NCBI GenBank assembly: GCA_051313645.2
Contig: JBNRSN020000011.1
Coordinates: 55,118,001 to 55,182,000, forward strand
Length of the DNA stretch: 64,000 nt
From: Centroscyllium fabricii
Lineage: Eukaryota
Direction: 5' to 3'
Shown here: one piece after another, positions 1 to 64,000 of the stretch
Layout of the letters: the number at the start of each line of letters is the position of its first letter
Position numbering within the stretch: the stretch's first letter is position 1
The notes under the pieces: model-generated
What the model saw: only the letters and a program-made list of their open reading frames with translations
What the model was told of the DNA's origin: nothing
The model's database searches: none
Program-made: the position numbers and the translations under genes

Positions 1-511
1 AAGTTTTGTATACGTTAAGAGCACGCTGGCATACGCTGGCATACGTCGTTGTACTCCGAGTAAGTCGAGAAATTTTGAGCATGCACAAAATTTCTCGACG
101 TATCCAGCGTATGACTCACACGTCCGCATACGCTGGCCATAAGTTGTAGGCACGTTAGGCGATCGTCGACACACGTTACTTGTAAGTTAGTCATAAGTCA
201 AAATACGTCGAGATAATGTCTAGCCACGTGAACGTCGGCGAAACGCTGCCGCGCGCTATGCATAAGTTAGACTATCGTTGGGCATAAGTTGTGAACGCCG
301 ACAACACGCTAAGCATTCGTTGGTATAAGTTATCTGTAACTTATTGAAACGTTCTGTGTACATTACTAATACGTTATGCATACGTCCAACTCATTATGAA
401 TACGCTATTATACGCCCAAAAACTGAAAAAAACACAGCGAACGCCAGCGTTTTAGATAAATTTGCATACGTCGGCATGCGCTAGCTAAAACGTCAAGGTG
501 TGACAGGGCCT
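1..511. mobile_element. Right end of a PIF/Harbinger element, same family as 44042-46962, truncated by the window start
   Basis: Ends in GCTAAAACGTCAAGGTGTGACAGGGCCT followed by TAA (512-514), matching the right TIR and TAA TSD of the element at 44042-46962. The subterminal region is rich in CATACG/ACGT motifs. Confidence 0.85.
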
Positions 512-696
512 TAAGGATCAGACGGGAGGCCAACACTAAGTTTCTACGGAGCTTCTTTATTCAGGTCTTATACACTGCCACGCCAAGCCTCAACTGAGGC
601 ATAGCTTAAGATGGCGCCGGCTCCCGCCACTCGGGCGTGACATCAGACGTAAGTCAAGCCCGTGCTGTCTTTACGCCAGTCACAGCTATCCTTACA
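512..696. mobile_element. Probable short solo LTR whose left end was split by the Harbinger insertion
   Basis: Starts TAAGGAT and ends ATCCTTACA, consistent with TG..CA termini and the short inverted repeat TGTAAGGAT/ATCCTTACA. TTTATT at about 556-561 is a poly(A) signal on the - strand. Confidence 0.4.
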
Positions 697-2246
697 TATG
701 CACCCACTGAAACATTCAGGAAACGTAAGGACGAGGATCTGTGCCACTTATGATCTCCGATTGAGGGAGATTGGTCTCCATGTTGGAAAGATATGTTTGT
801 CACAAGTGTAGTAAAAGTGCATGAAGCAGGCCCTTGTGTAACCTGTAACTGAGAGTTAAAACATTACCAGCACATCAAAGAAAGCCAAATAAAAAGGAGA
901 GGCAATAGGAAGATTCCCTGAAAGTTTAAAGGAAATTAATCATTCATTCATCTTAATGTTGTGCAACACCCACCCAAGCCATATATGGAGAATGCTTCAT
1001 AGGCAAAATAAAAAAAGTAAAGTTCTTTTATGATTAAACAATCAAGAAAAATGTCAATGTTTTCCACTTCAACCAGAATTTAAAAAGGTACTTTACTGTA
1101 TAATCCCTGGTCAAATAAATGATTTTTTTTAAAAATTACCTTGCAGGCCTAGAATACTTGAAGGGATTGTCTAACAGGCATTCCGACAGACACCACATTT
1201 ATATCAATTCAGATACAGCAAAATACATGGTAACGTGTTGCTTACATCAGCCCGAGCACAATGTACTATGAAGAACTCTGGGACAGCCAATGACTATGCG
1301 GCCCACACTCACTCAGCTCCTGTGTAGGCCAAGGCTGGGATTATTCAACTTTTCTCTCTTAAAACATACATTTTTTGGAGGGAAAAAAATCCAAACATAG
1401 AAATTGTTGCACTGCGCTGAATCCATTTATTAACCATTCCGTCATTAATAAGTAGATCTTGTCAGGACAGCTCTTTACCCTGTTAAGTCCTAAAATAAAT
1501 CATGTTTCAGCTTTCAAAAAGGGATGGTGCAATTGCTAAAAATAATCTTTGAAACACACTTAATCAGACCCATGCTGAGTAGAACATGGGAATTTCTAGA
1601 CAGGGTCCGTCTAGTTTGCCTTCTACCATTCTGGTAGTCGCACAATACAGCAAAAATGAAGATGTTGATTAATCATATGATAACCTGACTGACTGAATAG
1701 TGCACTTGCAGATAAAATGAAGATACACGAGTACCTCAGAGTGGCTGAGGGTAACCTCATGTAACAGGTTGCATCATACACATCAACCCAGTAGCTAATC
1801 CTTCAATGGAAAATGCCAACACCACCAAACTAAGAAAGCTCCTTCCTTGCTCATAAAGATCCAACTGAAGGTCAATAACTGACGCTCACGATGCTGTTTC
1901 CGGAAATTGAGAATAAGATCAGTCCTTCAATAACAGTTCTGCAGTGGAGTGCAATTAATCTTAAGGCGTACTGTCTTTAAGAAACACAATGTTTGGAAAG
2001 CTTTCTCCTGTTTATTGGGAAAGAGAAGACCCAGAAAAGTGGTTCATTCTGCTCCAACATTGTTATGTGTAACTAATGCAGTGACATATCTTGTCTTGGT
2101 TTACCGTATTGCATCGTGTGTTTTCAATGAATCAAATAAAACAGGCTTGCCAGACATTTTTCCCATGAAGATGATATTCCTTGACAAGCTTACAAAGGCA
2201 GTGGTTAGTTTCTGTAGAACTGGCTTTCTAGGATTAGATCCTGGTA

Positions 2247-2899
2247 CAGGTTGAGCACCGGTAATCCGGCACCCTCGGGACCAACCGGACCACTGAAAAT
2301 TCCGAACCACTGAAGGTTGAAGAAGGGATCGACAACTTACTGATTAGCAGAGATATCTTGTACTTCAGAGTGAGGGAATGGCAGCGATCATTGATGGGGC
2401 TGAATTTGTGGTCAGAGGCTTCCACAAATAAATTGCCCGCCCACCTGGTGGTCCAGGAGGTACGGAGATTCGCGGTCCTGGGACTCTCCGGGTGCTGGTG
2501 GGTAGAGGCCCACGTATCCCGGGGTGCAGGCGGTTCGCGAGCATCCCTGGGATCACGTGGGCCGGCCTAACGAATGAGAGAAGGGAATCCTCATTCATTC
2601 TTATCGGTATTCCGTATGTATGGAAACCCCGTAAGTATGAATTGGAAGACCCTAAAAAATACACCTAGACATCAAATAAATAAGAATAATCACATACTTA
2701 AAATGAATTAAAATGATATTTAATTAAATATTTAAAACAAAAATTTAATTTTTTGAAAAATAAATTTACATGGTTTACAGTGGGAAACGGTGGTGGCGCC
2801 GAGCGGCTGCTCCGCAAACTGCAGACCGCCGATTTCAATTCATGCCGAACCACTGAAGGTGCCAAACCATCGGGTGCTGGATTACCGGTGCTCAACCTG
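2247..2899. mobile_element. Tc1/mariner(pogo)-type MITE, CAGGTTGAGCACCG family
   Basis: TIRs CAGGTTGAGCACCGGTAATCC / GGATTACCGGTGCTCAACCTG, TA on both sides, no transposase ORF. Confidence 0.85.
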
Positions 2900-4567
2900 T
2901 ATTGGTCTTCTTAACAGCAATGTTTAAGCTTTGTCTGCACTCAGCTGTTTTGCATTAGAGGGAGCTTTGATTTGCCTATCATTATTAGTTACTATGCTGC
3001 CTGGAACTAACACTTTGGTTCTGCATCTCAGCCTCTGCAGTCTTAGAGCAAGTTATGCTCCTATTATAGGTTAGCTATACTTGTGTTCCTACAAAATAAC
3101 ATGAATTGTAGCAGTTCAGCTTTTTGCACCAGGTATTAGACCAATTGGAGATATTTTCAAACCATTTGGCTTTCCCATTGGCTGCAGTTGTAACTGAAGC
3201 AAGTTTGAAAAGACACCACTTAGTTCACTCGACCACCTTCGGGTTTCTAATATTAGCAGAGTTGGCAGCCGCATTGGCTTTTCTTCAATACCTGTATTAG
3301 AATTTCATCAGCAGCTGGGGACCAATGAAGAGTTGGACGTTTGGTACAAATGCATAGAGGGTAGCCTTGCCTGACTAGAGGGCGGGGGCTGTAGACTAGG
3401 CTGACCATACAACCCCATTTTCCAGGGACAGTCCCCGGATTAGTTACTGTGTCCCTGGGCAAATATCGTCTCCGGAAGTGTCCCTGGTTCAGGAAACTCA
3501 TCCCCCAATACAGCCATAGTCATTGGTCCACTGGTCGGCAGGAGTTGGGTTTTAACTTTATTTTGGGATAGACTGGAATTAAACACAAATTTTTTAGAAA
3601 CCCAGGGGGGTGCTTCTCGTCCTGTTCGTACCCAGTTTTGAGCTCAGGAACGGAATCCAGGAGCCGGTTGAATGGAGGCCATGATGACAGCTCCAACTTC
3701 CCACAATGCAGCTTGGTGGAGAATAGGCTCAAATGATAGCTCGAGCCACACTGCACTCTGGGAGATTGAGTCACCTGACCCCATATTTTGGCCAATAGTG
3801 ACTGGCCAGAGGGCGGAACCTTTAAAGTGCGTGGGAGAAGCCGAGGGTGCAGTGAGAGCTGGCGAGTGAGTGGATGTATTTTATCTCAGTTCAGTAAGGA
3901 GCATCGTGGGTTTTTTTAAGGAACAAGGCAAGCTCAATTCTCCCACCAGAAAGAGGATTCTGAAATCTTCTGAGACAGAGGATGTTTCACACATTATATG
4001 GAAAATCTCAGTCTGTTTGGAGCAGATTTAAAATTGAGAAATTAAAAGTTAGGATATTCGGGGATGACTATAGTTGGTTGGTACAGCACTATAGCCAGAA
4101 CAAACGCAAGATTCAGGATTTGGTGTACAGTGAAAATGGTGTTGTCTCTACGTGTATTCCACTAGCAGAAGTTCGTCTTGCCGGCCTTCTTGAAAAGCAT
4201 CCTGCCTACTTTGCTGTGCTCCCACACACAGTCCCTGCATTCAGTTTAGAAAATATGGTCACCATACAGTAGACCACTCTGATTCACACACTTTCATTGT
4301 AAATGCAGATATCTGCAACATAGGCAAAGTTCACTTCAGGGGTTAGCAGCCGCTCACTGGCGCAGAAGCATTTTAAATTATTTACTGGGTAATCCCTCAC
4401 CTTGATGAAGAAAGACTGCAATGGAAATCCATTCCTTGTGCACAGGCTGCAGTCACTTTGACATAGAAAAGTTGGTGATTTGTGTTTAGTACTGGGTAGA
4501 TTTGTAACAAGTTACAAATTTTCAACATTTCAGTACCGTCTTCATGTTAGTGTTGGTTCCTTTACAG

Positions 4568-4620
4568 CGGTGAATGTAACAGATCCTACACAATCAACAA
4601 ATGCTGATAGCACATCATCT
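4568..4620 (+). CDS. CRB3: Internal coding exon of a CRB3-like short ectodomain (xVNVTDPTQSTNADSTSS)
   Basis: Acceptor TTTACAG, donor GTAAGT, 53 nt (phase 1 to phase 0). Ser/Thr-rich with an N-glycosylation sequon (NVT). Splices in frame to 5931, like the short extracellular exon of CRB3. Confidence 0.7.
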
Positions 4621-5589
4621 GTAAGTTGATAGATTTAACTTGACCTAATGTTAATATAGTCTATGGTTTCAGTCTAACTCAGCTTTCAAGGTACAATTCA
4701 CAAAAGGATTTAGTAAAAACTGCTTCTGTAACACCGTACAGTTTCATCTTTGAAATCTCAATTGATCTTCCAATTATCACTAATAGGATACTGTTAGATT
4801 AATACCATGATCAATGCTGCAGCTATTAAGAATCCTTTTCAATTAAAATGAAGACAAATTAGTGCAATTATATGCATTATCCTGGTAATGCATCCATGTA
4901 GAAGTACCACTTGAGAGAACCCAACTGCAGTTTTGAAACCTTTCGTGCTTTTGTTGTGGAAATATTTCTGATATAGAAGGGCATGGTTTTCATAACAAGC
5001 ATTGAATTAGATACAAAAATTAATAATTCATTATGCATGAAATATTACATTAGGCTTTAATCTAGAACAAGTCCATTGTGTGATCAGTGTTACATAACTG
5101 TGGAAGCCTGGGTCAGGTGCATACAGATAAGGCAGTGGACTTGTAGTAGTCCAGCAGATCTAGTGATAAAACTGGACTCCATTGATGCTGACCTGGGCTC
5201 AAATTCTAACCTCAGTTGGCCTTGCATCTCAGCTAACCCCCAAATAAAGAGTTTCAGCAATTCTGAACCAGACCACCTTGTGGTTAGTGGAATGGCCCCA
5301 ATCCAGGGGAAGGGTCATATTGCAGCCTGGATAGCGGGCCCGTCAGCTGGTATGCAGTAGATGTTGTGCTGAAAGTGGACATGGGGCGAGTCCACATTAG
5401 ACCACCATCTCGCCACTCTCTCACGTAAGAAAACAACAGGAAGGCAGTTGAAATGAGGATGTAAAAGTGAATTTTTATTTTAAACAACAGGGAAGTTGTA
5501 TGTATTTATAAAAGATGCAAGTTTTCAGAAGTATACTTGTAGTTGGGGGCAGTGGAAACACATGACCTGGTGGCATTGTAGTCATTGAA

Positions 5590-5810
5590 TTATCCAGCTC
5601 AGAAGACGGCTATTCGGCCCAGCATGCCTGTGCCGGCTCTTTGAAAGAGCTCTCCAATTAATTTCACTCCCCTGCTCTTTCCCCATAGCCATGCAAATGT
5701 TTCCTTTTCAAGTATTTATCAAATTCCCTTTTGAAAGGTACTACTGAATCTGCTTCCACCACCCTTTCAGGCAATACATTCCAGATCATCATAATTTTCT
5801 GCGTAAAAAA
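5590..5810 (-). mobile_element. CR1 LINE 3' fragment
   Basis: ORF 5664-5861(-) contains WNVLPERVVEADSVVPFKREFDKYL...GYGERAGE, a CR1 ORF2 C-terminus. Confidence 0.75.
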
Positions 5811-5930
5811 TAAACAAATTGAAAAAAAATGTATTAAGTTGGACTTTTGACTCATAGGCACTGGCTAGATTAAAGTATGTCCAATTTGTGTGAGGCTTTC
5901 TAATAATAAAAATGCGAATTATTTTCACAG

Positions 5931-6152
5931 ACAAATCCGCCACCAAACAAAGTAAACATAGCAGCCATTGTGGCTCCCTGTGTGATTGGTGGGGTGATAG
6001 TTCTAGCTATCATTCTGACTTTTCTAATTCTAAAATTGCGTGAGAAACGTCAGACTGAAGGGAACTACAGCCCAAGCAACCAGGAGCAGACCGGATCTCG
6101 GATGGAAATGAACAATACCCTTAAACTACCGCCAGAAGAACGCCTTATCTGA
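5931..6152 (+). CDS. CRB3: CRB3-like terminal coding segment: TM helix, FERM-binding motif, PDZ-binding ERLI
   Basis: Acceptor TTTTCACAG|ACA, phase 0. Encodes [83 protein letters not shown] and [10 protein letters not shown] match remembered CRB3. Confidence 0.88.
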
Positions 6153-6395
6153 TATGTTCAGGCTCTGGGACGCACAAGACTTGGGGTGTTATGGTGGAAG
6201 GAGTAGGAGAAGTCAACAGATCCCAGGTATTCCCCGTGTTACTCAACAAGTTAGGAGGAAGAGAAACGTCACAAAGCTGTGCAACTCCAAGTGTGTGTGT
6301 GTGCACGTGTGTTTTCTTTAAACCACGGCAGCTTCAAAGCTAACCCTGCGTGGGTTATCCTTAAACTGTTTAACCGTTTTGACTCTTGTCGGCAG

Positions 6396-6611
6396 GATGT
6401 GGAAGCCTGGACCTCAGAGATTCTGCTGTATATTGGGTTGGTCACCGTGGCATTGCTGCTCATTTTCTTTCTAGTCCTCACTGCCTCCGTTGTGACCCTG
6501 AATAAAAGAGCAACACACGGGGCGTACAGCCCAAGCCGGCAGGAGAAGGAGGGATCGCGGGTGGAGATGTGGAACATGGTGCACCCACCGCAGGTGGAGA
6601 GACTTATCTGA
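6396..6611 (+). CDS. CRB1: CRB1-like terminal coding exon: TM helix, FERM-binding motif, ERLI
   Basis: Acceptor CTCTTGTCGGCAG|GAT, phase 0. Encodes [71 protein letters not shown], very close to remembered human CRB1 (VTVALLL...[31 protein letters not shown]...ERLI). CRB1 lies tail-to-tail with DENND1B in other vertebrates. Confidence 0.92.
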
Positions 6612-8959
6612 ATGAACCCTGAAGCTTGGCAAATCGTTTCTACGGTATGGTGGTATATCATTGCTGTATGTACAGGCCGAGGATGCCATCCAATTCAGCG
6701 TGCCACAAGGAATGCTTTAGCTAGGATTGAAAGTTTTTAAAAGTGCAGTTTAAATCAATTGATTTGCCAAGTTGTTGCCTGAACAGTCCGAAATACCATT
6801 AAAAAATGGCTCCATTTTAATTCTCCCTTTCCGCAAAACTGTCAACAGAAAATGGTTTACAATGCAAGTATGTAATTCACGTTCTGAATATAGAACACGC
6901 ACAAATACAGGAAGAAGATAAAGCATTCAAATACAGGTATACAGAGATGGATGGCCCTAGTTTGGAGGTTTCAGAAAAGGTCAAATGCCCATGTAACAAC
7001 TCCTCCTCTTCATTTAGGGAGCACTTTTAAATTAAAACAAGATTGTAGGCAATGGAGCTTAGAACTCCTCCCTGTGAAATATGGCAATAGAACCAATTGT
7101 TTATAAACATAGGAATAGTGCTAATAACTCTTATCCTTCCTTCTGTGATAGTGGCCTGGAGTTTGCGCTATGTTGCGATTTTTTTTTCAGTGCAAAAGAT
7201 CGCGGAATTTCAAGCGCAACTTATGTCCAGCGCAAATCAAGTTGCCGTGATCTTTTGCACTAGTTTAAAAAAACATCACGCTAGAAGCTGACAGATTTTA
7301 AGTTTGGCAATAGGCAAATGAGTTTGAGCAGAAACTTGGAGGGTGGGGGTGGGGGGGTGGGGGGCTGGGGGGAGAAACACGTCTCAAAACTAGCACAATT
7401 TTGGGCACAATTTGCACCCGGATTGCTGATTGCGCCCAAAGCAGAAACTCTACCCCAGTGTCTTTACTTCTGCACAATTCTAACCTTCAGTTTTGTAAAC
7501 TGCTGAATCTAAACAAACTACAAGTACCATTTCTTGCTCATTATCACAACAAAGCAATACACCGTAACCAATATATTTCAGCTTGACAAAATGGAGAAAG
7601 TATCAGTCTCTTTATGTATGACTGTCTTTTCTAATGTGACCCAGTTATGTCACAAAGTTTCTAACACGTGGCTAGTGGCAGTTCTGGTCACCACCAGGAC
7701 CTAGAGCGCCCACTTAACCCTTTCCTTCTTTGGGAGATTCTGCTCACCAAAACAAGTCAAACCCTTCCTTTTCTAATATAGACAGAGGTGAAACTCGGAT
7801 CGAGTTTAATCCCGAGCCACAATTTTAACCTAAACCGCCCGGCAGGAGCATTCCATGGAGCATAAATTCGGGTGGGGTGTGAAACAGGCGTCTGACACGA
7901 ACCCGCCCTTTTTCCGCCGGGCATCTTAGGTTAAAACCATGGCTCTAGTCTCTTAAAAGAGATGGGAAAACTTTTTGCTTAAATATTTTTACTAACAATA
8001 TTACAAAGTAACTATGCCCAGAGAAGGTATTTTTTGAATCTGATGAAATAAACTGTTCTAGTTACACAAACTATTTCACCAGTTTCCAACTAATTCTTTA
8101 AAAAAAATCAAAGCTCGGTTAATATATAGGACTAAAGCCTTTGTGAAGTGAAAGGTTTCTACCTGGAATGTTAATCCAGATTTTCTCTTTTCAGATGCTG
8201 TTTATTTCCAGCATTTTCTGTTCTTATTTCAGATTCCTAGTGTTTACCGTTGGTCATTCTTTTTAACTCTGAATTTTTACTGACACCAATTTTAACCTAT
8301 ATTGGGACAGATCTGAAGAAAAGTACAACTGATGATGGGGCAAAAGGGAAATTGGCGTCTAATGAATGGAATGAGGATAATTTTTGCCAGATTATGCATT
8401 TTAAACATGTATTTTCAAAATATCCTCTCACCACTTTACCTCTTTCTGTACTGAATATACATTTCAAATTAAATATATGTTCATAACACAAACAAAATAA
8501 ATATTTTCAGTAATCGACTAATGTTAACATTATACAGCATAATTGGGAAAATCAGCTAAAGAATGTTTATCAATTGCTAATGATTTTTAAAAATATTATT
8601 TTCTACTCTTATGCTGAAATGTTATTGGTGTTCTCAAAGGGTTAAAGGTCAACTGCCCACACTCAGATTTTTTCTGCAGCAGCAGCTATTGGCGATAGTA
8701 AATGCTAAGAACAAATGAACATGGAGCGTAGGATCAATGTATTAATTAGAGTGTATATATTTAGAGTGTATTATAGAGTCATTTATAGTCAGGATTAATT
8801 CCAAAGATGCGTGTCTGTGTAAGTTTGACTGCCATTACCTCAGAGTGAGAAGGCAACAATGCTGATGGTATAACACAGCTATTAAAACAAATAACAAGGC
8901 AAAACTAACTAATGATGTATAGCAGTCAAATATCAGATTTCCAACTTGTGCTAATTACA

Positions 8960-10120
8960 TAGAATTTTACAGCACAAAAACAGGTCATTCAACCCAAAAG
9001 GTCTGTGCCAGAGATTATGCTCCACACGAGCCTCCTCTCACTCTCCCTCATCTCACCCTATCGACATAGCCTTCTATTCCTTTCTCCCTCATGCACTTAT
9101 CTAGCTTTCCCTTAAATGTATCTATGCTATTCATCTCAACCACTCCATGTGGGAGCGAGTTCCACATTCTCACCACTCTCCAGAATTCCCTATTGGATTT
9201 GCTATTCCTATTTTATATTTATGACCCCTAGTTTTGGACAACCCCACAAGTGGAAACATTGGGGGGCAATTTTTCCGGAAGGGTGGGAATTGGTCGGGGC
9301 GGCTTCCTGTCCCGCCCGCCCAACCAGCTGGGAAGGCCATGCAATTTTAGGTTAATGAGGTCGTTAAAACCCCGTCGGCGGCAGCGGCAGGTAATTAGGT
9401 GAATCGGGTCGGGCTGCAGCGGAGCTGCGAGCACTTTGAGTGACAGTTCCAGCACTGGTTGTTGTCCGTTCCCATGGCAACACTCCAGTGTGACATCACG
9501 GTGGAGTGGAGCCAATGGGAAAGGCCAAGTGCTGGTGACTGGCAGGTGGGTGGACGGGCTCCGAATCGCTCACAGCTCGCACCAGCTGAGAGGCCATTGT
9601 GAGAACTGAGATTTCTCAGTTTCTGGTCTCAGCTGATATTGAAGGCAGCATGTCCTTCAGACCTTAAAGGAGAAAGTAATACATTCAGGAACTCACACAC
9701 CAGGTTATAGTGCAAAACTTATAAGCAGCGCTGTGCTCCCCCCAGCGGGGTTTAAGGTGGCGGGGTTAAGGTGGAAAACAGCGCAAAATGACTGAGGGCC
9801 CTTAAAATAGCATTAAAAATGGCAATTAAGGGCCCTTAACGAGGTGACAACCCATCCCCGCCGGTTGGCGGTGGGAAGGTTTCGGGGCGGGGAATCTGGG
9901 GGCGGGAAAATGAGAAAGCGGTGGGGCCCGCCGGTTCCGCTATTTTGCTGGCCCGGCTGCCGAAAACCCTGCCTCACGGGGACATGAAAATCCCCCCCAT
10001 TGTCTCTACGTCGACCCTATTAAACTCCTTCATAATTTTGAAGACCCCCATTAGGTCACCTCTCAGTCTTCTCTTTTCCAGAGAAAAGAGCCCCAGCCTG
10101 TTCAGTCTTTCCTGATGGTG
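8960..10120 (-). mobile_element. CR1 LINE 3' fragment split by a MITE
   Basis: ORF 9974-10177(-) has ERLNRLGLFSLEKRRLRGDL..VFKIMKEFNRVDVETM. The frame continues FPLVG across the MITE at 9261-9998. The CR1 3' tail lies at about 8960-9060. Confidence 0.75.
9261..9998. mobile_element. Harbinger-like MITE with 3-bp ATT TSD
   Basis: Termini GGGGGGCAATTTT / AAAATCCCCCCC, each flanked by ATT. Removing the element restores the CR1 frame (ETMFPLVG). Confidence 0.75.
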
Positions 10121-13100
10121 TGTCCTCTCAGTTCTTTTGGCTAACTTGACAATCTCACTCAAAGGGACCACAAGCATGGCTGGTGTGAGAACTTGAATTG
10201 TCCACCTGGAAACATCAGGTGAGGGGGTGAAGTGAGAGCACTCTACTGAGTTAGAGCCAGAGCAGAGGAAGCCTTACTCAGTATCTAGACTTTCTGTACG
10301 TGAGCTGGGAGAGTTTGATGTTGAAATTGGGAGATTAAAGTGAAAAAGTCTTCCATTTACAAGCTTTTAATGAACACAAAAGAAAAAAATTTATAAAGTT
10401 GAAATTTTAGAAGTATGCAGTGGACACACCTACATATTTGTTTGACATGAAGTCAAGAGGATTTAGGGTACTGCAAACTAAATGTAACATGGGCCACAAA
10501 GAAAATGAAACTAGACAGTGAGCAAGTCTTGATCCTGAATGACAGTACTCACAACAGCCATAAAATCAATGATGCCATCTATTTTGTCACAAGACTTTGT
10601 TCTTCAGATATAAATAGGCTAATTTAAAAGGTTATAATCTTGTGAATTAATCCAAAGAATTACCACATTTTTGGAGAGGACCATGTTCTTGACAAAATGA
10701 TTGGCAAACCTTTATTAATCAAAGGATGATGAAATTATGTAAATCATGTTGAAGTGCACCATCACGTCATTTGTGGGTGACATTGTGACCAAAATGATAT
10801 ACAACGTTTTGACTACTTGGCCTCTGCGAATAAAAAGGTATTTGGCAAATGTTTTCTAAAGATAGTGGAATAAAAACAGAAAATGCTGGAAACATTCAGG
10901 AGGTCAGGCAGCATCTGTGGAGAGATGGTTCTTTAACAAACAACTCTCTTGTGCTTTGTTTAAAATGAAACAGTTAAAATGTTTAGTTAAATTAACCAAT
11001 TCCTTTATTTACAAACAAGAAAAAATAGGAACTTAAAATTACGTTAATACATCCAAATTGTTGAATTCTATATCCTTGTGTTGGGGCAGTGTTCTCACTC
11101 CTAAAACTTTCTAAGTGTGTTAGAAAAGTGGGAAATGGCAAACCTGCTTGGATTCTGGTTGTAAGAGTATTTTAATAAATGTACCCAACTCATTGGAATA
11201 TCACTAAAAGCTTTTTGTCTTCTGTTGTGAGCGAAGTGTTTTCAATGTATTAAGTGAAAAAGAAAAATAGCTGTATGTATTAAGTGTATGATTCCTACTT
11301 ATAGCACATTACTTGTCAGTATTACAGAGGTCAACAGTTGCCTGTGACTAAATCTGGTCAATTTAGTGTAAACAATGGACAGAAGCAGTTCCCAAGGTGG
11401 GGCAGGAATAAATGAGTATACTGTTAAATCACCTTGATTTTGGATTAGTGATTGCAGACTGTTTGTTTTATATTTTTTAGCTGATCACGAATAGAAAGGC
11501 ATTTATTTCCACAGTGATTTTCTGAATGCATTGGATTGAAAACGTAGGCCCTGAAATGAAACTGAGGGATACTAGTGCATAAATGTTTAATGTACTAGTG
11601 TCTGAATGGTTAATGTCTATTTTAGGGGAGATATAAATCTATTAAAAAAAACTATACCTATGCTAAAATAACAGGAATTTCAGATAAGCAGACTTAAGTG
11701 TTCAAACACTAGGATTCCACTGCCATGGTTCAAAGGTAAAATATATATGTTTACTTTTTGTTGGGTTTTGTAGTTATATGGCACCTTACTGGAAGATTGA
11801 GATTGTTTTAAGTTTGGTAGTAGCTGTGCTGTTCATTGTCAATTAGTCACATTGTTCAGAAATATTTCAGTCAAGTTAGGATTTCATTAGCCTGTGGTTA
11901 TATAATCTGTATAGAAAATGAGAACAGTGGGCAACTCTTTTCAATCTTTGGCAACAATTTACCAAAGCTGCAATACTGTAAAACAAGTCATTTCTTGTGG
12001 CTGTTGTTCACCAGACTGACATGTCTTTGTATTTTTACATGCTGTTCCATCAAAACTGCTCTACTGACTGTACTTTGATAGTAATATTGGTGTCATTTCT
12101 TCATACATCTGGGCATAGTTTGTCACTATATTTTAACTAGTCATGCAAAGTACGCAATTGAAATCAAAATCCACCATTTCCCCCAAAATGGGTGAACTTG
12201 ATGAACATTATATTTTAAATAGAAATTTATACTAATATATTTTAAACCATTCATGAATCAGTCAGATTGAAAAATGTTCAAACCCAGTGTGATTTTAGGC
12301 ACCAGGCTCCTTACTCAGAGCCTATGATGCAGGGATAACATTTCACTATTCATTCACAAACATCAATCTTAGGGCAAGTCATCTGAGAGAATAGTTCAGC
12401 AGCGGATGGGTTGAAGGAGTATGAAAACATATGTTGAGAAAATATTAATTATTTGGAAAACATTTCTACTGTGAATTTAACTGATACTTTGTGAAGTCAT
12501 GGTCAGAATTAGCAGGGTGATAAATTCTATGTTTAAATGTTCATTTCTATTATACAGTACTTATAAATCTGCCATGATGAGTGCTTTCACTCTAGCAGAG
12601 AAAAGGGGAATATGAAGAGAAACAAGATTTATCTGTTCATGACAGCCAGCTTCTTTCTTGGGGTTTCATCTTTTTGCAGCCACAAGGTAACACACAAGTG
12701 TTTTTTTCTGTAGTATTGTAGGGGTTGTATGGCAGTTTCTGCCCTGGGGTTACATGTTTGAACAGCACCAGCTATGGGACATAATCTTGAAGATAGATCT
12801 ACTGAAATATTGAATTAGGTGCCTTGTGTCATTTCATTGTTTTTGCCTAGTTTTCAGATAGAAATCTTCCATTGTTTATTCATTATTTGTTTATGGGATG
12901 TGGGTGTTGCTGCCCCTCCCTAATTGCTCGAGAAGGTGGTGGTGAGCTGCCACCTTGAACCGCTGCAGTCCGTGTGGTGAAGGTACTCCCACAGTGCTGT
13001 TAGGGATGGCGCTCCAGGATTTTGACCCAGCGACGATATACTAAGTCAGGATGGTGTGTAACTTGGAGGTGGTGATGTTCCCATGCGCCTGCTGCCCTTG

Positions 13101-14121
13101 AACTCCTTGTGTTTGTTAGAAAACATTCCTTGTTAGTAGCCCAAATATGTAAATCAGAAAAAGCTAGCTTCACTGACAGTATGAATTAAAGTCCTAACTC
13201 TTGGTCCTTTAAATTGAAATATTAAAGTGACATCAACTCTGTTGTTACTACCAATGACAGTTTGCATTGGGACCATCAGAATTATAAGTCCAAAACTGAT
13301 TTATTTTCAGTTTTACAAAAAGCAAATTCTTAATCTAGCCTGGTTGGGGGCAGGGATTCAGGAATATCCAAATCCCAACAATTTCCTTCAAGCATGCATC
13401 ATTCCAATCCCCCTCTCCCTTGTACGTTTTTGTACCTTGCTAGCAATTCAGAATGTTACCTGGAAGAATTTCTACAAACAAATCATTTGTTACCTAACTA
13501 TACAAAATAGATAGAGCATCAGAAACATTAAACAGAAAACTGATCATTTTAATCATGTGTGTCAATGGAAATTTCACGTCCTCTTCTGAAATAAAAAGGT
13601 TGCATCTTATAAGTCAAAACTAAAATTTGCATTAACTCTTAAGAACTGAAAAATTGGGCTTTCAAAATGCACTTTTCCGTCCTGGTTCAGCATGTTCTCT
13701 TAAATGATTATAAAGTAGTGAGAAGTATACAGTACAACTGAAACATCTTATTTTACATAATTCAGATTAAAATAAATCAAATGTTTTAGCATTTTAACAT
13801 CCTTCAGTGCTTGAAGGGTTAATAACAAATTGTTTTTAACTATTTTGTGCTATTGTAATTGTGGGTCTGTAAATATCTTGAGTTATGAAAGTGAATTGAT
13901 TGAAAACCTTTATGTACAATGTGATCAATTGACACCAAATGGCTACAGATTTTCAGTTCTGCAGAGTGCCAATTCTCGACATTTTTTTTGCAAATGTGTA
14001 TATTTTAGAATGTTGTTTCAACTTTGTACTTGATTTTAGAAATGAGATATATATATTACTTTTTAAATGTAGATATTTGGTGTTTAGACCAATTAATATG
14101 AATGTATATATTGTGGAGCAA

Positions 14122-14127
14122 AATAAA
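14122..14127 (+). promoter_or_regulatory. Candidate distal poly(A) signal of the Crumbs locus
   Basis: AATAAA ends an AU/UGUA-rich stretch (about 13800-14120) typical of vertebrate 3'UTR ends, followed by a GT/T-rich tract. Confidence 0.4.
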
Positions 14128-14908
14128 CTGTTTCTCCAGTGAATGTTCTTGCATTGCTCATTGATTTATTTGCAAGTATCTTTCATGTTTATAATGAGTA
14201 ACTCCAAGAGGAAGTGTTTGAACTAACTGGCTCACACTTTAACAGCCTAATGCTATAAGTGGTTAAGTGCCTAAATCACAGCTTACTTTTCACAAAAAAT
14301 GTTAAATTGTACAACTATTTTATTCAGTGTCTATGACTGGTATTTTCATTATGCTAAGCATCATTTTTGGTAACAAACAGTATCTCTTAGCAATGGCTGT
14401 GTGTTATTTCTCCTTCATATGAAAGACTTGGGAGTTGAGACAAAGGAATTAAAGGATAACTACAGGTCCCTGTTTAAGCAAAAGCAAAATTCCAGTGGTA
14501 GCAAAATTCAATTAAATTCCATCGCTTATTGTGCACCATCTCATTAGTGTGGTTGTTTTTCGAGTTTGTTTTATTACATCTTTACTCAAAGCACTCCATG
14601 CTCACTTATTCAGAACATGCAGATCCAGAGCTGCTGGGTGAGGAAATGGCTTCCATTCGAACTTGTCCTGGATAAAATGGTTCAGGTAGTACATGGATGA
14701 GTTATCTTTTCCAATCCAAGATATGGAGCAGAGTCTCCAAACCCACTTTAGAATAAAGTAAACACTCAACAGGAAGCTATATAAGCATATGAGGACAAAG
14801 GGAATAGAAGATTATGCTGACAGAGTTAGATGAGGATGGGAGGAGGCTTAAGTGGAGCATAAACATCAACACAGACTGGTTGGGCCGAATGGCCTATCAC
14901 TTTAGGCA

Positions 14909-16795
14909 TGAGGAGCCTCAAATCAGAACCGACAGCTAGTTCTAACGAAAGACTTTTATTTACAAAGAACTGAACCTAGTCTGCGATGAGTCCGCCCGGA
15001 ATGAGTCAGGTGGGCGGAGCATTCTCCTTTATACTCATACCCAGAGGCGGGGTCAGCCGGTCCAGGTCCTTACAGAAAGGTACAGATTTATTAACACAAA
15101 CTATATACAATAATCCAGAAAGGTACAGATATATTAACACAAACTATATACAATAATAGCACAGTGTGAACCACACCAAATGGTTTATCACATTCACCCC
15201 TTCCTTAAAAAAAGTCCCGCGGGGCGAATATCAGCACTGTGTTATCAGTCTTTGAGGAGGTCGAACAGTCCGATTAGACCTGCGAGGCAGTGGCGGTTCT
15301 CGCGAATAGGCGATAGTCACAATCGGAAAAGGCGCTGACGGGGCTCCCGACGTGAACAGGGACTCCACCGGTGGAAGAGGTACCTCAGGCGCAGGAAGAT
15401 CTGGTGGAGGTGTAGCAGCCGCCGGAAGAGTAGGCTGAGCAACGTGATGAGCTCCGTCGTGCATTGTGGGTGATGAGGGCCCAGATGTAGTGTGCACAGG
15501 TGAATGAAAAGACGGCCCCTGTTGTGAAAATGTGACCTGGGAGGGCAAGGGCTCTGCCAACGACTCTAAGTGAACGTCTCCAGCGGGCGCAAGGTCTCTA
15601 ATCGAGACGGTATCCTCACGCCCGTCTGGGTACTCCACGTAAGCATACTGAGGGTTGGCATGCAGCAGGTGCACACGTTCAACAAGAGGGTCTGTCTTGT
15701 GTCCACGGACGTGCCTAAGCAGAACCGGCCCTGGGTTGGTAAGCCACGTCGGCAGAGACGTCCCCGAAGTCGATTTCCTGGGGAAAGAGAAAAGTTTCTC
15801 GTGAGGCTGTCCAGATGGCGCCGTGGCTGCCACGGTCGCCGTCGAGGGCGTCGAACGCGAGTCCCAAGGCCCAGGGGAAACCGTGTGGGAGCCGTGCCCA
15901 GTGTACGAATCCAGGCTTCGGAGGGCCCCATCCACCGCATTGGAAAGCTTCACCGCCTGATTCAGGGACAAATTATCCTGCTCGAGCAGGCGGGTGTGAG
16001 CTGGGGCCGATCTGATTCCTGCCACGTAGGCATCGCGGACGAGGAGGTCCATGTGCTCCTGGGCGTTAACAGGGGCACATCCGCAGCGCAGAGCGAGAGC
16101 TTGAAGAGCCTCCAGGTACTCCTCATTCGACTCACCATGCTGTTGCCTCCGCGTGGCGAGTAGATGGCGAGCGTAGACGGCGTTGACTGGTTGGAGGTAT
16201 CGAGCCCTCAGCAGCTCCAACGCTGCATCGTAGTCAGTGGCATTCTTAATGATAGAATATACCCTGCCACTCACGCAAGAGACCAGGACTCGTCTCCTGT
16301 GCGCATCGCTGACTCCGGTCACTACCAGGAACGATTCGAAACAGCTCAGCCAGTGCTCAAAATCGTTCGACGCGTTCGGTGCCTGGGGGTTGAGGTCGAG
16401 AATTTTTGGTTTAAGGATAGTTTTCCAGTTTTCTGATGCTGCTGGCTGGTGGCTCTGTTGTTGGTCATCATCCTGCAGGCTCATTGTAAAAATTATTTGT
16501 AAATAAAATTGAGGAGCCTCAAATCAGAACCGACAGCTAGTTCTAACGAAAGGCTTTTATTTACAAAGAACTGAACCAAGTCTGCGATGAGTCCGCCCGG
16601 AATGAGAGTCAGGTGGGCGGAGCATTCTCCTTTATACTCATACCCAGAGGTGGGGTCAGCCGGTCCAGGTCCTTACAGAAAGGTACAGATTTATTAACAC
16701 AAACTATATACAATAATCCAGAAAGGTACAGATATATTAATACAAACTATATACAATAATAGCACAGTGTGAACCACACCAAATGGTTCATCACA
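14909..16795 (-). mobile_element. Internally deleted (non-autonomous) Ty3/Gypsy LTR retrotransposon
   Basis: LTRs 14909-15192 and 16510-16795 (TG...CA; about 5 substitutions plus a 2-bp indel by eye). 5-bp TSD AGGCA at 14904-14908 and 16796-16800. PPT AAGGAAGGGGTGAA on the - strand at about 15193-15206. TATAAA and AATAAA in each LTR on the - strand. Confidence 0.93.
15231..16484 (-). CDS. 417-aa ORF: Gypsy Gag fused in frame to an integrase C-terminal tail
   Basis: N-terminal part is Gag-like (FEHWLSCFESF, YARHLLATRRQQHGESNEEYL, LVRDAYVAGI). C-terminal part resembles an integrase tail (WLTNPGPVLLR..HKTDPLVERVHLLHANPQYAYVEYPDGREDTVSIRDLAP ... PRRSNRTVRPPQRL). No protease, RT, RNase H or DDE core seen. 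Confidence 0.8.
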   Translation of the reverse strand: MSLQDDDQQQSHQPAASENWKTILKPKILDLNPQAPNASNDFEHWLSCFESFLVVTGVSDAHRRRVLVSCVSGRVYSIIKNATDYDAALELLRARYLQPVNAVYARHLLATRRQQHGESNEEYLEALQALALRCGCAPVNAQEHMDLLVRDAYVAGIRSAPAHTRLLEQDNLSLNQAVKLSNAVDGALRSLDSYTGHGSHTVSPGPWDSRSTPSTATVAATAPSGQPHEKLFSFPRKSTSGTSLPTWLTNPGPVLLRHVRGHKTDPLVERVHLLHANPQYAYVEYPDGREDTVSIRDLAPAGDVHLESLAEPLPSQVTFSQQGPSFHSPVHTTSGPSSPTMHDGAHHVAQPTLPAAATPPPDLPAPEVPLPPVESLFTSGAPSAPFPIVTIAYSREPPLPRRSNRTVRPPQRLITQC

Positions 16796-17761
16796 AGGCA
16801 AAACTACCAGCGGTTCCAAATTAAGGGTCAAACTCACCAATAGTCTGGGTGACAATTAAAACTGGAGATGAGCATTATGGTACTGCAAATTAGAAGAAAC
16901 CACACAAACTGCTGGGAGGGTTTGCAATGAAACGTGGCAATTTCTATTTCCTACTATCGTGACACATTCGATTGTTTTGGAAAACTCCCATATCAATCCA
17001 GGACACTTCAGTTAAACTGAGCACTAACTAACCTGATTTTCTAGCAGGACTCTGAAAAGCAAATAAAGCAGGGAGGCATAAATTTAAGGATGAATCCAAG
17101 ACGATGTTACGAGGAGAGATGCTCAGAGCTGAAGTAGTGCTGCAGAAAAAGAGCGGGAACACAATTGAAAGCTTAAACATAGGGACGGGGTAGGCCATTC
17201 AACCCCTTGAGCTTATCCTGCCATTCAATTAGATCATGGCTGATCTGTATAAATGATGATTAGCATAAAGTGCATATTTGTAAATAAGCATTTTGATTGG
17301 CAACATGAGCACACAAGTAGAATACATTGGCTCAATATTGAAAAGATCAAGATTTGAATTTTGTCCACATGGAACAGAAATGCAGCAAATATATTTGATG
17401 CTGTGTCAATTTACTCCATTAAAAGAAACTGGATAGATATTCACTCGGGAACAGGCATAAAGGTTACAAGAATAACCAGGGTGATTTGATCAAATATTCC
17501 ATAGGTCATCTACTATTAGTGCATATAAATTACACTTCAGCTGCCCAATGAGACTGAAAGCTGCCAAGCAGTACCCAGTTTACATGGTGAAATTTTAATT
17601 CTGCTGCATATAGATGTGCACAAATGTCCTCTTGTCGCAGGTCAATGTTTAATGTTCCGACAGTGTGGAATGTCAATGGGTAAGTCAGAGATTCCCCTAG
17701 CCTCAACATGCTCAGGAATCTTTCCTGGGTTAATTGATGCTTCAACAACCCCATTTGCGAA

Positions 17762-17975
17762 ATCATAGAAACTTTACAGTGCGGATAAAGGCCATTCGGC
17801 CATCCAGTCCGCACCGGCCCAGGAAACTCCTCACTATACTAACCCCATTTGCCCGCACCTGGCCCATAACCCTGTATGTTACGGTCCTTCATGTGCTGGT
17901 CCAAATATTTTTTAAATGTTGCGATGGTTTCTGCCTCCACCACCCTTACAGGCAGGGAGTTCCACACTTCCACCA
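17762..17975 (-). mobile_element. CR1 LINE 3' fragment
   Basis: ORF 17839-18063(-) has VWNSLPVRVVEAETIATFKKYLDQHM..GYGP, followed by a CR1-like tail. Confidence 0.7.
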
Positions 17976-20029
17976 CCAAAATGTTGAGAATCTTCACTAT
18001 TACTAATTGTTTGACTTTTTGGATTAAAAGAAAACCTTGCCGTTTTGTAGACCTTACATCCAAACTGAGGCCTGGCTAGTATCAGCACATTATGATGCTG
18101 TTCTAGTTGTGATCTTGAAAGAAATGACATTTTGGCCCCATTTCTCCAGTGCCCTTGACCCACTCTGTCATAGATTGGGCCAATTTCATTTAGTGCCAAT
18201 CTCTTTGGTACAAATGTCAGTTCTCAAGATATTCACTCAGGTTCAGTTGCACCAGTTACTTCCATAAGAGACCTAATTTCCTGTGATTTCAAGAGTACAT
18301 TTGCTACCCAATATCTAATTTAAAAAAGTGAGAGATCCAGGGCCAGAATACAAAGACTCCTCATTTGTGCACGGGATACTGTGATCGTACATCTGCCATC
18401 GTGTGCATTTCTTCCATCTTTTGGAAGGCAGACAAAAAAATCTGGTTTCATTAACGTGCAATATACAAATGAACTGAATAGTTTTCACAGCGACAATTTC
18501 CCATCAATCATATCATGCAAAATAATGCAATTTGCAAATTCTTATGGGCATAACTCAAGTCAGCAATCTTTCAAATGTCTGGTACTCACTGCAGTCGGCC
18601 TTTTCCCAGGGAGGAAGACAAAACCTTGATCTCTGACCTCCTTTAGCTCTTCACATCAAGGATTGGATCGGCAAACTGCCAATCAAAGTTACATCTTAAA
18701 TGAGAAACCACCCCTTGATGTGGAAGCCATGGCAACTAGATTGTCTGTTTAACAACGCGCCTTGCTGAGCACAATCAATGGAAACCATTCTTGCATTCAA
18801 GTGCAAATATGTTTGGAAAGTATTAGACAATCCACATTGTCTCAAATTGATATCGTATATGAGAATACACAATTTTGAAAAGGCTGGTATTCTAACTAAT
18901 TTGTCCTAAACAATATCCCAGATAGCTTGTCTCTCCTGGAGTTAACCCTTTATGAACTGAATCTAACTTCATACGAACTTCATTACATAACTTAAACCAA
19001 AATCCATTCTGGACCGATAGATAAAAGTCTCAAAACAGCAGTCAGAATTGCTTTCAGCTAGTGAGCACAGGAACAGAGACAGAAGTTTGATATCTTTAGT
19101 TCCCTGAAGTGTCGCGTGCAAAAAGAAAAAAATTGTAAAGCCAACACTTACTCTTCCCACTATCGTAAATATGTTTGCCGCACATCTTTGTTTGAATTTG
19201 TGTTTATTCTGATATATGGGGGAAAACAAGAACTACTTGGACAAATCATCAGAACTGCCGCTATGTACTAGTCTGCAGCCAATGGGAGAAAGAGGAAGAC
19301 AATGTATGTGGAGGTTACTATTCTTTGCATATATTGAAAAGAAACAGGTTAAACAAGACATCTCAGTGAAATACTGAAACTTTATTGTTTGGCAAAGGCA
19401 AAGCACAGCTCTGCAAAGTCTGAAGAATAACTTTATTCAGCCAATTTTGTACAATTTCCCATATTATACAGCAGCTTGGACAACCATCAAAAGAAGATTA
19501 AACAAAGACAGTGTTACCCGTACGTATCCGTTCTGGTTGAAACGGTCACTGGGTTTCATTTTAAATAAATATATTCTGAATTGGTGGAGTGCTCATACAA
19601 CTGTCCTAAAAAGTTTTATTAAAAATTTAATATACCCTGCAACAGCTTAATCTGGCAGTTGGTATATCAAAACTTGGCCGATTTGTATATGCACAGCTAC
19701 ACAGCTAAAAATCTAATTTTCTTGCAGTACATTTTTGAATCACAAAGGAAAGTTATTCCACTGATAGGATAGGATGCTGTGCGATGTCGCTTTTATTGTT
19801 TCAATCTGGATAAAAATTGATGACTTCTACAAATAAGCTTCCCTAAGGAATGGTGAAAATAAAATTGGCACAAACAGCAGTTCTACAGATGATTAGTTCG
19901 CAACAATGACTTGGTGCTTTAAAAGCCAAATTACTGGATTTTCCAGTTGACTCTTAAAGTATACAACTTGTTTGTTTTTTGTTTAAGAAAAAGCCAAACT
20001 CAGTTGGGATATACAGTTAAATGGCATTA

Positions 20030-20706
20030 CAGGTTGAGCACCGTTAATCTGGCACGGTCGGGACCAGACCTGTGCCGGAAAAGTGAAAATTCCGAACGAT
20101 TGAAGCTTCGGCGAGCACATGCGCAGACCATTCAAAATGGCCACCGCGCAAGGCCAGCGGCCATTTTGAGTGATATGCCCATGCGCTCGCCAAAGCATCA
20201 TTCGTTCGGGACCATTCAAAATGGCCGCCGCAATAGGTCGATGGCCATTTTGAATGGTCCGAGCATGCGCTCATCCTTCAGGAAGGCCTGGGATCGTTCG
20301 GGACCATTCAAAATGGCTGCCGCAAAAGGCCGGCAGCCATTTTGAATGGTCTGCGCATGCGCTCATCGTTCGGGAATGTTCTCGGCAAGGTTCTCTTCAC
20401 AGCCTGTGGAGGGAGCGGGGTAACTCGACCGCAAAAGTACTTGTAAGTATTTAATTGGTTCCCCTTCTGCACCTTGCTATTTATTACTTGCTAATTTTTG
20501 CACTGGAATTTATTTTATTGAAATTGCTGATAGGTAGCTTTCATTTCCACTTGATATGCATTGATTTTTACTTGTCATTATTTTATTCGGGCATGCGCAG
20601 CCAAGCACGGCGGCCATTTTGCACATGCGCCGACCACTTGGGAAATCTGTGCCGGATGTCTGAAGCTGCCGGTTTTTCGGGTACCAGATTAACGGTGCTC
20701 AACCTG
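20030..20706. mobile_element. Tc1/mariner-type MITE, CAGGTTGAGCACCG family
   Basis: TIRs CAGGTTGAGCACCGTTAATCTGG / CCAGATTAACGGTGCTCAACCTG with TA TSD. Internal repeats of CAAAATGGCC and GCATGCGC. Confidence 0.88.
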
Positions 20707-23619
20707 TACTATAGAACAGAACCTAAGCAATGAGCTGGTTGATATTTACAAAGATTGGACAGTTTAAGACAACTTAAAAGTATGAGTTAACAGTTGAACT
20801 GCTTGGTCTCTGGTGGTTCATGGACAATTGTGTTAACTAGATGCTTGAATGAACAATTAAATAAACATTTGCATAAATTAGACATGCAAGTAATTTACAG
20901 GATGAACTGCACATGTATATTTTTAAGCGTCAGACAATCATAGCAATGAGTAACATTTACTTTTTAAAATGAACATGTAAATGGAACAAATGCTTAAGAC
21001 ATAGGCTGTTCTATCAGTTTACCAACATATTGCATATAGAAAAAGTGGACTCTAAATTATGGAAGTGATACAAACTATGGAACTTTGTAAATCAGAGCGG
21101 TTGCAAGAATATGGTGGACTACCACTCAAATAAGACATTAAAGACTGAGATGGAAAAAGAAAAACAATGAGAAAATGAGAAAACTAATTCCACAGTGATC
21201 TTTATTTACAATGACCTCTTGAGCTAGTCACTTAACTTTGCAGTCGACATGGAGCAAGTTTTAATGGTTAACACAACTTATATGCACTTTAGGTGCTTCT
21301 CTGTACCCTAGATTAAAATTTATTAAAAAAAACTTGGTGCAACAATCTAACGTGAAAGCAACATCTGGAATACAAACAATTTGTAAATAGAATTCATATT
21401 GCACAGAATTATTCTAAAAAAGATAGCATGCCTTCTGGGCGCTGAAAGAGGCTGCATTTTAAATTATTTTCAATATACAAACCAAAGACAACAATAAGAG
21501 TAAGTTAATTTGACAAGAGAGCATTTAATACAAAAACTCAGATCAACTTGAGTTTTTGGGAAGTCTGAGGTATATCAAATAGGATTATCCTGCTGATTTT
21601 CTGTTTTGATATACAGCCTGTGTAATGTTACAGCAATATTGCACCTTGATACATCACTGCTCATGCCATCTTTTCATATACATTACACTTTTAGTTTCTG
21701 CTCAAGTTGTTCCAGTTCCCAAAATAAAATTCAGTACCATCATTTTCATTAAGGCACGTGTTCTAGCCTTTGCCGCAGCGATGTATTAGGTATTTTAAAT
21801 GTCTAAAAAAATTAGAAATATTTATAATATATGTATCTCTGATGAACTAACTAATGGAGTCCTTTAACAACATCCAGTTATGAGGGAAAAAAATAGGACA
21901 GAGGAACACGGGAGCAAAAGTATACCACATGTCCCCAGTAACAAAGAGTGCAAGACGGTGCCTTATTTAAAGTAATCATCAAGTAACCAAATGTTATCTA
22001 CAGATTTAAAAGTATTAAACATTAGTGTAGCACAAGTTACTGGAATCATCTGGTTTGTGTAGATGTCGTCATCTATCCTAGTATTCATTTACCCTGTTTG
22101 TACCCATTAAAGTACCATTAATGAAACAGGAGTACCAACAGAATGTGCTTCTTCCCCCTTATATCCCAGTGTTGGTTGCCATTTACACTACACCAGTCCT
22201 ATTACACAATCACATTCTAAAAACACAGCAATATTTCACGAAACATTTACAGCATTTGTGCAATACAAAAAAACACTTTACACCAAGAGCACATAGAAAA
22301 TTGATAACACTTATATCCATATCAAAACGTTAACAATTGTATTTTATCGTAGGCCAGAACTCCTGTGAGGTCTTAAGAAAGCCGATTTCATGTCTTGTAA
22401 AAACTGTTTCGTTCCTAAAAGATCACCGAGAGGTTCAAGTGAGCCATCATTAATGGTGTCGAGGGAAAACAAAAACAATTCAACTTATTTCGGGAAGACA
22501 TGGATTGAATACTCATTGGTACTAACAGATTGCTGATTAAATAAAATGCAGCATTATCTCCATAGGAGATTCTTTTTCTCCCTTTATTAACCACAGTTTG
22601 CATCGTCATTCCTGATAATTATTGCCTAATGAACTGATTTCAAGCATTTTCAGGTTTATACTATGTAAGCACTAAAGTATCTTACGCTGTGACACTTTTA
22701 AACAGTTGTATGAAGTGATTTAGTAAGATGCTACATGATGATTTCAGAGGACCACGATTTCCGTAATTTTTAAGGCAGTACCTTTGATCATTTGGCTTTA
22801 ATTTGCTGCATATTTCCTTTATAGACATGGGTAAAACATAGATAACAGGAAAACACAGATCATGTTAAAACACAGATGAAATGTAAATGGAGTGTTTAAA
22901 TAATTCAGAGTATCCAGCTTGTAGATTTATTATAATGGAACAGGAAGGGTTGAGGAGGGTTTGAAATGTAAGGAATTGCAGACAATAATGACCACTGTTC
23001 CCTCCTCAAGTGCTTGTAAACTCAGACGATCCCACCTGCTAATTCTCATCCACCCTTCATTGTACAAGGTTATATATATTTTATATATAGCATGCAACAA
23101 TTTTACTATCACAAAGCATTTGCCTCGTTAGTCTGATTTGGTTGGAACAATGCAGGGAAATCTCACTGACCTTGAAAGAAAGACTCAGCCTCCCATTGTG
23201 ATGTAGAAACATAAGTTTGTTCTTTGTCCCTCAGAGTTAAAATTTATCTTTTTCACCTGAATAGAACTTTAAATGAAATGGTTTCTGTTGTGTACATACA
23301 TACCCGATTGCTGAATTATCAATACACTACTTCCATTATAGGCAACAACTTGTGCTCAACTGTTTAGCCCAAGTGTATAAATCAGAAGTGATTTTAATTG
23401 TCTGTTTTAGCAGTGTGGGTGTTAAAAGTTTAAATTTGAAAGAAAATCTGTATTTGATTTTGCATAAATCAGTAAAGCAGTGCATTTTTACTTCTTCTGC
23501 ACTTAGAAATGTTCAAGAACTCCTCCCTTTCCTGCAGTCTAATACTCAATCTTTCAATTCTTAAATAATTCTCTGAATTTGCCCCAGCTTAAAACACTGC
23601 TACACTTTCACACTTTGTT

Positions 23620-24168
23620 CTAAGTGTTGGCAGTGGAAGCACCAACACTGGAAATAGTGTGACCGGTTTCAATTCTGGAGCATAAACAGTCGATCTCTTG
23701 GAGTAGGTCTATTTCACCTGTGGGTTCTATCAATTCAGCCTCAACAGCTTCTTTCTCCCAAGGGATTAAAACCGATGGGTATTTTGATGCATTTTGACAC
23801 TGCTCATCGTAGGTACCGTCTCCACTGGTTAGTGTTCGCGTTGGCTCCTTTAGTTTGGCTGAAATTGTTTTCTTCTGCTTCGATTCTTCACTGGAGGCAA
23901 GGGTTGCCACTGAAGCTTTAAAAGATGAGTCACTATTGAGTTTAGGAAAATTTGTCAACTCTTCAACAAACACACAGGAGTTTTCAGAAGATGACATTTC
24001 AAAGGTAACCGGACATTCAGAAAAATAATAAAATGATTTCCTTGGAGATGGGGGAAGGGGCTTTCTGTGGACAACAGTATCATCTTGTCCCAGGTGCCAA
24101 CTCAGATGATCACCATACCCTACACCGAGTTCAGCCAGGTTTCCCTCACTAGGAGTATTGGACTTGTT
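23620..24168 (-). CDS. DENND1B: DENND1B last coding exon
   Basis: Acceptor TTTTGTTAG|AAC. Encodes NKSNTPSEGNLAELGVGYGDHLSWHLGQDDTVVHRKPLPPSPRK...PSVLIPWEKE...EIDLLQEIDCLC...*, matching the remembered DENND1B C-terminus (NKSNAPSENNLA..WNLGQDD..LPPSPRK..FVPWEKE..IGLLHEVVSLC). Confidence 0.9.
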   Translation of the reverse strand, partial: NKSNTPSEGNLAELGVGYGDHLSWHLGQDDTVVHRKPLPPSPRKSFYYFSECPVTFEMSSSENSCVFVEELTNFPKLNSDSSFKASVATLASSEESKQKKTISAKLKEPTRTLTSGDGTYDEQCQNASKYPSVLIPWEKEAVEAELIEPTGEIDLLQEIDCLCSRIETGHTISSVGASTANT

Positions 24169-24295
24169 CTAACAAAATAAGAAGAAACACGTTAAGTATG
24201 AGATCTCCCAAAACTTTAATGGTAAAAAAAAAAGAGCAATTAATTGTCAAATATGAAAGGCAGTTAAACTCTACATTAAATCTCCTATACAAAAT

Positions 24296-25166
24296 GGGCC
24301 AGAAATTCCGATCGATCCCACGATTAGCACCCGCAGGAATGGAGCCTAATTCCCCGTGCTAGCTATCGCACGGGGAATGCGCACGAATCCGGGCTTTCCG
24401 ATGCTGAGGCAGAAGAGGCCTCAGCATGGAACGCACAAAAGAATTGCACCCAAAAATCCCGATGTTTTTGGGTGTGATTCTGTGCGTTCATCTGTGGGCA
24501 AATGGGCTTGGAGCTGCACGGGAAAAAAGCAGTCGTAAGCTGTGCGTTGGTGAGAGCAGTGCGTTCTTAAACAAGGTAAGTGACATTTTTACCTTTAATT
24601 TTAAGTTTTATCAATTTTTTAGAGTAATGTGGCCAGATCGCTATCATTTAATTTGGCTGTTAAAGTTTTTTTTTTTTTTAATTAAAAATCCGAATTTCAA
24701 TTGTTATACACACTGCTTTCTATTCCAAATCGCTTATTTTTAAATTTTAAGTTCTGAAATTTTAAACTATTTCCTTAATTTAAAAAACTAAGAAGAAATT
24801 GCTGAGACTTACCTCCGTTGAAAATCTGCCCTGGCCGCCGTTGCTCACTGCCGAGTCTGTGGGTGCAGCAGTGGGCGTGGTCCTAATCGAGGCCTCACGT
24901 CCCTGCTCCCTACGAAGTCCGACTGTGAAGCAGGGGGCGTTTTTTATTTAAATTAGGGATCTGTGGGCGGAGCATCACTCCAACGCACGCACGACGGCAG
25001 CGCATATATAGCGCTGCTAGCGTGGCTGGACTGCCACGCAGCCCAGGAACGGGGCGGAGCCAACAGGAAGTTTTGGCCGTTAGAGATCACAGATTATGGT
25101 GCGGTGCGATAGGTGTCCGCATGGTCCAAGCACCCGCACAAAACGGCAGACTGGAATTTCTGGGCC
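24296..25166. mobile_element. Harbinger-like MITE (GGGCCAGAAATT termini)
   Basis: Termini GGGCCAGAAATTCC / GGAATTTCTGGGCC, each flanked by AAT. GC-rich arms with an AT-rich centre. Confidence 0.8.
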
Positions 25167-25575
25167 AATAGCTATTTCTTTTATCATCTTCCGTTATTTA
25201 ACATTTTCAAAATCATCAAGATTTAATGAGGCAACAATTACTTCTGACTTTTCTGCACTTTTTCTTTCCAAATTAGCTCTCAACAGCATTGTATTGGGAC
25301 AGGATGAGAGCCACAACACAGATGCCTCCAGGGATTACATTAGTGGCATTCTTTGGTCAACCAACTAAGGTGTATGCATAAAAAGATTAAGAAACAACAT
25401 AGTTGATCCCACAAACAAACCGACTTAGACTAAGAAACTTCAGTGTCTAGGGAAAGCAGCCTCAATCGAGACGATTTTTTTGAATTCAAGTAGCTAGTGA
25501 ACTTGAGTCACAACAGCTTTGATGTTTTAACTCGTGCGCTATCATGATCCTAGAACTTTAATACCGAGTACTCAC

Positions 25576-25792
25576 CCCAGCTTTATAACTGATATCATCC
25601 ATTGATTTGAAGAAATCCAGGCTCTTTGCACCACACAGCTTTCCTTGCTCTGAACTATGTGTACTGAGGGTATCAAGGATCTCTCCCAACAAGTCCATTT
25701 GGCCTGGAGATTGTGACTCCAGTTCCATCTGTTCAGAATCATCACTGTCATCAATATAGGCACATACTTCTCCACTGTCGTCCGATGATACC
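25576..25792 (-). CDS. DENND1B: DENND1B penultimate coding exon
   Basis: AG acceptor and GTGAGT donor; 217 nt (phase 2 to 0). Encodes VSSDDSGEVCAYIDDSDDS...QMDLLGEILDTLSTHSSEQGKLCGAKSLDFFKSMDDISYKAG, including the clathrin-box-like DLL motif of DENND1B. Confidence 0.93.
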
Positions 25793-28700
25793 CTAAGAAA
25801 TATGAATACTTTAATTAGCTGAGCTCTGCAAGATGCACGTCGTACTTAGTTTGCTTAACCAGCGCCATTACCTGCATGAACAAAATCATCAGTCATTTAT
25901 TACTTTTAAAGGTTTATTAAAAGCTACAATTTTTACTAAAAATTGCAGATGTTGTAACACAATTTAAAGTGCTTAATATAAGTTACATGAAACTTAAAAT
26001 AAGTATGAAGGATAATTTATGCTGAGTGAAAGGTTAGCAGAAAGGTCAAGTGATGCACTTGATCAAATTACCTAGACTACTTCTCTTAGTTACTGTATCT
26101 CTATGATCTGCTATCAAATAGTTTTATTCCACGTGTAATCTGGGAACTGTGCAAATATGAAATTCAAACATATTGAAGCAAATCCAAATATTTTAAAAAG
26201 TATGTTAGAAATGGAATGGATCACTGCTAATAAAAAGATAACACAAATATTTCTGGTTACAAGTTGACAAAAAGTCATTTGTGACACCATCACTTGTGAG
26301 TTCTGAAGTTGTTCTAGACTTGGTCCTTGGGCAAGCCACATAAATAGCTAAACTGTTGAGGCTATTAACACAGAAGAAGCTGGCCCCAGCTTACTCCAGA
26401 AAGGCACTCCACTTTGTTCAGGAGAAGCCAATCACCAGGTTGAGAGAGGAGGGGATGACAATTGAAATAACATTGTTTCCCATAACATTCGCAGCATATT
26501 GAATAGCTATTAATTAATGGCAACGTCATAGGACAATGGAAAATGTGCAAGTAATTACTGTGTGGAAAGATTAAGCTCCAATGAAGAGCTTTTGGAAAGG
26601 CATCATCAGTACTAGGACCAGATGTAAGCTGACCTTGGATCCTGGATGCCAACTGAAATAGGGCGAGGGGAGGGGAGGGATGGAAGGAGGTAAAATATTC
26701 TGATTATATTACTTTAAATCTTTCTGCATCAGCACTGATGAATATCCCTTTGCTTAACTAGATCTGATCATCCTACCTGCAGGGGCATTGGGTTGTATTA
26801 AGCAGAAAAGGAAGATGATCAGCACCCAGTGATGTCTACCCCTGCAAGTTCTATTAGTAAGCAAGGCTGGCTGGTCAATCATTAACAATGTCCTGGAAGA
26901 TGCAGGCCTACCTGACACAAGTATTGAATTACTAATCCTGCCATAATAGTTTGATTTAGTTCTGAGCTTGTAATACCAGATTTGTCATCTTGGCGACCTT
27001 AACCTCAAAATAACCAACTTGCCTCGTGCCCCTAACCTCAAAGAGTGGCTGATACCTGCATTTGTCACTTGGCAGTCATTAGACAACTGACAAATGCAGG
27101 TATCAGCCACTGCCAGGCAGACAGAAGGTACCAAGAGCTCATCACAGGGGCATGATGCGCAGGCAACTCTCCATAAACTATGCAGCAGCGTTGTCGCAAT
27201 CCTCCTGACCACAGCAGAGGCACACATCATATCCCATCAGACAGTGGTAACACCAGTAAGAGGTTTGGAGCATCTTCAGCAGTGGTTGCAGCTGAATCAT
27301 GGTAGTCACCAAGCGCTGGGTATATGAGCTCTTGTCCTCATACCTTGCCTCCAGCAAGTCTTAGATTTTACTCATCACCTTGGTTACACACATCTGCCTT
27401 CAATGCGGTGAAAGAACTTACACAGGTTTGCTTGCCAGGTGCCAGCCACCTTGATCTTAATGTCTAGGGTAGCATATTCACACTTATTTTTTATGTTTTC
27501 CGATATTGTACAGATTTGCTTACACGTGGGAGTGAAGTGTAACCTCTCCTTCTCTCCACTTTCTCTGGTTTGCTTTTAAGCAATGGTGAAAACTGCTATG
27601 TAAGATTATAAAGCAATTTGACTAAGTCGGGCCACAATTAAAGTCCAAGTACCGTAAAATAACTGCAAGAAATATTTTGACCTTTGTTAATGGAATACTA
27701 AATGCAGTACCTGACCAAAGACACCATGCATCCACACAATCAGTAAATATTGTACTTAAAAAGAATATATTCAAATCATGCTGTTTTTGTTGTATTTAGT
27801 CGACAAAGTTACCAAGATACAATCATTTTTTTTGTATAGGCTCATTAAAAAGGGCTACACGGGATATCAATAAAAGTCATCATGTTGCAGTGGGCAGGAA
27901 TGCAATACTTTTCCCTACTTTTAACATCTAGCATCAGTATTAGCCATATTCATAATCACGTAAACCACAGATAGATAGAGGGTTGTAGTGTAATACAGTA
28001 TTGTTCTGACCCAGTTCTGACAAAAGGTCATCGACTTAAAACATTAACTCTGTTTCTCTCTCCACAGATGCTGCCTGATCTTCTGAGTATTTCCAGCATT
28101 TTCTGTTTTTATTTGATAGATGGTAATTAGAATAGATAGGGCTTGATGGCCGGCGCAGACACGATGGGCTGCAGGGCCTCTTTCTGTGCTGTAAAACTCT
28201 GACTCACTAAGGGCTAAATTGATCAGCGCACGTTTTGGGGTGGTGCAGTGGGCGCAGCGCTAAAATTAGCGCCGGGCGCAGATTTGCGCCTGGCTTCCCA
28301 ATATTCGGCTTTAGCACCCGGATAGGCGATTGCAGTGATAAATGAGGCGTTGCACGGCACTCTTAGGGCACAAACAGCGAAACCTCAGGCACTCCATCTG
28401 TCAGTCAGAGCCTTCTGAGAAACGCTGGCGCCGGCCAGCTCTTAAAGGGGGGGGGGGGGGGGTCTCCCTCCCATTCCAGGCACACCCTGCTGACTTCCTC
28501 TGAGTGCTGCTGTGGCCACACCTGTGACCCTAGTTCGACGACATGGAGAGGCTGCCCAGGGAGAGGGCAGAAAAGTTCAGTGACAGGGCCTTGAAGGCCC
28601 TGCTGAGTGCAGTGGAGGCTTGCAGAGCTGGTCTGTTCCCTGAGAGTGGGAGAAAACCTGTGCCAAAGGAGCGCAGGCGACTATGGAGGGAGGTGGCTCG

Positions 28701-29800
28701 CCATGTCAGCAGCCAGAGTATGGTGCCCAGGACCCTATATCAATGACGCAAAAAATTCAACGATCTCACTAGGGGTGCAAGTGTTTTTTTCTATATCTCT
28801 CCATCTCAATGTCACTGTATGGCCAGAGAATTCTAAACCCCCAATGCAGAACACTCAGCCAGAACCTAATGCCTCTCAGGGTCATTGTCCTTCAACAGAC
28901 TGTTGCTGCAGGGTTTTGCATAGCCTTTTCCTGTAAGACACTTGCATGCAGTAAGCGTTGCATAGCCCTTTCCTGTAAGACACTTGCATGCAGTAAGGAT
29001 TGTTCAGCCACTGTGCGCACTTCAGATGAAATACATGCTCTCCTGTAACTCAGATTGTGTCCTTTTCCTTGCAGGGGAAGCTGGCTCACAACCGACGGGA
29101 GCAGGACCGCATGGGTGGCAGTCCTCCTAATCTGTTGGAGCTCAGTGCCCTGGAAAAGCGAGTGGAGCGGCTAATGGGCAACCGCCTGAGTGCTCCTGTC
29201 GCCACAGGAGATGCTGACCTCGTTGTGGGCACCAGTGGTGAGTTCATGACGTTCCTGTCCTCTCTCATTCCTCTTGCCCCTCACAACAGCAGCCTTTGGC
29301 ACTTTCAATCCAAAGAAGTCGGTGCCTTTACTCATTGCTCCCTTGCTGTCACCTTGTCCTCACACTGAAAACACTCTTGTACCTCTGTCATTTCAGATGG
29401 TGGTTCATCAGCTGAGGAGGTGGACCCTGAACCGTTGCAGGAGATGCCGTCAGAAGGCAGGGAAGAGGAAGAGGCAGAAGCCGTAGGACGGCCACAACGA
29501 CAGGGGGAAGCCGCCTTCCACGGAGGGTTCGGATGAGTGGTGGGAGGTGCACGGTGGTCCAGGCCCCAGCGGGGTGTCGCAACGCAAGGGGTGGAGGGCA
29601 GCACCAAAGCGTGCTGCCCGGAGGGAGAGTGGGTCATCGAGCCCTGATGGCCTGACCGCAGAGGACGAGTGGGTCCTCTCACAAATGAGAGTCGAGGCGG
29701 GGCAGCGCCACAAGGAGCTCATGCAAGCGGTGGGGAGGTTGCCCAAAGCCCTGCACGACATGGCGGAAGCCGCGCAGATGCGCACTGCTGCAGTGCAGTC

Positions 29801-30734
29801 AAATGCAAGAAGTCACACAACACCAGATTATAGTCCAACGGTTTTATTTTAAATCACAAGCTTTCGGAGCGTCTGCCCCTTCGTCAGGTGGACAGAGAGA
29901 GACTGACTTAAAGATCACATATTGGAGGAAGGGAGAAATCCGATCTCTTCCACATCTCACCCTAGAGACAGAGAGCACACAAAGGCATATTAACATATTT
30001 TAACACCTCAGTCTGCGAGCAATGAGGCACAGTCGCAAGGGGGGTCAAATGCTGCAAAACACACAATGATTTAAAAAAAGGGAATTTCCTTACAAGACAA
30101 AGATGTCCCTAGTCCGGATGACTCTACGTCAGGCGGGACATCAAAGCAGTCCAAGATTTTCCAACATATCAAAAGGGTGCAGTCACAGGGTCAAATGTTA
30201 GTCTGCTGTAAATCCCACAGAATGATTTTTTAAATAAAAACCATGATTTTTCTTACTTAAAATCGCAGAACAAGCCGAAGATGGTTCGAGTCTGGATGAC
30301 TCTACGTCAGGCGGGGTCACATGTAGCGTGACATAAACCCAATATCACGGTTGAGGCCGTGCTCATGGGTGCGGAACTTGGCAATCAGCCTCTGCTCGAC
30401 GATTTTGCGTGGTCGTGTATCTCGAAGGCCACCCTGGAGAATGCTCACCCGAAGATCGGAAGCTGAATGTCCTTGACCGCTGAAATGTTCCCCGACTGGG
30501 AGGGAACACTCCTGCCTGGCGATTGTTGCGCGGTGCCCGTTCATCCGTTGTCGTAGTGTCTGCATGGTCTCGCCGATATGTGATCTTTAAGTCAGTCTCT
30601 CTCTGTCCACCTGACGAAGGGGCAGACGCTCCGAAAGCTTGTGATTTAAAATAAAACCGTTGGACTATAATCTGGTGTTGTGTGACTTCTTGCATTTGTC
30701 CACCCCAGTCCAACACCGGCACCTCCACATTATG
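29801..30734 (-). mobile_element. 5'-truncated Penelope-like element with inverted pLTRs
   Basis: About 120-bp inverted repeat (29801-29921 / 30577-30697) with a roughly 35-bp extension on the right. 11-bp TSD GCAGTGCAGTC at 29790-29800 and 30735-30745. GIY-YIG C-terminus on the - strand (IGETMQTLRQRMNGHR...PVGEHF...GLNRD). Confidence 0.9.
30608..30643 (+). ncRNA. Minimal type-I hammerhead ribozyme in a Penelope pLTR (mirror copy at 29855-29890, - strand)
   Basis: CAC-CTGACGA-A-GGGGC-AGAC-GCTCC-GAAA-GCTT-GTG: CUGANGA and GAAA cores, stem II, palindromic AAGCUU in place of stem III, stem I CAC/GTG. Confidence 0.75.
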
Positions 30735-31479
30735 GCAGTGCAGTCAGTGAGTGCTGCACTCCAGTCAGTCGGTCCTGCTGTGCAGCCGCTTACTGACGCC
30801 ATGCGTTAACTGACTGTTGACCCCGGGCTCTGAATGCGCCACAGCAAGCCAGCAATCTGTGCTCCAGCAGATTGCTGGGGAAGATGAGGCGTGGGCCCCT
30901 GGGAGTGAGACTGTATTGGTGGAACAGGGAGGTGCAAACCTCTCTCACCAGGGCAGCATTGCTGCTGCCAGCAGTCGTACTTCTCCACTGCTGCTGGCCC
31001 CGCCTGTACACCAGACTACTGGCACCCATTCAGAGGTGGAGCAGTCTGAAGCTGGACCCTCCAATCCCAGAGCTGGTCGAGGCTGACCTTCGAAGGCTGT
31101 GTCAGTGGCAAGCTCGGACACTCCGCAGCCTTCCACCAGCGTTGCTGCACCCACTGGGGTGACATTAAGGAGGAGCATTAGGGTGGGGAGGGGGGAACGG
31201 CGGAAGGGCAGGACCTCCCCGGAGGCTAAAAAGTAGCCTGCTGGATGTCACAAACAGCAATGACATGTCCTTTGAAAGGCAGAGGCTCGTGGCCAGTTAT
31301 GTTGACCATTCCTGTGGGGGGATTGTTGTTGGGGCGGTTTGCGTACAATAAACAGTTCTTTTAATGAAAATGTTCATGGTTCCTGTTTGGCATCATTGAT
31401 GCCTTGAGCGGCTTAACGGTAGGGGGTTGGTCTCAGTCAGGTCATTCTGAAGGGCAGACCTCTTTTCATCAGCAGGGGC

Positions 31480-32844
31480 CTAGAAGCGGCTGTCTATGAG
31501 CCTCTGACGCACAGCCTTTCCAGTTACCGCATGCCTCCTGCATTGGGGCTGCTGCTGATGCTCCTCACCTTCCTCCGCCTCCTCTGGTGCTGCAACAATG
31601 TCTGGCAGTAGTGGCTGGGTCCTCAGGATTGCCAAGTAATGCAGCATGCAGCAGACAACGACAAAGTGGGACACTCAGTCAGGTGCATACTGGAGGGCTC
31701 CTCCAGAATGGTCCAGACAGCGGAACCATTGTTTGAGCACACCGATTATCTGCTCAATGAGGTTGTCTCGAAGCTCAGCAGGGGTTTGGGGCGCACGGAG
31801 CGGGGTCATCAGCCAGGGGGTCAGAGCATATCCCTGGTCATCGAGAAGCTATCCAGCTGGGTGATTCGGTGCCTGGAAGACGTCTACCACAGTAGTCTGG
31901 CGCAGTATGAAGGCATCGTGGGTACTGCCTGGATAGTCCAAAGATGTGCGGGTTAGGTTGATTGGCCATGATAAATTGACCTTTAGTGTTAGGGGGATTG
32001 AATATGTGGGGTTACGGGGATAGGGTGGGATATGTGTCAGTGCAGGCTCGATAGGGATATGGGGAGAGGGCAGGGGCGGGGTACTGGGTTTGGATGATCA
32101 GCCATGATCTCATTGAATGGCGGAGCAGGCTCGAAGGGCCGAATGGCCTACTCCTGCTCCTAGTTTCTATGTTTCTCTAGGTTTCTAGTACGCATTCACA
32201 GCGAGGATGTGCTGTCGGTGGTCACACACCAGCTGTACGTACAGGGAATGGAAGCCCTTTCTGTTGCGGTATTCCTCAGCATTGCAATACGGCGCCCGCA
32301 AAGCCACATGCGTGCAGTCAATGGCGCCCTGCACCATGGGGAAGCCCTGCACATTGGCAAACCCCTCATGGCATTCCTGCTGCTTGTCCTGAGCCATGGG
32401 GAACGATATATACTGTTGCCTCCTTCTGTATAGGGCTTCTGTGACCTGACGGCTGCAGCAATGTGCGGAAAACTGCTAGATGTTAGATATGTCCCCAGTA
32501 CCTGCCTGAAATGAGCCGGTGGCATAAAGGTTGAGAGCCACTGTTACCTTCACTGCCACCGACAGAGAAGTCCTGGTCCTCTGCTGAGGCTGCAGGTCTG
32601 GCTGAAGCAGATGGCAGAGATCCGTCACCACCTACTTTCTGAAGAGCAGCCTGCACAGAGCCTGCTCCTCAGACATATTCATGTATGAGTATTGATGTCC
32701 AAAAACCCTGCCACGGTAAGGTCTCCTGCGCACACGCCTGTCTGCCCTCCTGCGCCTGGCCATGACTGGTACTCGATGTTGGCATCTCTGTGCCATGCCA
32801 ATGTAATGCAGCCGGGCAACATCCCCATCCAGTGCAGCTCCCAT
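31480..32844 (-). pseudogene. HARBI1-type DDE transposase with stops and a SINE insertion
   Basis: Motifs GFPMVQGAIDCTHV, YRNRKGFHSLYVQLVCD, YPGSTHDAFIL, LLDDQGY, IEQIIGVLKQWFRCLD and CCMLHYLA are spread across broken ORFs. Confidence 0.88.
31939..32185 (+). mobile_element. 3' part of an HE1-type SINE inserted in the transposase
   Basis: Matches the SINE bodies at 57757-58018 and 40251-40620. CR1-derived tail GGCCGAATGGCCTACTCCTGCTCC..(TTTCTA)n. Confidence 0.8.
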
Positions 32845-33905
32845 AGTGTCAAAGGAAGGAAAGGACAGAAGGGCGAAAACTCACACTACCTACAAGCCTA
32901 TGACCAGAGGGCCAAAGTATGTCAGGAAGCAGTGAGTGAAACAACCAACAGTCTTTCCTCTCTCCAAATCTCTCTCTCTCTCTCCGAATGCTGGCAAAAT
33001 GACTGCCACAAGAAATGCAGGAAGTGTGCCCTTTAAATAGCGCCCCAGCGGACCCACATCGCGTCGGAAGCGTTCCAGAAACCTAGCACGGGCAGCGCTG
33101 GGCGTTAGGTAGGCGGGTGCGACTGAATTTCCGGTGCTGCCCTGAGGAAGGGCGTTGCACGACCGAATTACGTCATGATCACGTGCGCCCAGCAGCGGGT
33201 AAGGGTTAGCGCTGCCGGTGATCGTCTGGCGAATTTTGCGCCCGGCGCTAAAATCTTGGTGCCTGGGCGCTAAAACCTCTTTGGCTCCTCTTAGTGCGCT
33301 AACGGGCAGATGCAAGACGGCGAATTTCTAGCCCTATGACTCTATGAATTATCCCTCTAACTCTGCTCCAACAATATGCCTTAGCACCAGCCATAGAAAA
33401 GAACCTCCTGTTGCACAAAACATCCTTACGAGCGCCATGACTGAGTTTGTCTATTAGTAGTACTGTACATACACAAAATGGTTCTCTGAAAATAATGAAT
33501 ACCAACAATTAAATAAAATGATTCTTTACATCTCTCATTCATACTATTGTATGAATAAACGAAACTGCATTATGTTGTCATTCAGCTATCAAAGATGAAC
33601 ACATGCACACAATATGCCAATCCAAATTAACATTAAAAAAATCATGCACCTTTCACATGTGCACATAGTTTGATATTTTGAAACCAGCAGAGGTCAGCAT
33701 TGATGCACAAATTTTTGATACCGTATGATCCTCGCATCAGAAAGGAAATATAATTAAGAGCAGAGGTGTTAACAATCAGAAAGTTTGGATTTTTTGCCAA
33801 ATCTTTTGTGAATACTTCTAACATAAAACATATGCATCCAGTATACTTTTTCTGTTGTAAATATTTTTGCAAGATGAATTAAAATCTGCAATTGAAAATA
33901 TTGTA

Positions 33906-34449
33906 CAGGTTGAGCACCGTTAATCCGCCAACCGTTAATCCGGCCCACGTGATGCCCGCGAAGGGCGGGCCTCTCCCCGGCAGCACCCCGCGATACGCGG
34001 GCCTCTCCCCGGCAGCACCCCGCGATGCGTGGGCCTCTCCCCGCGATGCGCGGGCCTCTCCCCGGCAGCACCCCGCGATGCGCGGGCCTCTCCCTGCGAT
34101 ACGCGGGCCTCTTCCCGGCAGCACCCCGCGATACGCGGGCCTCTCCCCGGCAGCACCCCGCGATACGCGGGCCTCTCTCCGGCAGCACCCCGCGATACGC
34201 GGGCCTCTCCCCGGCAGCACCGGAGAGTCCCAGGACCGTGAATCTACGTACCTCCCGGACCACCAGGTAGGTGGGCAATTTATCTCAGTTCTACGCGCAC
34301 GCAGTGGACACTTGGACTGGTCTACGCACGCGCTGCGGCCATTTTGACTGGTCTGCACAGGTGCTCCCCGAACCTTCAGTGGTTCGGCATTTTCAGTAGT
34401 CCGGCCCCGGCCTGGTCCCGAGGGTGTCGGTTTAACAGTGCTCAACCTT
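33906..34449. mobile_element. Tc1/mariner-type MITE with an internal GC-rich minisatellite
   Basis: Termini TA-CAGGTTGAGCACCG ... CAGTGCTCAACCT. Internal sequence is shared, in reverse orientation, with the copy at 2247-2899. Confidence 0.8.
33965..34220. repeat. Tandem repeat with 32-bp unit GCGGGCCTCTCCCCGGCAGCACCCCGCGATAC plus two shortened 20-bp units
   Basis: Directly visible; it produces the repetitive ORFs in all frames at 33769-34445. Confidence 0.9.
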
Positions 34450-34755
34450 TATTACACTACAGGTAGAAGCAAACAATTATACACAGCCAACAGTTTAAAT
34501 ATCTTAATATTCTGATTGTAATGCCTGCAAACATCTAACTTAGCAACAGATTTCTGCAGGCCAACTTGGCACTGATTTACTGTTTGCAAGAAGCTGTTTT
34601 GGAAAAGAAAATGGTATGGTAAGACATGAAATAGTATATGGAGAGGTAACATGCGCCTATGCAAATAAATTATTCATCCAATGAGCCACAAACATAATTC
34701 AGCATTAAAGTAGAGAAGTTTGCAAAATATATTATACTGCCCTTCCTAAAATATT

Positions 34756-35515
34756 GGGCCAGAAATTAAGGTCGGAGGCTTGCCGCGTGTGCAAGCCTCC
34801 AAAGTGCACTTACCTTCCGCACCTGCGTTTGTGATTTCTCGCCCCGGACTTCCAATGCGGTGCCCTCCGAGGTCCTTCTGAAATGTCGGCGCGCCGCGCT
34901 CTCGAATCCCAGCGTTGCAGCTAGTACGAAGTCTCACATGGGATCACGTGGGCCGCCTTGGGCCAATCAGAGCACAGAATGCTCCATTCATAAGTTTGAC
35001 AGGAAGACCTGTCAAACTTATGAATTACTACAACCCCAAAATCTCACTAAACCTTAAAATAATTTATTTTTTAAAAATCACATTTTTAAAAATAACTTTT
35101 AATGACACAAATTAGCTATTTTAAACAAAAATTAAAAAAATATATATTTAAAGTATTTAATGGGCCTAAAAATCAACTTATCTTTCTTTAAAGTATTTAA
35201 ACATGAAAAACCTGTGGAAAAAACTGTTTAAATTGAATTAAATAACAACTGAGCTGCTGTAATCCACTCTTTGCGCATGAAAATAGGAGCCGTAACTATT
35301 TTCAATATTTACCCCGAAAAAAACTTGGAAAAAAATCGGGAGTTCATTGCGCACCCACTCCCACGAACGCGTCCCGACCCGACCCCTTCTTTCAGGGAAT
35401 CGGAAGTGCCGGTTTCCCGTGCATGAGCGGTGTATGCCGGCAACCTGCACTTCGGATGGCCGCACGCGTGAGTACCCCGTCCCTACTCACGCGTTGCAGG
35501 CCTAATTTCTGGCCC
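34756..35515. mobile_element. Harbinger-like MITE (GGGCCAGAAATT termini)
   Basis: Termini GGGCCAGAAATTA / TAATTTCTGGCCC. Inverted homologue of 49328-50427. Confidence 0.82.
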
Positions 35516-35745
35516 AATATATTAACTACTATACTCATTTATCGAAAAGCGTAACTGAACATTGGATATACAGCATTAGCAGTATGGGATATATTGCACA
35601 TCGAACACTTTCCACTTAAGTATACGGTTATAAGTTTTGACCTTTTGTTAAAAACTTAGCTGAGTACTGCCTGTCTAAAAGGTATCAGGAATGACAACCA
35701 AGTGTAAAACAGAAGACACAAGAAACAATTGAAATGATTCCTTAC

Positions 35746-35819
35746 TTGCTCGCTCTGTCTGCCTCATCATCATCCAGTGGGGAAACAGCACCAGTGTGTG
35801 ATGATCGTTGAGGGCGAAT
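35746..35819 (-). CDS. DENND1B: DENND1B internal coding exon
   Basis: TTTAG acceptor and GTAAG donor; 74 nt (phase 0 to 2). Encodes IRPQRSSHTGAVSPLDDDEADRAS(K) and joins 25792 in frame; compare remembered DDDDIERASK|LSSED. Confidence 0.82.
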
Positions 35820-36973
35820 CTAAAGGCAAACAGGGAAAAAAAAGTGACTTTCAAAAGAGACCCCTTATGCCCCTCCTCCTTATGATTCCATGAGTGGCAG
35901 TGGCCTACCCAAGTCGCCAGTCTTCTTGCGTGAGTCAGGACAGAGAATATCAGTGGGCTATTTAACTACTCTGGCTTCAGTTAATGTCCAAAATGATCAG
36001 CATTTCTGAAGAGACCACTGGAGACCAATGAAGGAGCAGCAACCCTGGATTTTTTTCTCCTTCCTAGGGAATTCTGAGGTTAATGCTGCACTGGCTTTAA
36101 TCAGCTTATACTGATACTGCAGCACAATGTTGATGTGTCAGATTTTCAGTAAGAAAATATGGGCACTCAATTATCATTAATCAAATAATACAAATCTTTT
36201 ACAGTGAAGATATTGCGATTATAGCCATTCTACAAGTGATAAGAGTAGGGAATTTTAAAAGTGTTTAAAAAAAACCTATAAGTTATGCGTATCAGAAGGC
36301 ACAAGCATCAGTGATGTGATATTGTTATATATACTTTAAAAATATATAGAATACATCACAAGTTATTAACTGGAATTAATAAAATTTTGTACTCATTGCT
36401 GAGAAACAAGACACCATCATTACTCCAATGCATCCCACCCAACCAACCAAACCTCGGAATTCAGTTAACGTATTATATGTACTGGCAGATCTCCTGTGGC
36501 ATTGCTCACAGTAAGTTGGATGATATACAGTTTTATAATGATAGACATGTTCTACCGTGCATTAACATTCTATGGATAAACTGCAACTGTGTTTAACCTG
36601 GTCCCTCCTTCAAAGCCACAAAGTAGAATTGCTTGCAATAGCAATATCTTAAGGCCAAGTAGTGGTTAACCACTGCAGGTGAAAGTTTGCAGTTAGTCAG
36701 GTCCTTGTAAATGTTTGGCTCCAGGTCAGAAAGCATGAAATGACTGATTTAAAAAAAAATACTTACAACTCTTCGAAGTGGGTTATCTTGTGTGAAATGG
36801 ATTCAAAACTTAAATTTTTATAATAATTTTCCTACGGCACTGTCTACACTAAATGAGAGGACAAGAATACCATCATGAAAAACACAAATGTGTCTTTTTA
36901 CACTTATAAAGTCTAATTAAAAGTAAACACGGGCTAAGTTCATGTATAAGTTAATTAAGGTTACAGATATTGT

Positions 36974-37788
36974 GGGCTGGATTTTCATTGAGGAGGCGGA
37001 ACTACAACTTTCAGGATTGTAGTCCCGCCTCCATTGAGTTCCAGCCAACCCATGCGATCTTGACTTGATTGACCTTGTTGAGCCCGCCCAGTGGGCTCAG
37101 CAGGCCAATTAAGGGCCACCCGGCAACAAGTGACGCTACAGATTGACACTTCATCTGTCAAGACCTTTTGACAGATGAAATGTCAATGTTTGACAGCTGT
37201 TTGAAGCTGTCAAACACTTGACAATCTGTACTCCAGGTTAATTCCTTCCTCTCAGGATGATTTAGAGATCTCCCCGGAACAGAAAGCTGAATGCTGGAAC
37301 TTTTGACAGTTTGTGGCCATTCTGCTTTCTGTGCCGGTGAGATGAGGCACTCCCGAGACCTGAAGGAAGGAAGGCTGTAAAGGTAAGTAAAGGTTAGTAG
37401 AACTTCTTTAAACACTTTACACAGACCACACACACTTACGTCTGCACTCATGAACCCATCACTCACCTGAACACTGGACATCTCAAACCCTCCAAGCCCT
37501 TCAACCCGACTTGCTAACTTGGCATGGTTTGGAGCCGTCGGGCATCCCACGCTTCAACAGTAAAAATAGGGATTAGGCTAAAAACTGCCTGTTAACTACC
37601 TGTTAACAGGCAGTTAATTGGCACTAATCCCCTTCCCGCCTCAGGGAGGCAGGTCCCAACACAGGTCGGGTATCTGCCTCCTTTGAAACTGGCATGGAGG
37701 CGGGATGGGGTTAGGACCCATGATTCCGGGATTTTAACTCCCCACACGCCTCCAATCCCGCCTCCACGGCCCAATGAAAATCCTGCCC
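36974..37788. mobile_element. Harbinger-like MITE with 3-bp TGT flanks
   Basis: Termini GGGCTGGATTTTCATTG / CAATGAAAATCCTGCCC, each flanked by TGT. Confidence 0.7.
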
Positions 37789-40250
37789 TGTGTCTCTGGT
37801 ACTTCCTGTTGCTGGACCATTTGTACAGTGTGAATGTGAGTGAGAGAGAGTGAGCAAGTGAGAAAGATGGAGTTGGCCATGCATTTTTCAACTTTAAGTG
37901 AATGAATAACAAACCAAGTTCAAACTTAAAGCAGTGTTATCTCAAAGCAAGAAAGTTAAAAAAATCTTAATTGTGTCTATGGTAAAATAGCAGTGATAAA
38001 CTGCTTAAACTTTAATCTGACGGTCACAGCTCCTCAATATTTCACTGTCTTGTAATAATAATTTTATCACAGTAGCAGATTGAAACTTGAAATTCTATGA
38101 AATTGAGTAATCAACGCTATTAGTCATCTTCACTTCTGTAGTGATCAGAAATGATAAATTCTACCATGTTCACTTTTTGTCTCCAAAATTGTGGAACACC
38201 AAAGAAAAACAAACAGAATCGCTGGGCGTAAGGATCTGTCAAGTGGAGGATGATTCCATCTGCCCTAGTAAAGGAAAAGCACTTTCTCTCTACGATGTTG
38301 CTGTTTCAGGAATTCTGCCATGTTGCTTTCTTTTCTCTTTTGTACGTGATAGCATAAGGGAATTGTCTTGTAAAAAGGATGGTGATGCAGAGGGAAAATG
38401 CAGGATATGAAAACTGCATAATATTCTGGTGTGAATGAAATTGCAGCAGTGGGTAAGATGATCCCTTACTCTTTCTCCCCATTTAATTATCACTTCTAGT
38501 CAGTGACTTTTAAACTTTAAATCCCTTATTCTAAATCACACTAGTCATTCACAGTTACGTCACCTGCAAATTGTATCCACGTCATCAAGATCAACCTCAA
38601 AATGTCTGCAAATCTTGCATCCCATCTTATCAGCAGAAATAAAACCGATGCTTAATGTCAAGGACAGCACTTTGTTTTTTATGTCAGACGTGTACCTATC
38701 TGATAATAGGAGGAAATGCTGCACAATGTTGAACTTAATGTTGCCTTTATTGGCTTCCATGAAAAATTCCCAACAAATGGCAACAATTTTCAATGTAAAA
38801 TGTCTTTTTAAAACAACATGCCCATATAACCAGAGACTTCCCTCTTTTCAACCTACCACTTTGGATCTCTCTGCATGCACCAGCCATGGCTAAAAGGGCA
38901 GGCAATTTGCCTTGAACCTTCACTTGTACTGCTGTGAAATGGGTCACAGTTTTGCTGATGTCAGGTGGGGTTTAGAAGAAGGTCAAGGCAGACTGTGTTC
39001 CGGATATCTTTTTAACCTCACTCCCTGCTGGAAGTGCTTAACCTCCAATGGGCACTCAACCCCTTCTCTCTGTCAGTGGAAATCATGAACATGACCATGT
39101 GCCCCTCTATTAGGCAATGCAGTGTGCTGGAGCAACACGCTGTCCGCCTTTGGCTAACTGTGATTTTTGCTGGAAGTGCATGCGGAATCATCAGGTGACT
39201 GGGATCAGGCTCAGGACGCAGCCCTACGGTCAAATAGCAGCTGACAACCACTGTCCAGGCTCAAGTACAAGTACAAGGAAAAATAACGGGGATCAAATAT
39301 AAGAGAAGAGACCAACTGCACCTGCAGATCTGCAATGGGAAGAAGGAGCAAGGAGAATCAGAAGGACCATCAGATGTAATACTACTTGTATATGCAGAGC
39401 ATTCATTAATCTTTCTGGGCTATGTAGGTTGATATATTTTTCCATAAATGTCTGTTCCTCTGCAATTTTTTTCTGCAGAAAATGAGATACTTTGACAACC
39501 AGTTCAAAATGTTAATTTTGGGACCAGATGAGAGTTTTCTGATAACTATTTTTCAGCAATAACACAGAAACCTTTTTGTAGCAGCATGTTTATGCCACAG
39601 AAAAAGTCTTTGTTGTCAAACTGCATTAGAACAGTAAAAAAATCAATTGTATTAATAATCCGTCTATATTTCATATTTGAACTAGTCATTTAAATACAAA
39701 GGTAATTATTAGTAATGAGCACGCTTTGATCCTTCAGGAAAAGACAAGCTTTCATGTATTTCACTGTACATTTTGTTCCAAGTAGCACTGGATGTTTCTC
39801 TTGCATGTGTTAATAATCCATTTTGTTTCAGACAGAATTTTTTTTTAATGACTGTATTTTTAAATAACAGAATCAATGAGAAAACAAAAGCCTCAGAAAC
39901 CACTTCAAGTTGTACATCTGAAGGGCTTAAGAGGCATCTTGTACCATTTTCAAGGCTTCCAAAACATTAATATAAAATAGGATTTTTTTTAAATTGACTG
40001 TACCACCTCTGGTAAGCAGAAGTCATAACAAAGGCAATTAGATACGGTTCTGATTTCCAGCTTCAAAATATTCTATTAATTATAGACTTCAAAGTCATAA
40101 ATCTTGCACAAACTCATTAGAAAAACTGGAACAAGTACATCTGCAAAATGTGTCTAATGCATGAAATAAAAATGTAAATAAATCCCACTTCCTACTGTTT
40201 GCAGAAGGGTAAATAACTTTAGTATGTTTTGCAGTACAGACTTCCAGTTT

Positions 40251-40625
40251 AGAAACATAGAAACCAGGAGCAGGAGTAGGCCATTTGGCCCTTCGAGCCT
40301 GCTCCGCCATTCATTGAGATCATGGCTGATCATCCAAACACAGTACCCTGCCCCTGACCTCTCCCCATATCCCTCGATCCCTATCGAGCCTGCACCAACA
40401 CATAACCCACCCTATCCCCGTCACCCCACATATTCAATCCCCCTAACACTAAGGGTCAATTTATCATGGCCAATCAACCTAACCCGCACATCTTTGGACT
40501 GTGGGAGGAAACCGAAGCACCCGGAGGAAACCCACGCAGGCATGGGGAGAATGTGCAAACTCCACACAGATAGTACCCGAGGCTGGATTTGAACCCGGGT
40601 CTCCAGTGCTGTGAGACAGACTGAT
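40251..40625 (-). mobile_element. HE1-type (V-SINE) tRNA-derived SINE with CR1 tail
   Basis: Reverse complement of the SINE at 57757, with B-box GGTTCAAATCC and a (TTTCTATG)n tail. Confidence 0.85.
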
Positions 40626-40789
40626 GCTAATAATGTGGGATACCAGAGTTCGAAACTACAAGTATAGTTCAATTAACAAACTCTCCCTTATCAATAGCAT
40701 TCCACTAACTTTTTTAGGAATATAATGCAATCTAGCCCGCTGAACTAGGCAAATAGTCATTTGGAATAATTTAAGTCTATAAGATGCAA

Positions 40790-41100
40790 TGCAGCAACTT
40801 GCCTAGGTTTCTTCAGCAGCACCTCCCAAATCCTCAACCTCCACCACCTTGCAGGTCAAGGGCAGCAGGCGTTGGGAACACACCACCTCCAAGGCACACA
40901 CCATTCTGATTTGGAAATATATCGCCGATCCTTCATTGTTGCTGGGTCAAAATCCTGGAACTCTCTACCTAACAGCACCGTGGGAGTACCTTCACCACAC
41001 GGACTGCAGCGGTTGAAGAAGGTGGCTCACCACCACCTTCTCAAGGCATGGGCAATAAATGCTGGCCTTGCTCACAACACCCACATCTTGTGAACAAATA
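40790..41100 (+). mobile_element. 3' fragment of the L2/CR1-group LINE seen at 52552-53480
   Basis: RRSFIVAGSKSWNSLPNSTVG..GLQRLKKVAHHHLLK. Another fragment lies on the - strand at about 12880-13100. Confidence 0.75.
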
Positions 41101-41820
41101 AATTTTTTTTTTAAAAGTTTTGAGCGTTTACTTCTGCAGTGATTTGAGATACCATTTTTTTTTCATTCCACAGACTGTTTCAAAATGCTTTATACCTTAG
41201 TGACCCAAGATATTCTTCATTAGGAAAGTGCAAATAGGCCCTAAGGATTTCCTGCAGCCTTAAGTATATTAACATGATTGGCATTTAGATTTTTTTTTAA
41301 ATTTGGACATAAAAGGAAACATTTCACTGTGGACAGCTGGAAAATAATTGTCCTTTTTTGGGAGGAGATCAGAAAATGTGAAATGCAAACATTTTAATAT
41401 ATTGCCAATGTTTTCATTTTACATTTTTATGTTTATTTTGATCTCTAGAGAAATACACACATTTCCTACAGTTCTAACACAGCAAGCACAGGTTAACATT
41501 CAATGGCACATCTACATCAAGGAGCAGCAAAGTACAAAATATTTTGTACTCCATTTGAGTGGGGAGGAGGGATCAAGTTGTTTTGTATTTTCTCCTCATT
41601 TTAAATGACTCTATTAAAGACGACATACCCAATACAATGGAGTGGGAAGGCAATCCATCTTCATGTTTAGCACATTGCTCTGCAAACAGTTGCTGGGAGT
41701 TACAAAAGCAGTTCACTTTCAGTGTGAGGTAGGGAAGTGCCTCGTCTGATCCAGCAATAGAACAGCTGAAATTGGTAACATATCGAGGGAATGTAGCTGA
41801 TAGCACTGGTCCTCCTACTC

Positions 41821-42590
41821 AATTTTCAATTCAATTCAAATTGCTTTATTGGCATGACAAGATGCATCTTATGTTGCCAAAGCACAGAAAAAGAACATAT
41901 ACAATTGAACATACACATGCATAACTAGACATAGTGAATGGATAACTGAGCAAACATATACATATATACCCGCATATAAATCTCCTATGCTCTTCTTAGC
42001 TTCAGTGGTCACTGGTTGTCCCTCTGCTTATGGCAAGCTGTGATGCAGTTTGCCGCTAATTTTATACAGTCCCTCTGTTCCCCCAATAGATATGGGAGTT
42101 TTTGGTGGTCGTTCAAATTTTTGAATTCAGGGCATGTTTTTATGAATTTTGGGTAGAAATTCCCCCTTATGCCCTGATAGTTTTCACAAATTGTGAGGAA
42201 ATGCAGCTCTGTCTCCACCACTCCCTGACTGCAGTGGGAGCACAGCCTTTCCTCTCTGGGCAGCCAAGTCTTTCTGTGTCTGCCTTTTTCGATGGCTAGG
42301 CTGTGCTCACTAAGTCTGTACATTGTCAGGGTTTTTCTCAGTTTGCTATCTTTCACCATGGTCAGGTAACCAGCCATGGTGTACTGTCTGTTTAGGGCCA
42401 AATAACAATCTAGTTTGTTTTGGGTTTTTGTCATTTCTGTCCAGTATGTCAAATATTTTTCTCTTTGTTCAGTAATAATTGTGTTGGGTCGTATTCTGAG
42501 TGCTGGGATGTCAATGTCCTGGGGCTGGTTGTTACCAATAGTGTTAGTAGTTACTTCGCTAAGTCCCAGGACCAGTTGGCTGAGGGGAAA
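41821..42590 (-). mobile_element. 5'-truncated LINE 3' end with CCHC knuckle, RTEX-like
   Basis: ORF 42009-42593(-): LTMYRLSEHSLAIEKGRH..REERLCSHC..VETELHFLTIC. 3'UTR ends in AATAAA and an (ATTGA)n tail. Confidence 0.75.
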
Positions 42591-44487
42591 CATAGAAACA
42601 TAGAAAATAGGTGCAGGAGTAGACCATTCGGTCCCTCGAGCCTACACCGCTTCTCTTTATGTTCGCTTCTTGGCATTTCAGGGCTTTGTAGTCTATGGCA
42701 CTGCTCGAATGCCCTGGGCTCCATTCAAACCAACCTTGCATATAATTTAATTGAATATAGTGCTTCTAAAAATAAGCATGGATTTAACAATTACCTAAGA
42801 GCTGTGTATTTTCTAACTGCTCCATCACACACCAAAAATAAATATATATTTTAAAATTCTTAACCTGGATCAACCTTCTGCACGTGAGCAAACTTTTACT
42901 TCTGGTTCTTTATTTATTTTATTTTCTAAATGCAATGTATCTGGGTAATAACACCAAAAAATATTATTTTGAAATCCTTTTTGCTCCAGCCCAAACAATA
43001 AATTCTTGCACAATTAAAGGCCACTCATTTGCAAAATAACTAAGAAAACAAACAGGACCATTAATGAGTACTTACTTCAAAACAGGTACTCATTCCTGGT
43101 TGTTTATATCAAATTTATTTTTAAGCATCCAATGCCACAACAGGATTCCAGGCAATTCCCTGATAACCAGAAGAGAGCACCTGTTAAAGTGTGTGCTGCA
43201 CGATACTGCATGCCCGGCAGTACACACATCTTTCCTGGGAGACAGAAGCACTATGGGCTGGTTCATTAATTACAAAGGTGAGAATTCAACAGCCAAAAGA
43301 ATATGTATTCAGTCAGTTTGTTGAAATGTACAAAAAAAACTTCCATTCTCCTTTATTCACCATAAACCTTAACAGGGCTTGAGAATTAAGATGTGAGCAC
43401 TTTCTGTTCTCCCATGCCTTTCTATTGTAGTTTATTTAGCCCAAGGCTAGCCATCTGTTATCAAGAGCAATGTTCTATAGTTAATAAAACAAACAGCAAA
43501 ACAGCTAACCCAAGCAATTATAGGCCGCAGCACACAAACACAAAAGCACAAAAAAAAACAAGAATCTTTTTCCTAAGTGGTCAACCACGCCCCCACACTG
43601 CTGACTGTGCTCAAGAAAGAGCAAGGAAGCCATTATTTTTTGGCTTTTAGCAACTAATAAAGAGCACATATTTTCATGCAGATTGGGATCACACCTTTAC
43701 TTACAAAAAAAATCAGGCAACATTTTAATTTAAATTTCTAATAAACTCACTTCCTGTTACGTAATCAATGTGCTTGCGACAAAGTAACATTCATCTCTCT
43801 GGAATTCACTTGTTGCATTTTAGTAAATTGCAGAAACATAGAAACATAGAAGATAGTAGCAGGAGTAGGCCATTCGGCCCTTCGAACCTGCTCCGCCATT
43901 CAACGAGATCATGGCTGATCATCCAAACCCAGCATCCCGCCCCTGCCCTCTCCCCATATCCCTCGATCCCTATCGAGCCTACACCAACACATATCCCACC
44001 CTATCCCCGTAACCCCACATATTTAATCCCCCTAACACTAAAGGCCCTGTCACACCTTGACGTTTTAGCCAGCCTATGCAAATGAGGCTAAAACGCTGAA
44101 CTTTTGACACTTTGTTCAGGTTTTGTGGTTTAGAAGCGTATTCATAGCGTATTTGACGTATAAATAACGTACACGTAGCGTATACGTAGCGTACATTGAC
44201 GTTTCCGAGCTGTTTTCTGTGAAATATTAACAACGTATGACCAGCGTATTGAACGTATACAGAACGTATACGTAACGTAGACGCAGCGTTCTGGACGTAT
44301 GCATAACGTATGCACAGCCGGCGCCAGCGTGTCTACCAAGATCAGGTGGGGTAGCCTACTCAAAGGCTGTCATTGGACGATTCAAATCATACCACTACAT
44401 ACCACTAGACTTTAAAGCTCAGCTCCACACAATGCTTCCAGTTCTACCTGAAAATCTGCTGAGAGAAGTCTGCTGCTGCTTTTGACA

Positions 44488-46044
44488 ATGCCAAGGAGAA
44501 GTTCAAGGAATGCTGCCAGGAAGTTTCGTGGCCGTGGGCGCGTATGCATGGAGGATCCAGCACCCACACCCTTGCCATCACGCTCACCACCCTCTGACGG
44601 AGAGGATGCTGCTTCCAACGTCTCTCGGGCATCGTCTGTGGCTGCGTCCGTGGCCTCCACATCGTCTCAGCCAAAGAAGCGGGCCAAGAAGACACAGTAT
44701 TGTCTTGCTGTTGAGGAGGAGCAGCAGATGTTGGAGTTCCTGACAGAGAACGCCATCCTCTGGGACATTAAAAAAACGGACTATCGGAGGGTGGACAAGA
44801 AGGGAAAGCTCTGGGCGGATCAGGCTAAGGACATGGGGAAGAGTGTGGAGCACCTTCAAGGGTGGTTCAAGTCCCTGCGAGACACCCACACCCGTCTCCA
44901 CAAGAAGAGAAGCGGTGATGGCGCCCAGGAACTGACAGAGAGGGAGCAGTGGGTGAAGGCTAAGTTCGGCTTCCTCACGACTGTGGTCCGCCATCGTCCT
45001 GAGCCCGTCCACAGTGTAAGCTAAGCAGAGCAGGCCTGGTCAGTACTTGGATGGGAGACCATCGGGGAAGACCAGGTGCAATAGCAGGCAGTGACCACGG
45101 AGGAGGCGCTAACGCGCGGTCAAAAAGCAGACCGTTAACCGGTCTGTTAAAAACTCCATCCACCACTTCGAAAGAAGACACGATAAGAAGAAGAAGTATA
45201 AACACATATTAATATCCATAATAATATTTATTTATATTAGTTTTACTGTGCTTTGCCTCGTATTTTTGCTTTGTATTTTACTAATCATTTGTCATAATTG
45301 CAGGTCAAGGAAACCATTGCAGCACACAGCGGGGACCTCGAGGCTGGCGAGGCTGCCTGTGCAGAGATGGTGGTGCTTGATGACAGCACACCCTCCCCTG
45401 TCCCCAGGGGGAAGCGTGCCCAGGAGGATGAGCAGCTGCAGTCCATCAACAGAAGGGTGCAGGAGACTGGGGAGATCCTCAGAAATCTGGCGCAGCCTCA
45501 GCCCATCACACCCACCTTAGCCTTCGCCAACTACGTGCGTGACACCCTGGCCAGCATTCCAGATGAGATATTCCAGGAGTCAAGGTTGCGCATCACCAAC
45601 ATGTTCACTGAGCTGCTGACCCCCATCTCCGTGCAATCTGCTTCAGCACCAGCTACCTACACCCCCACGGTGTCGAGGTTCCAGCAAGGTACCCACAGCT
45701 GGAGACACACGGCACCAGCTGCGTCAGTCTCTGGACAGTACATGCAACAGCCGCAGTACCAGCAGGTGATGGGACAGTTTAATATTATGCCTCCTGCTCC
45801 TCAGCATGTGTACCAGTTTCCTCCTCCTCCTCCTCCTCCTCTGATGACGCAGCAGCCAATCATCGCCTCTTCATCTGCTGCTGTAGGGTCGACTGACCAG
45901 CTACTAAGCAAGAGCCAAAGCACCTTGGACAATACTGAGATGTTCAATATCTCAGGATTCAGCTTTTCAAGTGGTCCCAATGCTGCAAGCAGCCCGCGTG
46001 GGGAGCTGAGCACACTTCCACCATCAGAGGAGAGTGCTGAATGA
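44488..46044 (+). CDS. Intact two-exon MADF (Myb/SANT-like) plus BESS-like protein, about 422 aa (exons 44488-45015 and 45304-46044)
   Basis: MADF-like MLEFLTENAILWDIKKTDYRRVDKKGKLW...LQGWFKSLRDTHTR. Phase-0 intron GTAAGC...TTGCAG. BESS-like LAFANYVRDTLASIPDEIFQESRLRITNMF, then a Q/P-rich tail. No stops seen. Confidence 0.82.
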
Positions 46045-46147
46045 ACGGTGACAATGTTCTTCACATTTTTGTGCAATTTTGTATATAGTTTTGATGTTTC
46101 AGTTGTTTTAACCATTTTGTCTGTACCTTTTTAGACCATTGTTATCA

Positions 46148-46400
46148 AAGTTATTTAATAAAAGTTGAGTAAACTCTTGATGTTTGTTCCTGTTATGTTT
46201 TAAGTTATTTAATAAAAGTTGAGTAAACTATTGATGTTTGTTCCTGTTATGTTTTAAGTTATTTAATAAAAGTTGAGTAAACTATTGATGTTTGTTCCTG
46301 TTATGTTTTAAGTTATTTAATAAAAGTTGAGTAAAATATTGATGTTTGTTCCTGTTATGTTAAGTTATTTAATAAAAGTTGAGTAAACTCTTGATGTTTG
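46148..46400 (+). repeat. About 54-55-bp tandem repeat (about 4.5 units), each unit containing AATAAA
   Basis: Unit AAGTTATTTAATAAAAGTTGAGTAAACTATTGATGTTTGTTCCTGTTATGTTTT. Confidence 0.9.
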
Positions 46401-46477
46401 TCTTGTTTTAATATTTAAATCATAAACAATAATTTACAATAATAAAATCATACACTTTGGAAAAGGTACAATAATAT

Positions 46478-46518
<41 letters not shown>

Positions 46519-47889
46519 TGGGGTAAAAAGGCTTTTTCAGATGTTCCTCAGGAGCTGTAAGTTAGAAACACGTTCAGTAAGTTCTGTGGACGTCCGGGAG
46601 ACGTCAAATACGTTGTAGAGACGTTACACATAAGTTCAAAACACGTTCCTCATAGGTTAGACATAAGTTCCTTGAAAAAAAGGCATTATCTCGACGTGTT
46701 TTGACGTATGACTAACGTCTGGCTAACGTGCCTACAACGTATGCTCTGCGTATGATGAACGTATAAATAGTTACATTTATACGTCGTGATTTTTTGTGCA
46801 TGCACAAAAAATCACCACTTATACGACGTATATGCCTTATGGTCAGCGTAAGCCAACGTGCTCTTACCGTATGCATAACGTACCCATTACTTGTCCAACG
46901 TATACCAGCGTATCGGCCAAATTTGCATACGCAAGCTAAAACGTCAAGGTGTGACAGGGCCTTAAGGGTCAATTTATCATGGCCAATCAACCAGGCAAGA
47001 CAGGCAACACAGGCAACACTGGTAATCTGGGTAGTTTGACTGGGGTAAGCTGGCTTTCTGCATGACAAAATGGCAATAGTCCTGCTAGTTTTGGTATTTT
47101 ATTAAAATGACATCTCTGGGTAGCCATCCCCAGTTCTGCAATACCTCACCTATGCTTCAAAGCTACAATGGAATGCAACATTGAGTATTCAAAGGCACTC
47201 GGCTTTAGTTAAGTGAAATTGACCAGGTGTATTTTTAGACAGTTTAAATCAATGGAAGGTCAAAAAAAATAGTTGGTGGCTGGGCTCCATTCAAGACTTA
47301 TCATTAACGGTCTCTTTTCAGTATAGTCCAAATTGGGAGTTAACATTGGGAAGGGGGGGGGGGGGGGGGGGGACTGCATAAGCCAACATACTGCACTTGC
47401 ACAATGAGTGCTGTAAATTAATTTGCCTTATTTTTGAACTGTTGGGCACCATATTTGAACAAAAGAAAACGAGCCATATACAAGTTAAGCTCTATTGAAA
47501 CAATCTGGATGGTAGCCAGTGAGCTAATTCAGCACCACAAAGTATTGCTTGTCTGAAACAGCTCCTATGATTTTAAAATGTTCACAACAAACCATCAGAA
47601 AGTGGCCCTTGAATACACGGAATCAAACGATATGGGGATAGGGCGGGAAAATGGATTTGATGTAGATGATCAGCCTTATTGAATGGTGGAGCAGGCTCGA
47701 GGGGCCATATGGCTTACTCCTGCTCCTATTTCTTATGTTTCAAATGGTCCAAAATTGCATGAATTGGAAACTGTGAAACCTAGAAATTATAAACACATTA
47801 GGGACTGGCATCAGCTGTCCATTTTTTTTGCAGGCTTCCTTATTCCTCATGGCGGCCGCACCTCTACGTGAAGTTAATTTACTTTAATC

Positions 47890-48585
47890 AGCCGACATTA
47901 GCAACGCCGGGAGGGAGCCCGGTAAGTTGCGGGGCGCCGATTGGCCATCGGGAATGAGCGGGGGAGCTCGGAGGACTTGGGGGGGGGGGGGGTGGAGCCG
48001 GGACGGGTGCCGGGCCGCGTGCTAGGCCTCAGGCCTCGGTCTGGAGTTCGGACCTCCGGGGAGTCGGGATGGCCTTGGCTCGGAGCTCCGGGGAGTCTGT
48101 ATTGGGCGCCTGGAGGAGAGCTAGGCCCCAGGCCTCGGTCCGGAGCTCGGCGGAGCCGGGATTGGGCATCTGGAGGAGAGCCAGGCTAGGCCCCAGGCCT
48201 TGGTCCGGAGTTTGGAGCTCGGGGGAGTTGGAATGGCGCTTGACAAAAGCTAGGTCCCAGGCCTCAGGACGCTGCACCCGGAGTTCGGAGCCCTGTGGAT
48301 TCGGGGGAGCCGGCACGGTGTCGGGCAGAAATGGAGTCAAGTGAAGAGTAACCACGGAAGAATCAGCGGCAGAGCAAGTTAACGGAGCGGTAGAGGACAA
48401 TTAACACCGAACTGAGTAGCCGGAGCAGGAACGGGACCTACGATGATGGCGCCGGAGAATGGCTGACGTCTTGCGGGCTCGTGTGTGCCGGTCAGCTTAA
48501 TGTCCTTGTTGCGCGGTGCGTTCGGGTAGCAGTAATCATTTCACTGTCTAAATTGTATTTGGTACGTGACAATGAACTTGAACCT
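47890..48585 (+). mobile_element. GC-rich non-coding retroposon-like element with internal repeats and a Rex1-like tail
   Basis: Four imperfect CTAGGCCCCAGGCCTCGGTCCGGAG units. Ends in TGACAATGAACTTGAAC, similar to the Rex1 tail TGACAATAAAACTTGAATTG at about 62823. Confidence 0.45.
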
Positions 48586-49746
48586 ATTTTCAAAATGGTC
48601 ATTGTATGTACTGTAAATGTTTTCCCAACAATCTTGAAGAACCAGCTGAGATTATGATCAGCACCTAATCAACTGTAACAATGCTAAGAACATAAATTTG
48701 GAAGAAGATATAACAACAAAACTGATGTGTCAAGTTCAGTACCTGTACAGTGGAACCTGTTCCTGATGACACTGTCAGATGACGGACAACAACACCATGT
48801 GGGGTGGGGTGTGTGAGCATCTTCTGGGTCTGTGTGGGGTGGGGTGGGGTGGGGTGTGAGCATCCTCTGGGTGTGTGTTGGGGATACTGTTTCAGGGGCA
48901 TGGGCAGTCCTCAAACACCTTGTTAAAATGGATCTTCTTCATGCGTGAATCTCAGTGGAGAGTGTCAGCAAGCAATCCAACTGCCGGGTTTATCACAGCC
49001 AAATCCGGCCCTGTTCTCGCCCAATATCCACTTTCTGGTAGATACCACTGGAGATTAGGTTTACTCAGGAAACTTCTTGAAAACACAACCACTCTTTAAT
49101 TTGTCTGCAGCAATTACCTCCTGTAATAACACCTTCACATAATATGAAGGCGGCCAATAGTCATGTGGAAACTGCTAAATGTTTCAGATTTCTGTTTTTT
49201 ATAGCCATGAGGACTTTGTTTTAAGAACTTTTCTTGATTTGGAAACTAGTTACATCTGAGAGAGAAAATATTAAATACTCGAGATAAAACCAATTAGCGA
49301 CACAGGAAACATTTCTGATTTTACCCTGGCCCAGAAATTAGGGCCGCAGCGCGTGAGTACGGAGCCGGTACTCACGCGTGCAGCCCTCCGAAGTGCTGGT
49401 GGACGCCATTTCCCACGCATGCGTGGGATACCTGCAATTCCGGTGAAGGCTGGGGGTCACCAGCTTCAGCGCATTGGCCTGCGCACCAGGAGGTGCGCAG
49501 TACAATACTGATTTTTTTTCCAAAGGTTTTTTCCATGTAAGTACTGAAGCATTTACGGCTCTTTTTCACAAGTGCAAGGAGCCGATTTCTTCAGATAAGT
49601 CTCTATTTTATTCAATTTAAGTATTTTTTCACAGGTTTTTCATTTTTTTAAATTTTAAAGACAGGTAAGTAGTTTTTTAGGCTCACTAAAAACAAAATAT
49701 TTTTTCTAATTTTTTTTGTGTGTTTAAAATAGCTAATTTATGTTAG

Positions 49747-50082
49747 AAGTCACACAACACCAGGTTAAAGTCCAACAGTTTCATTTGAAATCACAAGCTT
49801 TCGGAGCATAGCTCCTTCATCAGGTGTATGTAAAAGAGATTCATTTAAACACAGCATATATGGAGGGAGAGAACAATGTAATCTTACATAATCAATGTAA
49901 GATTACATTGCTCTCTCCCTCTATATATGCTGTGTTTAAATGAATCTCTTTTACATACACCTGAAGAAGGGGCAGAAGCTCCGAAAGCTTGTGATTTCAA
50001 ATAAAACTGTGGGACTATAGCCTGGTGTTGTGTGACTTCTTACAATTGTCCACTCCAGTCCAACGCCGGCACCTCCACATCA
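49747..50082. mobile_element. Penelope-derived palindromic element (two inverted pLTRs, no ORF)
   Basis: Near-perfect hairpin of about 290 bp centred near 49892, plus the same right-hand extension as 30698-30730. 13-bp TSD TAATTTATGTTAG at 49734-49746 and 50083-50095. Confidence 0.88.
49958..49993 (+). ncRNA. Minimal hammerhead ribozyme (partner copy at 49792-49826, - strand)
   Basis: CAC-CTGAAGA-A-GGGGC-AGAA-GCTCC-GAAA-GCTT-GTG. The - strand copy reads CAC-CTGATGA-A-GGAGC-TAT-GCTCC-GAAA-GCTT-GTG. Confidence 0.75.
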
Positions 50083-52551
50083 TAATTTATGTTAGTTATA
50101 GTAATTTAAAAAAATGTGATTTAAATTTTTTTTTAATGTTTAGTGTGTTTTTGGGGCTCTTGTTTTTAATAAGTTTGACAGATCTAGTCTGTCAAACTTA
50201 TGAATGGAGCATCCTTTGCTCCGATTGGCTCCCCGCGGACCACGTGGTCCCGCGCGGAGCTCCCCACTATCTGAGCCCTTCAGTAGCCTCAGCGCGGCAC
50301 GTGGGGCTTGCAGCTCGGCCAGAAATCGGGATGTCAAATCCCAGAAGATGAGAAACTTCTGCGCGCTCCGTAAGTGTGGGTTGGAGGCTTGCACTCGCGG
50401 GAAGCCTCCAACCCGAATTTCTGGCCCATTGTGATTTTTGATTTGCTCCGTTGCTGAACATTTCAACTTTTATTCTTTTTATTCACAGCTGAGTAGTGCT
50501 GTGATTCTTATGAAAATTAGGATATTTGAGATTGGTGTCATTTATACAGATTCACACGTTCAATTTCAGATTTCATTGATTTAAAATAGATTTAATTGCC
50601 ACTGCACAACTAAAATGTACCAGAAAATTGTTCTTTTTTGGGAGCAGTGTTGAATTTTAACAGAGTCCTTTCCATTAATAAATGGCTACTACATGATAGT
50701 TAGGTGTTTGTACATAAATGTTAACCTTAGATAAAGGACTGTTATAGGTTTGGGCTCCATGCAGTACGGAAACAAGTTGTCAAATGCAGAAATTGCATTT
50801 TTATTGGGCTAGCTGTGTTACGGAGAGTAAGCCAAGCTGTTTCTAATGGAAAGGCCTTTTATGCCATGTATGTGCAGAAGATGTTGATTTTCAGTCATGA
50901 GATCATGTCAAGTTGCTTACACTCCTTGTACTTTAAACAACAAAACAATGCAACAGCTTCACGTGGAGTGCTGCACGGTGAAGCAATTAAAAATCCCTTG
51001 AAAAATAAAACTTGTGTTTTTACAAGATTTCATTTCTTGCCAATAAGGGTAAATGAGTGAGCACTGTATCAGTGTCAACAGCTTCACGAGGGGGCCTCTG
51101 CAAGAAAATCAATGGCAACATGCTCAGCTCCCACAGCTTTCAGATATCGATATTTCCAGAGCAAAAAGTCTGAATCATCTATGGAAATGTGTAGAGCATG
51201 GTTCTTTCTGGATGATCACAGTCCAGTGTTCCAAGAGAGTGTGACATTCAATATAGTGTTGTGGAAGCTATGCTGCTGTGAGCAGTGCTGAGCTGCAGGC
51301 CTATTACTGACAGAGCATGGCTGATGGACAAATCCAGGTACCCACTGCTTCTTGAATGTCAATATGAGCTTTAAAATTTCTGTCAGACATCAGAAAGAAA
51401 AAGAAAACCTTCATACCATCATGTGCACCTCAATCAATCATGGAAACTGAGGCAATATCAAGCTCAATATGTTTCTTCGCAAACGTTGGTTCTGCTGCAC
51501 AGATTCATTTTTACAAAATGATTCTGGAAGCTTTTTAGCAGTTGCAACACTCCTACAATGAATACATTTCAACAGTCTCAATATCGCTCCAAGAAGGTAC
51601 TGAGCACAAAACTGGTAATCTCATTCAGAGGGACCACAAGGTCACTCGGAATAGGAAGTGAACATATTCATACAGATGGGACCAGAATAAGGTGTCCAAA
51701 ATGCACCTCCTGGCAACCTGGCTGTCAAAGCCTGGGAATCTGAGTCCAACATGGGATTATATTCCTTATTTGTTGGGTTTGTCGTGTTTTAATTGTGCAT
51801 GGCTGGAGGTGTAGAAAGGAATGTTCTTAGTGCTGCTACATTTATGTTGAACAATTTCCAAATCAGAACACTAAAAACAGTATTAGCAACTTGCGGTATG
51901 GAAATGGTAATATACATTTAATCTTTAGATGGAGCGATCAAGGTTCCATGGAAGTTAAACCATGGAAGTTAAGGCGCATTATCAAGGCAAGTTCCAAGGA
52001 GATTTATAATTGAAATTGGCTATACTGGACTTGGTAGTATTTGATGTTGACAAAATGTTACTTTCCCCATCACGGACGTCCCTCATCCTGTTGGAGGACA
52101 AAAATTCATCAAAAAGATAAAAGAAAATGGTAAAAAAGCAGAATTGACAGTTAAGGGTCAAAACTAGGTTTCACTCGCACTGTGGGTCCCACTGACAAAT
52201 CTATTCATTTAAAACCAAATTATAATAATTCTTAATTTTGGCCCATCCAAACGTTTTAAGAACTTGTAATAAATATTTGTTACTTTTTTGTACAAATAGA
52301 TTTTAACTTTAATGCATCAATAGCTAAATAGCAGCCGCAGGAAAATACCAAGTCTTGCAAACATATCGTTTGCCGGGAGCTCAGAAAAACAAAATAAATA
52401 TACTGGGGTAGGAACAAGCAAGTCACGGTTAAAAGTCATTACCACCTTTTCGTATATTTCACCATGCATTGGGCCTATGGGAAATTTCGAATTTACTCCA
52501 ATTCCCAAATCACATTTTATTCCATCTACCTATTGATGCATCAATCTATTC

Positions 52552-53480
52552 AATTATAAGGTCAGAAGTGGGGATGTTTGCTGATGATTGCACACTGTTC
52601 AGCACCATTCGAGACTCGTCAGATACTGACGTTGTCTGTGTCCATATGCAGCAAGACCTGGACAACATTCAGACTTGGGCTGACAAGTGGCAAGTAACAT
52701 TCGCACCACACAAGTGCCAGGCAATGACCATCTCCAACAAGCGAGACTCTAACCATCTCCCCATGACATTCAATGGCATTATCATCGCTGAATCCCCCAC
52801 TATCAACATCCTGGGGGGTTACCATTGATCGGAAACTGAACTGGACCAGCCATATAAATACTGTGGCTACAAGAGCAGGCCAGAGGCTGGGAATTCTGCG
52901 GCGAGTGTCTCACCTCCTGACTCCCCAAAGCCTTTCCACCATCTACAAGGCACAAGTCAGGAGTATGATGGAATACTCTCCACTTGCCTGGATGAGTGCA
53001 GCTCCAACAACACTCAAGAAGCTCGACACCATTCAGGATAAAGCAGGTCGCTTGATTGGCACTCCATCCACCACCTTCAACATTCACTCCCTCCACCACC
53101 GGCGCACTGTGGCTGCAGTGTGTACCATCTACAAGATGCACTGCAGCAACTCGCCAAAGCTCCTTAAACAGCACCTTCCAAACCCGCGACCTCTACCACT
53201 TAGAAGGACAAGGGCAGCAGATGCATGGGAACAGCACCACCTACAAGTTCCCCTCCAAGCCACACACCATCCTGACTTGGACCTGTATCGCCGCTCCTTC
53301 ACTGTCGCTGGGCCAAAATCCTGGAACTCCCTTCCTAACAACATTGTGGGTGTACCTACACCATACGGACTGCAGCGGTTCAAGAAGGCGGCTCACCACC
53401 ATCTTCTCAAGGGCAATTAGGGATGGGCACTAAATGCAGGCCTAGCCAGCCAGCGACGCCCACATCCCATCAATGAATTA
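52552..53480 (+). mobile_element. 5'-truncated L2/CR1-group LINE (RT C-terminal half, one frameshift)
   Basis: MFADDCTLF, LDNIQTWADKWQVTFAPHKC, then GVTIDRKLNWTSHI...YKAQVRSMMEYS...WNSLP...HHHLLKGN*. Confidence 0.9.
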
Positions 53481-54059
53481 AAACAAAACGTTTTACTAGT
53501 CCTACTGCTATTTATAAACCTTTGGCTGTTCATGTTATATAAAATGGTAGCGAAAAAGTCAAGCCAAAGAGTTAAGTAACTTTGAAGTTTTCAGACTGGT
53601 ACAATGAAACCATTCTCACGTTATCAACTTTTCACCTTTCATTATTGCTTTTGAACATATATACCACAAAATTCTGACATTTCATTAAATTTCAAAGCAA
53701 CTTAAGTAATGCTGTCAGATAAAAGATTTTGACAGTCTTCCATGAGTGGGAGTAGACACTTGCACTTCAGAATTTGCATAACTGTTTTGGGGAGGTTTTT
53801 TTCCTGCTGTTAACCCTTTAAGAACTGCAAACCTTTTAGGTGGTAAAATATGCAGATCCATTCACAAATCTATTAAAAGTAAATGAAAGAAGAATGAAAA
53901 TGAATTGAATATTTCTTAATCCATTATTTTTTGAAAAACAGAAATGCTATTCCAATATTCATTCGTGCGACTGCTTCTTGAAATGTGGTCATTGTGTGTT
54001 ATTGCAATACGAATTACTTTTAAACATTTGCATAATATATCTTATTATACCATTCAGAA

Positions 54060-54470
54060 TGTTGAGCCTGTTCTGCCATTCAGTTAGACGTGGCTGATCT
54101 GTATCTTAAATCCATGTACCCGCCTTGGTTCCATATCCCTTATTACCCTTGCCTAATCAAAATCTATCGATCTCCGTTCTGAAATTTTCAACTGACTCAG
54201 CCTCAAGAGCTTTCTTGGAGAGAGAGTCTCAGATTTCTACTACCCTTTGTGTGAACATGTGCTTCCTGACGTCACCCCTGAACGGCCTAGAACCAATTTG
54301 AAGGTGGTGCCCCCTTGCTCTGGACTCTCCCACCAGTGGAAATACTTTCTCTATCTACCCTATCAAATCCTTTAATCATCTTAAACGAATCAATTAGATG
54401 ATCCCTTCATCTTCAATACTCAAGGGAATACAAGCCTAGTTTATGTAACCGATCCTCATAATTTAGACAC
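54060..54470 (-). mobile_element. Degenerate CR1 LINE 3' fragment
   Basis: Nucleotide similarity to the CR1 fragment at 56232-56556. Confidence 0.65.
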
Positions 54471-54534
54471 CAAACCCAATTATAAACATCCATGTCAAAA
54501 GGTGCCCAAGACTCTTCACAGAATTTCTCTGTTA

Positions 54535-55234
54535 CAGGTTGTGCACCGTAAATCCGCGACCCGAAACGCCGGCAGCTTCAGTCTGCCGGCACAAATTGCC
54601 CCGACTGCACTGCGCATGCGCAAGATGGCAGCCACCATCGCTGCTTCGGCGAATGATCTGCGCATGCACCGCTGAACGGCGAGCGCATGCGCAGATCATT
54701 CAAAACGGCTGCCGGGTGTTTTGAATGATCTGCGCATGCGTCGCCGGACGGCTAGCGCATGCGCAGATCATTTAAAACGGCCGCCGGGCCTTTCGTGGCG
54801 TCAGGGCGAAAATAAAACTGGAAGCGCACGGTTCCCGGCGAGCAGGCTGGCCCTGTGTGGGAGCCGGGAATCGGAATGTTGAGCGGAGTTCCTTACCCGG
54901 CTTTGCTGCTGCTGGAGTCAGTGGATGAGCGGCTGGCTGAGTGAGTGAACAGCTCCGGCTCGTGTCTCGGCAGTACTAACATATCCAGTGAGCACTCACT
55001 CTAAAAATAGCTCCCCTCCCCCTGCACCAATCCGCACATACACATGGCCCCACTCAGCCCCGTCTTTTGAACTTTTCCTGCATCGTTCGGCGGCCATTTC
55101 CAATGTTGTGCGCATGCGCGTGGCCATTTTGAATGGTGCGCGCATGCGCATTGTCCAACTTCATTCTCCCGTTTTTTTCAGTTTCCCGGCATGGGCCTGG
55201 TCCCGCCCGTGGCGGATTAATGGTGCACAACCTG
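54535..55234. mobile_element. Tc1/mariner-type MITE, CAGGTTG(A/T)GCACCG family
   Basis: Termini TA-CAGGTTGTGCACCG / TGGTGCACAACCTG-TA, with multiple TGCGCATGCGC motifs. Confidence 0.88.
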
Positions 55235-55308
55235 TACTTACCTTAGAGTTAATCAGGTAAAGCAAATCAGAGTTCAAATTCTGAGCTATGTCCACAAGAC
55301 TATGGTGG

Positions 55309-55400
55309 ATTCAATTCAATTCAAGTTTTATTGTCATTGCAGAGTACTAGTACAATACAACGAGACGAAGACTCGCCGCTCCCGAGAGTAGTGCAAATAA
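55309..55400 (-). mobile_element. Short 3' end of the Rex1-like LINE
   Basis: Reverse complement of 62060-62117 joined to 62813-62865, without the MITE. Confidence 0.85.
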
Positions 55401-56231
55401 ATTACATGCAAATTGCATACAGTAAAGTACATTTTCAGGTGTGCAGGTACCGGAGTTAATTAAAAAGCAGCTGATGAAAAGGACTGCTATAAAAATGAAC
55501 AATCTGAACATTATTACATAAAAGACCCTTTTATACTACAGACTAGGTCCAAGAGTGGCACTATCCTGAATTTGCACTGCAGACATGCTGGCAGGGGTTT
55601 CTCTGAACCGACGGCAAAGTGCAGTGGCACACACGGTTATGATTTCATCAACAAATGATGTCCCGACACACAGAATGTCCATGGCAATAAAATAAGTTAA
55701 ATCATGACGGCAGCGCATGTGACATCATGCCATAACATTAGGTCAGTGGGAGCTATTCGGAAAAGGTTTCTTTATTGAACTGCTGCCGGTGCAGTATTTT
55801 TAGTAGCCAGAATTAGACCAGTGGCGGGCACTGTGGCCCAGTCAAACACAGGCCTTCCTGGCTGCCAATCCAACAAATTCCAGCAGTTTTACTTTCACTT
55901 TGCCGCAGGCTATGAGACACCATGGCTACAGGCAACCAAAGATCAATATAAAAACTGTTAAACAATTCTTTGATTCACTGCTTTGCACCTTCTATTTTTC
56001 CTTTTAAAAACTGCCATGGTGTCTGCCACAAATTGGTAGATAATCTCAATTAGTAAAGTGAAGATAAAATGCGATTTTACAAAAAAAAGTCCATTCTGAA
56101 TTTTATGGTTAGCATTTTAAGTTGTATAGCAAACACATGATGATGATTTGGGTTTTTTAAAATTAAGTGTACATATGTGTCTTTAAAAAGATATACCTGT
56201 ATAAATAAAAGACGAGGGAATATTAATTCAG

Positions 56232-56556
56232 AATCATAGAATCATAGAAGATAGGAGCAGGAGTAGGCCATTCAGCCCTTCGAGCCTGCTCCGCCATTCA
56301 ATGAGATCATGGCTGATCTTTAGCAAGCTAGTACCCCGCCCCCGCCTTTTCTCCATAACCCTTAATCCCTTTAGCTTGAAGAAATATATCCAATTCCCTC
56401 TTGAATATGTTTAATGAACTGGCCTCCACCGCCCTCTGTGGCAGGGAATTCCACAGGCCCACCACTCTCTGAGTGAAGAAATTCTTCCTCATGTCTGTCC
56501 TAAATGGTTTACCCCTTATCCTTAGACTGTGGCCCCTGGTTCTGGACTCCCCCATC
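56232..56556 (-). mobile_element. CR1 LINE 3' fragment
   Basis: ORF 56328-56555(-): GESRTRGHSLRIRGKPFRTDMRKNFFTQRVVGLWNSLP; (TTCTATGA)n tail. Confidence 0.88.
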
Positions 56557-57756
56557 CTAAATCAACGTAGTATAAATGCTCCATCGATAAAAGGCATAAT
56601 CTTAACAAGAGATCTGCATCTGTCCAAATGAGGGATCCCAGTAAAGCAGCATTGTTCAACAACTGGGTTCCACTACAAGAGAGAAAACCAATACCTACAG
56701 CAATGGATGAAGTATTGCAGTTCAAACACCGCAGTTTACTACCTTTGAATACGTAGCAGAATACTACATTGTGTGCATGCACATAAAGTAGCTTTCACAC
56801 AGGGGAATACATCTTCTGCAGTGAGCTTTTAGGTGAAAAATGTTGGAGCAATATCACAAGAAACTGCACCTATTATAGCTCAACGCTGTGATGATCCAAT
56901 AGTAAACAGGAAAGCATAATTTATTTTGAAAAGAGTTTGTTAATTTTATTCACGAGATTTAGCACCATGAGGGAGCCAAGTACTGTAGTAGTGTGGGGGC
57001 AGAGGTTGATAGGAGGTTATTTGTTGGAAGAGAGTACTGCAAGGAGCAGCAGCTATTTGTCCTAGTTCTAAATGCTAACTTAAGTGTTATGAAGAAGGGT
57101 TCCAGCTGGTACCTTAGCCTATGGCTCTCCTTCAGATACCGGCTAATCTGCTGCATGCTTCCTGTATTTACATTTCCTGGCTGCAGTCACAGCATACTAC
57201 TTCATCTCGATAGGTGCCATCCCCCGGCCCGGCAGTTATTTTGTAACACAAGGGCACGGGGCAGCAATGTCTGCTTGCTCATCACATTAATAAAAACTCG
57301 GTGCCAAGGTTTCTAAATTTCTCAGGGGTTGCAATGGAACCGACAGGAGCACTTTTTAAATGTGGCTTCACGTCTGGATGGAGTTACATAAAACAGCACA
57401 TGAATCCCAAGCTGTGTGAGATGTCCCGCTGGTGGCTTTAGGACACTCGGGAAGCAGACTATGATGCAACTGTTGAGTTATGCTGCCATTTTCTCATTGA
57501 TGCGCATCTGAACCCATTTTGCAATGACAAAAAAGGTGGGCAGCATAACTTCAGCCTTCAATTGAGATTTCCAGCAACCACATAATCACTAGCTCCAATA
57601 TGCTCCCCATTGCTGGGCATTACGACAAGTATAGCAAAACAATGTTGTCTATAAAAAGATACAATATGGTATGCCTGGGTTCCAGGCCCTTATTGCTGAC
57701 TGCTCCAGAAATACCATTTTATTTTGGCTTTAAAAAACTAATCTACGAGCTTCATT

Positions 57757-58018
57757 GGGGCGGCACGGTGGCATAGTGGTTAGCACTGTTGCCTCACAGC
57801 GCTAGGGGCCCGGGTTCAAATCCGGCCTCGGGTACTATCTGTGTGGAGTTTGCACATTCTCCCCGTGTCTGCGTGGGTTTCCTCCGGGTGCTCCGGTTTC
57901 CTCCCACAGTCCAAAGATGTGCGGGTTAGGTTGATTGGCCAGGATAAATTGACCCTTAGTGTTAGGGGGACTAAATATGTGGGGTGGGACATATGTCGGC
58001 GCAGGCTCGATGGGCCAA
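57757..58018 (+). mobile_element. HE1-type tRNA-derived V-SINE
   Basis: Pol III A-box TGGCATAGTGG, B-box GGTTCAAATCC, and core TGTGTGGAGTTTGCACATTCTCCCCGTGTCTGCGTGGGTTTCCTCCGG. Confidence 0.88.
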
Positions 58019-58506
58019 AGTGATTCTACATCCATATTGAAAATAATGCATTTGACCACAAGATGGCAGAGGTTAGTTACACAGAGAATGGTGGTTGCAG
58101 CACTCAATTTCATGAATAACAGACCTGCACACAATCTCATCTTAGTGACTTCAAATGTAATTTAATTTCAGATTAAGAACATTCTTTGATATTGTAGCAC
58201 ATCTGTATTTGGTTTTGCATTAATTGAAATTTCACAAAGCAAACTTGCACATTGGTAAGACAGAAAATATTGCAAAGTAAAAGCAATATTTCCACAGGGC
58301 TTTCATCCTCCGTCAGATTGTTACAGCTATGTTCTTGATTATGGTGCCGATGTCCAAAACTTAGCTGAGAGAAAAAGTACATGAATTGAGAGAGGGAAAA
58401 GAATACCATTTAACCTGATAATTCACAATAAGACAAAGACAAGTCTCCATTCCTTCTCCATATTACAATTACTTAGCACACAGATTTTCAAGAAACAAGT
58501 ACTCAC

Positions 58507-58568
58507 ATGACTGGCCCACTGATTGCCCTTTTTCCTGCATTTTACCACATCTACGGAAGCTACCATCA
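58507..58568 (-). CDS. Candidate DENND1B small internal exon
   Basis: Acceptor TTTCTTGTTTTAG and donor GTGAGT; 62 nt. The phase 1-to-0 frame is open (MVASVDVVKCRKKGNQWASH) and joins 35819. No homology recognised. Confidence 0.4.
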
Positions 58569-61500
58569 CTAAAACAAGAAATCACAGCAGCCAGTGCTCC
58601 CACCAGCTCATGCTGCCGTCTATATAGTGTGGAGTATCCCAGCCATCAACCGCTAGTTTGAGGAACCACAAGACCAGAGTTTCCTCTAAAATGAGTCAAT
58701 TTTTAAGGATAATCACCTCTACATTTTGCCAACTAAGGAAACTAGGCCAACACTTATGACTTGTGGAGAATTCTTATTTTTTTTGCATTATTGAGAGATA
58801 AATATTCACACAAAATAAACCAATAGTGCAAAATCAACAGTTAATGAAATTGCAAGTGCTGACAACATTGTAAAGGGCGCATTTTCGATTATAAACAATT
58901 TATGAAATGGCTCTAGAAATCCACCTGTAACTGAAAGATAATCCATTTGATGTAGTGAATAGTGGGAGAGTGGAGGCATTAGTATCAGGTATTCATGCCT
59001 CAGTACTGTCAGCCTCCACAGACCTGGAAAATTATGCAAAATTTGTGGCACCAAACAGGCGGTGGGGAATTTTAAGAATCCATTTTGATGCTAAAAAATA
59101 ATCCAAAAATTTAGAGGATTAAATTTTTTTAGTATTACTGAGCATTGCCATTGCGCAATTAGAGAATATATTCCTTTAATAACTATCAAGAATCATTCAA
59201 ACAGACCTTATGCATGGTCTACGTTTAAAGTGTCACAAAACTCATGGCAACTGTCGCCAAGGATGATACCGGCAGTCCATTAAGAATGTGAGCTGTATGA
59301 ACAAAACCAACAACTTTTTGGCAGATAATTAAAATGTTATGCAAGACTGAATATGTTAAAAGAGATAGCAGGCAGAATTCATTTTAATTTCTGTAGTTTT
59401 GAAAAGCAGTTGTATTCTTTTGTAAAGTAATAATAAAACTTAACAGACAGCCAAATCTTTCTCCAAATCTACAGCCTCAAAGAAAGCTATTAACATTTTC
59501 CCCAGTTACAAAGTGACAGTCCATTTATTTAAAATTCTGCCAATCAGTGAGATCTAAAGTACAATACAACATAATAGCGTACGATGAACCATTTAGGCAT
59601 AAAATGTCACTAATTTTTGTTGCCAAAATAGACCACAAGGTTTTTGGCAAATAATCCATAATTAAAAGCGACTTAAGTTTAATAACTTCTTCAGCTAAAA
59701 ACATAAATTTTCTACATGTCACCACTGCCCAGCATTCGGGCCAACAATCAAAGCATTTTCTAATTGTTACCATGCCATAATTGCAGATTTATTAAAATTA
59801 TTTCTTTTGAAAGTTTTATTTACTTGAAACTGTGTGAAGTTCACAATCCATTTTGAGAACGAAAAAAAAAACCTTACTGGAAAAATGTCTAAACACTAAA
59901 ATATTTAATATGCAAATAAGTTTATTCGAGATTCCAATCAAAATGAAATCTATAGTTTTTTACATCCCTAGGAAGTCATCCGATTTTGAAAAGCGTTTTT
60001 GCAGTAAAATTCTTCGCTCTGCTTTATTAAGGCATTAACCAGTTCAAAATAAAAGGGTTAATGCCTCTATTAGAACAGCAGAGATAGAAACTTCAAACAA
60101 ACACATTGAGTCTCAGAGCTACAAGACTGCTTCGAACGCACTGAATGGAGCATGTTCGCTCACACGGACATCGAGGAATACGCATCCACAGTGCTTTTTT
60201 ACATCAACAGCTGTGTTGAGGTGGTCACTACCCAAAAAACCATCAAGTCATTCCCCAACCAGAAACCCTGGATGAACGGGGAGGGCCGCTCGCTGCTGAA
60301 GGCGCGTGACACAGCTTTCAAATCTGGGGATGTGGCGGCTTACAGCACAGCCAGGACCAACCTAAAGAGGGGTATCAGGTATGCCAAACAAAACCAGACA
60401 CTGAAGATAGAGGAACACTTTCACAACAACTCGGACCCTCGACGTATGTGGCAAGGCATACAGTCCATCACGGACTACAAGTGCAGAAACACCAGCCCCC
60501 CGACCGGCGATGCCTCCCTACCGGAGGAACTCAACAACTTCTACGCTCGCTTCGACAGGGACAACAAGAAGCCAGCCACCAAAGTCCAGTAATCCCCGGA
60601 AGACCAGCCATTAACACTGTCCTGCTCCGACGTTAGAGGTGCTCTACGTAGAGTGAACGCACGGAAGGCCGCGGGTCCTGATGGCATCCCCGGCCGGGCA
60701 CTCAAAGAATGTGCCGACCAACTGGCTGAAGTCTTCATTGACATCTTCAACCTGTCACTGGCGAAGGCAGCTGTCCCTACCTGCTTCAAGACCGCCACCA
60801 TCATCCCTGTGCCCAAGAAAACGGCCATGACGTGCCTGAACGACTACCGCCCTGTTGCACTTACACCCATTATCATGAAGTGTTTCAAGCGGCTGGTCCT
60901 GGCCCACATCAAAGCCAGCATCCCCGCCGCCCTGGACCAATACCAGTTCGCCTACCGTGGGAACAGATCTACAGAGGATGCTATCACTACGGCTCTTCAC
61001 TCTGCACTAAACCACCTGGATAGCAAAGATACACATATCAGAATGCTGTTTATTGACTACAGCTCAGCATTCAACACCATCGTCCCCAGCAAATTGTCTA
61101 CCAAACTCCTCACCCTCGGCCTGAACACCTCCCTCTCCAACTGGACCCTGGACTTCCTAAACAACAGACCACAGTCTGTGAAGTTAGGCAACCTCACCTC
61201 CCCCCCACTTACCCTGAACACGGGGGCCCCACAAGGTTGTGTGCTGAGCCCCCTCCTCTACTCCCTCTTCACTCACAACTGTGCGGCTGTCCATGGCTCC
61301 AACACGATCATCAAGTTCGCGGATGACACCACGGTGGTTGGCCAGATCACCAACAACGACGAGTCAGCCTACAGGGATGAGATCCAGCGCCTTGTGGGTT
61401 GGTGTGCCGACAACAACCTGGCACTGAACACCAAGAAAACCAAGGAGATCATAGTGGACTTCCGGAGGACTGGAAGCAGAAGACACACCCCCATCTTCAT

Positions 61501-62117
61501 CCAAGGGGCTGAGGTGGAAAGGGTGTCCAGCTTCAAGTTCCTTGGGGTCCACATCTCGGAAGATCTCTCCTGGTCACTAAACACCTCCTCTCTGGTTAAG
61601 AAGGCCCAACAGCGCCTGTACTTCCTAAGGAAGCTGAAGAAAGCCAAGCTGTCATCCGGCATCCTCTCCAACTTCTACCGCTGCACAATAGAAAACATAC
61701 TGACAAGCTGCATCACAGTCTGGTATGGAAATTGCACTATCTCGGACCGGAAAACCCTGCAGCGGGTAGTCAAAACTGCCCAATGAATTACCGGTACACA
61801 GCTACCGTCAATGGAACGCACCTACCTCAAACGCTGCTTACGGAGGTCTCTGAACATTATTAAAGACCCCACACACCCCAGCCACAGTCTGTTCGCCCCC
61901 CTGCCCTCCGGGAGACGCTACAGAGCAATTCGCACCCGCACGACTAGATTTCAGAACAGCTTCTTCCTCAGGGCTGTCAGCCTCCTGAACTCTAAAAAGA
62001 AACTCCGGTACCTGCACGCCTGATAATGTACTCTACTGTATGCATTTTGCATGTAATTTATTTATTTGCACTACTCTCGGGAGAGTCGAGTCTTCGTCTC
62101 GTTGTATTGTACTAGTA

Positions 62118-62812
62118 CAGGTTGAGCACCGTTAATCCGTGTCCCGAATAGCCGGCAGCTTCAGTCTGCCGGCACAAACTGCCCCGACTGCACTGCGCAT
62201 GCGCAAAATGGCAGCCCCCATCGTGGCTTCAGCGAATGATCTGCGCATGCGCCGAGCGCATGCGCAGATCATTCAAAACAGCTGCGGGTGTTTTGAATGA
62301 TCTGCGCATGCGTCACCGGCCGGTTAGCGCATGCGCAGATAATTCAATACGGCCGCCCGTTATTTTCTCGATCCGAAACAACAGAAATCTCTGGAGAAAC
62401 TCAGCAGGCCAGGCAGCATCTGAAGAAAGGTCATCGACCTGAAACGTTAACTCTGCTTCTCTCTCCACCGATGCTGCCTGGCCTGCTGAGTTTCTCCAGC
62501 GTTTTCTGTTATTACTTCAAAATGATCAGTCACACAGCTGTTGCTTAGTGACTGAGGCGGACAGTCACTAAGCAACAGCTGTCAGCCTGAGTCCCGCTCG
62601 GCGGCAGCAGCAACCCCAAAGGCGATGGAGAGGGACGGCGGACCCGGGCCCGATCTGCGCATGCGCGCGCCAGCCAATCGCAATGCTGCGCGCATGCGCG
62701 CGGCCATTTTGAATGGCGCGCATGCGCAATGTCCAAACTCCTTCTCCCGGTTTTTTCCATTTCCCGGCACGGGCCTGGTCCCGCCCGTGGCGGATTAACG
62801 CTGCTCAACCTG
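62118..62812. mobile_element. Tc1/mariner-type MITE inserted in the Rex1 3'UTR
   Basis: Termini TA-CAGGTTGAGCACCGTTAATCCG / CGGATTAACGCTGCTCAACCTG-TA. Confidence 0.9.
62378..62512. mobile_element. Small Penelope-derived hairpin of a second family, with a hammerhead core at 62420-62448
   Basis: Arms AACAGAAA..CTGGAGAAACTCAGCAGGCCAGGCAGCATC / GATGCTGCCTGGCCTGCTGAGTTTCTCCAG..TTTCTGTT enclose CTGAAGA-A-AGGTC-ATC-GACCT-GAAA-CGTT. Related fragments at about 28005-28090, 10873-10925 and 8190-8230. Confidence 0.65.
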
Positions 62813-63945
62813 TACTCTGCAATGACAATAAAACTTGAATTGAATTGAATTGAATTGAATTGAATTGAGCAGTTGGACGTTACCATCACCTCCAGTAACG
62901 TTGGCTCCTTTTGTGTTGCTTTTGTGTACAATATAACTGACCAGTGAATCGTGGTAACATTGTTTGGTGACATTGTTTGGTAACATTGTTTGGTAAGTAT
63001 TGCAAAACTGGCACAATGTTTAGAAGGAAACTTTAGAAAGGGACAACTAAAAGCAAAAATATATTTTTTCAGTAAAGACAATTGCGGTATTGCGAAGCAA
63101 ATGCTGGCCAGTTGTATTGTCTATGATGTAATAAATGAGTCTTTTCCATCAATAACTCTAAAGTAAAGTTTTAATCCACTATATTGTCACTATTTACAAA
63201 GGTGGGTTTTACCATGCTTCCAGATGAAGCATCCACCCCATACTGAGCAGTTCCAGTATTTATACTATTTGGGCACAGGAAGTGACATGTACAGAGTTCA
63301 CCATTCAACCTTCCCCCAGAGGTTTGTTCAATATCACCACAGTCTGTATGCATCAAGACCCTTTATTCACTTTCTACAAGATGCTGGATTTTAGTGCTCC
63401 TGCCTGAATTGTTTGCACTTCTTAAAACAAATTGCCCTGTTGCGCCTCTGTTAAGGTTAGCCTGTTTTAGTGAACCTAAATGATATAATTTAAAGTCACA
63501 CCACTGAAAAGCATTATTGTAAATATCCATACGCGCAAAATTATGGGGTTCAGGCTAAGAAGTGCAATTCAAATTTGCTTCGTTATATACGGAAAGGGAC
63601 CTCAAATGCGTTTAATATTTTTACACAAAAGATTACCACCAGACAGAAACGTCTGCTATCTATTTCAACACGAGATGTTTTGTGATGGAGGAAACCATTT
63701 GGTTATTTCGGTTGTGCGGCTGCCATTGGTATTCCTTCATGGAATTAGTTCTGGCAAGGGTGATCTCACTGCAACCATTTAATGCTCTATCATTGTATTA
63801 TGGAACCCTGTGGTTATTGCGTAGTTTGTTTTAAGAATCAGGATTCTGTAAAAGGTTTTATAGCATGAACACAATGTACAAGTTAACTATAATTACATCA
63901 TCTTTCTCAAAAGCCATTGCACAAATAAAAAATAATGATCTTTAC

Positions 63946-63981
63946 CTGAGGCTGGAAAACACCATGGAACAAGGTAGTTTT
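63946..63981 (-). CDS. Candidate DENND1B 36-nt microexon
   Basis: Acceptor CTGTTTTGTAG and donor CAG|GTAAA; frame-preserving. The phase-1 reading (NYLVPWCFPAS) joins the 58507-58568 candidate. Confidence 0.4.
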
Positions 63982-64000
63982 CTACAAAACAGCAACACTG

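Follow-up and report, generated by a model that had tools for sequence, protein, structure and literature searches.

Two exons lying 243 bp apart in the genome of Centroscyllium fabricii each encode a complete Crumbs tail, and the question raised by this locus is which proteins end in which tail and how one gene came to hold both. A sequence-only reading had seen here a CRB3-type transcript within the last intron of CRB1, up to 2x2 isoforms (a long or a short ectodomain with either tail) and a composite locus in which a CRB3-type gene is nested just ahead of the CRB1 terminal exon. We consider it probable, with good though not full confidence, that the CRB1 locus combines two promoters with two last-exon acceptors to give several Crumbs proteins, and that this layout derives from a single ancestral vertebrate gene. 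The features concerned are collected in Table 1; the window, to which positions without a contig prefix refer, is the whole 64,000-nucleotide stretch analysed, and its proteins find their best matches in sharks.

Table 1. Features of the CRB1 locus and tail exons of CRB2
Feature	Position	Strand	Remarks
Window	C113:55118001-55182000		in 7.2-Gb genome
CRB1 last EGF exon	C113:55041645-55041771		127 nt, phase-0 donor
Nested unit exon 1 (signal peptide)	C113:55086211-55086292		82 nt, phase 1; 31.7 kb upstream of window
Nested unit exon 2	4568..4620	+	53 nt, AG...GTAAGT, phase 1 in, phase 0 out
Tail A (stalk, TM helix, FBM, ERLI, stop)	5931..6152	+	73 aa + TGA
Spacer	6153..6395	+	243 bp; 3' UTR with acceptor A, intron end with acceptor B
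Tail B (TM helix, FBM, ERLI, stop)	6396..6611	+	71 aa + TGA
Likely shared 3' UTR	6612..9116 at least	+	four X2 contigs
Likely last coding exon of convergent DENND1-family neighbour	23620..24168	-	182-aa open frame
CRB2 tail A	C822:416328819		phase 0
CRB2 tail B	C822:416330055		phase 0

Two Crumbs tails and a nested short unit

The two tail exons are intact and each follows its own phase-0 acceptor (...TTTTCACAG for tail A and ...GTCGGCAG for tail B), just as had been described from the letters. Both end in a C-terminal ERLI, with a cytoplasmic part of fewer than 40 aa, and the two are 43% identical to one another. Two copies of the motif RxxxGxYxP...ERL[IV]* are present in the window and none in 100 base shuffles, and a tail profile matches Drosophila Crumbs (4wsi_X, E 6.9e-16). 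An FBM of the form RxxxGxYxPS following the TM helix is a mark of the Crumbs family in the portion of PMC5968619 drawn on here, and is present in both tails. The same portion gives the FBM two aPKC sites (TxGTY), a pair that is incomplete in the window: the first Thr is kept, whilst the second is replaced by Asn in tail A and by Ala in tail B. Since orthologues are variable at this second Thr, its absence is no bar to Crumbs membership. Both CRB2 tails of the same genome (see below) retain it. Judged from the motifs and from known Crumbs biology, both tails would be expected to bind PALS1/PAR6 via ERLI and FERM proteins via the FBM, with putative apical localisation. As they differ in the TM helix and in the middle of the tail, the choice between them likely tunes partners or trafficking. 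Tail A is of the same type as the tails of CRB2 and CRB3, and tail B is the orthologue of the bony-vertebrate CRB1 tail (that of the CRB1-A isoform), its named matches being CRB1 proteins.

The upstream EGF/LamG exons that the sequence-only reading had asked for were found between 198 and 82 kb upstream of the window, in 200 kb of gap-free neighbouring assembly. Within that stretch, which excludes the exons for the first ~390 aa, they match a shark CRB1 at 86-93% (89% for the last EGF exon). With these exons upstream, and with tail B falling in the CRB1 clade (100/98), the host gene is CRB1; the position and phase-0 donor of the last EGF exon make its last intron 82 kb long. Read-through of that exon (C113:55041772-55041882) gives an intact CRB1-B-type TM tail, whose end resembles that of the mouse CRB1-B peptide in the part of PMC7335077 used for comparison.

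Downstream lies a neighbour on the opposite strand, with DENN-domain exons on the - strand at C113:55267334 and 55284978. Its candidate last exon at 23620..24168 we take, from position and likeness, to belong to DENND1; an Atlas search with this exon gave no usable match. On 33 aa, the neighbour scores 62.8 bits against DENND1A and 61.3 bits against 1B. Of the earlier identification as DENND1B, the DENND1 family stands, but 33 aa do not separate 1B from 1A or 1C; DENND1B, the neighbour expected from synteny, is a candidate. The window also holds mobile-element open frames at 15231-16523 (-), 44452-46044 (+), 52433-53433 (+) and 60110-61786 (+), which by eye we take to be one gag-like, one Myb/SANT-type of a likely Harbinger and two reverse-transcriptase-like LINE pieces.

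Between the last EGF exon and the tails lies the short unit. Its second exon (4568-4620) encodes a Ser/Thr/Asn-rich stalk with the N-x-T N-glycosylation sequon expected of it, and comes first of six when the 82-kb intron is scanned for micro-exons. The separate signal-peptide exon, for which the sequence-only reading had also asked, was located with the whale shark 'crb3a' and epaulette shark 'crb3-like' proteins as queries, and ranks second of five in a blind scan. Joined to tail A, the two exons give a protein of 118 aa that is matched exon by exon by whale shark 'crb3a', and 118 aa is also the length of the RefSeq whale shark and epaulette shark proteins. The architecture is of CRB3 type: a signal peptide, a short ectodomain free of EGF and LamG domains, a TM helix and ERLI. 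Its own sequence and the RefSeq models of relatives indicate that the signal-peptide exon starts this protein from inside the CRB1 last intron, and an internal promoter would lie ahead of it. Exon 4568-4620 is ruled out as a cassette of long CRB1, since in phase 0 it meets a stop at codon 2 and the long form thus cannot use it.

Transcripts and the choice of acceptor

Junctions were sought, over a stretch with exon 4568-4620 and both tails, in contigs from four of 17 relatives' runs presumed to be RNA; no run recorded as RNA matched that stretch. The joint 4620>5931 (GT..AG) is present in three of the four runs, drawn from two of three studies; run X2 gives it as 4620>5934, with one codon changed between, and in run X5 no junction was found. 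A contig of X2 runs unbroken from 5934 to 7335 and hence across the 243-bp spacer, which has three consequences: tail B is 3' UTR in that transcript, the spacer is not misassembled and, as the hexamer scan found neither AATAAA nor ATTAAA in the spacer, the tails are best taken to be alternative acceptors of a single last exon. Exon 4568-4620 is thus shown by relatives' contigs to splice to tail A and to leave tail B in the 3' untranslated end. Altogether, four X2 contigs at a depth of 30-36 tile 5934-9116 with short gaps and appear to belong to one transcript. An AATAAA hexamer does occur at 6501-6506, within the coding sequence of tail B, and the X2 contig extends past it. Among the 31 of 35 differences listed for X2, six of the seven coding ones are synonymous (3/3 in tail A, 3/4 in tail B).

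These results bear out much of what the sequence-only reading proposed: transcripts use the 5931 acceptor, a CRB3-type transcript lies within the CRB1 last intron, and misassembly between 6152 and 6396 is ruled out by the contig that spans it. The 2x2 scheme fared less evenly. Short+A has its junction, and long+A and long+B occur as RefSeq models only; short+B was not seen. That fourth isoform is phase-compatible, but its joint (4620>6396) is absent among the 15 of 34 joints listed, and the tail-B protein search covered only proteins of at least 126 aa. To judge from the RefSeq models, the phase-0 donor of the long EGF/LamG form would be joined to A or to B, or be read through into the CRB1-B-type tail.

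Could the two tails nevertheless belong to two separate genes, A to the nested gene only and B to CRB1 only, with long+A models as annotation artefacts and the tails not interchangeable? That 4620>5931 is the only junction seen in reads would fit this, as would the finding of short+A and long+B as distinct RefSeq genes in three of 12 cartilaginous fishes. Against it, however, long+A models with the same junction exist in seven of the 12, as well as in bichir, reedfish and a caecilian, and at CRB2, which yielded no short unit, the long protein normally ends in tail A and alternatively in B. We regard two separate genes as unlikely. Nor does tail A belong to the short gene alone, since it also ends the RefSeq long CRB1 X1 of several sharks.

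Sister loci, trees and other vertebrates

Searches with both tails identified three Crumbs loci in the genome (C113 CRB1, C822 CRB2 and C446 CRB3), and at all three the same DENND1 exon comes next, on the opposite strand. CRB2 has the same A-then-B pair as CRB1, 1014 bp apart after a last intron of 32 kb, and the arrangement is therefore not special to the CRB1 locus. Read past its end, the last EGF exon of CRB2 gives a homologous tail (from C822:416296695) that is decayed and carries an internal stop; given this homologue, the third tail seems older than the CRB1/CRB2 split. Scanning the 32-kb intron for a nested short unit gave 12 signal-peptide-like and three micro-exon candidates, none convincing; one candidate was set aside for its weak donor and its position, by eye, among repeat-like sequence. 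In CRB2 the 5' exons (C822:416160013-416224529) and the 3' exons (416286630-416330276) are on opposite strands, - and + respectively, separated by a scaffold gap of 200 N (C822:416281504-416281703), and this opposition likely reflects a mis-oriented contig in the assembly.

The genome also has its own CRB3, on C446 and beside a third DENND1 gene. It follows the plan of the nested unit: a signal-peptide exon (61 nt), a middle exon (53 nt) and tail A (195 nt) are joined in phases 1 and 0 and encode 102 aa; the first is a scan candidate ranked third of nine, and the middle one equals exon 4568-4620 in length and phases. No EGF/LamG exon was found in 200 kb at this locus and no B tail in the 20 kb downstream, and a B tail beside the true CRB3 is ruled out within that distance. 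A long tandem array (unit ~27 bases) occupies C446:11736500-11764800, within CRB3's DENND1 neighbour.

Tails were compared in a tree of 35 rows and 66 columns, in which the outgroup is not one clade and from which 50 rows, including the long-branch A tails of bichir and caecilian, were omitted. Clade A (98/93) unites the A tails of CRB2 with a group (98/95) of the A tails of CRB1 and all CRB3; clade B (98/94) unites the B tails of CRB1 and CRB2, with the window's tail B in the CRB1 subclade (100/98). A quick 85-row tree agrees (A 95, B 82). The AU test rejects trees that unite the two window tails (p=0.00012) or every CRB1-locus tail (p=0.00005), so that tails group by type and not by locus, and the pair likely predates the CRB1/CRB2 split. 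A recent tandem duplication is thereby ruled out, as the sequence-only reading had anticipated in asking for such a tree. More broadly, for duplication of the tail exon independently at each locus, recent duplication or an assembly error there is only the tandem position of the exons to cite; with the AU values, an A-to-B identity of 43%, a relative's contig over the spacer and both tails annotated in other species all pointing the other way, we give this family of explanations almost no credence.

In the same tree, the CRB3 of C446 groups with the bony-vertebrate CRB3-type rows (82/83), and the closest branch outside this grouping is the nested unit, in a sister position. The nested unit is therefore a sister paralogue of CRB3 and not CRB3 moved to CRB1: the role of orthologue is filled by the separate gene on C446, and the composite locus of the earlier reading needs correction. 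What might still be argued for a CRB3 copy that moved into the CRB1 last intron after the genes had separated is that tail A stands nearer the genome's own CRB3 (64%) than CRB2-A (49%), that the exon sizes fit CRB3 and that no short unit was found at CRB2. Such a move leaves the A-then-B order at CRB2 unexplained, however; against it stand also the presence of tail A at CRB1 in cartilaginous as well as bony fishes and the DENND1 neighbour kept at all three loci. A forced chondrichthyan-only clade of CRB1-A and CRB3 is moreover disfavoured (p=0.049), as is CRB1-A with CRB2-A (p=0.047), both values being borderline and both tests, which concern CRB1-A as sister to all CRB3, having been named after the tree was seen. 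We hold the move to be very improbable, and return to two acceptors inherited from one ancestral gene.

The same choice of tails can be followed in other vertebrates. For cartilaginous fishes, the counts come from automatic RefSeq/Ensembl models of 12 species, among the matches listed (32 of 36 cluster members), and assignment to the same locus, here and in the other species below, rests on isoform names, contig sizes and neighbouring ids. Four of the 12 have both long+A and long+B CRB1 isoforms (Scyliorhinus canicula, Cetorhinus and two Chiloscyllium) and three have long+B together with a short+A model (Rhincodon, Hemiscyllium and Callorhinchus); the remainder show long+A only (3/12), long+B only (1/12) or the read-through tail (1/12). 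Pieces of the layout go under the names whale shark 'crb3a', epaulette shark 'crb3-like' and CRB1 isoforms X1/X2. Among bony vertebrates, CRB1 X1 ends in a diverged A and X2 in B in bichir, reedfish and a caecilian, tail A having diverged in bichir and caecilian (the caecilian version ends EHLI), and among the models seen CRB1 has only B in Xenopus (2/2) and monotremes (4/4). Conger and tarpon predictions have a diverged short+A running into B. In the mudskipper, a 'Crumbs homolog 3b' (UniRef A0A3B3ZAZ1) has an A-type TM helix and FBM followed by a B end of CRB1 type, a hint that a remnant of A survives at teleost crb1 loci and that the name 'crb3b' is misplaced.

CRB2 shows the pair in five of five non-avian clusters (Xenopus laevis, Pyxicephalus, Ambystoma, Pelodiscus and Pogona), where X1 is A and X2 is B; the horn shark has A and B models of CRB2 too. 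In birds, B closes seven of seven RefSeq CRB2 isoforms among those listed, and in a sparrow prediction CRB2 tail A is followed by B. Of the 83 matches listed for the B tail of CRB2, none bears the name of a mammalian or teleost CRB2, which points weakly to loss. No cyclostome or amphioxus sequence was identified among the 10 of 150 unnamed matches that were looked up.

Relation to known Crumbs genes and origin of the layout

Several known systems resemble parts of this locus. Mammalian CRB3A, as the portion of PMC4278252 drawn on here presents it, has a signal peptide, a very short glycosylated ectodomain, a TM helix, an FBM and ERLI; the nested unit differs in sitting inside CRB1, in having a last exon that long CRB1 models also use and in being a paralogue. 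Mammalian CRB1-A and CRB1-B, in the part of PMC7335077 used for comparison, also come from one locus with alternative promoters and alternative TM+tail ends. CRB1-B lacks the FBM and ERLI, however, whereas in the shark the alternative is a second tail with FBM and ERLI complete, and the shark internal start yields a protein without any EGF or LamG domain. The zebrafish crb2b-sf likewise has a second start inside a Crumbs gene and a shorter ectodomain, but lacks only the first 11 EGF repeats, and the part of that account to hand describes no tail choice (PMC11129452).

Orthologues of the nested unit are already in RefSeq as XP_048458202 ('crumbs homolog 3a', whale shark, 118 aa), XP_060686160 ('crumbs homolog 3-like', epaulette shark, 118 aa) and XP_007893872 ('crumbs homolog 3', elephant shark, 121 aa), and the tails of the first two are 92-95% identical to its tail. 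Their names convey CRB3 but neither the nesting, nor the shared exon, nor the separate true CRB3. The literature outside subscription journals yielded no description of twin ERLI tails, of a nested CRB3-type unit or of the origin for CRB3 set out below. The earlier supposition that the arrangement was undescribed thus holds for print but not for automatic annotation, which has the pieces; the supplementary species alignments of PMC7335077 and PMC5968619 may bear on the matter as well.

As to origin, trees and synteny suggest that the TM+tail exon was duplicated in tandem before the CRB1/CRB2 split and that the short unit is older than the CRB1/CRB3 split. The CRB3 copy would then have kept short+A only, whilst sharks would have kept both tails at both long loci. 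In mammals, CRB1 would have kept long+B and CRB2 long+A, and CRB3 would likely be the nested short unit left alone; the mammalian losses are read from absence among the matches listed and from known gene structures. This history is probably tied to the two vertebrate genome duplications. Taken as a whole, and with more reserve than for the CRB1 locus itself, we lean towards an ancestral Crumbs gene that combined a long or a short ectodomain with three tails (CRB1-B-type read-through, A and B), mammalian CRB1, CRB2 and CRB3 that are isoforms frozen after genome duplication, with CRB3 an escaped internal transcript, and frogs, reptiles and birds in which a switch still gives CRB2 a tail of either CRB2 or CRB1 type.

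This offers a concrete and testable account of how CRB3, the chief Crumbs of mammalian epithelia, arose, would account for the resemblance of the CRB2 and CRB3 tails and the difference of the CRB1 tail, and would clearly exemplify the division of alternative isoforms between duplicated genes. Some 'crb3' names in cartilaginous fishes belong to the paralogue nested in CRB1 and not to CRB3. A second CRB2 tail is predicted for Xenopus, axolotl, reptiles and birds, and would be overlooked or confused with the first in work with tail-specific antibodies, knock-downs and rescue constructs. If true, the CRB2 tail switch would be a choice of splice site hitherto unstudied in Xenopus and chick, routine test animals for Crumbs.

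Follow-up and report, generated by a model that had tools for sequence, protein, structure and literature searches.

Isoforms of one ancestral gene can become separate genes after genome duplication, as in the partition of isoforms between teleost mitfa and mitfb. The Crumbs arrangement described here resembles that case, but its unpartitioned state lies in cis beside an already partitioned sister, and the split would date to the early vertebrate duplications. CRB3/Crb3a shares with the short unit reported here its three coding exons with phases 1 and 0, in this genome a 53-nt Ser/Thr exon, and an A-type tail ending [10 protein letters not shown], but this unit lies inside the last intron of CRB1 and has its last exon in common with long CRB1, whereas the true CRB3 is separate, on C446. 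CRB2 of sharks, amphibians and sauropsids has, like the present locus, two tail exons in tandem (A then B) after the last EGF exon, its A transcripts carrying B in their 3' UTR, but no short unit was detected in its 32-kb last intron (a weak negative). Finally, canonical vertebrate CRB1 (CRB1-A in the naming used in passages of PMC7335077) has the same EGF/laminin-G ectodomain, B tail and tail-to-tail DENND1 neighbour, but here a CRB2/CRB3-type tail exon precedes B and a short transcript comes from the last intron, features that do not appear in the passages of PMC7335077 and PMC11129452 considered here.

The window, that is, the whole 64,000-nt stretch of Centroscyllium fabricii DNA that was analysed, contains the following exons and untranslated segments:

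4568..4620, + strand: ectodomain exon of the short transcript, 53 nt, Ser/Thr-rich, with phase 1 acceptor, phase 0 donor and an N-glycosylation sequon
5931..6152, + strand: tail exon A, CRB2/CRB3-type, encoding a transmembrane helix, the FERM motif and EERLI; the short form ends in it, and in gene models long CRB1 can end in it as an alternative
6153..6395, + strand: 3' UTR of A-type transcripts (unspliced in an X1 contig, 5934-7200), and probably an intron when acceptor B is used
6396..6611, + strand: tail exon B, CRB1-type (transmembrane helix, FERM motif, VERLI), with a phase-0 acceptor; used in database isoforms X2 of four sharks
6612..7200, + strand: shared 3' UTR, extending at least to 7200 (contigs of X1 and X3)
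23620..24168, - strand: last coding exon of the DENND1 neighbour
25576..25792, - strand: penultimate coding exon of the DENND1 neighbour

Exons A and B are confirmed as a real tandem pair of Crumbs tail exons. Exon A has a phase-0 acceptor and encodes a short stalk, a transmembrane helix, RxxxGxYxPS and a C-terminal ERLI, and its peptide matches the Drosophila Crumbs tail (PDB 4WSI/4YL8) with an E value of 2e-9. Both exons carry RxxxGxYxPS, described in part of PMC5968619 as the FERM-binding motif of Crumbs tails, together with one transmembrane helix, a cytoplasmic tail of <40 residues and the C-terminal ERLI; the pattern R...G.Y.PS..ERLI* occurs twice in the window vs. never in 50 shuffles. 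As for the aPKC sites, given in the same part of PMC5968619 as TxGTY, the first Thr is kept at the CRB1 locus and the second is replaced by Asn in A and Ala in B.

The last EGF exon of the host gene (G000:C113:55041634-55041771) is 82 kb upstream of exon A and 83% identical to catshark CRB1, and the EGF exons upstream on C113 show 79-83% identity to catshark CRB1 exons, which makes the host gene CRB1. Long-CRB1 gene models end in either A or B in five cartilaginous fishes (Scyliorhinus canicula, Cetorhinus, two Chiloscyllium and Callorhinchus); hence exon A, which a sequence-only reading of this DNA had assigned to the nested gene alone, also serves the long form in these models. The last EGF exon has a phase-0 end and would be joined either to the acceptor of A (5931) or to that of B (6396). 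Both long-CRB1 endings rest on database models: the joint into A was not readable in the contigs of relatives, and a joint into B was neither seen at CRB2 (0 of 4 runs) nor listed at CRB1 in the contig sets of relatives. B is shown to sit in the 3' UTR of A-type mRNAs for the short form at CRB1 and for long CRB2.

Downstream, the DENND1 motifs [sequence], LPPSPRK and PWEKE were located on the minus strand (25651-25698, 24037-24057 and 23749-23763, respectively), within the two C-terminal exons, for which Pfam returned no family; a DENND1-type DENN exon lies on this strand as well, 85 kb past the window. The single DENN exon tested left 1A and 1B unseparated for C113 and C446 and leaned towards 1A for C822. 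The neighbour is probably DENND1B, as previously proposed, and not 1A or 1C, based on its adjacency to CRB1 and on C-terminal motifs that we take to be of DENND1B type.

The short form begins with a hydrophobic exon at G000:C113:55086211-55086292, outside the window and 31.8 kb upstream, which maps onto the N-terminus of database short forms and encodes a putative signal peptide; a scan of positions 1-4560 of the window for a signal exon gave none that was convincing. This exon, the 53-nt exon and exon A give an open frame of 118 codons across introns of 36 kb and 1.3 kb, and the splice joint 4620->5931 (GT..AG) is present in three of four contig sets from two studies, these being contigs from runs of related organisms, presumed RNA (exon A is outside the coverage of run X5). 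We infer that a second start in the 82-kb intron, with its own promoter, would produce the 118-aa CRB3-like protein. A separate short form of 118-121 aa was found among database models in seven other species, including two rays and the chimaera, and in Hemiscyllium and Mustelus it is on a contig equal in size to that of CRB1. The two introns, the splicing and these seven species rule out a retrocopy, a transposed copy or a single-species insertion; the only A8 run lies within the intron. The CRB3-like unit previously noticed in the last intron of CRB1 is spliced and free of retroposition or transposition hallmarks, it extends to sharks, rays and chimaera, and the claim that long and short forms are kept in cis probably holds for cartilaginous fishes. 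It has the profile of CRB3, with a putative signal peptide, a short glycosylated ectodomain that lacks EGF and laminin-G domains, a tail of A type and a length of ~100-120 aa, and its motifs suggest that the protein may also work like CRB3, with apical localisation and PALS1/FERM binding in epithelia.

The same genome holds five tail exons: A and B at C113, A and B at C822 (CRB2), and A alone at C446, with each of the three Crumbs genes placed tail-to-tail with a DENND1-type exon. The C446 gene is a short-only CRB3 beside a second DENND1, the second CRB3 that had been sought in this genome, and it is this gene, not the nested unit, that holds the place of the stand-alone gene beside DENND1C. 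Its 53-nt exon (G000:C446:11699622-11699674) has the same length and phases as that of the nested unit, and the surrounding 210 kb are free of long-Crumbs exons, B tails and read-through tails, so the CRB1-like remnants looked for there were not found. Since this shark genome already has a short-only CRB3, the long form was probably lost there before the shark/bony split, not in bony vertebrates as had been proposed. At CRB2, the A-then-B tandem follows the last EGF exon in the same phase as at CRB1, which the sequence-only reading did not foresee; because CRB2 has the same pair, the tandem is likely older than the CRB1/CRB2 split. A micro-exon scan of the last intron of CRB2 gave three open candidates with phases 1->0, all of which lack a sequon; as a control, the scan recovered the true 53-nt exon at CRB1 (among seven candidates) and at CRB3 (among two).

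Based on an alignment of only 66 columns, A tails group with A tails and B with B. The A tail of CRB1 forms a clade with CRB3 (95/91) and stands as sister to, not within, a CRB3 clade (98/89), although this position is not decisive by the AU test. The proposal that the pre-duplication locus held both a long and a nested short Crumbs is supported in part. Pairwise scores intended to separate CRB1-A orthologues from CRB3 in bony fish overlapped among the controls and were uninformative for the short proteins of Polypterus, Polyodon and Latimeria. Nor did A and B clearly divide the invertebrate consensus half-and-half between them.

We consider it about 75% probable that the CRB1 locus, in which A and B stand in tandem and a short unit within the intron is spliced to A, keeps the ancestral vertebrate Crumbs layout and that CRB3 arose by loss after genome duplication. 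CRB3 was likely the short isoform of the ancestral Crumbs gene originally, because CRB1 has the tandem plus the short transcript and CRB2 has the same pair. In favour of this reading, the introns of the nested unit and of CRB3 have no homology near the exons apart from short, probably repeat-derived matches. Under this model, the tail exon would have duplicated in tandem before CRB1 and CRB2 split, the short unit would already have been present in the CRB1/CRB3 ancestor, one copy would have lost the long ectodomain and B before the shark/bony split to become CRB3, and the other would have kept all parts in cartilaginous fishes.

Alternatively, the A tail may be ancestral and the short unit may have been recruited or copied separately into the CRB1 intron, or the A tail of CRB1 may have been homogenised with CRB3 early in cartilaginous fishes, in which case CRB3 would not derive from a CRB1-type isoform. 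A clade of the CRB1 A tail with cartilaginous-fish CRB3 fits the data (AU p 0.22, not rejected), a [12 protein letters not shown] stretch is common to both, sequence similarity is low between their signal and 53-nt exons despite the shared architecture, and no short unit is seen at CRB2. This scenario is nonetheless unlikely, given that the best tree keeps the CRB1 A tail outside all CRB3, that the 53-nt exons agree in length and phases, that 16 of 40 shared residues use the same codon in tail exons with 64% identity, that the tarpon model has a hydrophobic N-terminus, a Ser/Thr stretch and an A unit upstream of a CRB1-type B tail, and that hagfish has a 125-aa short A-type Crumbs.

It is less probable still that B and the splicing of long CRB1 to A are annotation artefacts, B then being a 3' UTR relic and A serving the nested gene only. 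The contigs of relatives do show B only as 3' UTR, and among 11 changes listed for CRB2-B in run X1, six change an amino acid, but five of these six fall in the stalk or membrane part, the open frame, acceptor, FERM motif and ERLI of CRB2 exon B are all kept from chimaera to birds, and both isoforms are modelled for CRB1 in the five cartilaginous fishes. Independent tail duplications in CRB1 and CRB2, followed by convergence on A-like and B-like forms, are largely refuted and very improbable: short constrained tails can converge, and codon choice agrees between the two CRB1 tails at 13 of the 20 residues they share, more than in any other of ten pairs, but the AU test rejects the gene-specific clades of both CRB1 (p 6.3e-5) and CRB2 (p 0.012), all B tails form one clade (100/99), and order and phase are the same at both loci.

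The preferred reading, in which CRB3 is a freed short isoform, also bears on other vertebrates. CRB2 models end in A (X1) and B (X2) in Heterodontus, Xenopus laevis and axolotl, models ending in B exist for frogs, salamanders, turtles, lizards and birds, and a sparrow model has A then B, in order. In one protein search, 74 of 75 matches were vertebrate proteins nearer to shark CRB2 than to CRB1 and carrying the B tail; no mammal or ray-finned fish was among the 75, which is not evidence of loss since known CRB1 B-tail proteins were missed too. In tarpon, eel and mudskipper, gene models link a diverged A unit with a B tail of CRB1 type, the tarpon model with a hydrophobic N-terminus and a Ser/Thr stretch ahead of the A unit. 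These models suggest that the nested unit survives at CRB1 in three teleosts and thus that its loss, previously proposed for bony vertebrates in general, was not general. In the tree, a long branch places the tarpon unit within the CRB3 clade (grouping with the CRB1 A tail is near rejection, p 0.073), and CRB3-named clusters, which carry no locus information, rank first in an Atlas search with it.

Canonical mammalian CRB1 presumably kept B and CRB2 kept A; hence their tails would be old tandem paralogues, not duplication sisters. A fuller synthesis, to which we give roughly even odds, is that the ancestor had three termini (read-through, A and B) plus the intronic short isoform, that CRB3 is this isoform set free, that the tails of mammalian CRB1 and CRB2 survive reciprocally from a tandem pair older than the duplication, that a CRB1-type-tail isoform is still produced from CRB2 in frogs, reptiles and birds, and that teleost crb3b is a remnant of the nested unit of crb1, not a crb3a duplicate. 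The single isoforms are already in public annotation; the arrangement and the synthesis were not found in print by a literature search of article texts, although supplementary tree figures (e.g., PMC4359734 Fig. S3) may be relevant to whether they are new. If correct, the model traces CRB3, which is the main Crumbs of mammalian epithelia, to a concrete source that can be tested, and it redraws the tail homology of the retinal-disease genes CRB1 and CRB2, in that tail-based trees would mix exon paralogy with gene orthology. It also predicts an overlooked CRB1-type-tail CRB2 isoform in Xenopus, axolotl and birds, a point that matters for CRB1/CRB2 redundancy in non-mammalian models. It further explains confused automatic names, such as 'crumbs 1-like' for CRB2 and 'crumbs 3a' for the nested form.

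Two Crumbs transmembrane-and-tail exons, A and B, lie 243 bases apart on the plus strand of the window (G000:C113:55118001-55182000, where G000 is the 7.2-Gb C. fabricii genome and C113 its contig with the CRB1 locus), and the window contains two instances of the Crumbs tail motif pair, against none in 50 shuffles. With the nearby exon of the nested short unit, they are:

4568-4620, plus strand: Ser/Thr-rich 53-nt exon of the short unit
5931-6152, plus strand: tail exon A, Crumbs transmembrane and tail, phase-0 acceptor
6396-6611, plus strand: tail exon B, Crumbs transmembrane and tail, phase-0 acceptor

Exon A has a match (E 2e-9) in the Drosophila Crumbs tail whose structure is solved, the tail at this locus is 92-97% identical to proteins of sharks, and searches of the genome with A and with B recovered the identical five exons each time. 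The FERM motif RxxxGxYxPS and ERLI, named as defining Crumbs features in PMC5968619, are intact in both tails. A tails end in EERLI while B tails have a different residue before ERLI, a difference that may tune PDZ-partner binding. A short high-copy repeat at 5608-5794, 140 bases ahead of acceptor A, draws most aligned contigs.

The last two CRB1 EGF exons are located 88 and 82 kb upstream of A (79% and 83% identity to catshark CRB1). Within the last CRB1 intron, 31.8 kb before the window, an ATG exon with a phase-1 donor matches the N-terminus of database short forms and, joined to the 53-nt exon and A, gives a single open frame of 118 codons. In sequencing runs of related organisms, tentatively taken to be RNA, the 53-nt exon is spliced to A in three of four runs (two studies); two contig sets show the GT..AG joint 4620->5931, and a third joins 4620 to 5934 with three letters in between. 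The contig of the third set continues unspliced to 7200, so that the A transcript contains B within its 3' UTR. Among the 32 cluster members listed (of 36), long CRB1 database models end in A or B in Scyliorhinus canicula, Cetorhinus, two Chiloscyllium species and Callorhinchus. Short proteins of 118-121 aa with the A tail are on record for Hemiscyllium, Rhincodon, Carcharodon, Mustelus, Narcine, Mobula and Callorhinchus. On this evidence A is a last exon common to long CRB1 and the short unit, and the short unit is best regarded as a CRB1-locus isoform that starts internally. The tandem tails with the nested short unit are a real, conserved feature.

The CRB2 locus (contig C822) shows the order last EGF exon, A, and, 1.2 kb later, B, followed by a DENND1-type exon on the opposite strand. 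The last EGF exon is spliced to A with B carried in the 3' UTR in all four runs aligned, among which no joint into CRB2 B was found. Database models predict CRB2 isoforms X1 and X2 ending in A and B, respectively, in Heterodontus, Xenopus laevis and axolotl, and chimaera CRB2 has a B exon. A search with the CRB2 B tail returned 75 proteins from 117 candidates (56 birds, 11 frogs, 3 turtles, 2 salamanders, 2 lizards and 1 priapulid), and all 74 vertebrate matches end in B with an ectodomain nearer shark CRB2 than CRB1. Since this search missed CRB1 proteins, its blank for mammals and ray-finned fish says little. Databases often list B-ending CRB2 proteins under CRUM1 or crumbs homolog 1-like, and the Rhincodon nested short form is listed under crumbs homolog 3a; automatic naming is misled by the Crumbs tail. 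If the frame of the last EGF exon is followed beyond its donor, both loci show a third C-terminus, which is hydrophobic:

G000:C113:55041772-55041880: read-through C-terminus at CRB1 (L033), open, modelled in Mustelus (P0013)
G000:C822:416296695-416296810: read-through C-terminus at CRB2 (L032), recognisable, interrupted by a TAA stop

We take this C-terminus to resemble the tail of the CRB1-B isoform; if so, that tail is also older than the CRB1/CRB2 split.

Contig C446 carries CRB3 proper. This short gene has three exons, the middle one 53 nt long and with phases as in the nested unit, and is followed tail-to-tail by DENND1-type exons; no long-Crumbs exon or B tail was found in the 210 kb around it. 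Its cartilaginous-fish counterparts make up 13 of 19 matches in one protein search. Of the 40 residues identical between nested A and CRB3, 16 are encoded by the same codon, and BLASTN of their flanks gave only short or high-copy matches, away from the exons. The three loci carry A, B and short (CRB1), A and B (CRB2), and short-A only (CRB3).

In a tree of 63 tails (66 columns; rows selected from the available proteins), the CRB1 and CRB2 B tails fall into a single clade (100/99), CRB1-A plus CRB3 have CRB2-A as their sister group (95/91), and CRB3, hagfish and a long-branched tarpon unit group to the exclusion of CRB1-A (98/89). Constraining CRB1-A with cartilaginous-fish CRB3 (p-AU 0.22) or with the tarpon unit (p-AU 0.073) was not rejected; uniting A and B of CRB1 (p-AU 6.3e-5), or of CRB2 (p-AU 0.012), in one clade was. 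Human chromosomes 1 and 19 are sisters in the Crumbs paralogon, which fits the CRB1-with-CRB3 pairing, and cyclostomes split off between the two early duplications, which fits the hagfish short form.

We favor, at a probability of roughly three in four, a mechanism of tandem A/B acceptors and a nested short form, with CRB3 arising by loss from the sister copy of CRB1. The tail exon would have been duplicated in tandem before the CRB1/CRB2 split, the two acceptors would compete as a switch between A and B, and a promoter within the CRB1 intron would drive the short form. The sister copy of CRB1 probably lost its ectodomain exons and B before sharks and bony fish parted, with later lineage-specific losses of A at CRB1 and B at CRB2. 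The sequence-only reading had derived CRB3 from an ancestral locus with a long and a nested short Crumbs; this core stands, its timing is corrected, and the scope is wider than claimed. The Crumbs case belongs to a known kind of event, isoform partition after genome duplication.

Among the best 150 of 436 profile matches, gene predictions from three teleosts have an A-type unit immediately before B:

P0131, P0054, P0170: teleost models with an A-type unit and a CRB1-type end

In the tarpon and eel models a diverged A-type unit is fused to a B tail of CRB1 type. The mudskipper model, named 'crumbs homolog 3b', combines an A-type membrane segment with the end of a CRB1-type B tail, and this suggests that a crb1 locus is the source of teleost crb3b, as its nested unit. 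ERLL is the C-terminus of the tarpon unit, whose FERM motif reads PR for PS; PR is also present in eel and in the Polypterus short Crumbs. Latimeria P0066 (crb3a) and Polypterus P0074/P0284 (crumbs 3-like) lie on contigs of 165-172 Mb vs. <=45 Mb for shark crb3a records. Either could be a CRB1-nested unit. Hagfish has a short A-type Crumbs of 125 aa. In Ciona, a short Crumbs-like model (P0189, 84 aa) shows a weak grouping, on a long branch, with the A tails of vertebrates (83/90) and may represent a short form that predates vertebrates.

Literature listings and abstract openings yielded nothing on tandem Crumbs tails, nor on a nested isoform as the source of CRB3. Passages of PMC11129452, PMC4359734, PMC7335077 and PMC5968619 cover three Crumbs genes in mammals, five in zebrafish and the isoforms CRB1-A, -B and -C, and the tandem-tail/nested layout is absent from them. 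The individual isoforms are already in public annotation, and it is their evolutionary reading that we did not find in print.

The DENND1 motifs quoted in the sequence-only reading are indeed present, on the minus strand, in two exons, listed here with the other elements:

23620-24168, minus strand: DENND1 exon with quoted motif(s)
25576-25792, minus strand: DENND1 exon with quoted motif(s)
32188-32475, minus strand: DDE_Tnp_4 transposase fragment, inside a DENND1 intron
44452-45021, plus strand: MADF-domain frame, inside a DENND1 intron
60593-61783, plus strand: LINE-type reverse transcriptase, inside a DENND1 intron

The three intronic elements are ordinary mobile elements. Between CRB1 and DENND1, a 430-codon open stretch (15234-16523, minus strand) resembles gag and integrase pieces of LTR retroelements and has a weak PNMA match (E 8e-4).
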